31,888 nucleotides of DNA from a virus, in IMG/VR virus record IMGVR_UViG_3300009682_000001; one strand, 5' to 3'. Of this stretch, positions 1 through 31,888 are shown piece after piece. How positions within the stretch are numbered: position 1 is the first letter of the stretch; each line of letters opens with the position of its first letter. A program made the position numbers and the translations under genes. A model generated the notes under the pieces. It had not been told where the DNA came from. It made no database searches and worked only from the letters and a program-made list of their open reading frames with translations.

Positions 1-123
1 CTTCCTAGAGTCAGCAGACTACGGATTAAATGACTGGTCACCATTAGGCGGTGTATTCAAGCGTGCAGCCAAAAAGGGCATCATTAGCCGTATTGACCGC
101 CCCACTAAGCAGGCGCTGTGGAA
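1..123. repeat. Terminal direct repeat identical to 31766-31888. It reflects circular closure, assembly overlap or terminal redundancy.
   Basis: Read directly: cttcctagagtcagcagactacgg...aggcgctgtggaa is present at both ends of the window. Confidence 0.95.
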
Positions 124-163
124 GAGCAATATTTATGTGAGGTGCAACCATGTTGAAAATTGA
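2..163 (+). CDS. 3' part of the hypothetical protein ORF that starts at 31668 and crosses the circular junction (about 86 aa in total)
   Basis: The frame is continuous with 31668-31888 through the repeat. Stop is TGA at 161-163. Confidence 0.6.
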   Translation, partial: FLESADYGLNDWSPLGGVFKRAAKKGIISRIDRPTKQALWKSNIYVRCNHVEN

Positions 164-491
164 GCAATTTGTAGAGCAACAGTTCGGCATCAAGCTCACT
201 AAGCACCAGCTAGAGATCATAGCCATTATTGCAGCTAACCCAGATGAGCGTGTAGCAATTCAAATAGGTGGCAGATCAGCAGGTAAAACCACTGCATTCA
301 AAGCAGCATTTGCTTATTTGCAGGATGGACTAAAGCCAGTAGAGTCAGAAAAGGTAGATAGATTTGAAGTAATTGATGATACAGGCAGGGCTTATGTAAA
401 AGGCTCTATATACGGATCACCCGTAAAAGTTGATTTGAGCTATCAGGATGATGGCAAAACACTTAAAGCATTTGTAGGTAAGCGAAAATGA
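150..491 (+). CDS. Hypothetical protein with a GGRSAGKT Walker-A-like motif
   Basis: 113-aa ORF. GAGG lies 7 nt upstream of the ATG, and the stop forms an ATGA overlap with the next gene. Confidence 0.6.
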   Translation: MLKIEQFVEQQFGIKLTKHQLEIIAIIAANPDERVAIQIGGRSAGKTTAFKAAFAYLQDGLKPVESEKVDRFEVIDDTGRAYVKGSIYGSPVKVDLSYQDDGKTLKAFVGKRK

Positions 492-871
492 AGCGCATAG
501 GATTTGATTACTGGCAGGTACTAAGTCATTACCCAGAGCATTGTAGCTTTATGCTCAGTGCATTCATCAGTGAGGGTGCTGAGGTACATGTAATATCAGC
601 CGTAGGCGGCAATTATACGCCAGACAGCGTAATTGAAGCGGTCCAGCGTATGGGCTACCCATTCAAGCCTGAAAATATCCATACAGTAGTATTTGAGCAT
701 CCTAGTGAGTCACCAGCGCTCAAGGTTGCTAAAGCAAAAAAGCTGGGATTAGATATGTTCTTTGATGACCGTGATGATGTGTGCCGGGAGCTTAACAAAG
801 CTGGCATTATGGCAATGCGTGTCACGCGCAAAGATAACAGCACTTATGACTTAGGTGCAGAGCGTAAATAA
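488..871 (+). CDS. Hypothetical protein with a possible HAD-like hydrolase fold and an atypical motif I
   Basis: 127-aa ORF, translationally coupled. It has IGFDYW at the N-terminus and FFDDRDD near the C-terminus, but the second catalytic Asp of DxD is absent. Confidence 0.45.
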   Translation: MKRIGFDYWQVLSHYPEHCSFMLSAFISEGAEVHVISAVGGNYTPDSVIEAVQRMGYPFKPENIHTVVFEHPSESPALKVAKAKKLGLDMFFDDRDDVCRELNKAGIMAMRVTRKDNSTYDLGAERK

Positions 872-893
872 GGCATTAAGGAGGATTGGAGTT

Positions 894-1421
894 ATGCCAG
901 AGGTGAAAGTACCGGCTATTGATCCGGTAAAAACAAATGAAGTATGTGACCATTGCGGTCAGCGCATACCACTAGCACGCAAGGAATTACTAAATAAGCA
1001 GATGGTTAAAATGCTCAAGCGTGCAGCAGGGCATGTAATGACCACCATGCAGAATGATTTTATGGTCCGGGATTTTACTGAGCCATCAGAATTTAAGCAG
1101 TATAACTGGTTTAGCCACCTACGCCTACATGGTCTGATTTTTAAGCAACGTGATGACCAGGGCAAAGAGATACGCGGCAGATGGGGCATTACCCGTAACG
1201 GCTGGGCATTCCTACGCGGTGAAAAGCAGCTCCCTGCTTATGTCCTGGTTAAAAACAACCACATTCAGAGCCGGTCAGATGAGCTTGTAGGCTTTAATCA
1301 GGTATGGCGCGGTGAAGATACCATGCAGACCAGCTTTGAGTACTTTGACGATAACGGCAAGCCCGTAGGCATCCGCCCTAACTACGGTCCATCAAACAGT
1401 AACCAGGCAAGGCTAATATGA
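894..1421 (+). CDS. Hypothetical protein, possibly DNA-binding, with an N-terminal CxxC element
   Basis: AAGGAGG at 876-882 precedes ATG 894. The longer track start at 855 has no RBS. Confidence 0.6.
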   Translation: MPEVKVPAIDPVKTNEVCDHCGQRIPLARKELLNKQMVKMLKRAAGHVMTTMQNDFMVRDFTEPSEFKQYNWFSHLRLHGLIFKQRDDQGKEIRGRWGITRNGWAFLRGEKQLPAYVLVKNNHIQSRSDELVGFNQVWRGEDTMQTSFEYFDDNGKPVGIRPNYGPSNSNQARLI

Positions 1422-1771
1422 GCCTAGACAATGAATACCCTACTAGGGAGCAATTACAATCATTGCTAGATTTTGAGGGTACACCGGCAGAATTCATAGA
1501 GCATATCAATGATATGTGGTGGGCAGATGGCTTTACTGTAAAAAATGGGCGTGATAACTTCCGTAAATCAGTAAAGCGTTGCTACCTAAGCACTTGGGGA
1601 TGGTCCGGTAATGAGGATATAATTAGTGTGCTGGATCAAACATGGTTTTGGATGATGTGGTGGCGCGTAAGCAGGCGCGGCGGTCATTATGAGTTTGAAG
1701 TACCAGCAGATCAATTTAATAAAAAATTCCAGTTTGCAATGGGATTACCACATTCAAAGGTAGTGCAATGA
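1418..1771 (+). CDS. Hypothetical Trp-rich protein
   Basis: 117-aa ORF with ATGA overlaps at both ends. Confidence 0.6.
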   Translation: MSLDNEYPTREQLQSLLDFEGTPAEFIEHINDMWWADGFTVKNGRDNFRKSVKRCYLSTWGWSGNEDIISVLDQTWFWMMWWRVSRRGGHYEFEVPADQFNKKFQFAMGLPHSKVVQ

Positions 1772-2316
1772 GTGAGCCAATATTTACATCAGACTGGTTT
1801 AGCAATAACATACCCCACTGGCAACGCCATATAGATGCTACAAAGCCAATGGACATACTAGAGCTAGGCGCATTTGAGGGCAGATCAGTAGTATGGATGC
1901 TTGAAAACCTAAACGTAAAGAGCCTAACCGCAGTAGACTGGTGGGATCAGGAGTGGCTTGAAAACAAAGGGCATTTTAATACTGAGCAAAACTTTGACCA
2001 TAATATTAAGCCCTACAAGAATGTAAAAAAGGTTAAAACATCCACATACGCATTCCTACGCAATGACCGGTCCGCTTATGACCTGATATACATTGACGGT
2101 GCGCATGACGGCAAGAGCGTGCTGACTGATGCTGTAATGGCTCACTATAAGCTCAAAAAGGGTGGCTACCTAATCTTTGATGATTACAGCCAGTCTACTG
2201 ATCCTAACCGCATAGACCGCCCTAGAGGTGCTATTGATGCCTTTATGAAGCAGTTTAGTAATGAATATAAAATTTTATATAAGGGCTATCAGCTGATGGC
2301 TCAAAAGGAGTCCTAA
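1768..2316 (+). CDS. Class I SAM-dependent methyltransferase (Methyltransf_24 / O-methyltransferase-like)
   Basis: ILELGAFEGRS matches motif I (ExGxxxG). IYIDGAHD and GGYLIFDDY are typical of this family. Confidence 0.7.
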   Translation: MSEPIFTSDWFSNNIPHWQRHIDATKPMDILELGAFEGRSVVWMLENLNVKSLTAVDWWDQEWLENKGHFNTEQNFDHNIKPYKNVKKVKTSTYAFLRNDRSAYDLIYIDGAHDGKSVLTDAVMAHYKLKKGGYLIFDDYSQSTDPNRIDRPRGAIDAFMKQFSNEYKILYKGYQLMAQKES

Positions 2317-2317
2317 T

Positions 2318-2566
2318 ATGGATAAGAAGCAAGATAAATTAGTGGTAATATTGCAAGAGAGCGTAATAGCATCACTCATAAAGGATGCTGGCACATTCCT
2401 GCTATTTGGCGGTCTGATGTACTTTAATCACCGTGTACTAGCTGGTAACGGCTGGATTGACTTTGTATTTATACTTATAGTGTTTATGTGGCTATCAAGC
2501 CGTAATATGAGCAAGGTATTTACTGGTCCAAAATCAGAAGCTATTAAGTGGCTACAAGATAAGTAA
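2318..2566 (+). CDS. Small membrane protein with two predicted TM helices
   Basis: 82-aa ORF with AAGGAG upstream. Hydrophobic stretches are AGTFLLFGGLMYF and WIDFVFILIVFMWL. Confidence 0.6.
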   Translation: MDKKQDKLVVILQESVIASLIKDAGTFLLFGGLMYFNHRVLAGNGWIDFVFILIVFMWLSSRNMSKVFTGPKSEAIKWLQDK

Positions 2567-2668
2567 GATGCTGGTGCGCCCTCCAAAATGGGAGTTAATA
2601 CAGTTAAATGGCTTGTTATGAGCAAGCAGCAGCCAGTACCATCTACATGTGAGGTGTAGTTTAAAGCT

Positions 2669-2699
2669 AAAAAGCCCCCGTTGTTGAGGGGCTTTTTGG
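2669..2699. terminator. Bidirectional rho-independent terminator between convergent operons
   Basis: AAAAAGCCCC-cgttgttga-GGGGCTTTTT, with an A-run on one side and a T-run on the other. Confidence 0.85.
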
Positions 2700-2700
2700 T

Positions 2701-3342
2701 TTATATATAAATCTCTTTTCTAGTCCATAGCACTGGTCCAGTAGCTGTGCGGTGTGCTACACGCGGCTCTGGGCTTATTGCTTTGCCGTGACCAGGCAAA
2801 AGGCTATCAGTATCATCATCATGGTCTATAAGGCTAGGAATGCAGTAATAAACGGGCAATCCCTGCCTACAATAGAATTCACCAATCTTATTGTCATATT
2901 GCAGCTCAATGCCCTCTACAAAGTCCAGCATTGGCTTGATCTGATTACTAGGCAGTGCAATACCTACGCCCCAGAAAAGTGTATGATGCCTAAGCCACCA
3001 TCCATCATGTGCTTTATTAACAGCAGCGGTGACGCGCCGTGCCAGTGGTCTAGCAGTGCCGGTATATAGGCTAATAAGCGTATCTTTTCTAAGCGCAGTA
3101 ATAGCATTTACCAGATTGTCATAAAAATGAGGTGTTAATATGGCATCATCCTGTATTACTACATGCCAATCACCTTTATTGATACCGGCTTGCAGCGCAC
3201 GCTTGCCAGTATGCCACTCTTCATTAACCTTATCCCATGTGATAGAAGCTTTGGCAAAAGGGTACTGCTTAAGCTCTTTGAGTAGCGCATTTGCAGCCGC
3301 TTTACGCTTAGGATGTGCCATTACTGTAACGGTAATTTTCAC
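2701..3342 (-). CDS. GT-A fold glycosyltransferase (family not resolved)
   Basis: 213-aa ORF with VVIQDDA as a DxD-like motif. Its GTG start forms a GTGA overlap with the upstream gene. Confidence 0.5.
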   Translation of the reverse strand: MKITVTVMAHPKRKAAANALLKELKQYPFAKASITWDKVNEEWHTGKRALQAGINKGDWHVVIQDDAILTPHFYDNLVNAITALRKDTLISLYTGTARPLARRVTAAVNKAHDGWWLRHHTLFWGVGIALPSNQIKPMLDFVEGIELQYDNKIGEFYCRQGLPVYYCIPSLIDHDDDTDSLLPGHGKAISPEPRVAHRTATGPVLWTRKEIYI

Positions 3343-4019
3343 TTTTCCACCGCCGCTTTTACGTTTTCAAAATCGCTTGGGTAGTCAATGTCGTTTGTTT
3401 CATCATCTATAACTATGTAATTATCAAGCCATTTTTTGTGCTTATTCATTTGGCCAATAGGTACATTTGCCATAAGCCGGGTTAATTCCCAGCCGCCTAT
3501 GCGATCAACAACATCAGCACGGTACAAATGCACCAGCCTATTAAGGCAGTACATTACAAATTCATGGTCCACCGGGTAAAAGCTTAATGCAAAGCACTCG
3601 CCATACGGGTAGTTAAAGCGCTTATTGCCCGTTGGCCGGCAAAACATGCGGTATAGCGGCGTTTCATCGGCAAGTATGGTGTCTATGGCCTGTTCAGTAA
3701 AATAAACGTCCCCATACATTACGATGGTGCGCTTTTTCTTGGCCCATAAGCTACTTGATGAAATGAATTTGTCGGCATCGTGGTTGTCGGGATTAAGCTT
3801 TGGCCGGTATGCGTGTACGCCTGGTATCTGGTAGCCTTTTGAAACGACCCAAACATCGTCTTGGCCGCGTTCAAGCAATAGTCGCACAATACGCTGTATG
3901 ATAGGCTCGCCGTTTATAACAGCATAATGCTTTGGCACGCCCATGTAGTTACCCCACCGCGTGGCGTCCCCGGCAGCAATGATTATAATTCTTGGGTTAT
4001 TTGTGCCTAAACCATGCAT
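3339..4019 (-). CDS. Nucleotidyltransferase that would activate a sugar phosphate or alcohol phosphate (NTP_transferase / cytidylyltransferase-like)
   Basis: IIIAAGDATRWG fits the AAGxGxR signature, followed by PKHYAVINGEPII and YGDVYF. GAGGT lies 8 nt upstream of ATG 4019. The track start at 4034 is a TTG. Confidence 0.6.
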   Translation of the reverse strand: MHGLGTNNPRIIIIAAGDATRWGNYMGVPKHYAVINGEPIIQRIVRLLLERGQDDVWVVSKGYQIPGVHAYRPKLNPDNHDADKFISSSSLWAKKKRTIVMYGDVYFTEQAIDTILADETPLYRMFCRPTGNKRFNYPYGECFALSFYPVDHEFVMYCLNRLVHLYRADVVDRIGGWELTRLMANVPIGQMNKHKKWLDNYIVIDDETNDIDYPSDFENVKAAVEK

Positions 4020-5400
4020 TGGTGCGTACCTCAAACTTTTTAAATAGTGACGTTACATGCCGGCCATATTCAATAGCCTCGGCATACTTGGTGTGCATTA
4101 GTTTATTAAATATGCCCATATCTGTTTGGTCCTGTGGGTATTCCAAGTGGTATTGGTACATATCTTGGCATAGGGCCATTACAAGCTTGCGCTCACCACC
4201 AACCACACCGCAATTAAGCAATGGTAGCGTGCCATTTTCACGTAGGTACCTATTAACGGTTGGCTCAAGGTGCCGTACCAACATCCACCTATTATTTAGC
4301 GTTTCAGCCGGCTCATCGCCAACATACAGCACACCCGGCTTAATGTGGGCAAATGGGTTGGCTACCATATCAACATCGGTAGCGTCCACCACGAACACAT
4401 TATTTATGTCGCGCCGGTCCCGTAGGTATTGCCACTCCTTTAGCCAGCGTTCAAAGTATGGCGTGGTTGATATGGTTACTTTATTTGGCAAGTCAAAGCA
4501 ATTATGTATTAACACAAATTCTATGCCCTTGGCCTCAACAGATCGCTTTAGCTTTTCTATCTTGGTAAAGTCGGCAGCCCATTTGGTGTTGCGTTGTGGG
4601 TCAAGTACGCCGGCAAAGTAGCAGGCTATTACAACGTCCTTGCCATAGGGTATGTATTCATTTGAAGCAGCGGCCGCGGCCAATAGCTCGTTATTCTTTT
4701 GTAGGTATGTGATCCGGTCGGCGCGTGCAATACTACTGGCCACAAGCTGGTGTTGGTCCATTGAATAAATAAGTTGCTCACTACCCACCACATCCATGTG
4801 CTTAAAAGTAGTTAGCCCGGCATTGTGTATACGGTTAGACCAGTCAAGGTGTTCATTCATGGCCTTACCATAGCGCGTGTCCATACCGCCTACCGTTGCA
4901 AGTGCCGTGCTATCAACGTACAGCATACAACCCCGGCTATGGTGGTGCGCCACAACGTTGGCGTCCTTATACACTATGGCATCGTCACCCACCGGCTTGC
5001 CGCTTGCCCAATTTTCAAACAGGTACATTAAATGGTGTTCAGGACTGGCCACGTATGGCTCATGCCAGCCCGGCTTTAACGGGTATGTATCATCGTCAAA
5101 TAAGAATATATGATCGCAGTCGCTAAGTAATTCAAGGCATTTGTTTTTGGCCCGTGCAATACCTACATTGTTTTTGAAGCGGTACACTTGCACGCCGTCA
5201 ATGGTTACTGGCTGTGCGCTGGCATCGTCCACTACTACAATTTTAGCGCCTGGTGTGTGGGCCTGTATGGTAGCAACCGTGCTGGCCACTAGCTTATTGC
5301 GGTTGTGTGTCGTGACGCCAATGCCAATGCTTTGTGTTTGCACGGCACTTGCTTTTATATAACGTTCATTGTTTATTAGTACGTCCAAGTTATGTTCCAT
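3997..5400 (-). CDS. Two-domain glycosyltransferase: N-terminal GT2 domain plus a C-terminal nucleotide-diphospho-sugar transferase-like domain
   Basis: The N-terminal part has GIGVTTHNR...IVVVDDAS...FLFDDDT (GT2 with DxD). The C-terminal part has VVDATDVDM and LNCGVVGG. Confidence 0.65.
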   Translation of the reverse strand: MEHNLDVLINNERYIKASAVQTQSIGIGVTTHNRNKLVASTVATIQAHTPGAKIVVVDDASAQPVTIDGVQVYRFKNNVGIARAKNKCLELLSDCDHIFLFDDDTYPLKPGWHEPYVASPEHHLMYLFENWASGKPVGDDAIVYKDANVVAHHHSRGCMLYVDSTALATVGGMDTRYGKAMNEHLDWSNRIHNAGLTTFKHMDVVGSEQLIYSMDQHQLVASSIARADRITYLQKNNELLAAAAASNEYIPYGKDVVIACYFAGVLDPQRNTKWAADFTKIEKLKRSVEAKGIEFVLIHNCFDLPNKVTISTTPYFERWLKEWQYLRDRRDINNVFVVDATDVDMVANPFAHIKPGVLYVGDEPAETLNNRWMLVRHLEPTVNRYLRENGTLPLLNCGVVGGERKLVMALCQDMYQYHLEYPQDQTDMGIFNKLMHTKYAEAIEYGRHVTSLFKKFEVRTNAWFRHK

Positions 5401-5648
5401 TTCTTATGACTAAAACAAGTATACAACATGGCTTGCGGCTTGGCATAGAACCCCCCACCGCACAAACAAAACATATATAATTTTTTGCAAATCAATTTAA
5501 TAATATTTTATTTTTCAATAACCTTGCAGGGGCGTCAAATAACAGGGGGGGAGGGCGCCCTTTCTTTACGCCAGCTAGACTCCGCCGTGTAAATGCCGAA
5601 TTTTGGGGGGTCTTTCTGACATTAAAATTCTGGCAGACTGATTTTAGG

Positions 5649-6179
5649 CTAAATGCGTGTCCAGGTTCTACCCTGTTTGATAGCTTTTACTATATGGTAG
5701 GTGGTATCCACTGCAGCCGCAATGTGTGTCATTGGCATATCAGTTTTTAGCAAATGCTTAATAGCTCTGGCTTTGATTTCATCTATCTTTGACTGCCAGT
5801 GTTCTGATCCGTACCGCTGATTGTTACGTCCTAGATTATAAGTGTGCTTATTATTCTGCTTGATAGTACACCACTCAAGGTTAGAGATTTGATTATTAGT
5901 TACGTCAGCATCTAAATGGTTTACAGCTGGGTAATTATTGGGGTTAGGTATGAAGTGAATGGCTACAAGCCTGTGCGCACGCCAGTATTTTGCTTTTCCT
6001 AATTTGCATAGTCTTACATACATATAGCCGTCAGTGCCGCAGTATTGCTTGAGTAATTTACCTACTCTTTTTCTGGCAACACCACCACTCATAACCATTC
6101 TAGGCACTGATCTAACTTGCCCCATGTTACTAATTTGATAGTAGCCTTTATAGCCCTCTATATCTTTCCATACTTCCAT
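5649..6179 (-). CDS. Free-standing HNH homing endonuclease (NUMOD4 plus HNH_3 plus C-terminal helix-turn-helix)
   Basis: WKDIEGYKGYYQISNMGQVRS matches NUMOD4. HRLVAIHF...VNHLD...NNQISNLEWCT..QN matches HNH_3. AGAGGT RBS is present. Confidence 0.85.
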   Translation of the reverse strand: MEVWKDIEGYKGYYQISNMGQVRSVPRMVMSGGVARKRVGKLLKQYCGTDGYMYVRLCKLGKAKYWRAHRLVAIHFIPNPNNYPAVNHLDADVTNNQISNLEWCTIKQNNKHTYNLGRNNQRYGSEHWQSKIDEIKARAIKHLLKTDMPMTHIAAAVDTTYHIVKAIKQGRTWTRI

Positions 6180-6226
6180 AATGTACCTCTGATTATTAAC
6201 AACACCATTTTAGCACAGCAAACTTA

Positions 6227-6235
6227 TGGTAAAAT
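6227..6235 (+). promoter_or_regulatory. Extended -10 element TGgTAAAAT
   Basis: It lies in the divergent gap between the HNH gene and the neck gene. It ends 7 nt before ATG 6243. Confidence 0.4.
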
Positions 6236-6242
6236 AATGCTT

Positions 6243-6578
6243 ATGAAAGGCATGACCGTAACATTTATCAAAAAGGTTGCTGCCGGTACGGATGATTTAA
6301 ACAATCCTACCTACACTACCCAGAGCATCAGCATTGATGATGTGTTGATTGCGCCAATTACTGAGCCAGCCAATGCGCGTGAGACTCAGGCGCTTGAGCA
6401 GCAACGGGATCAAGTCCGGGTGCATCTGCCAAAAGCTACCAATCAGGATATTAGTGACTCTTCATTTGTTTATGACGGCAAGACATTCAAGGTGGATAGT
6501 GATAGTGTTAAGTTTATGGATGAAAACACCCCCACGCGGTGGAATAGGTACTTAAGGGCGGAATGTGTAAATGGATGA
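6243..6578 (+). CDS. Head-tail joining (head-closure type) neck protein
   Basis: The pattern matches head-closure or minor capsid neck proteins: GTDDLNNP, LIAPITEP, YDGKTFKV, NTPTRWN. The start is uncertain (6237, 6243 or 6252). The track start at 6117 overlaps the HNH gene. Confidence 0.5.
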   Translation: MKGMTVTFIKKVAAGTDDLNNPTYTTQSISIDDVLIAPITEPANARETQALEQQRDQVRVHLPKATNQDISDSSFVYDGKTFKVDSDSVKFMDENTPTRWNRYLRAECVNG

Positions 6579-6930
6579 TGTAGAGGTAATAGTCATAAAC
6601 TGGCTTAACAGCATACTAGGCGCTGACTGGTCAGCTAGTGGCAATAAGCCAAAGAATACGCCAGACAAATATGTGCTGGTAGATCGCACCGGCGGTCCGC
6701 GTGTTGCTATGGTGTTGGATGCCGCGCAGATACTCATTGAGGTGTACCACAAATCTAGCCGGTCAGATGCAAAGACCAAAGCCAATGAGATTGCTGACCG
6801 CGTGCCAGAGCTAAAAGCCTACGCCCATAATGTCACCACCGCACAGGTTAATTCTGTTGTTCATTTACCTGACCTAATTACCGGCTATGAGCGCTATCAG
6901 GTCTACTGTGATATAGCGGTACGGCGCTAG
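6571..6930 (+). CDS. Tail terminator / tail completion-like neck protein (DUF3168-like)
   Basis: 119 aa, with 8-nt overlap coupling to the previous gene. Call is from size, position and the general sequence pattern (VLVDRTGGP...ILIEVY...YQVYCDIAVRR). Confidence 0.45.
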   Translation: MDDVEVIVINWLNSILGADWSASGNKPKNTPDKYVLVDRTGGPRVAMVLDAAQILIEVYHKSSRSDAKTKANEIADRVPELKAYAHNVTTAQVNSVVHLPDLITGYERYQVYCDIAVRR

Positions 6931-6942
6931 CGCATAAAATAC

Positions 6943-6972
6943 TTGTTCAATTAAAAATACTTATGGTATATT
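6943..6972 (+). promoter_or_regulatory. Promoter upstream of the scaffold and capsid genes
   Basis: TTGTTC, 18-nt spacer, TGgTATATT. The leader that follows has a GGGGAAGAGGGG RBS. Confidence 0.5.
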
Positions 6973-7031
6973 AGTAGCAAGTCAGAAAAACGGTTTAACT
7001 CACCGGCTCAAATGAAAGGGGAAGAGGGGAA

Positions 7032-7508
7032 ATGGCTGAATACTTTAAAAAAGACGGCGAAAACTATGTGCCAGTAGAAGATAAGCTACTGTCACAAGAA
7101 GAGGTAGATAAAGTTGTTGAGTCACGCCTAGAGCGTCAGAAAAAGCAATTTGCGGACTATGACGATCTAAAAGAAAAGGCTGGCAAACTGGACTCTATCA
7201 ACGCGGAATGGGAAACGAAGCTTAAGACAGTGGGTGATGAAAAGTCAGCCCTGGAAAAAGATTTAGCTTCTGCAAAGCTTGAGACTGTAAAGATCAAAGT
7301 TATGCACGAATTCAAGTTGTCTGATGACCTGTCTGAATTCATTAACGGAACTGATGAGGACACAATCCGCAGCCAGGCTGAAAAGCTATCAAAGGGTGTG
7401 GGCGGTGCATCAGTGAAGATTGATAAGACACCAAAGCCAGAGGATAAAAAGAACTCTGACATTAAAAAGGTCACTAAGGGATTGTTCAGCAAGAATTCTG
7501 ACGATTAA
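7032..7508 (+). CDS. Capsid scaffolding protein
   Basis: 158 aa, highly charged with coiled-coil character, immediately upstream of the major capsid gene. Confidence 0.7.
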   Translation: MAEYFKKDGENYVPVEDKLLSQEEVDKVVESRLERQKKQFADYDDLKEKAGKLDSINAEWETKLKTVGDEKSALEKDLASAKLETVKIKVMHEFKLSDDLSEFINGTDEDTIRSQAEKLSKGVGGASVKIDKTPKPEDKKNSDIKKVTKGLFSKNSDD

Positions 7509-7543
7509 AAACCATTTTAATTGTTATAAGGAGAGACCATATT

Positions 7544-8461
7544 ATGGCTTCTGCAACCCCCCTACGCACTAACGTGCTTAACCTAGCAAACCACCAGGGT
7601 AAGACATGGCGTAAAAATATTAGAGGTGGTGTTTTGGCTAAGCTTACCCCAGGTGAGCCAGAGCTAAAAGTAGGTAGCACAGATCACTTTGTGTTTACCG
7701 GCACTCCAAAGGCTCAGTTAGTTGGTGAAAGCGCTACCAAAGAGTCAATGAGTGGTGTACCTGGTAAGAAAACGGTACGCACCTACAAAGTGCAGATCAC
7801 TTACCGCTTTAGTAACGAAGTCCAGTGGGAAGATGAAGATTACCAGACTCAAATTGTTGAGAACTTGGTAGCTAATGCTGCAACAGCTATCAGCCGCGCC
7901 CTTGACTTGCTTGCAATTCATGGCGTAAACCCTGCTACTGGTGATACTGGTGCAGTCACTGATTACTTCAATAAGAGTGGTAATGACGTACACCGCGTTA
8001 CCCGTACTGCTGATGCACGGGCAGACATTGAAAGTGCTGCATCATTGCTGCAAAGCAGTGGCTACACAGCTACTGGTATTGGATTTGATCCAGTATTTGC
8101 AGGTCAGCTTGCACGCTCAAAGGATCAGGACAAGCGCCCACTCTACCCAGAGCTTGGACTTGGCTTTGCCTTTGACAACTTCCAGGGCTTAAATGCCGCT
8201 TCTAGCGACACTGTATCTGGTAGGCAAGAGCTTGATTCTGAAGATGCAACCCTTAATGCCATCATGGGTGACTTCAACGCATTCAAGTGGGGTATCGCAC
8301 GCGACATGCCACTTGAGTTGATTGAGTACGGTGATCCAGACGGTAATGGTGACCTTAAGCAGACTAACGAAGTTGCAATCCGCGCTGAGTCAGTCATTGG
8401 ATTTGGCATCATGGATGACACAGCATTTGCGCTTATTGACGGCGTAGTCCCTAGCTCCTAG
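7544..8461 (+). CDS. Major capsid protein (HK97 fold, no delta domain)
   Basis: 305 aa with AAGGAG RBS. It follows the scaffold gene and is followed by a terminator. Phage_capsid-like sequence pattern. Confidence 0.85.
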   Translation: MASATPLRTNVLNLANHQGKTWRKNIRGGVLAKLTPGEPELKVGSTDHFVFTGTPKAQLVGESATKESMSGVPGKKTVRTYKVQITYRFSNEVQWEDEDYQTQIVENLVANAATAISRALDLLAIHGVNPATGDTGAVTDYFNKSGNDVHRVTRTADARADIESAASLLQSSGYTATGIGFDPVFAGQLARSKDQDKRPLYPELGLGFAFDNFQGLNAASSDTVSGRQELDSEDATLNAIMGDFNAFKWGIARDMPLELIEYGDPDGNGDLKQTNEVAIRAESVIGFGIMDDTAFALIDGVVPSS

Positions 8462-8483
8462 TAGCTAGCATCCTAAAAGTAAA

Positions 8484-8507
8484 AGCGCTCCATACGGGGC
8501 GCTTTTA
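8484..8507 (+). terminator. Rho-independent terminator after the capsid gene
   Basis: AGCGCTCC-atac-GGGGCGCT followed by TTTT. Confidence 0.75.
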
Positions 8508-8510
8508 TTA

Positions 8511-8519
8511 TGGTAGAAT
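8511..8519 (+). promoter_or_regulatory. Extended -10 element TGgTAGAAT
   Basis: It sits immediately after the terminator and ends 6 nt before ATG 8526. Confidence 0.4.
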
Positions 8520-8525
8520 AAGGTT

Positions 8526-8789
8526 ATGGCAAAAAAACTATATCCATTTGTAAACAAATACTCTGGTGAGGTCAAAATATTGACCAAAAGCAGCGGTAAG
8601 AAGCTCAGTGAAGATTGGGCTAGGGCTAAGATGGCTGTTAATGACAAGGGTGAGGATGTATTTAGATTTAAAATAGCCACATCATTTGTTGATAAAAACG
8701 GCAAAACTCAGACTGGCACAGCCATTGTAGATATATCCGAAGTAGAAGCCGCAGAGGTAGCAGAAGATGGCAACGGAAGCGCAGCGTAA
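8526..8789 (+). CDS. Hypothetical protein
   Basis: 87-aa ORF within the head module. Confidence 0.55.
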   Translation: MAKKLYPFVNKYSGEVKILTKSSGKKLSEDWARAKMAVNDKGEDVFRFKIATSFVDKNGKTQTGTAIVDISEVEAAEVAEDGNGSAA

Positions 8790-9075
8790 ATATATTGCTG
8801 ATCTAGCAGTCATTAAGACCAAAGAATTTAAAGAGGTCAAAGAGATGCTGGTAGCCAGTGGCATTGTGGGTGAGAATGCTGAAACAGTGCAAAATGCCCA
8901 GAGCATTGCTGAGATTACCCACGCCCTGGATGATCTGCAAGCTTCACGCTTCATAGATGTACTGATAGCCACCAAAACACCAGCACGCGGCAGGGCTTAC
9001 TCACAGCGCCGGGTAGAGACTACTGTACGGGTGCTGGATGATATTAAAGATACCATTGATAATTGGGAGTTTTAG
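8767..9075 (+). CDS. Hypothetical protein
   Basis: 102-aa ORF overlapping the previous gene by 23 nt. Confidence 0.55.
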   Translation: MATEAQRKYIADLAVIKTKEFKEVKEMLVASGIVGENAETVQNAQSIAEITHALDDLQASRFIDVLIATKTPARGRAYSQRRVETTVRVLDDIKDTIDNWEF

Positions 9076-9078
9076 GGA

Positions 9079-9621
9079 ATGGATTACGCCAAACTAAACC
9101 GCACCATATTAGCTAAGGTAATGGCAGCACTCAAGCTGATAAATAACCCAGAGATTGACCCTGAAATACGCCAGCTTAATCAAGAGATATTATTTAGGGA
9201 AGTGGGCGCAGCAGTCTATGCCAAAGTGTATGACATGAATGCCTTTGACTTTGAGATTGAGTATACACGCGGTCCAGGCATTGATGATAGATACTTGGGA
9301 TTAGCTAAAGTGGCATCAGCAAGTGTTGCCACCGGCACGCTGGGGCTTGATGAATATGTTAAAAACTACCTAGATCACGTAGCAGCTAAAGCTCAGTATG
9401 ATGCAGCTGTAAATGCTAAGCAGTCTGGCAAGCGCACTGTGGTGATCCGTAAGACAAACGGTGAGACCTGCAAATGGTGTACATCATTAGCTGGTACATA
9501 CGAAAACCCAGACAGTGAAGTATTTAGACGGCATGGTGGCTGTGATTGCTCAATCATCACTCAGGGCTACCGCAGCCGTAATGGATTACTTAATAACTAT
9601 GTCAAACCAAAAGACCGCTGA
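9079..9621 (+). CDS. Minor head protein, short form of the MuF / SPP1 gp7 type
   Basis: GETCKWCTSLAGTYENPDSEVFRRHGGCDCSI matches the conserved Cys/His signature at the C-terminus of MuF-like head morphogenesis proteins. Confidence 0.6.
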   Translation: MDYAKLNRTILAKVMAALKLINNPEIDPEIRQLNQEILFREVGAAVYAKVYDMNAFDFEIEYTRGPGIDDRYLGLAKVASASVATGTLGLDEYVKNYLDHVAAKAQYDAAVNAKQSGKRTVVIRKTNGETCKWCTSLAGTYENPDSEVFRRHGGCDCSIITQGYRSRNGLLNNYVKPKDR

Positions 9622-9973
9622 GATAGTCCTAGAGGGTAATGTACCTAGCAAAAAGAATTCACGAATAAACCTTAAGTCAGGTGTATCAATTCCGAACAAT
9701 AAATTTGTTCAATGGCAAAACATGGCAATCATAGAAGTGCGCCGTCAGACTAGGGTGCGCTTTTATAAACCGGTCCAGCTTGAGGTGATTATATATTTTG
9801 CGACATTAGGAAAAGCTGACCTAGATAATAGATTAACCAGCATTTTGGATATGTTAGTAGAGTCCTTAGTGATCCGTGATGACAAATGGCAGGATGTACC
9901 GCTTATTAAAGTGCAGGCAGAACACCGCCCCCGGCAACCTGGCGCATTTATAAGGCTTACAGAGATAGACTGA
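9599..9973 (+). CDS. rusA: RusA-family Holliday junction resolvase
   Basis: VPSKKNSR, then ADLDNRLTSILDMLVESLVIRDDKWQDV (the DxDN...D..V..DD signature). ATG 9599 is in frame with track ORF 9515. Confidence 0.7.
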   Translation: MSNQKTAEIVLEGNVPSKKNSRINLKSGVSIPNNKFVQWQNMAIIEVRRQTRVRFYKPVQLEVIIYFATLGKADLDNRLTSILDMLVESLVIRDDKWQDVPLIKVQAEHRPRQPGAFIRLTEID

Positions 9974-9989
9974 CGTTGCATTGCACTTA

Positions 9990-10016
9990 TGCTACAATGA
10001 CAATATCTGATATAAT
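9990..10016 (+). promoter_or_regulatory. Two tandem extended -10 elements upstream of the portal gene
   Basis: TGcTACAAT at 9990-9998 and a perfect TGaTATAAT at 10008-10016. Confidence 0.45.
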
Positions 10017-10081
10017 ATCATCAATATAAATCTACGCGTACGGCGCGGCAAATACCGGCTTAAAAGGATCAGCAATAGGAA

Positions 10082-11419
10082 ATGCAGCCGGAACAAAACC
10101 CAATCGTAGATCACGCATACAGATTAGCAAACAAGCTGATCTATTGCCTGGAGTCAAAGCAGGCAAAAGTCCAGGACAAATATGACTATTACAACGCTGA
10201 TAATGATGTGCCAGATTTTGGCATATCTACCCCTATGCGTATGCGCAAATTACGCCCTGGCATTGGCTGGGCAAGCCGCGCAGTTAATACACTAGGTGAC
10301 CGTGTAGTATTTGAGGGCTTTGCTAAAGACACATTTGGCATCAATGAGCTACTTGAGCAAATCAATGGATTTAGCGTGCTGAGCAAGGCAAAAGATGATG
10401 CCCTGATTGCTGGCTGTGCATTTGTGGCTGTGGCTGATGATGAAAACGGTAACAAGGTACTCATACCATTCACAGCGCAAGAAGCTACTGGTGAGATTGA
10501 CCAGACTACTGGACTGCTTAAGTGGGGCTTGGCTGTTACTAAATGGCATATCCCTAAGCCTAAAAAGCCTGGCATCATGTATGCACCAAAAGACTATATT
10601 GTATTTACTCCTGACTTTACATTTGTATTTGAAAACCGCAGCTTAGTAGAAGTAGTACCAAACCCTACAAAGCGTACCCTGTTGCATCCAGTAACGCGCC
10701 GGGCAAGCGCTGACCGCCCACTAGGTAAATCACGCATTACAAACACTGCACGCAGGATCATTAACGAAGTAGGGCGCATGAAGCGCCGCCTAGAGATTGC
10801 GGAAGAGTTTTATGCTATGCCACAGCGCTACATTACTGGTCTGGCTGAGGGTGCTGAAAAAGACCCTACTATGGACAGTGCCATAGGGCGCGTATGGGCA
10901 ATTACCCAGGATGAAGAGGGCAATAGCCCTGATATTGGACAGCTACCACAGCTGAGCATCCAGGGCTTTGAGACCAGCAAAAAAGATAAAGCCCGTGACT
11001 TCTGTGCTGAGACTGGACTTACCATGCGTAACCTGGGCTATGAGACTCAAAACCCATCAAGCGGTGAGAGCCTAGTAGCAATGTCAGATGATCTGTTATT
11101 GGAAGCTCAAAAAACCCAGGAAGAGATGGGCAAACAATTCAAAGAGATTTGTATTACCCTACGCCTGGCACTCAATGGCAATGATGAAGTACCAGCGCAC
11201 CTCAAAGAGATTATACCGGCATTTAAGCCAATCTTTGCGGTAGATATTGGTCCAGCTGGTGATGCAATGTTTAAGCTATTCCAGGCAATGCCAGAACTTG
11301 TAGGCACTGTTGAGGGCTACCGCATGCTGGGTATTGGTATTAGGCAAGCAGAAGAGCTTGTGCAGAAGCGTCAGCAGTTAGGCGCAGCAAGCTTTATGAA
11401 TAATGGAGGGCAACAGTAA
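10082..11419 (+). CDS. Portal protein (SPP1 gp6-like)
   Basis: 445 aa. The N-terminal YYNADNDVPDFGIS...IGWASRAVNTLGDRVVFEGF pattern is typical of Phage_prot_Gp6 portals. Confidence 0.8.
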   Translation: MQPEQNPIVDHAYRLANKLIYCLESKQAKVQDKYDYYNADNDVPDFGISTPMRMRKLRPGIGWASRAVNTLGDRVVFEGFAKDTFGINELLEQINGFSVLSKAKDDALIAGCAFVAVADDENGNKVLIPFTAQEATGEIDQTTGLLKWGLAVTKWHIPKPKKPGIMYAPKDYIVFTPDFTFVFENRSLVEVVPNPTKRTLLHPVTRRASADRPLGKSRITNTARRIINEVGRMKRRLEIAEEFYAMPQRYITGLAEGAEKDPTMDSAIGRVWAITQDEEGNSPDIGQLPQLSIQGFETSKKDKARDFCAETGLTMRNLGYETQNPSSGESLVAMSDDLLLEAQKTQEEMGKQFKEICITLRLALNGNDEVPAHLKEIIPAFKPIFAVDIGPAGDAMFKLFQAMPELVGTVEGYRMLGIGIRQAEELVQKRQQLGAASFMNNGGQQ

Positions 11420-11871
11420 TGGCAGGCGTAACTACACCGGTAGTATCACCAAACCCATACGCTAATGCGGATGATCTAGCGGCTTTTTGGCGTACACTCA
11501 CAGAAGCCGAAGCCAGCCGTGCTGATGATTTGCTGACGCGTGCCAGTAACCGCTTACGGCTCACCGGTGAGCGCGTAGGTGTTGATGTTGATGACAAGGT
11601 TAATAACAGCCCTGCATACTTCTCTACTGTCCAATGGGTAGTCATGGAAGCCGCTAAGCGTGCCATGCTTACGCCTATTGATGCGCCACCAGCAAACAGC
11701 ATCCAGCAGACTGCCGGTCCATACTCTGAGAATATTGTATTTACTAACCCTGCTGGTGATCTGTGGTTTAAGAAGTCAGAGCTGCATGATCTGGGGCTTT
11801 ACGGCAACCAGACATTAAAAGGCTTAAGTACTAGCCAGCGTGATATATATAGCCCTTATGAAAGCTCATAG
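11419..11871 (+). CDS. Head-tail adaptor (Gp19/Gp15/Gp42-like)
   Basis: 150 aa with a TAATG overlap with the portal gene. Contains YANADDLAAFWRTLTEAEASRADDLLTRAS. Confidence 0.55.
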   Translation: MAGVTTPVVSPNPYANADDLAAFWRTLTEAEASRADDLLTRASNRLRLTGERVGVDVDDKVNNSPAYFSTVQWVVMEAAKRAMLTPIDAPPANSIQQTAGPYSENIVFTNPAGDLWFKKSELHDLGLYGNQTLKGLSTSQRDIYSPYESS

Positions 11872-11873
11872 CC

Positions 11874-12194
11874 ATGCTAGAATTATTTGCATCTACCACT
11901 GCCAGTGATCCGGCAAACAATGTATTTAGCTATTACTTCACTCAGGGCGTGCTAGGCATAACGGTGATAGTATTGATCCTAACGGTCCGCTTTATGTTTA
12001 CCTACTACAATAAGAAGCTTGATGACAAAGACCTCAAGATTGAAGCGTTGCAAAATGCCCGGCTTGATGACAATAAAACTCATACAGTGGATTACCGTGA
12101 GATGGCGAAAAATGACCAGGCGGTACTGTTAGGAGTTGCACAGTCTCAAGAGCTACTTAGTGGTAAAATAGAAGCCGTAAAAGGCAGGCGGTAA
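11874..12194 (+). CDS. Single-pass membrane protein with a C-terminal coiled coil, possibly BhlA/UviB holin-like
   Basis: TQGVLGITVIVLILTVRFMFTYY is followed by a KKLDDKD charged region. Confidence 0.35.
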   Translation: MLELFASTTASDPANNVFSYYFTQGVLGITVIVLILTVRFMFTYYNKKLDDKDLKIEALQNARLDDNKTHTVDYREMAKNDQAVLLGVAQSQELLSGKIEAVKGRR

Positions 12195-12197
12195 TAT

Positions 12198-12446
12198 ATG
12201 AGTTGGTTTAAGCGCAGTAAGAAGCAGGAAGTGCCACCAGTGGTAATAGCACCACCCCCTACCAGCCGTGTAGAGGTAGAATTACATAAGGATGCCAGTG
12301 AAAAAGCCGCGCAAAAAGCTATGATAGTTAATGAACACCTTAAAGACCTATTGGTAGAAAACGGCATAACCCTTAAAATAGCATTAGCGGCTGGCGCACA
12401 GATACATCACAAAAAAAGAGCAAGTAGTGCTATAATACAAGCATAA
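12198..12446 (+). CDS. Hypothetical protein
   Basis: 82-aa ORF. Confidence 0.5.
   Translation: MSWFKRSKKQEVPPVVIAPPPTSRVEVELHKDASEKAAQKAMIVNEHLKDLLVENGITLKIALAAGAQIHHKKRASSAIIQA
12428..12436 (+). promoter_or_regulatory. Extended -10 element TGcTATAAT upstream of the major tail gene
   Basis: Perfect TGnTATAAT at the 3' end of the preceding ORF. Confidence 0.4.
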
Positions 12447-12501
12447 GCAGAGCCACCAGTGAGGTGTGTTGTGCCGCAAACAGTAGACAAAGGTTACATC
12501 T

Positions 12502-13059
12502 ATGAATGACTCCAGTAACGTGTCATTTGGTAAGCCAAAAGCCACCGGTGCGCTTTTTGTAGCGCCTGCTGGTACTACACTGCCTACTAACGCCACTGAT
12601 GAGCTAGATCCAGCTTTTAGCGGCTTAGGTTACGTCAGTGATGAGGGCTTGGTCAATGGTGTAGAGACAGATGTAGAGGATGTGTATGCGTGGGGCGGTG
12701 ACAACGTGTTGTCAGGTCAAACCACCTACTCTGAAAACTTTACATTTAATCTCATTGAGACCAATTTAGAAGTAGCGAAGTTGTACTACGGTGAGGATAA
12801 TGTCATTGAAGATGGCGGAAACATCACAATCAAGGCAAACAGCAAGCCGCTGCCAGAGATTGTGTTTGTAGCTGAGCTGGTACTTACCGGCAACCGCGTA
12901 AAGCGTGTTGTGGTAGGGCGTGGTCAGATCGCAGATCGCAGTGGCGAAATCACTTATGTAGATGGTGAGCCGGTTGCATATCCAATCAACCTACGCGCTT
13001 ACCCAGATGCAGACGGTGACACTCACAAAGAGTACATCACTACAATCGCATCATCTTAA
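12502..13059 (+). CDS. Major tail protein (phi13 / TP901-1 type)
   Basis: 185 aa with FGKPKATGALFVAPAGTTLPTNATDELDPAFSGLGYVSDEGL. A strong terminator follows, then the chaperone gene pair. Confidence 0.8.
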   Translation: MNDSSNVSFGKPKATGALFVAPAGTTLPTNATDELDPAFSGLGYVSDEGLVNGVETDVEDVYAWGGDNVLSGQTTYSENFTFNLIETNLEVAKLYYGEDNVIEDGGNITIKANSKPLPEIVFVAELVLTGNRVKRVVVGRGQIADRSGEITYVDGEPVAYPINLRAYPDADGDTHKEYITTIASS

Positions 13060-13079
13060 GCGGTTTACCAAAGCAAGAG

Positions 13080-13106
13080 CGCCCGGCACTATGCCGGGTG
13101 TTTTTG
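13080..13106 (+). terminator. Rho-independent terminator after the major tail gene
   Basis: CGCCCGGCA-cta-TGCCGGGTG followed by TTTTT. Confidence 0.8.
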
Positions 13107-13110
13107 TTTG

Positions 13111-13119
13111 TGCTACAAT
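13111..13119 (+). promoter_or_regulatory. Extended -10 element TGcTACAAT
   Basis: It follows the terminator. The leader carries TTGGAG, 8 nt before ATG 13156. Confidence 0.4.
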
Positions 13120-13155
13120 ATGCTTACAGTTAAATAAAGGATTGGAGCAATCACA

Positions 13156-13479
13156 ATGGCTGAAAACACAGCAGAGAATAGCACTGTAAAAGAGATTGAA
13201 GTAGCAGGCGTAAAATTCACAGTTGATACTGACCGCCTGGATGACGTAGAGTCACTTGAATTCATTGAGCGTATTGAAAACAAAGGGCAGGTTGCTGCCG
13301 TATTGCCACTGCTAAAGTTCATCATGGGTGATAAGGCATTTGAAGAGCTTAAGGCTGCATTTATTAAGCAGGATGCAGAAGAGCATAAAGACGTAGAGGG
13401 CTATCAGCCGCGCATGCGCATGGGCAAGCTTAATGATGTCTACATGGCAATCATTGAGAAATTTGACCCAAAAGGCTAG
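13156..13479 (+). CDS. Tail assembly chaperone (gpG-like, zero-frame product)
   Basis: 107-aa acidic protein between the major tail and tape-measure genes. A slippery heptamer sits 4 nt before the stop. Confidence 0.8.
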   Translation: MAENTAENSTVKEIEVAGVKFTVDTDRLDDVESLEFIERIENKGQVAAVLPLLKFIMGDKAFEELKAAFIKQDAEEHKDVEGYQPRMRMGKLNDVYMAIIEKFDPKG

Positions 13480-13877
13480 CGCTCATACAAGTACGCCGTG
13501 AGTACTTTGACGAACTAGAAGCGGATTTTCACCAATACTACCACCTAGATATTACGGCTGTTGATCGCAGGAAAGCGGCGCGGTTGCTATTCCAGCTACC
13601 GCGTGACAGCCGTGTATTTAGGAAGATTGAGCCAGCCACTGAGTGGGGCTATACAGAGATTTTTCAAAATAAAATGGTCTGGCTACTTGAGACACTTGTA
13701 TGGCAGAACTCTACACCATCTAAAAAGGCTGAGCAGGCGCGGCATAAGCTACTTAAACCAGAATTATATACACCTAGCTTTATGAAGAAGAGCAAGCCTA
13801 AAGAGGGCATTGCTAAAGACACTGTGGCAGCGGATGTAGAGACCATAAAAGCCATCCTAGATAGACCGCGAAACTAG
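13156..13877 (+). CDS. Tail assembly chaperone, -1 frameshift fusion (gpGT-like, about 240 aa)
   Basis: The -1 frame is open from 13473 to the stop at 13875-13877, checked codon by codon. The slip site is C CCA AAA. Confidence 0.7.
13467..13473 (+). promoter_or_regulatory. Programmed -1 ribosomal frameshift heptamer CCCAAAA (X XXY YYZ)
   Basis: The zero frame reads GA[C CCA AAA] GGC TAG. Confidence 0.7.
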
Positions 13878-13986
13878 CAAAAACCACTCCCCTGCTGGCT
13901 TTTTTAGGCAAAATATGGCATTGTAGGCAATACAACAATTAACAGGGGTGGTGACCACTCCCCTGCCCTATCAACATTATTTTTAC

Positions 13987-14017
13987 AGCCTGTCAAACAC
14001 CTTGACGGCTTTTTTTA
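13987..14017 (+). terminator. Rho-independent terminator in the gap between the chaperone and tape-measure genes
   Basis: AGCCTGTCAA-acacc-TTGACGGCT (one bulge) followed by TTTTTTT. Confidence 0.65.
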
Positions 14018-14087
14018 TGGCAAACACATGGCAGAGTAGGGGAGTGCCTAATAGTAACCACCATTACGCGTGAGGTATACTATAAGC

Positions 14088-14381
14088 ATGAGCAAAGATG
14101 TGAGCTTCCAATTAGACACTAAAGGCGGTCAGGATGTGCTGACAAAAATGGCAGCGCCAGTCATTAAACAAGCCGCAGATGCCATAGCTGCAAGAGCCAG
14201 GGGCATGGCTGGTAGCATGTCTAGCAGTCCGCCTAATATTGCAGTTACTACTCAATTTGGTACGATCCGGCGCGGTACGCGTGCCATAGCTACAATCCGC
14301 GCAGACGGTGGCGGTGATGCCCATAAGCAATACATTGGCAATGTGGCTTTGGCAAAAGCGCGTGACGCTGGGCGCGTATAA
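14088..14381 (+). CDS. Hypothetical protein inserted moron-like between the chaperone and tape-measure genes
   Basis: 97 aa. TATACT at 14076-14081 ends 6 nt before the ATG and there is no SD. The track start GTG 14070 lies inside the putative promoter. Confidence 0.5.
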   Translation: MSKDVSFQLDTKGGQDVLTKMAAPVIKQAADAIAARARGMAGSMSSSPPNIAVTTQFGTIRRGTRAIATIRADGGGDAHKQYIGNVALAKARDAGRV

Positions 14382-14388
14382 CAGCTTA

Positions 14389-14397
14389 TGGTATAAT
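14389..14397 (+). promoter_or_regulatory. Extended -10 element TGgTATAAT upstream of the tape-measure gene
   Basis: Perfect TGnTATAAT in the gap. Confidence 0.45.
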
Positions 14398-14469
14398 TTG
14401 CCATATAAGTACTACGCCTACGGTTGCGGTAAAACTGGCTTTAAGAAAAGGTAGCAAACCAGCAACACA

Positions 14470-16359
14470 ATGGCAGATTTAGGAACAGCATACGTCAGAG
14501 TAGCCCCGAATATGACGGGCATCCAGTCCAAAATAGCGGCTGGATTTAAAGGTAGTGCCGGTCCTGCCACCAAAGCACTAGGTGATGAAGTAGAGAGCAA
14601 TAGCGGTCCATTCCAGGGCGCACTAAGCAAGCTGGGTGGATTTGCTAAGGGTGCAGGTATTGCCATTGCAGGCGGCTTGGCTGCTGGCGCAGTAGGGCTT
14701 GCAGCGCTGACTGGTAAGGCTCTACTAGCAGGTGCTGAGCTTGAGCAGCAGCTTGGCGGTGCAGAAGCAGTATTTGGTCAATATGCAGACTCAATCAAAA
14801 AGACCGCAGAGGATGCCTATAAAAATGCCGGTCTATCACAGCAGGAGTTTTTGCAGGGCGCTAACAAAATGGGGTCACTCTTCCAGGGAGCAGGCTTTAG
14901 TGTCCAGCAATCAATGCAAATGTCCAGTGAGTCAATGCAGCGTGCAGCTGACATTGCATCAATCATGGGTATTAGCACCACAGATGCCCTAGAAGCCGTC
15001 ACCGGTATGGCTAAGGGCAACTTCACCATGATGGATAACCTGGGTGTTGCCATGAATGACACCACCCTAAATGCCTATGCGCTTGAAAAGGGATTAGGTA
15101 AGACCACGCAGCAAATGTCTATCCAGGAAAAGGTGGGCTTGGCGCAACAGCTCTTCATGGAAAAGACCGCAAAGTATGCTGGTAACTATGCCAAAGAAAA
15201 TGAAACATTATCAGGTAGCCTAAATACCACCAAAAAGGCATTTGATAATCTACTTACTGGTCAGGGTGATGTAAATGACTTTATTGATAGCCTGCTAAAC
15301 ACCATAGAGATAGCAGTACCGCAAATCACAAAGATATTGCCTAAGATCGTAGATGGGCTTGGCGCTGTGCTGACCGCCTTAGTACCTGCCTTACAGCAAG
15401 CCCTCCCTACCCTAGTACCAGCGCTTATTAAGGCAGCAACTGATTTAATCCAGGCGCTGGTGAATGCAATGCCTACTGTGGTCAGTGTCCTATTGCAAGC
15501 ACTGCCAATGCTTATAAACGCATTTATTCAGCTCTTCCTAGCCATTGTCAAAGCACTACCGCAAATAGTCACCACAATAGCCAATGCCATGCCTACAATC
15601 ATCACGGCGCTTGTGGAGGGGCTTACTAACCCAGAAGCATTACAGGCATTGATCCTGGGCGCAGTAGAGCTACTGCTTGCCCTGGTCCGGGCAATCCCTA
15701 TCATCATCCCTGCCCTTATTGATGCAATACCAATCATCCTAAAGAACCTGATAGCAACACTTACCAGCGCCACATTCATTAAGCAGATGATGAATGCCGG
15801 TGTGCAAATGCTACAAGCTACCATCAGCGGTATTGCCAGCATGGTAGGCTCAATAGGCAAAGCTGCATGGAATATCATTAAGGTGATTGGTGAAACATTA
15901 GCGCCTAGCAACCTAATCCGTATTGGCTCAGATGTCATTAGGGGCTTATGGGATGGTATCAGTCAAATGGGCAACTGGCTCAAAGACAAGGTAGTAAACT
16001 TTGTCAAAGACAAAATCCCTGGTCCAATTAAATCAGCTCTGGGCATCCATTCACCATCAAAGGTTGCTGCTGGGCTAGGTATGGAAGTACCGGCTGGTCT
16101 GGCTCAGGGTATATACAAAAAAGCTGGTCTGGTAACCCGTGCGGTAACTGGCATGGCAAATGAAGCTATAAGCAGTCTAGCTGGAGCTACCATGAATGCT
16201 GATATTGCAGGTACGTTACGCGCATCTGGTGCAGTGAGCGCAGCACAGCCAGTAATGGCAGGTGCTGGCGGTCCGCAGGTAGTCCAAAACAATAGCATTT
16301 ATAACCAGGTTGATTTAGACTCAGTAACAAGGGATTTGGCATGGGAAACAAGGCGTTAA
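14470..16359 (+). CDS. Tail tape measure protein
   Basis: 629 aa, with a TP901-type core (AEAVFGQYADS...MGISTTDALEAVTGMAKGNF) and long Ala/Leu/Ile-rich helical repeats. Confidence 0.9.
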   Translation: MADLGTAYVRVAPNMTGIQSKIAAGFKGSAGPATKALGDEVESNSGPFQGALSKLGGFAKGAGIAIAGGLAAGAVGLAALTGKALLAGAELEQQLGGAEAVFGQYADSIKKTAEDAYKNAGLSQQEFLQGANKMGSLFQGAGFSVQQSMQMSSESMQRAADIASIMGISTTDALEAVTGMAKGNFTMMDNLGVAMNDTTLNAYALEKGLGKTTQQMSIQEKVGLAQQLFMEKTAKYAGNYAKENETLSGSLNTTKKAFDNLLTGQGDVNDFIDSLLNTIEIAVPQITKILPKIVDGLGAVLTALVPALQQALPTLVPALIKAATDLIQALVNAMPTVVSVLLQALPMLINAFIQLFLAIVKALPQIVTTIANAMPTIITALVEGLTNPEALQALILGAVELLLALVRAIPIIIPALIDAIPIILKNLIATLTSATFIKQMMNAGVQMLQATISGIASMVGSIGKAAWNIIKVIGETLAPSNLIRIGSDVIRGLWDGISQMGNWLKDKVVNFVKDKIPGPIKSALGIHSPSKVAAGLGMEVPAGLAQGIYKKAGLVTRAVTGMANEAISSLAGATMNADIAGTLRASGAVSAAQPVMAGAGGPQVVQNNSIYNQVDLDSVTRDLAWETRR

Positions 16360-16360
16360 T

Positions 16361-17206
16361 ATGAATATATCACTAAACAATTTACTAAATCTAAGCTCTT
16401 ACGCAAATGGCGGTCCATACATCATCAAAGGTGTTAGTGGCTTAGGTATAGCTGATATACGCACTTCTAGCTTCCTATTTAGTGGGCGCTCAGGTGGTCT
16501 AGTCACAGATCAATTCTTAGGCTTCCGCATCATTGCCATTACCGGCAAAATAGGGCGCGTAGGCGGTGACCGGCAACAGCATCAAGCTGACCGCAGTGCA
16601 ATGGTAGCTGCTTTGCCTATTGGTACTGTAATACCGGTGTATATTACTACATTTAGCGGTGATACCTACCGTATTGATTGTAATGTCACTGATGTAAAGA
16701 TGGAGTATACCCAGGGCGGCTATATGAGTGACTTTTTAATCCAGCTAACCGCAGGTGACCCATTATTTTACTCAACTGATGGCGGTGATGAGCAGACTGC
16801 AACTGTTACGCTGCAAGCCGCTACTGGTGGCTATGAGACACCGTATGATCTGCCAGTGGATTGGCTACCAGGTGCAACACCTAGCACTGTGCTTAACTCT
16901 GGTACTGCTACAATCTTCCCTGTTATTGAGCTTAAGGATGAAGCCCACAATCCGCGCATTACAAATGAGACTACTGGTGAAACATTTGCCCTAGACATAA
17001 GCATTGAGGATGGTGATGTCATTACCATAGATATGGCAAACCGTACCGTAACACTTAACGGTAGCAATATCATGGGTAACCGCACAGATGACTCTACCTG
17101 GTGGGGTCTGACTCCTGGTAACAACTCTATTGTGCTAACAAGTGTAACAAGTGATGACCATGTATATGCTGATCTGACATGGCGTAACGGGGTATTAGGT
17201 ATCTAG
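16361..17206 (+). CDS. Distal tail protein (Dit, siphovirus tail component)
   Basis: 281 aa, immediately after the tape-measure gene. Confidence 0.65.
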   Translation: MNISLNNLLNLSSYANGGPYIIKGVSGLGIADIRTSSFLFSGRSGGLVTDQFLGFRIIAITGKIGRVGGDRQQHQADRSAMVAALPIGTVIPVYITTFSGDTYRIDCNVTDVKMEYTQGGYMSDFLIQLTAGDPLFYSTDGGDEQTATVTLQAATGGYETPYDLPVDWLPGATPSTVLNSGTATIFPVIELKDEAHNPRITNETTGETFALDISIEDGDVITIDMANRTVTLNGSNIMGNRTDDSTWWGLTPGNNSIVLTSVTSDDHVYADLTWRNGVLGI

Positions 17207-17207
17207 T

Positions 17208-18254
17208 ATGCAACCAAAATATGAATTAGAGCTATGGATCAATAATGTGCAGGTGGGTGATATTAGCAGGCTGGCACAAAATCGCAGCTTTAGTATCAAA
17301 CGCAATGACCGTGAAGAGCTGAGCTTTGATTTGGATGGCAAAGCATTTGAAGCATATTGTGCGACATTAGGCAGTGAGCCAGTAGAGGTACTTGAACCCT
17401 ATATCACTGATGTCAGAGTAAAGCGCAACGGTGCTTATTTGTTTGGTGTGCAGGTAGTAGACATGGAGTATAGCTTTAATGAAGCAGGAGCTAGCGTAAA
17501 GGTGCGCTGCACTGGCTTCCTAGATTTGATGATGGATCGCTATGTCACCATAAGCTACTCCCAGGTAGATGCAGCAGCTATTGCGCGTGACCTGATTGCT
17601 GAGACACAGGCATTGATGGGTGATTTTGGCATTACTAACGGTGTGAGTCAGGATGCTGGTGTATTGCGTGACCGTAACTATGTAGATCAGAATGTCAAAG
17701 ATGGCATCATTAACCTCACTAACCTTAGTGATGGTACTTTTGACTTTAAGTTTTTGGCAGATCGGACATTTGAAACATATACCAGTATGGGTACTACCCG
17801 TGATAATTTTAAATTCACCTATCCATACAACGTAAAGAGTATGACAGTGCCGCGCACAGCATTGAATTTATACAACTACATCATTGCACTAGGTAGCGGA
17901 TTTGGTGAAGAGACATTACGCAGTGAAGCTGGTGATACTGCTAGCCGGTTAAACTATGGTACGCGCCAAAAAATAATTAGCTACAATTCTGTCAGTGACC
18001 AGAACACGCTAGACCAGCATGCAGTAGGTGATGTGCTACTGAGTAAAGATGTTTTGATGCTACCTAAGCTAAAGGTTAGTGGTGAATTCTGTGATTTAAA
18101 TACTATATGGGTAGGTGACCGCATCCCGGTTAGCACTCAGGGCTATACTTCCCTACCACTGGATGGAATGTTTAGGATTGAACAAATAAATTGCTCACTT
18201 GATCCAAATGATGCAGAAGATATTGATTTAATAGTAGACAATTATGGCTTATGA
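17208..18254 (+). CDS. Tail-associated hub protein (Tal / prophage tail endopeptidase-type N-terminal domain)
   Basis: 348 aa, follows Dit. Confidence 0.55.
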   Translation: MQPKYELELWINNVQVGDISRLAQNRSFSIKRNDREELSFDLDGKAFEAYCATLGSEPVEVLEPYITDVRVKRNGAYLFGVQVVDMEYSFNEAGASVKVRCTGFLDLMMDRYVTISYSQVDAAAIARDLIAETQALMGDFGITNGVSQDAGVLRDRNYVDQNVKDGIINLTNLSDGTFDFKFLADRTFETYTSMGTTRDNFKFTYPYNVKSMTVPRTALNLYNYIIALGSGFGEETLRSEAGDTASRLNYGTRQKIISYNSVSDQNTLDQHAVGDVLLSKDVLMLPKLKVSGEFCDLNTIWVGDRIPVSTQGYTSLPLDGMFRIEQINCSLDPNDAEDIDLIVDNYGL

Positions 18255-18727
18255 CAAGATTAAACATGATACCGGAGCAACAATTTGCTGAGGATTTTAG
18301 GCAATTACGCCGTGATATTGAAGAGATAAAGCAAGCGCAGCGGATAGGGCGTGACATTATGCGCCCTAGAATTGTAGAGTGCTTAGACGGTAATGGTAAT
18401 CCTACGCCGTATGATCTAGTTACCGTACCTGATGGATTTGGTAGCGGTACAAGCTTCACCGCCACATTTACAGCAGATAATCAGCAAGAACCCTGGGGGA
18501 CATTATTTGTAAAAGCTTTTTACGGGTCACCAGGCGTACCAGTGCAAGATGGTCAAATGAGCGGTGGCTTTTATCTTAGCCAGAACAATACTAACCCTGG
18601 CACTATTGCTTATAGGGGGTCTATTGGTACGGCGGTGTTTATGGACACCACCTTGCTATATTTGAAGTTTTACATGTACGCCACAGATACGGGCGTGCTG
18701 GAAGTAATACCGGAGCTTATAACATGA
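18251..18727 (+). CDS. Baseplate or tail-tip accessory protein, paralog 1 of 3
   Basis: 158 aa. N-terminal helix FRQLRRDIEEIKQAQ, middle SFTATFTADNQQEPW, C-terminal YLKFYMYATDTGVLEVI. Confidence 0.5.
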   Translation: MTRLNMIPEQQFAEDFRQLRRDIEEIKQAQRIGRDIMRPRIVECLDGNGNPTPYDLVTVPDGFGSGTSFTATFTADNQQEPWGTLFVKAFYGSPGVPVQDGQMSGGFYLSQNNTNPGTIAYRGSIGTAVFMDTTLLYLKFYMYATDTGVLEVIPELIT

Positions 18728-19209
18728 ACCCAGACATTATTTATAACCAGCTAGCAGTAGAGCTTAAAAGTTTTGAGGATCAAATCCGCGAACTTAAGCA
18801 AAAACAATTCACTGGCACTGATACGGTCCAGACTTATGTAAATCAAAATAGCGGCTGGGATCTGGACTGGACACCTACCTGGTCAAGCCCCCAGGTATCT
18901 GCAAGTAAAGATTTTAGTGTGCAGTTTTTGGCTGATACTCAGGATGCGCCAGTAAACAGTATGCGGTATGAGATTTTAATAGATAATAGCGTGGTATTCA
19001 CTACCGCCACATTTAATGACCATCCCCAGGATGTAGCCGTATTAGGCTATGTACATGATAGCTTTTTGACTTACGCAAACCTACAACCACAGCCGCGCCT
19101 AGATGGGTGGTATTTTAACGTGACGGCTTACCGGAGTGGCATGAATATAAAAGTAAGGTTTATAGTAGACAGTACGGACACGGGTACAATAACTGCGGTA
19201 GAGATTTAG
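18724..19209 (+). CDS. Baseplate or tail-tip accessory protein, paralog 2 of 3
   Basis: 161 aa. N-terminal helix FEDQIRELKQKQ, middle DFSVQFLADTQDAPV, C-terminal IKVRFIVDSTDTGTITAVEI. Confidence 0.5.
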   Translation: MNPDIIYNQLAVELKSFEDQIRELKQKQFTGTDTVQTYVNQNSGWDLDWTPTWSSPQVSASKDFSVQFLADTQDAPVNSMRYEILIDNSVVFTTATFNDHPQDVAVLGYVHDSFLTYANLQPQPRLDGWYFNVTAYRSGMNIKVRFIVDSTDTGTITAVEI

Positions 19210-19210
19210 T

Positions 19211-19633
19211 ATGAATAGGCAAGATATTGAGACATTGCAGCAACGTGTAAGGGAAGCCATGCGCACGCTAGAAGAGCTTAAGAAAACACCGCAAGCCGTA
19301 GCAGGTGATAGCTGGGTATTTTACCGCCATGATGCCGCGCCAGAGTGGGATTTTGAAGTACACAATGTCACTGACCCTAGTTACAAAAAAACCTACAAAG
19401 TAACCTATGAAGTACCTGATCCATCACGCGGATTTATAAATTGGTTTTACTTCTATGAATTTGATACTGAGATGCAGGACATATCATTTTACACTGATCC
19501 TGTGGCTGACGATCCGTATAGCTTCTGGCTTACTATAAAACATGTGGATTACAATAGTGATCCAGCTGGGATTAAAATGCGCTTCCTGATTTTTTCACCA
19601 CAAAAAGGCAATCTGGTATTTAATGAGCAATAA
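19211..19633 (+). CDS. Baseplate or tail-tip accessory protein, paralog 3 of 3 (most divergent)
   Basis: 140 aa. N-terminal helix AMRTLEELKKTPQ, middle TYKVTYEVPDPSRGF, C-terminal IKMRFLIFSPQKGNLVF. Confidence 0.45.
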   Translation: MNRQDIETLQQRVREAMRTLEELKKTPQAVAGDSWVFYRHDAAPEWDFEVHNVTDPSYKKTYKVTYEVPDPSRGFINWFYFYEFDTEMQDISFYTDPVADDPYSFWLTIKHVDYNSDPAGIKMRFLIFSPQKGNLVFNEQ

Positions 19634-19664
19634 TTGTAGTATAATAGGCATAAGGATTTAGACT

Positions 19665-20972
19665 ATGAGTTTAGCAACAAGCAACAGAGATGGCGGTAGG
19701 ACTAACGAAGCAGGACACTTAAGAGGTGTCACTAAAGGCTTCCTGGGGCGTGTACTCAGTGGCTTAGATGTCAGCCAGCGTGGTGCTGGCGCAAATATGA
19801 GTGTAGATGTAGCCATTGGTGATGCTATAATCCAGCGCTCTGACGGTACTTATGGTCACCCTGCCTGGAATGACGCAGTGTATAACCAGGCTATTGCCGC
19901 AGCTGACGGATCAAACCCGCGCCGTGACATTATAGTAATGTATATTGACTACGGTGAGACACCTAGCACCGGTGTAGCTAACAACACCAATGGCGTAGTA
20001 AAGATTACTAGCGTATCAGGTACTGCCGCAGGTAGCCCTGTTGATCCTAGTGATGCTACTATCCAAAGCTCAGTAGGCTCTGGTAACCCATTTATTAAGC
20101 TGGCGCGCGTGAGGGTGGCGGCTGGCGCTACATCAATCAGTAACTCAGTAATTGATGATTTACGCCTAATGGCAACCGCAGTAAATCAAGGTGGCTGGAT
20201 ACATGATGCAGTATATAGCTGGGTATATGGCAGTGCTACTACTTTTACTATTGCCGGTGTTGATGCCACTGCACAATTCCCGGTAGGCACGCGCTTGCGT
20301 GTTTATCAAGGCGGCTCACTTAAGTACTTTATTGTTACTGGCGCTACATTCAGTACCAATACTACGGTTACTGTGACAGGTAACGGCACATACTCACTTA
20401 GCAATACACCTATTGATAAGCCTGCATATAGCTATTCTGGTGTGCCTACTGGCTTCCCCCGTCAATTATTAGCTGATCCACTTGATGGCTATGTAGAAAT
20501 TGCGCGTGTTACTGCCACCGGCACAGTATCGTCACTTTCAGCGCAGAACTTACCGCCCTATAAATATCTACGGACTGAAGCGCTTGTTATGCCTACTGGT
20601 GGCACAGCATTTGCGCAGATGAGATTTAATAATGACAGTGGTACTAATTATGCTCGTAAATATTCCTTGTCTTTCGCAGGCGCCACAGATACGGTAAGCG
20701 AGAATGTTTTGACTCCATCCAACGCAGTTAGAAGCGGTGGCGTTGGTTTTACGGTAACCGATATACTAAATGTTAGTAATAGAGAGAAGGTGGCTTTCTC
20801 TAGGTCAGTTGATGACGCTGGTTCAGGTGCTACCACAGTGCCAACCGGTCGTTTGTCGTTTTCTAAATGGATAAATACCAGCACAGTTATCTCCCGTATT
20901 GATCTTGTGAATAATGCTGGAAGTGGTAGCTTTGCTGCTGGCACGGAATTAGTAATATACGGTAAGAATTAG
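19665..20972 (+). CDS. Receptor-binding protein / tail fibre
   Basis: 435 aa, Gly/Thr/Ser-rich, the last large gene of the tail module. TATAAT at 19640 and AAGGA RBS lie upstream. Confidence 0.55.
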   Translation: MSLATSNRDGGRTNEAGHLRGVTKGFLGRVLSGLDVSQRGAGANMSVDVAIGDAIIQRSDGTYGHPAWNDAVYNQAIAAADGSNPRRDIIVMYIDYGETPSTGVANNTNGVVKITSVSGTAAGSPVDPSDATIQSSVGSGNPFIKLARVRVAAGATSISNSVIDDLRLMATAVNQGGWIHDAVYSWVYGSATTFTIAGVDATAQFPVGTRLRVYQGGSLKYFIVTGATFSTNTTVTVTGNGTYSLSNTPIDKPAYSYSGVPTGFPRQLLADPLDGYVEIARVTATGTVSSLSAQNLPPYKYLRTEALVMPTGGTAFAQMRFNNDSGTNYARKYSLSFAGATDTVSENVLTPSNAVRSGGVGFTVTDILNVSNREKVAFSRSVDDAGSGATTVPTGRLSFSKWINTSTVISRIDLVNNAGSGSFAAGTELVIYGKN

Positions 20973-20982
20973 GAGCATTGAT

Positions 20983-21279
20983 ATGGCTACAAAAACATTT
21001 GGCAAAGAACCTGAAACAGAGCGCAATTATGTTGCTGAGCTTCATAAGCTTGTAGGCGCAAAATTCCCTGTGTCAGTTACTACCGAATTTGGCAAGCTGG
21101 TCAATGTTGTTTATGAGACTGAATGGAAAGAGGGCAACACTACACCTGTTGAGACTGATGAGCTTGACGAAAATGACAACCCAATCATTGATTACAAAGA
21201 GAATTACACAAAGCGCAAGCTTACAGCGGCTCAAATTAAAAAAGTTGATGCTTACATTAAGAAAAACATAGCAGAGTAG
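20983..21279 (+). CDS. Hypothetical acidic protein
   Basis: 98 aa with AGGAG RBS. Confidence 0.55.
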   Translation: MATKTFGKEPETERNYVAELHKLVGAKFPVSVTTEFGKLVNVVYETEWKEGNTTPVETDELDENDNPIIDYKENYTKRKLTAAQIKKVDAYIKKNIAE

Positions 21280-21283
21280 TCAC

Positions 21284-21616
21284 ATGGATGCACCAGCTAG
21301 AGTGCAGAAGTGGAATAAGACGGAGTGGGCGCTTGCCAGACAGCGTGCATTAGCCACCCTAGACCCTGTATGTGCTATATGTCACAAATATATTGATACC
21401 AGCCTACCTATGACTGATCCTGACACCGGGCAACGTAACGCATTATCAGTAGAAGTAGATCACATTACCCCACGCTCACGCGGTGGGGCTTTGTACGCGC
21501 TTGAAAACCTACAACTTAGCCACATGATCTGCAACCGCAGAAAAGGCGCAAAAATGGCTGAGGATTACGAAGAGCAGGCAGTAACTAATCAAGTACCCTG
21601 GTCCAATCAATGGTAG
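21284..21616 (+). CDS. HNH endonuclease
   Basis: CAICHKYID...VEVDHITPRSRGG...NLQLSHMICNRRKG. Confidence 0.8.
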   Translation: MDAPARVQKWNKTEWALARQRALATLDPVCAICHKYIDTSLPMTDPDTGQRNALSVEVDHITPRSRGGALYALENLQLSHMICNRRKGAKMAEDYEEQAVTNQVPWSNQW

Positions 21617-21623
21617 ATGCTTG

Positions 21624-21632
21624 TGCTATACT
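21624..21632 (+). promoter_or_regulatory. Extended -10 element TGcTATACT upstream of the lysis cassette
   Basis: Intergenic position. A leader with AAAGGAG follows. Confidence 0.4.
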
Positions 21633-21658
21633 GAGTACATAAGAAAAGGAGTTTTGAC

Positions 21659-21733
21659 ATGCAAGATCAAGATGAGCCAATTACCCCAGAACACGCCGCA
21701 GAGGTGGAAACTATGGGCAAGGGGGATGAATAA
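21659..21733 (+). CDS. Possible 24-aa acidic micro-ORF coupled to the endolysin gene
   Basis: AAAGGAG lies 8 nt upstream of ATG 21659. Product MQDQDEPITPEHAAEVETMGKGDE. The TAA abuts the endolysin ATG. Confidence 0.3.
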   Translation: MQDQDEPITPEHAAEVETMGKGDE

Positions 21734-22876
21734 ATGTCTTATTCAGTACGCCAATATCCAGCCAGTAGCGCTAACTACGATACCAGCCGTAAAACAATCA
21801 AAAAGATTATAATTCACCACGCCGCCAGCACCAGCTTTGACAGTATTGGTCAGGTATTTGCTAATCCTAGCAGGGGCGCATCAGCTCACTACGGTGTAGG
21901 GCGCAATAACAATGTGGATCAGTATGTGCCTGAAAAATTTACCGCGTGGCACTGTGGTAATTATCCGGTTAATCAAGAGTCCATAGGTATTGAAAATGTG
22001 AACTCTACCGGCGCACCTAACTGGAATGTAGCGGATGAGACAAAGAATACTCTAGTAGAGCTTTGTGCTGACATTTGCCGCCGTAACCCTAGCATTGGCA
22101 GATTGCAGCCAGGTGTAAACCTATTTGGTCACAAGCAAGTAGCAGCGCCAAATAAGCCTACCGCATGCCCTATGACACTGATTGACTTCCTGCCAGAACT
22201 TGCACGGCGCGTAAATGCCCTGCTAGACAGCGGTAGCGCCCCACAGCCTACACCACAGCCACAGCCAGGTAAAAAGACTAATGAGCAGATTGCAAATGAA
22301 GTATTAGCTGGTCAATGGGGTAATAATCCGCACAGGCGTAATGCTCTTATTGCCGCTGGATATGACTACAATGCTATACAGGCTATTGTGAATGGTAAAG
22401 TGGGTAACCCTACTACTGCACCGCGTAAGAGCAATGAAGTCATTGCAAACGAAGTACTTGCAGGAGCATGGGGTAATGGGGATGACCGGCGCAACCGGCT
22501 CACGGCAGCTGGATATGATTACCGCACCATCCAAAACATTGTCAATCAAAAAGTGGCTGGTAGCCCTACACCATCAAAGCCAGCACGCCTGAGCAATGAG
22601 CAAGTGGCGGATCAAGTACTAGCTGGCGCATGGGGTAATGGTGATGATCGTAAAAACCGCTTGAGTGCAGCAGGTTATGACTATGGCGCGGTCCAGGCTA
22701 TTGTTAATCAGAAGTTAGGGCAGGGTGTATCTGGCAAAAAGTCAAATGACCAGGTAGCCAATGAAGTCATTGCTGGCAAGTGGGGTAATAACCCTGAGCG
22801 TAAGCAGAAGCTCATAGCAGCAGGGTACGATTACAACGCAGTCCAGGCATTAGTAAACCGTAAATTAGGAGTATAG
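21734..22876 (+). CDS. Endolysin: N-acetylmuramoyl-L-alanine amidase (Amidase_2/PGRP) plus four CW_7 cell-wall-binding repeats
   Basis: IIIHHAAS...AHYGVG...AWHCGN...IGIEN is the amidase_2 pattern. A PQPTPQPQP linker follows, then four copies of the motif LAGxWGNxxxRxxxLxAAGYDYxxxQxxVN. Confidence 0.9.
   Translation: MSYSVRQYPASSANYDTSRKTIKKIIIHHAASTSFDSIGQVFANPSRGASAHYGVGRNNNVDQYVPEKFTAWHCGNYPVNQESIGIENVNSTGAPNWNVADETKNTLVELCADICRRNPSIGRLQPGVNLFGHKQVAAPNKPTACPMTLIDFLPELARRVNALLDSGSAPQPTPQPQPGKKTNEQIANEVLAGQWGNNPHRRNALIAAGYDYNAIQAIVNGKVGNPTTAPRKSNEVIANEVLAGAWGNGDDRRNRLTAAGYDYRTIQNIVNQKVAGSPTPSKPARLSNEQVADQVLAGAWGNGDDRKNRLSAAGYDYGAVQAIVNQKLGQGVSGKKSNDQVANEVIAGKWGNNPERKQKLIAAGYDYNAVQALVNRKLGV
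22277..22873 (+). repeat. Four tandem CW_7-type coding repeats (about 45 codons each) within the endolysin gene
   Basis: The repeats start at TNEQIANEV, SNEVIANEV, SNEQVADQV and SNDQVANEV. Confidence 0.85.
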
Positions 22877-22878
22877 CT

Positions 22879-23247
22879 ATGAATTTGTTTGCCGCAGTAT
22901 CTAATACGCCAGTAGTGGTATTTACCCTAGACTGGCAGGTAGTGGTCCAGCTAATTCTGGCAGTAGTGTTGCCTATATTAGTAGGATTGGTCACTACACG
23001 CGTCACAGCAGGCTCTGTAAAGGCTTGGTTGCTTGCAGGGCTAACTTTAGCCACATCAGTGATTACTGAGCTTGCAGGTGCTATATCAAGCTCTACACCA
23101 TTTGATCTAGGCATTGCACTATTGGCAGCTATTCCAGCATTTGCCATATCAGTAGCAACCTACTACGGGCTTTGGAAGCCTACGGGTGTAGGTGTAGCGG
23201 CTCAGGATGTGGAAGCCACTACGCTGGTGGACCGTAATAAGCAGTAG
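22879..23247 (+). CDS. Holin (multi-pass membrane protein)
   Basis: 122 aa with 3-4 hydrophobic helices and a charged C-terminus, directly after the endolysin gene. Confidence 0.65.
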   Translation: MNLFAAVSNTPVVVFTLDWQVVVQLILAVVLPILVGLVTTRVTAGSVKAWLLAGLTLATSVITELAGAISSSTPFDLGIALLAAIPAFAISVATYYGLWKPTGVGVAAQDVEATTLVDRNKQ

Positions 23248-23256
23248 CATTTAAAC

Positions 23257-23290
23257 CAAAAAGAGCGCCCTCGCAACAGCGCTCTTTTTT
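23257..23290. terminator. Bidirectional rho-independent terminator
   Basis: AAAAAGAGCGC-cctcgcaaca-GCGCTCTTTTTT, between convergent genes. Confidence 0.85.
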
Positions 23291-23324
23291 ATTGGTCAGT
23301 GTTTATTTTGAATACTGAATACTT

Positions 23325-23747
23325 TTATTGTACAGGTTTTGGCTTTATGCGGTCAAGTGACTTGCTACCCTTTTCACTATTACAGTACTCACAGGCTGGC
23401 TTTAAATTATCAAGGTTAAACCGTAGCTTAGGATCATGGGAGCGCGGTATTACATGATCCAGTGTCAAAGTCTCTAGTGTGAGCTTGCCCGGACACCAGG
23501 GATGGATGCGCAGGTAGCAGTACCAATTACCATTTTTATCTGGCGGATTTTTTCTAATCCATGTAGCACGCGTAACAAACCACTGCTTAGTCTGCTTGCC
23601 TATTTTCTTAATAGGTGTGCGCTTCATGCCTACCTTGCGCTTGAGTACCACTTTTGGATTTACTGGACACTGGTACGGGAAGTGGTTAGGCTTTGGATTT
23701 TGACAAAATTTGCAGGGCTTTTTTGGAAATCTATCTATACCTGACAA
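23325..23747 (-). CDS. HNH endonuclease with an N-terminal zinc-knuckle-like motif
   Basis: CKFCQNPKPNHFPYQC, then LDHVIPRSHDP...NLKPACEYCNSEKG. TTG start 6 nt after AGGAGG. Confidence 0.8.
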   Translation of the reverse strand: MSGIDRFPKKPCKFCQNPKPNHFPYQCPVNPKVVLKRKVGMKRTPIKKIGKQTKQWFVTRATWIRKNPPDKNGNWYCYLRIHPWCPGKLTLETLTLDHVIPRSHDPKLRFNLDNLKPACEYCNSEKGSKSLDRIKPKPVQ

Positions 23748-23794
23748 GTGAAACCTCCTATTACTGAATACAATAATTGTACACTAAATGCTTG

Positions 23795-23803
23795 TGTTAT
23801 AAT
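23795..23803 (+). promoter_or_regulatory. Extended -10 element TGtTATAAT upstream of the packaging operon
   Basis: Perfect TGnTATAAT. TTGTAC lies 15 nt upstream, and the leader has AAAGGAG. Confidence 0.45.
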
Positions 23804-23862
23804 TACACCATAAACCAGACGCGTAGACGGGAACTACCCGGTTAAGAAAGGAGCAGGCGCAA

Positions 23863-24345
23863 ATGGCAGAGGTAACTACAAAAGAATATGTGGCTAAGAT
23901 CGCTGATTTAATACCCAGTGAAGAAAACCCACGCAGCATAGGGCGCAAAGAGTATGAAGCCCTAAAAGAGTCACTGGTTGAATTCCCAGAGATGAAGCAA
24001 ATACGCCCCATTGTAATAGATGAGGATAATAATGTACTTGCTGGACACCAGCGGCTGTATGCGTTGCAAGACCTTAACTATGAGGATGTGCTTGTACTGC
24101 AAGTCACTGGACTCACTAGAAAACAAAAACGTGAATTTATGATTAAGGATAACGTCAGCTCAGGTAAATGGGATGCTGATATTATTGCCAATCATTGGGA
24201 GCTGGATGAGCTTGAGCAATTTGGTGTGCCTAAATTCAAAATCCCTGGCGGTGACGGCAGTGGTGGTGAGAAGAGCTATAAAAACCATGAGGTAACTTGC
24301 CCTAATTGTGGTGAGCATTTTGAACTGTCTGAGTCTGACGATTAG
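23863..24345 (+). CDS. ParB N-terminal (ParB-like nuclease) domain protein with a C-terminal zinc ribbon
   Basis: NPRSI...IRPIVIDEDNNVLAGHQRLYAL, then CPNCGEHF. Confidence 0.7.
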   Translation: MAEVTTKEYVAKIADLIPSEENPRSIGRKEYEALKESLVEFPEMKQIRPIVIDEDNNVLAGHQRLYALQDLNYEDVLVLQVTGLTRKQKREFMIKDNVSSGKWDADIIANHWELDELEQFGVPKFKIPGGDGSGGEKSYKNHEVTCPNCGEHFELSESDD

Positions 24346-24360
24346 CCGGAGCGTAACACC

Positions 24361-24615
24361 ATGTCTGATAAAAAGGGTATTACGCTAGGTGATGAGATTG
24401 AAGATGTAACCAGTGGGTTGCGCGGAGTTGCTATTGGCAAGGTTGAGTACTTAAGTGGATCAATCCAATGGATATTACAGCCACCGCTTGATGATGGTGG
24501 TGTACCACAGCGCACTGAATATGTGCCGGATGCCTATGCTAAGCGCGTAGGTGATGGCGTACGCGTAAAGCCAAAGCCAGAGATGGGTTTTCATGCTAGG
24601 AATGACGGGGGCTGA
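24361..24615 (+). CDS. Hypothetical protein
   Basis: 84-aa ORF with a GGAG RBS. Confidence 0.55.
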   Translation: MSDKKGITLGDEIEDVTSGLRGVAIGKVEYLSGSIQWILQPPLDDGGVPQRTEYVPDAYAKRVGDGVRVKPKPEMGFHARNDGG

Positions 24616-24617
24616 GC

Positions 24618-25373
24618 ATGCAGGAATTACAAAAAAAGATGCGCGTAAAAACTGATGCCCTACAAAAACTACTGAGCAAGCCGGTCCATGCTAAAAAACC
24701 AAAGGGTAAAAAGAAGCCCACAAAGCGTGATTTATTCCATGAAGTATTTGAGGACTACTTTTTTAGCCTGCCGTATACAAAATTTATTCAACTTACAAAA
24801 GACTGGAATGACGTTAATCTAAGGATAGAACTGCAAGAGCAAGCAAATTATGATGCCTGGCTCAATTACTTTAAAACACTGCCACCTAATCAAATCCGCA
24901 TGCTTGCCCAGACAGGGCTGGACTTCCTGCCCACTGAGGGATATGCAGCACTGAGCCGGTGGCATGACATCATCAGTAACCCTAGCCGCATTGATAAAAT
25001 CCATAAAGCCGGGCTTACCGGCGGTGTGGATGGTAAGACTAAATCTATTGTAGAGCTGGCGCAAAAGAATGACCGCTATGGCGTACTCTGTGCAATCCGT
25101 GACGGCATTGCTGCTAAGCTTGAAAAGGGTGCAGGCAACCGTGATACGGCTGATCTATCTAAACAGCTTACTGAGGTAATGACACAAATAGCAGATTATG
25201 AAAAGCGCCAGGCTAAGAGTAATAAAAAGACGGTCCTGGGTGATTTGATGGCTGGCATACCAGGTGCGCCAGCATCCACTGAGATTAAACCAAAGCGCCC
25301 GGCAAAAAATGGCAGCGGTCACCGCCAGACTAGCTTTGCATCAAGAGTAACAATTAAAGATTTAGAGGATTAG
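24618..25373 (+). CDS. Candidate terminase small subunit
   Basis: 251 aa, basic N-terminus, directly upstream of TerL. The call is by position only. Confidence 0.45.
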   Translation: MQELQKKMRVKTDALQKLLSKPVHAKKPKGKKKPTKRDLFHEVFEDYFFSLPYTKFIQLTKDWNDVNLRIELQEQANYDAWLNYFKTLPPNQIRMLAQTGLDFLPTEGYAALSRWHDIISNPSRIDKIHKAGLTGGVDGKTKSIVELAQKNDRYGVLCAIRDGIAAKLEKGAGNRDTADLSKQLTEVMTQIADYEKRQAKSNKKTVLGDLMAGIPGAPASTEIKPKRPAKNGSGHRQTSFASRVTIKDLED

Positions 25374-25375
25374 GT

Positions 25376-26860
25376 ATGGCACGCAGATACGGTAACCAAA
25401 AGCCACGCATTGACCAATTTAATGATGGTGATATTTGGCTGGCTGACAAAACACTAACCCTACTTGATGAATACGGCATTAAGCTACTGCCCTGGCAAAA
25501 AAAGATAGTCTACCGCTGGCTGGCAGTGATCTGGGATGAAGATGAGCAAAGATGGCGCTGGGCTAATCCTAAAGCTGGTCTGCTTGTACCGCGCCAGAAT
25601 GGTAAAACAGAGATCATCATAGCCCGTATCATTGGCGGTATGATCTTTATGAATGAAGCGCTTATTTATACTGCCCACTCTGATAAAACAGTAGAAGCGG
25701 TGCGCCGCCGTGTTATGAACTTCTTTTACCAGGCAGAGGAAGAGATCAGAGACCTGCTGACAGCTGAATTTGATAAAGAGCCTAAGAGCTTAGACTATGT
25801 GGAATTGCGCGGTGGCGGATATTGCGTATTCCGTACCCGTACGCGCACTGGTGGTCTGGGTACTACCAATGACACATTGATCCTAGACGAAGCCCAGGAA
25901 GAGACTGACGCGCAACAGGAAGCGCTATTGCCTACCATATCAGCCGGTAAGAGCCAAAACAGCCAGATATTGCGTGCCGGTACGCCGCCTAGTGGTGGTG
26001 GCTCTGGTACGGTGTTTATCCGTATTAGGCAGAATGTACTTGAGGGTAAAGACCATGAGACCTGCTGGCAGGAGTGGTCAGTAGAGTTATTAACTGATCC
26101 GCATGATGAGGATGCCTGGTATTACGCTAACCCATCACTAGGCTATCACCTGATGGTGGCGGCGGTCCGCACAGAAGCCCATGACATGGCTATTGACTCA
26201 TTCAATAAGATGCGCCTGGGCTGGATTGCCGGTAAGGAAAGCAAACGCGCCATCAGTGATGAAGATTGGCAGGCTACAAAGGTAGAGCAGGTAAAGCTGG
26301 AAGATAACCCACGCTTAGTGTATTGCATCAAATTTGCACCTGACGGCAGTGCCATGAGCTTAGGGGTAGGTGTCTACATGCCTAATGGTATACCACATGT
26401 AGAGCTGGTTGAGCGTAAGCCAATGAGCGCAGGCACTACATGGATCACTAACTGGCTATTTGACCGGTCTAAGCTCAGGTGGCGCAAATGCGCAAAGATT
26501 ATCATTGATGGTCAGGCAGGCTCACAGCTGCTTGTAGAAGAGCTTATACGCACTGACAAGCGCATTACTAAGAAAATACTCACTCCTAACGTAAAACAGG
26601 CAGGAGCGGCTTACAGTGGCTTCCAGACAGCCGTAGAGAAGCATGAGCTAACCCATTATGACCAGCCAGCGCTAAATGGCTCTATAAAGACCGCAAAAAA
26701 GCGCTCAATAGGCAAGGATGGTATGTTTGGCTATGCCACGCTCAATCCTGATTTTCAAATTGATCCTACTGAGTGCGCTGCATTCTGCCATTATGGTGCT
26801 ATTAACTTTGCTAAAAACTACAAATCCGGTGGTGGTACTACCCAGAGGGTTATGATATAG
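25376..26860 (+). CDS. terL: Terminase large subunit
   Basis: Walker A is VPRQNGKT and Walker B is TLILDEAQE. 494 aa, with a C-terminal nuclease-type region. Confidence 0.9.
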   Translation: MARRYGNQKPRIDQFNDGDIWLADKTLTLLDEYGIKLLPWQKKIVYRWLAVIWDEDEQRWRWANPKAGLLVPRQNGKTEIIIARIIGGMIFMNEALIYTAHSDKTVEAVRRRVMNFFYQAEEEIRDLLTAEFDKEPKSLDYVELRGGGYCVFRTRTRTGGLGTTNDTLILDEAQEETDAQQEALLPTISAGKSQNSQILRAGTPPSGGGSGTVFIRIRQNVLEGKDHETCWQEWSVELLTDPHDEDAWYYANPSLGYHLMVAAVRTEAHDMAIDSFNKMRLGWIAGKESKRAISDEDWQATKVEQVKLEDNPRLVYCIKFAPDGSAMSLGVGVYMPNGIPHVELVERKPMSAGTTWITNWLFDRSKLRWRKCAKIIIDGQAGSQLLVEELIRTDKRITKKILTPNVKQAGAAYSGFQTAVEKHELTHYDQPALNGSIKTAKKRSIGKDGMFGYATLNPDFQIDPTECAAFCHYGAINFAKNYKSGGGTTQRVMI

Positions 26861-26924
26861 TGCAATCAAGCTATCAGGGAAGTAAGACACCCTTTTAGCC
26901 CAGAACTCCAATTCGCCAAAAAAT

Positions 26925-26958
26925 AACCGCCGTAGTCTTAGGACAGCAGGCGGTTTTT
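26925..26958 (+). terminator. Rho-independent terminator after terL
   Basis: AACCGCC...GGCGGTT with an inner GTC/GAC stem, followed by TTTTT. Confidence 0.6.
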
Positions 26959-26972
26959 GGTATCATAGAGCT

Positions 26973-27143
26973 ATGGAAAATGAGCCAAACACAGAAAACG
27001 TACACTACATTGATGAGTACCCACATTTGGAAGAGAAGCTTAGGCTACAACGCCTAGCACGCCCGGCGGTCCGCCAGGCGCTACAAGACATGACTAGGAT
27101 TATCAAATTTGAGCTACCAGAACAGCCTGACGGCATTGCCTAG
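26973..27143 (+). CDS. Possible 56-aa ORF with no SD
   Basis: TGgTATCAT ends 6 nt before the ATG. Product MENEPNTENVHYIDEYPHLEEKLRLQRLARPAVRQ... It is below the track size cutoff. Confidence 0.3.
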   Translation: MENEPNTENVHYIDEYPHLEEKLRLQRLARPAVRQALQDMTRIIKFELPEQPDGIA

Positions 27144-27922
27144 TAGATATAGACAAACTCACTAGGGCTAGCATCACGGTAGGTAACTTTGCCCCAGTGT
27201 GGTGCATTCATCTCACTGATGCGGATAGTGCCATTGTCATTTATGCCCTCTACATACACCACATGCCCTAATGCGCCGCGTGTAGTAGTGCCTACCGCGC
27301 CTTTGGCTGGTGTTGATCCTACTGCCATACCCATAGCGGAAGCACGGGCATACCAGGTATTAGCATTACCCAGACCATTAGGCAGGGATGCGCCCCGGCG
27401 GTTTTTGACGTACCAGGTACAATAACCGTAAGAGTAGGTATTACCACCACCAAAATTGCCAGAAGTGGCTTGTGGGGTAGGTGTAGCTACATTAGGAGTG
27501 ACAGCAGGCAGGCTTACTGCCGCAGGTATCTCACGCTCAAGCTTTTCATCTGCCAGTGGGATAGTGATTTTATCACCCACATGGATTAAGTCAGGGTTAG
27601 TAAGCTGGGTGTTTTTAGCCCATAGGCGTTGCCAGGTGACATTATGAGCCGTGCCAATCTTAGTGAGATTGTCACCATCTACAACCGTATAAACTACCGG
27701 CTCTGATTTAACCGGCTCTTTTGGCTCTTCTTTGACTGGTGGTTTTGTATCTTCTTTTTGTGGTAGCTGTATCTGTGGTGTGTTTGATCTCTGGTAATTC
27801 AAGTTTAGTATTGATCCAATATCATTGTTTTGATTAAAGAATATTGGATTTGCCGCAGCCGTTGCAGGTGGTGTGACCATAAAAGTTGCTGTGACTGCTG
27901 ATGTTAATATTAGAGTTTTCAT
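27140..27922 (-). CDS. Secreted peptidoglycan hydrolase: signal peptide, LysM domain and CHAP domain
   Basis: MKTLILTSAVTATFMVTPPATAAA is the signal peptide. YTVVDGDNLTKIG...GDKITIP is LysM. GYCTWYV...GHVVYVEG...ISEMN is the CHAP Cys/His pattern. The start is uncertain (ATG 27922 or TTG 27949). Confidence 0.8.
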   Translation of the reverse strand: MKTLILTSAVTATFMVTPPATAAANPIFFNQNNDIGSILNLNYQRSNTPQIQLPQKEDTKPPVKEEPKEPVKSEPVVYTVVDGDNLTKIGTAHNVTWQRLWAKNTQLTNPDLIHVGDKITIPLADEKLEREIPAAVSLPAVTPNVATPTPQATSGNFGGGNTYSYGYCTWYVKNRRGASLPNGLGNANTWYARASAMGMAVGSTPAKGAVGTTTRGALGHVVYVEGINDNGTIRISEMNAPHWGKVTYRDASPSEFVYIY

Positions 27923-27996
27923 AACGCTTGAGCCTGAAGATAAGGACAATGGCGCGGCTCTGATTTATTACTCCCATAAAGTTAATGACAATATTG

Positions 27997-28027
27997 AGTT
28001 TATCACGCTCATACTTTACAGTGTCAA
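27997..28027 (-). promoter_or_regulatory. Candidate promoter for the LysM-CHAP gene
   Basis: On the minus strand: TTGACA (28027-28022), N17, GATAAA, or N19 then TGaTAAACT. Confidence 0.35.
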
Positions 28028-28047
28028 GCTTACAGGGGTGCAGGGTA

Positions 28048-28079
28048 TTGACAAATAAAGCCCTCTGTGATAACATAAT
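28048..28079 (+). promoter_or_regulatory. Candidate early promoter, divergent from the hydrolase promoter
   Basis: Perfect TTGACA at 28048-28053, N17, TAACAT. The alternative CATAAT ends 6 nt before ATG 28086. Confidence 0.5.
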
Positions 28080-28085
28080 AGTGTT

Positions 28086-28265
28086 ATGAAACATTTAACA
28101 AACATCATCAAAAACAAATATTATCGCTTCCAGCCTGGTGAATTCCTACCAATCTATTCAGGTGGTGAGCTTATCAATAAACGTGAATTCCATGCCTACC
28201 GTATTAAGTGGATCATCCGCAACCGTAGTGCATTCTTTTACCAGCTGACTCATACACGCGGCTAA
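28086..28265 (+). CDS. Possible 59-aa basic protein with no SD
   Basis: MKHLTNIIKNKYYRFQPGEF... It sits directly after the promoter and is just below the track size cutoff. Confidence 0.35.
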   Translation: MKHLTNIIKNKYYRFQPGEFLPIYSGGELINKREFHAYRIKWIIRNRSAFFYQLTHTRG

Positions 28266-28290
28266 TTCCTGACATCTGTTAATTCACTGC

Positions 28291-28408
28291 TTTTACATAC
28301 TATATAGAAATGTTTATTTAAAACATTTTTATACACTATATAGAAACACAAGAGCATAAAGCTGGTTTTACACAAGTAATCCCCAGAATTCAGGCACTTT
28401 TACACAAG
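28291..28408. repeat. Cluster of short direct and inverted repeats (candidate operators or iterons)
   Basis: A[T/C]ACTATATAGAAA occurs at 28297 and 28333. AAATGTTT/AAACATTT is an inverted repeat at 28308-28328. TTTTACACAAG occurs at 28366 and 28398. ACACAAG occurs three times. Confidence 0.7.
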
Positions 28409-28412
28409 CGGC

Positions 28413-28442
28413 TTGGCAAATAAATGCGCAAGGTGCTATATT
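28413..28442 (+). promoter_or_regulatory. Promoter of the rightward early operon
   Basis: TTGGCA, N18, TGcTATATT. GGAGGG RBS precedes ATG 28471. Confidence 0.55.
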
Positions 28443-28470
28443 GATACCACAGCAATGAATTGGAGGGATA

Positions 28471-28980
28471 ATGTCTTACAAAGTTAGTGACCAAAGAAAA
28501 CAAACAATGATTACTAAGCTAGGTGACGCGGTGGAACTGATAGACAATCAGGCTTTTTTACCGTTTTACCGGTCCATACAGATCAAGCTTGAGAAGATGG
28601 GCAGGGCTGATGAATGGGGCAAAATGATAGAGGTAGCACTTACTAAAGAGCGCCCTAGTCATTACTTTGCTAAGCTCTGTAAAATGGTCAAAGACGGCAC
28701 ATACAAATTTGTTGAAAAGGTGGCAGAGGTTGCCGGTGAGCTTAGGCTATATGTGCATGACAAGCTTATTAAGTTTGGCTTTGGTAAGTATCAGAAGTAT
28801 TGGGTGCGCAAAGCCCAGGAATTCATTAACGTAAACGGGCAGGCTGGCTTTGTAGAGCTGCTGGAATACGCTGAGCGTAAAGGTATCAATCAAAAATACA
28901 TGGCTAGGGCGCTCAAAAACTGCAAAACACCGCGCCAGTATTACCAGCAAAACGTGATCGGCGCTGGTTATAATGGCTAA
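28471..28980 (+). CDS. Hypothetical protein, first gene after the repeat array. A replication or regulatory role is only a guess.
   Basis: 169-aa ORF with a strong RBS. Confidence 0.6.
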   Translation: MSYKVSDQRKQTMITKLGDAVELIDNQAFLPFYRSIQIKLEKMGRADEWGKMIEVALTKERPSHYFAKLCKMVKDGTYKFVEKVAEVAGELRLYVHDKLIKFGFGKYQKYWVRKAQEFINVNGQAGFVELLEYAERKGINQKYMARALKNCKTPRQYYQQNVIGAGYNG

Positions 28981-29443
28981 AGGGGGCTTAGTATTCACTA
29001 AAGATAACGAATACTATACACCGCCAGAAGTTGTAAAATATTTTGGTCAGTTTGACTATGATCCTGCAACAGTGCCGGCAAAAGCAAAAGAGCTTGGAAT
29101 ACCGAACTATGATACTATTGAAACTGATGGATTAGCCCAGGACTGGACAAAATACAATCGTATTTGGATAAATCCGCCATTTACGCGAAAGCATGAGTTT
29201 TTAGCAAAGGCGGTAAAAACATACAGGTTAGCGAAGAATGAGATATATGTGCTTTTTCCTATTGAGTTTTTGACAACTAGACGCTTCCATGACATTTGTG
29301 GGGGGGGCGCATATATGTACCTAGCGGTCGTATTAATTTTCAGAGTGGTCTTGGTAAAAAGGGCAAATCACCTGCATTTGGCAGCTGTGTACTCAAGCTG
29401 CAAGAAAAATCTGAGATTGTCTTTATTGATATTAACGAATTAA
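28973..29443 (+). CDS. Phage Dam-family DNA N6-adenine methyltransferase, frame disrupted at the G8 run 29300-29307. The conserved C-terminus continues in the -1 frame to 29448.
   Basis: YYTPPEVV, DGLAQDW and WINPPF are in the annotated frame. GRINF...PAFGSCVL is in the -1 frame after the G-run. Confidence 0.75.
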   Translation: MAKGGLVFTKDNEYYTPPEVVKYFGQFDYDPATVPAKAKELGIPNYDTIETDGLAQDWTKYNRIWINPPFTRKHEFLAKAVKTYRLAKNEIYVLFPIEFLTTRRFHDICGGGAYMYLAVVLIFRVVLVKRANHLHLAAVYSSCKKNLRLSLLILTN

Positions 29444-29453
29444 AGTAGTAGTC

Positions 29454-29900
29454 ATGAAAGTACTGTTTTTGGATATAGACGGTGTTTGTAATTCAGCTGC
29501 CTGGGCAAAGCAAGGTAATAGCCTATGGCATGGCACTGATCCGCAGGCAGTAAAGCTGGTCCAGTGCATTATCGCGGCAACCAAATGCGTTGTCGTACTA
29601 TCAAGCACCTGGCGGTTATACCCGGAGGCTAAGGCAGTAGTCCGGCGCGATGTATGCAACTTCATTGACTGCACCAAAGACATGCAGGCTGGCTCTAAGC
29701 GCGGTATTGTGCCGCGCGGTGAAGAGGTGCAGGATTGGCTCAATCGTCACCCGTCAGTAAGCCAGTACGCCATACTAGACGATGATAGCGACTTTTTGCC
29801 GCATCAATGGTTATTCAAAACGACATTTGAACAGGGCATCACAGAAGAGATTGCGGATGCCGTAATCAGTCACCTAAATGCTGGGGATAAAAAGTACTAA
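29454..29900 (+). CDS. HAD-superfamily phosphatase-like protein (HAD_SAK type)
   Basis: VLFLDIDGVCN is motif I. VVLSSTWR is motif II. ILDDD is near the C-terminus. Confidence 0.6.
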   Translation: MKVLFLDIDGVCNSAAWAKQGNSLWHGTDPQAVKLVQCIIAATKCVVVLSSTWRLYPEAKAVVRRDVCNFIDCTKDMQAGSKRGIVPRGEEVQDWLNRHPSVSQYAILDDDSDFLPHQWLFKTTFEQGITEEIADAVISHLNAGDKKY

Positions 29901-29906
29901 AAAGTA

Positions 29907-29935
29907 TTGACGAACGGTCTACCGTTTTGTATTAT
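29907..29935 (+). promoter_or_regulatory. Sigma70-type promoter with a palindrome in the spacer
   Basis: TTGACG, N17, TATTAT. The spacer contains AACGGTctACCGTT at 29913-29926. Confidence 0.55.
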
Positions 29936-29969
29936 CAGTAGTAACAACCGTAAACGAATTGGAGGGATT

Positions 29970-30365
29970 ATGGGGTTGAGGGATAAGCTATTTGGCAGGC
30001 GCGAGCCTAAGCCAGTGGAAGTGCCAGCATTGTTACAGCCAGAAGACCCGGTAAACTATGACAGCGTATTGGATTGGCTACTTGGATTGAGCCAAAAAGA
30101 CTACGAGCGAATGCTTAAAGTAGTCACCATTTACCGCAACGCAAATAAAGACGCTGCAAAGGTACTTCGCGTAAAAGATGAACCCACTACCCAGCTAGTA
30201 TCAAAACGGCTTACAGACGAGCAGATAGACAGCGACTTAGATATGCTGCTGCAGACTGACCCGGATGATTTGAAAGCTGCTATTGAAAACGAGCCAGAAC
30301 CCGAAGCACCTAAAAAGGCTCAAGCACCAAGTAAAGACAAAAAGGTAGTACCAAAAAATGATTAA
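29970..30365 (+). CDS. Hypothetical acidic protein
   Basis: GGAGGG lies 5 nt upstream of ATG 29970. The track start at 29907 lies in the promoter. Confidence 0.6.
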   Translation: MGLRDKLFGRREPKPVEVPALLQPEDPVNYDSVLDWLLGLSQKDYERMLKVVTIYRNANKDAAKVLRVKDEPTTQLVSKRLTDEQIDSDLDMLLQTDPDDLKAAIENEPEPEAPKKAQAPSKDKKVVPKND

Positions 30366-30582
30366 CCGCATACAATTATTGTTCAGTAATTGGCAGGCAG
30401 AGCGCCGCCGAGTCAATGACCTAAATGTAAAACTGGAGGGGCTTACCGATCCGACATTCATTGACCGGGCAACCGATACCAAAGAACGCCGAGTATACCT
30501 ACGATTGCATGACCGGGTATATGGTCGCATGAACCGCTTTAGCAAATGGCTACACCGGCTGAATTGCCAGGAGGCGCATTAA
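30358..30582 (+). CDS. Hypothetical basic protein
   Basis: 74 aa, with overlap coupling at both ends. Confidence 0.55.
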   Translation: MINRIQLLFSNWQAERRRVNDLNVKLEGLTDPTFIDRATDTKERRVYLRLHDRVYGRMNRFSKWLHRLNCQEAH

Positions 30583-30863
30583 TGACTACTTACACTGATG
30601 CATTCGGCAAGCCACTAAATAAAGACGATGTACGCCTGGCTGTACAGGCAACTGTGATGAGCAGCACAGTATCAACTATGTCACTCAACCGCAGTACCCG
30701 GCTTGGAATGGTTAAGGTAGTCAACATACTCAGGCTTCTAGAAGCGGCAAATATAGTATCGCCGGCAAAAGACGGCAAGCGCCAGGTCATTATGAGGGGT
30801 TTTAACAATCATGCCGCTGCGGTAAATGCAGCACTACGGCAGCTTAAAAAGGGCAGAAAGTGA
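30582..30863 (+). CDS. Stand-alone FtsK/SpoIIIE gamma-domain-like winged-helix DNA-binding protein
   Basis: LAVQATVMSSTVSTMSLNRSTRLGMVKVVNILRLLEAANIVSPAKDGKRQVIM follows the FtsK_gamma pattern. GGAGG RBS and a TAATG overlap are present. Confidence 0.55.
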   Translation: MTTYTDAFGKPLNKDDVRLAVQATVMSSTVSTMSLNRSTRLGMVKVVNILRLLEAANIVSPAKDGKRQVIMRGFNNHAAAVNAALRQLKKGRK

Positions 30864-31048
30864 AGATCAAAATGAGTCAATTAGTCGGCAAAGTCCTACG
30901 CAAAAACGCAGAAGTCATTATAATTTTTAGAGTAGGAGGCAAATACTACCCTGCAACAGAAGAGAATAGCCAGGCATTTGAGACTTACCTACATACCGGT
31001 GATCCTAAATACCTGGATGAATTAACTAATGAGGTGACGGAGTTTTAA
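30860..31048 (+). CDS. Hypothetical protein
   Basis: 62 aa with a GTGA overlap start. The alternative start is ATG 30872. Confidence 0.5.
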   Translation: MKIKMSQLVGKVLRKNAEVIIIFRVGGKYYPATEENSQAFETYLHTGDPKYLDELTNEVTEF

Positions 31049-31049
31049 T

Positions 31050-31349
31050 ATGGCAGACAAGCCACTATTAACCCCAGAAGTAAACACCAGAGCCATAGAG
31101 CATCTGGGCTATGAGATAGATCAGAGGGCATTAACCCTAATATCTTACTTACTGCCAGAAGTGATGCTTAACGGTCCTGCTACCGTCATTCCTAACACGG
31201 TACTGACTGATGATGATAAATTTTGGCTTAAACGCTGGAATGCTGAAAAGCTAATCAAATGGTCAGCACCACATATCAAATTTAGCCGTAGGTTTTATGT
31301 GTCAGTATGTGAGATTTTATGGCATTCATACATTAAGGAGGATCAATAA
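31050..31349 (+). CDS. Hypothetical protein
   Basis: 99-aa ORF. Confidence 0.55.
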   Translation: MADKPLLTPEVNTRAIEHLGYEIDQRALTLISYLLPEVMLNGPATVIPNTVLTDDDKFWLKRWNAEKLIKWSAPHIKFSRRFYVSVCEILWHSYIKEDQ

Positions 31350-31350
31350 T

Positions 31351-31668
31351 ATGGATGCAGCAATACAGGCATTCTTAGTAACCATAGCCATTGTAGGCGG
31401 TATTTTAAGCCCACTGATCCTGATTGCTTTTATAAGCACTCTGGGTAAGACAATGGAAGCAGTAGCCGCACAGCTCAATAAATTTACCGCTGAGCTAAAG
31501 CGCAAGCCACCATTTGAAGATGTAGAGGTAAATGTAAATCCTGCCACTAATGTAATGACGGTCCGCATGCTTAAAAACGGTGAGATCATCTGGCAAGGTG
31601 CATCATCCCGGCGTGATATGGAAGTGGATAACATACTAACCTTTAAGCAGACTGAGGTGACTGACTAA
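31351..31668 (+). CDS. Small membrane protein with an N-terminal TM helix
   Basis: AAGGAGG at 31335-31341 precedes ATG 31351. Hydrophobic stretch is FLVTIAIVGGILSPLILIAFI. Confidence 0.6.
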   Translation: MDAAIQAFLVTIAIVGGILSPLILIAFISTLGKTMEAVAAQLNKFTAELKRKPPFEDVEVNVNPATNVMTVRMLKNGEIIWQGASSRRDMEVDNILTFKQTEVTD

Positions 31669-31888
31669 TGGATGGTAAATCACAAGCCTGGCGTGATGCC
31701 GCAGACAAGCTTTTAGAAGCCCTGGCGCGTGACAATCAGTACATTGTGTCTGATATGGTCCAAATCTTCCTAGAGTCAGCAGACTACGGATTAAATGACT
31801 GGTCACCATTAGGCGGTGTATTCAAGCGTGCAGCCAAAAAGGGCATCATTAGCCGTATTGACCGCCCCACTAAGCAGGCGCTGTGGAA
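31668..31888 (+). CDS. 5' part of the hypothetical ORF that continues across the circular junction to position 163
   Basis: TAATG overlap with the previous gene. The frame is open to the window end. Confidence 0.6.
   Translation, partial: MDGKSQAWRDAADKLLEALARDNQYIVSDMVQIFLESADYGLNDWSPLGGVFKRAAKKGIISRIDRPTKQALW
31766..31888. repeat. Second copy of the 123-bp terminal repeat
   Basis: Identical to 1-123. Confidence 0.95.

Follow-up and report, generated by a model that had tools for sequence, protein, structure and literature searches.

The window, the whole 31,888-nt stretch of DNA analysed here, is a roughly complete genome of an uncultured tailed phage (~32 kb; GC 45%) with a gene cassette that, judging from sequence comparisons, probably directs O-glycosylation of the phage's own virion. 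This cassette appears homologous to the system of mycobacteriophages Che8 and Corndog, suggesting that phages with sugar-coated particles are found far beyond mycobacteria. In the following proposal, we infer which residues accept the glycan, which donors are used, in what order the reactions run and what the phage gains. Soluble cytoplasmic enzymes would assemble an O-linked glycan during infection, on the serine at or beside the free C-terminus of the capsid (...VPSS) and tail-tube (...IASS) proteins, and the Ad1 adaptor (...YESS) may be a further acceptor. The conserved core enzyme would be GT213, of the gp110/gp38 family, and the tandem GT-A domains of GT467 would supply two more glycosyl-transfer activities. 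NT231 would use a phosphorylated sugar or alcohol and an NTP to form an activated donor perhaps not available from the host, and MT182 would O-methylate a sugar. The features concerned are as follows.

1768-2316, plus strand: MT182, putative methyltransferase, 182 aa
2318-2566, plus strand: TM82, small membrane protein, 82 aa
2669-2697, both strands: hairpin resembling a bidirectional intrinsic terminator, separating two convergent units
2701-3342, minus strand: GT213, single-domain GT-A glycosyltransferase, 213 aa
3339-4034, minus strand: NT231, putative nucleotidyltransferase, 231 aa counted from TTG (3339-4019, 226 aa, in public gene calls, from an ATG start at 4019)
3997-5400, minus strand: GT467, two-domain glycosyltransferase, 467 aa
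4651-5337 (~aa 22-250 of GT467): N-terminal GT2-type GT-A domain, with D58-D59 and D102-D103-D104
4000-4650 (~aa 251-467 of GT467): C-terminal second GT-A domain, with D339/D342-V-D344
5401-5648, minus strand: upstream region of the GT operon, containing a recombination breakpoint at ~5540
7544-8461, plus strand: major capsid protein, HK97 fold (Pfam Phage_capsid), proposed acceptor
11419-11871, plus strand: head-tail adaptor Ad1 (Phage_Gp19), possible third acceptor
12502-13059, plus strand: tail tube (major tail) protein (Pfam Phage_TTP_17, phrog_117), proposed acceptor

A re-check of the ORFs returned the five genes of the locus on the strands and at the coordinates given in the initial annotation, and Pfam and AlphaFold models bore out its three glycosyltransferase domains, two GT-A domains in GT467 and one in GT213. 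Its description of the locus as self-contained was overstated, as genes for a sugar kinase, a mutase or an epimerase are absent and the substrate of NT231 has no assignment.

GT213 had no Pfam match, and belongs to the family of Che8 gp110, Corndog gp38 and Fruitloop gp102. The alignment of the GT213 family with Che8 gp110 by hhalign had a probability of 98.7% (E 3e-16, 194 columns), Corndog gp38 was matched by the GT213 family HMM at 8.5e-16, and GT213 matched phrog_854 at 4e-37. The AF2 model (pLDDT 92.4) showed a GT-A fold, with matches to mimivirus R655, POMGnT1 and GnT-I. The QDDA motif (Q64-D65-D66-A67) was invariant in the family, and GT213 was kept in all examined cassettes of the clade that extend to its position. 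Passages of PMC12363180 citing Freeman et al. 2023 call gp110 (Che8) and gp38 (Corndog) essential for capsid glycosylation; the study of the Che8 gp108-gp110 operon (Freeman et al. 2023, Cell Host Microbe 31:1216) is cited here as presented in PMC12363180 and PMC11256854. The initial annotation had invoked mycobacteriophage virion glycosylation as a precedent, and GT213, GT467 and the methyltransferase family turned this analogy into direct homology.

GT467 matched phrog_1579 at 6e-140, and its N-terminal half matched Pfam Glycos_transf_2 (GT2) at 2e-7. Its AF2 model (pLDDT 87.6) matched the tandem GT-A enzymes PmHS2 (6e-10), K4CP, COLGALT1 and mimivirus R699; the invariant motif residues listed above were taken from an alignment of 51 sequences. 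Fruitloop gp99 was 41% identical over the full length of GT467 (482 aligned positions) and is paired with a gp110-type glycosyltransferase in that cluster F phage.

The N-terminal domain of GT467 also weakly matched Pfam TAGT, the family of TET-associated DNA glycosyltransferases (E 0.019), and a precomputed TAGT match is present in many clade homologues. The glycosyltransferases might thus put sugar on phage DNA as a hypermodification against restriction, which we regard as highly improbable. The match, at 15.3 bits, lies far under the 27.5-bit cut-off, and we found no gene in the genome for TET/JBP, for a cytosine-C5 methyltransferase or for a hydroxymethylase of dCMP or dUMP. Each ORF of at least 200 aa has another assignment, so that no hydroxymethylase or TET-type gene fits, in agreement with the absence of hydroxymethylase proposed earlier. 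Moreover, with three glycosyltransferase domains and either an O-methyltransferase or a pyruvyl transferase, the product is more likely to be an oligosaccharide than one sugar attached to a base.

NT231 contains the AAGxxxRxG signature ascribed to it in the initial annotation, as AAGDATRWG at residues 20-28, and scored above the cut-off for Pfam NTP_transf_3 (32.3 bits against 27; 1.4e-7). The best PDB matches of its family profile were LicC (1jyk, 2e-8) and ST0452 (9e-8), followed by GlmU and inositol-1-P cytidylyltransferase, which identifies NT231, at the sequence level, as a LicC/GlmU/IspD-like nucleotidyltransferase. Profile and structure searches placed the GT213 family and modelled the GT-A folds but left the substrate class of NT231 unassignable. 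The NT231 gene overlaps the genes on either side of it, an arrangement suggestive of translational coupling. Its homologues in the phage database came from nine Streptomyces phages alone, where the gene always adjoins a glycosyltransferase gene.

In most clade relatives, the NT231 slot is occupied by a pyruvyl transferase. NT231 is an optional accessory of the cassette, and the cassette is modular. A 99%-identical phage, L010, matched the window with 99.1% identity over 5540-12126 and had no match leftward (blastn); to the left of the breakpoint at ~5540 it carries a different glycosyltransferase gene. Promoter-like matches in the region containing the breakpoint (5401-5648) were weak at best. 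Since the accessory slot is exchangeable, holding a nucleotidyltransferase in the window and either a pyruvyl transferase or a methyltransferase in relatives, near-identical phages would show different glycans.

MT182 matched Pfam Methyltransf_24 at 3e-16, in line with the SAM methyltransferase first annotated, and its profile matched cation-dependent O-methyltransferases in the PDB (best 4ymg, 1e-8); it is a class I SAM-dependent O-methyltransferase, probably acting on sugars. Among 21 multi-domain relatives scanned, we found fusions to GT1, GT2, GT25, GT61, GT92 and sulfotransferases (one or two each). Che8 gp108 combines GT2 with a C-terminal Methyltransf_24 domain, the Pfam family of MT182, and the first gene of the Corndog operon, a methyltransferase, weakly matched the MT182 profile. 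In one relative (L016), an MT182 homologue (33% identical) lies within the GT operon. In the window, MT182 is the last enzyme gene of a rightward early operon, its start overlapping the stop of the upstream ORF, and TM82 is probably translationally coupled to it. One hydrophobic helix of TM82 is clear (~aa 42-60) and a second is weaker (~23-37); the protein had no family match in Pfam, PHROGs, NCBIfam or PADLOC and was restricted to window-type contigs, and whether it belongs to the glycosylation system is uncertain. The membership of MT182 and TM82 is circumstantial, because both end the rightward early operon and both are missing from L006, the closest nucleotidyltransferase-type relative. 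The hairpin between the convergent units (AAAAAGCCCC...GGGGCTTTTT) has a GCCCC/GGGGC stem flanked by A5 and T5 runs. It was strongly folded on both strands (-22.9 and -15.8 kcal/mol; z-scores of -5.3 and -4.4), consistent with the bidirectional terminator proposed previously.

The endolysin (Amidase_2 with four CW_7 repeats) and a secreted LysM-CHAP protein are of Gram-positive type, which suggests, from their domains, a host of the same type. Soluble phage or prophage GT-A enzymes can act on wall teichoic acid, as exemplified by TarP. The enzymes of the cassette might accordingly modify an envelope polymer of such a host (wall teichoic acid or cell-wall polysaccharide), either blocking superinfection or preventing re-adsorption of progeny to lysing cells. 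The nearest solved relatives of NT231 include LicC, a TarI-like ribitol-5-P cytidylyltransferase and inositol-1-P cytidylyltransferase, enzymes that feed teichoic-acid-type decorations, and a membrane protein, TM82 (82 aa), adjoins the locus. We nevertheless consider this target unlikely. No integrase or repressor was found among the ORFs of the genome, so that a setting for lysogenic conversion is not obvious, and no Gtr-type (GtrA/GtrB/GtrC-like) or polytopic membrane partners were detected. Moreover, the core enzymes are homologous to ones tied to virion glycosylation, and the pair is found in phages of Mycobacterium, of Cronobacter and of this clade, whose envelopes have no common polymer; what these phages have in common is Ser-terminal capsid and tail-tube proteins.

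The capsid protein, whose solved relatives include 8ecn (7e-56) and 3jb5, ends in IDGVVPSS and the tail tube protein in ITTIASS, as initially reported; the Ad1 adaptor ends in YESS. The earlier guess that a C-terminal Ser is the acceptor was consistent with the comparative data. Among distinct tails in the clade, Ser was present within the last two residues in 12 out of 12 capsid, 16 out of 16 tail-tube and 17 out of 18 adaptor proteins, and in 2 out of 19 portal, 1 out of 15 scaffold and none of 17 p119 proteins. The neighbouring tail residues vary across the clade while the Ser of the capsid and tail-tube proteins stays. We also sampled six lineages with the glycosyltransferase pair (Che8, Corndog, Avani, this clade, and Cronobacter phages ENT47670 and ENT39118), in which a Ser terminus was seen in 12 out of 12 capsid and tail-tube proteins, versus 2 out of 10 in five lineages without the pair (Fisher p = 1.4e-4 per protein and 0.015 per lineage, for a small, hand-picked lineage sample). 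Ad1 is a weaker candidate acceptor, since the Che8 and Avani adaptors have no Ser end.

In HK97, which lacks the pair, the capsid and tail proteins are also Ser-terminal, so the signature is permissive and not diagnostic. Moreover, no clade member is clearly without the cassette; cassette presence and Ser tail are therefore inseparable within the clade, which offers no internal contrast. It is thus conceivable, if rather unlikely, that the enzymes have another target (a minor virion protein such as a receptor-binding protein, a host protein or a small molecule) and that the Ser tails are coincidental family traits. Conservation of Ser over the 12 capsid and 16 tail-tube variants with changing flanking residues, and Ser ends in six of six GT-positive lineages, argue instead for virion glycosylation.

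The cassette resembles Che8 gp108-gp110 in its gp110-family GT-A enzyme (GT213, 29% identity; hhalign, 98.7%), further GT2-type transferases, a Methyltransf_24/TylF-type O-methyltransferase, an adjoining HNH endonuclease gene, and Ser-terminal capsid and tail-tube proteins (ending in KTGS and SDGS in Che8). It differs in that Che8 lacks both a two-domain gp99-type glycosyltransferase and a nucleotidyltransferase, has its methyltransferase joined to GT2 in one protein, carries all the genes co-directionally at the right genome end, and infects Mycobacterium (GC ~61% versus 45% here). Fruitloop gp99-gp102 shares the core pair, as the two-domain gp99 and the gp110-type gp102 (31% identical to GT213), separated by a variable gene, but its middle slot is filled by a kinase of the APH family and a short ORF. 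In Corndog, gp35-gp38 follow the order methyltransferase, GT, GT, gp38 and immediately precede the capsid gene. LVGS is the end of the capsid protein, and KGDS that of gp49, assumed from size and position to be the tail tube protein (the record gives no function). Unlike the window, Corndog has other partner glycosyltransferases, none matching the GT467 profile, and no nucleotidyltransferase.

The two Cronobacter phages infect a Gram-negative, enterobacterial host and have no accessory enzyme between the two glycosyltransferases. ENT47670 encodes a two-domain enzyme 34% identical to GT467 and a small one matching the GT213 HMM (2e-15); ENT39118 encodes a glycosyltransferase of the same length (485 aa) with a C-terminal domain 29% identical to that of GT467, followed by a 196-aa ORF, the putative second member of the pair. 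Both phages also have Ser-terminal capsid and tail-tube proteins, as the window does. Their glycosyltransferase genes lie in late/structural regions, directly after the major tail gene in ENT47670 and between the lysis genes and HNH/terminase in ENT39118; in the window, the GT operon and the structural genes are divergently transcribed. Both phages are cultured, with the pair annotated and apparently unstudied, and the capsid tail of ENT39118 is identical to that of HK97.

Giant-virus clusters (mimivirus fibril, chlorovirus A64R) decorate their own particles by means of glycosyltransferases, pyruvyl transferase, methylation and sugar-nucleotide enzymes (PMC9614988). Mimivirus R655 and R699 and PBCV-1 A64R were among the structural matches of the window's glycosyltransferases, but these are viruses of eukaryotes, their enzymes resemble those of the window in fold alone (10-15% identity), and they have unrelated acceptors and glycans. 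Finally, Streptomyces phage Yara (gp28-gp31) and eight related phages encode NT231 homologues (33-36% identity). In Yara, the gene shares an operon with genes for a glycosyltransferase, for a methyltransferase and for a small protein of the membrane. There, the glycosyltransferase is of Glyco_trans_1_2 type and the methyltransferase of FkbM type, neither being homologous to the window's enzymes. The Yara operon lies downstream of a gene for a 1,293-aa hypothetical protein.

The five open reading frames that the initial annotation had assigned to a glycan-synthesis locus were all found where it had placed them, in two convergent units:

3997-5400, minus strand: GT467, a two-domain glycosyltransferase (leftward operon)
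3339-4034 from a TTG, or 3339-4019 from the ATG used by public gene calls, minus strand: NT231, a nucleotidyltransferase (leftward operon)
2701-3342, minus strand: GT213, a single-domain glycosyltransferase (leftward operon)
1768-2316, plus strand: MT182, a methyltransferase, convergent with the leftward operon
2318-2566, plus strand: TM82, a membrane protein of 82 aa

Each gene of the leftward operon overlaps the next (GT467 with NT231, and NT231 with GT213), and the ATG is more probably the start of NT231 than the TTG. The hairpin proposed to be shared by the two units was located at 2669-2697, between a run of A and a run of T; on both strands its folding was far more stable than that of shuffled sequence (z values of -5.3 and -4.4). 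The window represents an essentially complete genome. Two ENA assemblies and one NCBI MAG contain contigs, 31.9-32.2 kb long, with identical copies of the locus, and sequences homologous to the two ends of the window were joined in one relative. The phage, which is known solely from metagenome contigs, is a siphovirus whose genes include those for an SPP1-type portal, Dit, Tal, a tape-measure protein and TerL. No tRNAs were present in the genome, and a search of the locus DNA against the phage collection returned no near-DNA match.

As single-sequence searches of the PDB were uninformative for all four enzymes, family profiles were used in their place. GT467 matched the Pfam GT2 family over its N-terminal half, and its C-terminal domain had no sequence-level relative in the PDB. 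In its predicted model (pLDDT 87.6), both halves aligned to enzymes with two GT-A domains, the best structural matches being heparosan synthase PmHS2, chondroitin polymerase K4CP, COLGALT1, and mimivirus R699; polypeptide GalNAc-transferases aligned to a single domain. GT213 had no Pfam match, and its model (pLDDT 92.4) exhibited a GT-A fold resembling mimivirus R655, POMGnT1, and GnT-I (Foldseek E 6e-8 to 7e-6), with PBCV-1 A64R as a more distant match. Conserved acidic motifs of the DxD type were found in both enzymes: D102-D104 and D339/D342 are invariant in GT467, as is the QDDA motif, which includes D65-D66, in GT213. Since both halves of GT467 and the whole of GT213 are GT-A folds, the three glycosyltransferase domains predicted from the sequence are confirmed.

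It has been considered that such enzymes might glycosylate or hypermodify DNA. This appeared highly improbable: the sole support was a similarity to the TAGT family that remained below threshold (15.3 bits; cut-off 27.5), the genome encodes no enzyme that makes a hydroxymethyl base, and neither a TET/JBP dioxygenase nor a hydroxymethylase partner was found, with every ORF of at least 200 aa otherwise assigned. The earlier argument against hypermodification, based on a lack of hydroxymethylase genes, was thus borne out.

Glycosylation of the virion as in mycobacteriophages, which was the reading initially preferred, was the best supported, with both GT213 and GT467 homologous to mycobacteriophage enzymes. 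According to PMC12363180 (citing Freeman et al. 2023), mycobacteriophages use enzymes of their own to glycosylate the capsid and the tail tube, and the two glycosyltransferases without which the capsid is not glycosylated are Che8 gp110 and Corndog gp38. GT213 belongs to the gp110/gp38 family: it aligned with Che8 gp110 (29% over 198 aa by BLASTP; hhalign probability 98.7%, E 3e-16), and its family HMM matched Corndog gp38 (8.5e-16). The same family takes in Fruitloop gp102. GT467 represents the further GT2-type enzyme of the operon, with its two GT-A domains and its gene overlapping that of NT231, and shares 41% identity along its entire length with a glycosyltransferase found in several hundred mycobacteriophages of cluster F, such as Fruitloop gp99. 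A methyltransferase is the first gene of the Corndog operon, and Che8 gp108 consists of a GT2 domain fused to a Methyltransf_24/TylF domain, of the same Pfam family as MT182. From these homologies, the window locus is probably a virion glycosylation module of the Che8/Corndog type.

The NT231 protein contains the nucleotidyltransferase signature noted initially (AAGDATRWG) and matched the Pfam family NTP_transf_3 with 32.3 bits (cut-off 27); it therefore carries both the signature and the family-HMM match of sugar-phosphate and phospho-alcohol nucleotidyltransferases. Its family profile was nearest to LicC, a CTP:phosphocholine cytidylyltransferase (2e-8), the sugar-1-phosphate nucleotidyltransferase ST0452 (9e-8), GlmU, and inositol-1-phosphate cytidylyltransferase, with only the N-terminal half aligned in the matches shown. 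Among NCBIfam equivalog-level models, all matches were far under the cut-offs (best: IspD, 20 bits versus 181). The profile and structure searches proposed in the initial annotation thus assigned folds and families to the glycosyltransferases, but no substrate class to NT231. Its relatives in the phage database were all from nine Streptomyces phages. In Yara, the one of the nine that was examined in detail, the relative is located between a glycosyltransferase and a methyltransferase, and a small membrane protein is encoded next.

MT182 belongs to the Pfam family Methyltransf_24 and its profile matched cation-dependent O-methyltransferases; among its multi-domain relatives, several are fusions with a glycosyltransferase or a sulfotransferase domain. 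On the basis of these profile matches and fusions, the PHROG label 'DNA methyltransferase' was rejected, and MT182 is more likely to be a sugar O-methylase. Membership of a defence system was also rejected, as the PADLOC match corresponded only to a generic methyltransferase. MT182 is a candidate component of the module, but its gene lies at the end of another operon, convergent with that of the glycosyltransferases, and is missing from one relative (L006). The description of the locus as 'self-contained' was not upheld. Downstream of the methyltransferase, both Yara (gp31, L057 5781-5993) and the window (TM82, 2318-2566) encode a small two-helix membrane protein, in each case alongside a set of glycosyltransferase, nucleotidyltransferase, and methyltransferase genes. 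No sequence similarity was detectable between the two membrane proteins, and their common presence may be a coincidence or may reflect an unrecognised component.

In mycobacteriophages, the capsid and tail-tube subunits reportedly carry their O-linked glycans at the C-terminus. The window capsid protein does end in VPSS and its tail-tube protein in IASS, as previously pointed out. Within the clade of related phages, in which capsid proteins are as little as 54% identical, the last six residues vary in the capsid protein, the tail-tube protein, and the head-tail adaptor Ad1. Despite this variation, Ser was retained in the last two positions of all three, with one exception in Ad1.

Distinct C-terminal tails in the window clade with Ser in the last two residues
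Capsid: 12/12
Tail tube: 16/16
Ad1 adaptor: 17/18
Portal: 2/19
Scaffold: 1/15
p119 (another protein of the clade): 0/17

All of the examined phages carrying the glycosyltransferase pair had both capsid and tail-tube proteins ending in Ser.

C-terminal residues in phages with the glycosyltransferase pair (capsid; tail tube)
Che8: KTGS; SDGS
Corndog: LVGS; KGDS (tail tube taken as gp49 from size and position)
Avani: ADES; LDES
ENT47670: EATS; EPSS
ENT39118: SSGS; AAGS

Other endings were observed in phages with a homologous capsid but no such glycosyltransferases, namely Gordonia PhorbesPhlower, P. acnes PA6, Streptococcus Javan221, and Lactococcus 50101; for PhorbesPhlower, profile searches covering the whole genome detected no such enzyme. 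The association between terminal Ser and the pair gave Fisher p values of 1.4e-4 per protein and 0.015 per lineage in this small, hand-picked sample. A rule restricting terminal Ser to phages with the pair was dropped after the HK97 control, which has no pair and yet ends its capsid protein in SSGS, identical to ENT39118, and its tail protein in TIS. Because of HK97, terminal Ser is a feature of all carriers, but not of carriers only, and a C-terminal Ser/Thr on capsid and tail tube, although present in the window as in Che8 and Corndog, is non-specific. No co-variation was apparent between the type of cassette and the exact tail sequence of the capsid or tail-tube protein.

HK97 and ENT39118 are a natural comparison pair. 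Their capsid proteins are 96% identical and their Ad1 adaptors 95% identical (HK97 gp5 and gp6), and both proteins end in GS in both phages; only ENT39118 carries the glycosyltransferase pair, HK97 having a KilA-N gene at that site. The most divergent member of the clade (L034, IMGVR_UViG_3300031853_000345; capsid 54% identical) is a partial contig in which no homologue of GT467 or GT213 was found in the 8 kb upstream of the capsid gene. Its capsid protein ends in KASA, its tail-tube protein in TLSA, and its adaptor in IYGE.

The window has a GC content of 45%. It encodes an endolysin (21734-22876) with an Amidase_2 domain and four CW_7 repeats and, apart from this canonical endolysin, a protein of 269 aa (27140-27949, minus strand) that combines a signal peptide with LysM and CHAP domains and is predicted to be a second, secreted peptidoglycan hydrolase. 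Because of these two proteins, the host is predicted to be of Gram-positive type. The best matches of the capsid protein, glycosyltransferase, and nucleotidyltransferase were actinophage proteins, and those of TerL came from Bifidobacterium, Faecalibacterium, Streptococcus, and Lactococcus phages; lysin and terminase matches were split between phages of Actinobacteria and Firmicutes. The sole match in the genome collection was a relative whose contig, of phage size, had been assigned to a Luteolibacter MAG, a binning that is probably spurious.

A host of this type, together with the resemblance of the nucleotidyltransferase to enzymes of teichoic-acid pathways, would suit a role of the locus in modifying a polymer of the host cell envelope. 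We consider this unlikely, as the same glycosyltransferase pair occurs in phages whose hosts have no envelope polymer in common, and the window genome showed neither lysogeny functions nor Gtr-type partners. Neither an integrase nor a repressor was detected by Pfam/PHROG-type gene assignment, and there were no Pfam or PHROG matches to a GtrA flippase, a GtrB bactoprenol glycosyltransferase, or GtrC; TM82, with 82 aa and no family, is the sole membrane protein encoded in the vicinity of the locus.

Comparison of the loci of relatives identified GT467 and GT213 as the conserved core of a cassette with a variable middle slot. A polysaccharide pyruvyl transferase (PF04230) was located between the homologues of the two enzymes in at least 13 of the 16 IMG/VR relatives. 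The slot contained a Methyltransf_23 enzyme and an HNH gene in one relative, and a Methyltransf_24 enzyme 33% identical to MT182 in another (L016); Fruitloop has an APH-type kinase in this position, whereas the window has the nucleotidyltransferase. The nucleotidyltransferase type is in the minority (45 protein clusters, versus 337 for GT213). Relative L010 was 99.1% identical to the window in DNA from 5540 rightwards, whereas to the left its sequence was unrelated and encoded a glycosyltransferase just 39% identical, which indicates a recent cassette swap, as judged from this alignment. At 5533-5562, about where the identity with L010 stops, the window has a G8 run followed by the palindrome GGGCGCCC.

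Many independent assemblies of relatives share a break corresponding to about 5400-6117 of the window (L012-L015, L019-L022, L039, and L043-L047), with one end ~60 nt upstream of the homologue of p153, another clade protein, and the other 130-240 nt upstream of the GT467 homologue. This suggests either physical genome ends or a segment that is hard to assemble; with physical ends, the glycosyltransferase cassette would be at the genome end, as in cluster F mycobacteriophages. A homing-type endonuclease (NUMOD4 and HNH_3; 5649-6179, minus strand) lies between the glycosyltransferase operon and the structural genes. An HNH gene also adjoins the glycosylation genes in Che8, ENT39118, and L040, and is inside the cassette in L048.

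The 2023 study of phage virion glycosylation reportedly described it for mycobacteriophages only, with little evidence in other phages. Our literature searches for further glycosylated virions of bacterial phages, and for the sample accessions, yielded nothing useful. What appears new here is a putative Che8/Corndog-type module in an abundant new phage clade, with a nucleotidyltransferase as accessory and clear signs of cassette exchange. By homology, the locus ties the mycobacteriophage system to this uncultured clade (>300 core-enzyme protein clusters), to the cultured Cronobacter phages that share the core pair, ENT47670 and ENT39118, and, via the nucleotidyltransferase, to Streptomyces phages. 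We tentatively propose, as a possibility that falls somewhat short of an even chance, that virion O-glycosylation is a mobile, cross-phylum phage module rather than a peculiarity of mycobacteriophages. It would comprise a gp110-family glycosyltransferase and a two-domain glycosyltransferase, would target the C-terminal Ser of capsid and tail-tube proteins, and would be carried by the uncultured ~32-kb siphovirus clade, cluster F and O mycobacteriophages, and enterobacterial phages. If so, an exchangeable decoration slot, occupied by a nucleotidyltransferase, a pyruvyl transferase, a methyltransferase, or a kinase, would produce different glycan 'serotypes' on otherwise identical virions, and environmental selection would act on phage surfaces independently of antibodies. 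If confirmed, this would mean that phage particles in general can have glycan coats and can exchange them rapidly, with a bearing on phage stability, host and immune recognition, and therapeutic phage design; the few enzymes involved would also offer a small kit for O-glycosylating proteins at their C-termini.

Other features of the genome were also observed. Since a Dam-family N6-adenine methyltransferase is encoded (28973-29443), along with a protein with a ParB-like nuclease domain (23863-24345), DNA methylation is present in this phage, unrelated to the glycosylation locus. In the relative L018, the p119 homologue is separated from the scaffold gene by an insertion of ~3.3 kb (1661-4950) with no counterpart in the window. 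The window has an unusual gene order at 7032-11419: the portal gene comes after those for the scaffold and capsid, from which it is separated by a RusA resolvase gene (9515-9973), and the TerS and TerL genes are located 13 kb further on, past the lysis genes.

Follow-up and report, generated by a model that had tools for sequence, protein, structure and literature searches.

The closest precedent for the locus described here is the bpm methylase of the Bordetella phage BPP-1, whose homopolymer tract is reportedly a hotspot for frameshift mutations (Liu et al. 2004, J Bacteriol 186:1503, cited in PMC12633550). In the genome of this phage (NC_005357) the tract is a G8 at gene positions 585-592 and the sole homopolymer of eight or more nucleotides. 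In bacteria, phase-variable Type III mod genes constitute the phasevarions of Haemophilus, Neisseria, Helicobacter, and Moraxella (PMC6902483, PMC4209511, PMC7383803). Concerning phages, the work of Sorensen et al. (2021, Cell Rep 35:109214), as it is related in PMC12633550 and PMC12823448, describes polyG tracts of G7-G11 in receptor-binding genes of the Campylobacter Fletchervirus, and homopolymer contingency loci have been described for T2/T4 in agt and rIIA (Gomez, Barrick and Waters 2025 preprint, PMC12633550). Searching the literature, we found no mention of poly-G tracts in the Dam genes of phages (PF05869), nor any of poly-G being restricted to methyltransferase genes across phages. 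Phage orphan methyltransferases are usually regarded as constitutive anti-restriction tools.

The DNA analysed here (the window, 31,888 nucleotides) covers an entire phage genome of 31,765 bp, the ends of which overlap by 123 bp. Its genes include those for portal, capsid, tape measure, an amidase endolysin, and the large terminase. A glycosyltransferase / NTP-transferase operon is present on the minus strand, and an HNH homing endonuclease as well as a LysM-CHAP protein are also encoded. An integrase was not found among the about twenty window ORFs scanned. A Dam-family ORF of 156 aa extends over 28973-29443 on the plus strand. It opens with MAKGGLVFTKDNEYYTPPEVV, contains the motifs YYTPPEVV, DGLAQDW, and WINPPF, and runs into a hydrophobic tail after RRFHDICGGG, where a run of G residues is found. 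Judged by comparison with its relatives, this G run is probably a slippage-prone contingency (phase-variation) site in a phage orphan Dam-family N6-adenine DNA methyltransferase, with the window representing the OFF state.

The frame-breaking homopolymer is a G8 at 29300-29307 of the plus strand in the context TGT GGG GGG GGC GCA. The part of the gene up to and including the tract (28973-29307, plus strand) comprises the N-terminal 111 codons of the methyltransferase with the YYTP motif and the catalytic-type NPPF at residues 67-70. The C-terminal 46 codons (29308-29448, plus strand; RIYVPSGRINF...SPAFGS...) are found in the -1 frame, which from 29308 reads RIYVPSGRINFQSGLGKKGKSPAFGSCVLKLQEKSEIVFIDINELK, contains the family-invariant residues, and ends with the stop codon 29446-29448. 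Instead of these residues the G8 allele encodes the out-of-frame tail AYMYLAVVLIFRVVLVKRANHLHLAAVYSSCKKNLRLSLLILTN (29308-29443, plus strand; stop codon 29441-29443). When the tract is edited in silico, adding one G (G9) results in an ORF of 158 aa and removing two (G6) in one of 157 aa. The tract thus lies within an ORF where one G more or less alters the reading frame, as is characteristic of simple-sequence-repeat contingency loci. The preliminary description of this DNA had placed the G run and the stop of the -1 frame at these same positions, had expected a single ORF of about 158 aa from either G9 or G6, and had named the run the longest G/C homopolymer in the window. The coordinates are exact, the ORF lengths are as given above, and the run is indeed the sole G/C homopolymer of at least eight nucleotides in the 31,888 nucleotides, the runner-up being a G7 at 5545-5551. 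A single G8 in 31.9 kb is not rare and unremarkable alone, as about 0.26 G or C runs of this length or longer would be expected at the base composition of the window (an estimate). What exceeds chance is that it sits precisely where the frame of a conserved gene is broken, and that it recurs at the same site in relatives.

Homology is found on both sides of the break. The unrepaired ORF matches the Pfam Dam profile (PF05869) with 48.1 bits over profile positions 23-97, well above the curated gathering cut-off of 28.1 bits. The profile search of the joined 158 aa, which the preliminary description had proposed as a check, resulted in 52.4 bits and extended the span to positions 23-134. The 50-aa C-terminal peptide alone has no Pfam match. 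A search with the repaired protein against 5.8 billion protein clusters revealed 1225 homologues, the best of which is 89% identical over 100% of the length. In these homologues the sequence C-G-G-G-R-I-Y-V-P-S-G-R-I-N-F is unbroken across the tract position, and therefore the two halves belong to one gene that is split exactly at the G run. The product of the N-terminal part has 88-95% identity to the N-terminal parts of two close relatives, called P0001 and P0121 in the following. NPPF is invariant in alignments of 29 and of 45 homologues, and past the tract P117, G119, R120, F123, S125, G126, and S133-P-A-F-G-S138 are invariant in the family. Both the proposed small phage Dam-type N6-adenine methyltransferase split at a G run and the reading of the -1 frame as its conserved C-terminus hold, given the PF05869 match and homologues that span the junction and align through GRINF...SPAFGS. 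Like other members of PF05869 the gene has an above-threshold profile match, the NPPF motif, and a size of about 155-160 aa. Unlike them, the window copy is split between frames: it does not have a complete Dam domain in one frame, as its last 46 codons lie in the -1 frame and one added G would be needed to join them. Going by its sequence, the window copy is a frameshifted allele of a PF05869 family member. Among cultured phages the nearest Dam relatives have only about 30% identity to the window gene, and a megablast search of 28400-30000 against 50,697 phage records returned no match, so that a close relative with annotation is lacking among them.

Concerning the structure, the AlphaFold model of P0001, the protein with 89% identity, has a pLDDT of 87 and a pTM of 0.84. 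In this model the Gly tract forms a loop ahead of strand 113-117, and the downstream 46 residues are predicted to contribute three or more core strands including 113-117, 138-142, and 148-152. In the PDB, Foldseek matches the model best to SAM-dependent methyltransferases, among which several act on adenine-N6 (TrmM, METTL5, RlmJ), with probabilities of 0.93-0.99 and TM scores of only 0.37-0.51. The model thus points to a class I SAM-dependent methyltransferase fold for the Dam family. A sequence search of the PDB with the family profile was uninformative, as it resulted only in phosphoglycerate kinase matches with E-values above 0.4, which are chance hits. According to the model the G8 product should be inactive, because the last 46 residues are replaced and the core strands as well as GRINF and SPAFGS would be gone.

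The methyltransferase gene is embedded in a set of genes on the plus strand. The upstream gene (28471-28980, 169 aa) overlaps the methyltransferase start by 8 nt (ATGGCTAA), and because of this overlap the two are probably co-translated. The upstream protein has no Pfam or PHROG match, and the order of the two genes is kept in the sister lineages. Downstream, a HAD-like gene (HAD_SAK_2, precomputed match to PF18143; 29454-29900) starts 6 nt past the methyltransferase stop in the same operon. In the genome collection 4 of the 15 Dam-family matches are found in Candidatus Saccharibacteria bins, including one on a 157-kb contig. Within 3-kb flanks none of the 15 loci has other genes in common with the window.

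G runs are harder for sequencers, and judging by their names some of the contigs have only about 3x coverage. A homopolymer sequencing or assembly error was accordingly among the explanations offered in the preliminary description; the true sequence would then be G9 and the gene intact. However, at least 15 contigs encode exactly this 156-aa G8 product. They stem from independent samples (JGI, ENA, Logan) and from different assemblers, and include near-full-length contigs of 31.9 and 32.0 kb. A sub-lineage with 97% DNA identity (P0121; IMG/VR contig L001), whose differences to the window gene are confined to a patch at gene positions 45-78, adds at least 13 further contigs, all with G8. Taken together, the same G8 is present on at least 28 contigs across many samples, sequencing centres, and assemblers (megahit, SPAdes, JGI, Logan), and is the consensus of the window lineage in every sample where the lineage was found. 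The sister lineage P0001, which is identical to the window after the tract and differs by a few substitutions in the upstream flank, has G9, the ON state, on at least 18 contigs. Since P0001 is steadily assembled as G9, there is no systematic loss of a G at this site during sequencing. G8 is thus real, and a homopolymer error is so improbable that it can be regarded as effectively excluded. As a separate matter, singleton OFF alleles on low-coverage metagenome contigs could include some homopolymer errors.

Within the sister lineage the tract length varies naturally. P0122 (121 aa), found in two separate samples, belongs to the P0001 lineage but has a G10 and is OFF; its alignment with a G9 contig over 818 nt shows five substitutions besides the additional G. 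Near-identical genomes thus differ in tract length in the sister lineage, with G9 versus G10, whereas the window lineage has G8 on all of its contigs, at least 28. The latter has to be read with the sampling in mind, as the contig sets of the window-lineage G8 and of P0001 were fetched by exact protein match, which forces a single allele per set. A length-neutral DNA pattern scan of metagenomes retrieved only 6 contigs, too few for allele frequencies. A G9 version of the window lineage was not found among the 5.8 billion protein clusters, where the best match to the repaired protein is the one with 89% identity, and in a search with the N-terminal part only the G8 cluster ranks above P0001.

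For the comparison across the family, relatives were gathered by N-terminal peptide patterns and thus independently of the tract, resulting in 80 IMG/VR loci and 15 genome-collection loci. At each junction the N- and C-terminal reading frames were compared, giving 79 distinct junction sequences, of which 63 are in frame. A tract of G7-G12 is present at the same site in 31 of them (39%), with 15 out of frame and 16 in frame. In contrast, only one of the 48 junctions without tract is out of frame (Fisher p=7e-7 versus the tract-bearing ones), and this one is a visibly decayed pseudogene. In a separate line of evidence, the family frame is lost immediately behind GG or GGG in 27 of 169 protein-cluster representatives. 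The OFF alleles are otherwise intact: all 16 distinct ones are converted by a single-G change into an ORF of 150-161 aa with the conserved C-terminus, and a second lesion is present in none. Corrections of +1 and -1 are needed about equally often, so that there is no direction bias. In a tree of 77 tips the distribution of the tract is scattered and requires at least 15 gains or losses, and ON and OFF alleles are intermingled. In addition, the distant subfamily L076-L078 does not have a tract at the usual site, but its members have a G8-G10 near residue 87, and all three are out of frame there. The tract is therefore both family-wide and convergent, as it has been acquired at two sites.

GGG is the rarest glycine codon in the window ORFs (7% of 447; 18% in the N-terminal parts of the family), and the tract is found in several codon registers (TGT-G9-CGC, GTA-G8-CAAG, TGG-GGG-GGG-GTG, TTG-GGG-GGG-GGT). 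From these sequences the run itself, and not just Gly-Gly-Gly, appears to be maintained. That the tract is kept beyond coding need follows from the GGG usage, the different registers, the second site, the enrichment, and the restriction to methyltransferase genes, the latter two of which are detailed below. The proposal of an ON/OFF contingency locus in the preliminary description is thus well supported by comparison, given G7-G12 tracts in divergent relatives of which about half are out of frame, OFF alleles that are otherwise intact, and G9 and G10 in near-identical genomes.

Because only G8 has been seen in the window lineage, plain pseudogenisation is the main rival for this lineage. The tract would then be a mere mutational hot spot at which a dispensable enzyme has recently been knocked out, and the null allele would have become fixed and would be heading for decay, without selected reversible switching. 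The absence of any G9 among the at least 28 contigs would be expected in this case. In addition, the two G8 sub-lineages do not differ past the tract, leaving little time since the frameshift. Loss of the gene does happen: L064, L073, L075, L080/81, and L096 are truly decayed, being truncated or multiply broken, and therefore the Dam gene is dispensable and sometimes simply lost. However, a second lesion is found in none of the 16 distinct OFF alleles across the family. The comparison of the window with P0001 gave a dN/dS of 0.047 for the N-terminal part and of 0.032 for the shifted C-terminal frame, at a dS of about 1.6 with synonymous sites saturated, and the low value for the C-terminal frame also stands against a null allele. 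Plain purifying selection or decay would rather lose a hypermutable run than keep it, but the tract is far commoner than codon usage predicts, has arisen once more at another site, and is restricted to methyltransferase genes. Taken together, we regard a recently fixed null allele as unlikely, although it deserves to be taken seriously, and prefer the phase-variation reading.

The confinement to methyltransferase genes concerns long G/C runs in general. In the Dam genes and their flanks, 29 G/C runs of at least eight nucleotides are found in 36 kb of Dam genes versus 6 in 414 kb of flanks, which is an about 55-fold enrichment, and none of the 42 A/T runs of this length is within a Dam gene. 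Of the six flank runs, four lie within genes for C5-cytosine methylases (PF00145) and one within a gene for an N6_N4 methylase (PF01555), while the sixth is found in the 5' extension of a Dam gene in which the usual tract is present as well. Homologues of the PF00145 and PF01555 methylases make up only about 2.5% of the flanks. Thus, all 35 of the G/C runs of this length in about 450 kb of related phage DNA sit in DNA methyltransferase genes (Dam, C5, N6_N4). The C5 methylase (PF00145) of L006 is itself broken at its own G9. A search for relatives of the C5 methyltransferase of L057 returned only that gene itself. It is possible, and we propose this only tentatively, that poly-G is a selected general attribute of the DNA methyltransferase genes (PF05869, PF00145, PF01555) in a broad set of uncultivated phages. 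Their populations would carry randomly varying combinations of modifications as a combinatorial epigenetic bet-hedge against restriction-modification and methylation-dependent defences, and the G8 of the window would represent one OFF state.

The G8 allele could still yield some full-length enzyme if the RNA polymerase added a G or if ribosomes shifted by -1 on G GGG GGC, so that expression would be lowered but not abolished. Formally, G_GGG_GGC (29302-29308, zero frame) is an X XXY YYZ heptamer, transcriptional slippage can occur on long homopolymers, and G8 persists as consensus with an intact downstream frame. However, well-documented transcriptional slippage in bacteria takes place at A/T runs. 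For ribosomal frameshifting a stable RNA structure would be expected downstream, but the 131-nt fold of 29290-29420 has a z-score of +0.52, with an equally good or better fold in 134 of 200 shuffled sequences. For this reason the idea of a structured -1 frameshift signal was dropped. Furthermore, most relatives are in frame and the OFF alleles need corrections in both directions, unlike programmed genes with a fixed shift. As in dnaX and the IS element transposases a slippery or homopolymer run joins two frames of one protein, but there all relatives share the out-of-frame layout and its direction, and usually have a stimulatory element, whereas the window family is mostly in frame and needs both directions, and no structure was found in the RNA downstream of the window tract. 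Ribosomal or transcriptional slippage, which the preliminary description had also considered, is thus unsupported as the main mechanism, although a leak is possible. We regard slippage decoding as improbable.

Two further possibilities for the C-terminal region were considered and set aside. A separately translated C-terminal fragment, resulting in a split enzyme, is unlikely given that the sole start is a TTG at 29296, that no Shine-Dalgarno sequence is visible upstream by eye, and that translation in the zero frame does not end in the vicinity. An alternative tail with a function of its own is unsupported, as the tails of other OFF alleles are unrelated and variable in length and sequence.

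According to the phase-variation reading, the tract would gain or lose a G during replication of the phage DNA. With the flanks TGT-Gn-CGC the in-frame length is nine, so that G9 would encode the full enzyme of 158 aa, while the G8 of the window and G10 would shift the frame after Gly112 and replace the last 46 residues. Progeny with methylated DNA would be safe from restriction-modification systems whose target is the unmethylated site. Progeny without the methylation would escape methylation-dependent restriction or would avoid the cost of the enzyme. The likely benefit of switching would thus be bet-hedging. Slippage as the cause of the length changes, their reversibility within one lineage, and the selective benefit are what we infer from these comparisons. 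The same applies to switching itself, which for the window lineage would be deduced from its sister lineages.

If switching is random, a single burst would release a mixture of methylated and unmethylated genomes, and models of the host range and of how phages evade restriction or Type IV defence would need to change. It would also explain why such genes often appear "broken" when assembled from metagenomes, and why their annotation is hypothetical or pseudogene. Contingency loci, which have only recently been recognised in phages, would then extend to genome modification. That long G runs are limited, in these phages, to three methyltransferase families without relation to each other suggests that there is a general rule, which is directly testable on public long-read data where the tract length and the m6A/m5C state are found on the same molecule.

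Compared with the known systems, the window gene resembles bpm of BPP-1 in being a phage orphan adenine methyltransferase with a G8 inside the ORF and upstream of a C-terminal AdoMet-type motif. However, Bpm has a DPPY...DPFAGSGTT layout and, by reading its sequence, is of the N6_N4 (PF01555) type, whereas the window gene belongs to PF05869. The phages themselves are also different, BPP-1 being a temperate podovirus of Bordetella with 65% GC and the window an uncultivated siphovirus-like phage of 31.8 kb with 45% GC. A further difference is that the tract of the window gene is conserved and polymorphic across a large family and has two independent sites. With the mod genes of the phasevarions the locus shares a simple repeat within a DNA methyltransferase ORF, where gain or loss of a unit results in random ON/OFF switching, as we would also expect here. 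The mod genes, however, are chromosomal bacterial genes that usually belong to restriction-modification systems and control host regulons, whereas the window gene is a phage orphan, and selection here probably acts on how the genome of the phage itself is modified. The contingency loci of Fletchervirus and the T-even phages are similar in that homopolymers are found in phage ORFs, and the frameshift-heterogeneous progeny there represents bet-hedging. In contrast to those loci, which affect receptor binding or agt and rIIA, the tracts described here are confined to DNA methyltransferase genes.

The two G8 sub-lineages of the Dam-family (PF05869) methyltransferase gene, that of the window and that of IMG/VR contig L001, are separated by 17 differences, all of which lie within a single patch of 34 nt (window 29017-29050, gene positions 45-78). 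In L001 this patch encodes KSVIDYFGS and resembles the L002 lineage. Because the differences are confined to one patch and the L001 version is L002-like, the patch has the appearance of a mosaic produced by recombination. In the window's G8 allele, the out-of-frame tail (29308-29443) is open for 44 codons and ends 5 nt short of the true stop. Given that the tails of the other out-of-frame (OFF) alleles are shorter and unrelated in sequence, the length of this open tail is probably due to chance.

The termini of the window are identical over 123 nt (1-123 and 31766-31888), and the window therefore is a complete phage genome of 31,765 bp, which is circular or terminally redundant. Its longest G/C runs after the G8 of the Dam gene (G7 at 5545-5551, G6 at 5605-5610, and C6 at 5451-5456) are all located in the intergenic region 5401-5648, upstream of the minus-strand glycosyltransferase/NTP-transferase operon (3339-5400). 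It could be possible that this region is a second variable site, situated in a promoter region. The genes at 1768-2316 and 5649-6179 (minus strand) encode a Methyltransf_24-domain protein and a homing endonuclease with NUMOD4 and HNH_3 domains, respectively. The gene of the Methyltransf_24-domain protein does not contain a G run.

Candidatus Saccharibacteria bins hold four of the 15 Dam-family matches from the genome collection (L089, L092, L094, and L095), and three of the five matches that bear a tract. The L094 gene has a G10 tract, is OFF, and is sited on a contig of 157.8 kb, which suggests that it is a prophage gene. Within the compared 3-kb flanks, none of the 15 loci shares any further gene with the window.

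Some of the related Dam copies are truly dead. The L064 gene has a deletion downstream of GRIN in addition to a long G run. In L073, L080, and L081, rearrangement has left a truncated gene, L075 contains at least two breaks, one of them at an A7 run, and L096 contains multiple stops.

The more distant Dam subfamily of L076, L077, and L078 does not have the tract at the usual site. These genes contain G10, G9, and G8 near residue 87 (YYDRT-Gn-VYM), about 250-270 nt into the gene, and all three are OFF. The residue-87 tract is a separate origin of a tract within the Dam gene. Two G tracts are present in the L044 homologue, whose ORF is extended at its 5' end: a G8 in this extension (2968-2975) and a G9 at the usual site. 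Outside the Dam genes, all G/C runs of at least eight nucleotides in the 414 kb of flanking phage DNA are located in DNA methyltransferase genes, four encoding C5-cytosine methylases (PF00145) and one an N6_N4 methylase (PF01555). These runs are found at L040:2758-2767, L052:3924-3931, L057:2542-2549, L078:2232-2239, and L006:4937-4945, the last being a G9 at which this C5-cytosine methylase gene is frame-broken.
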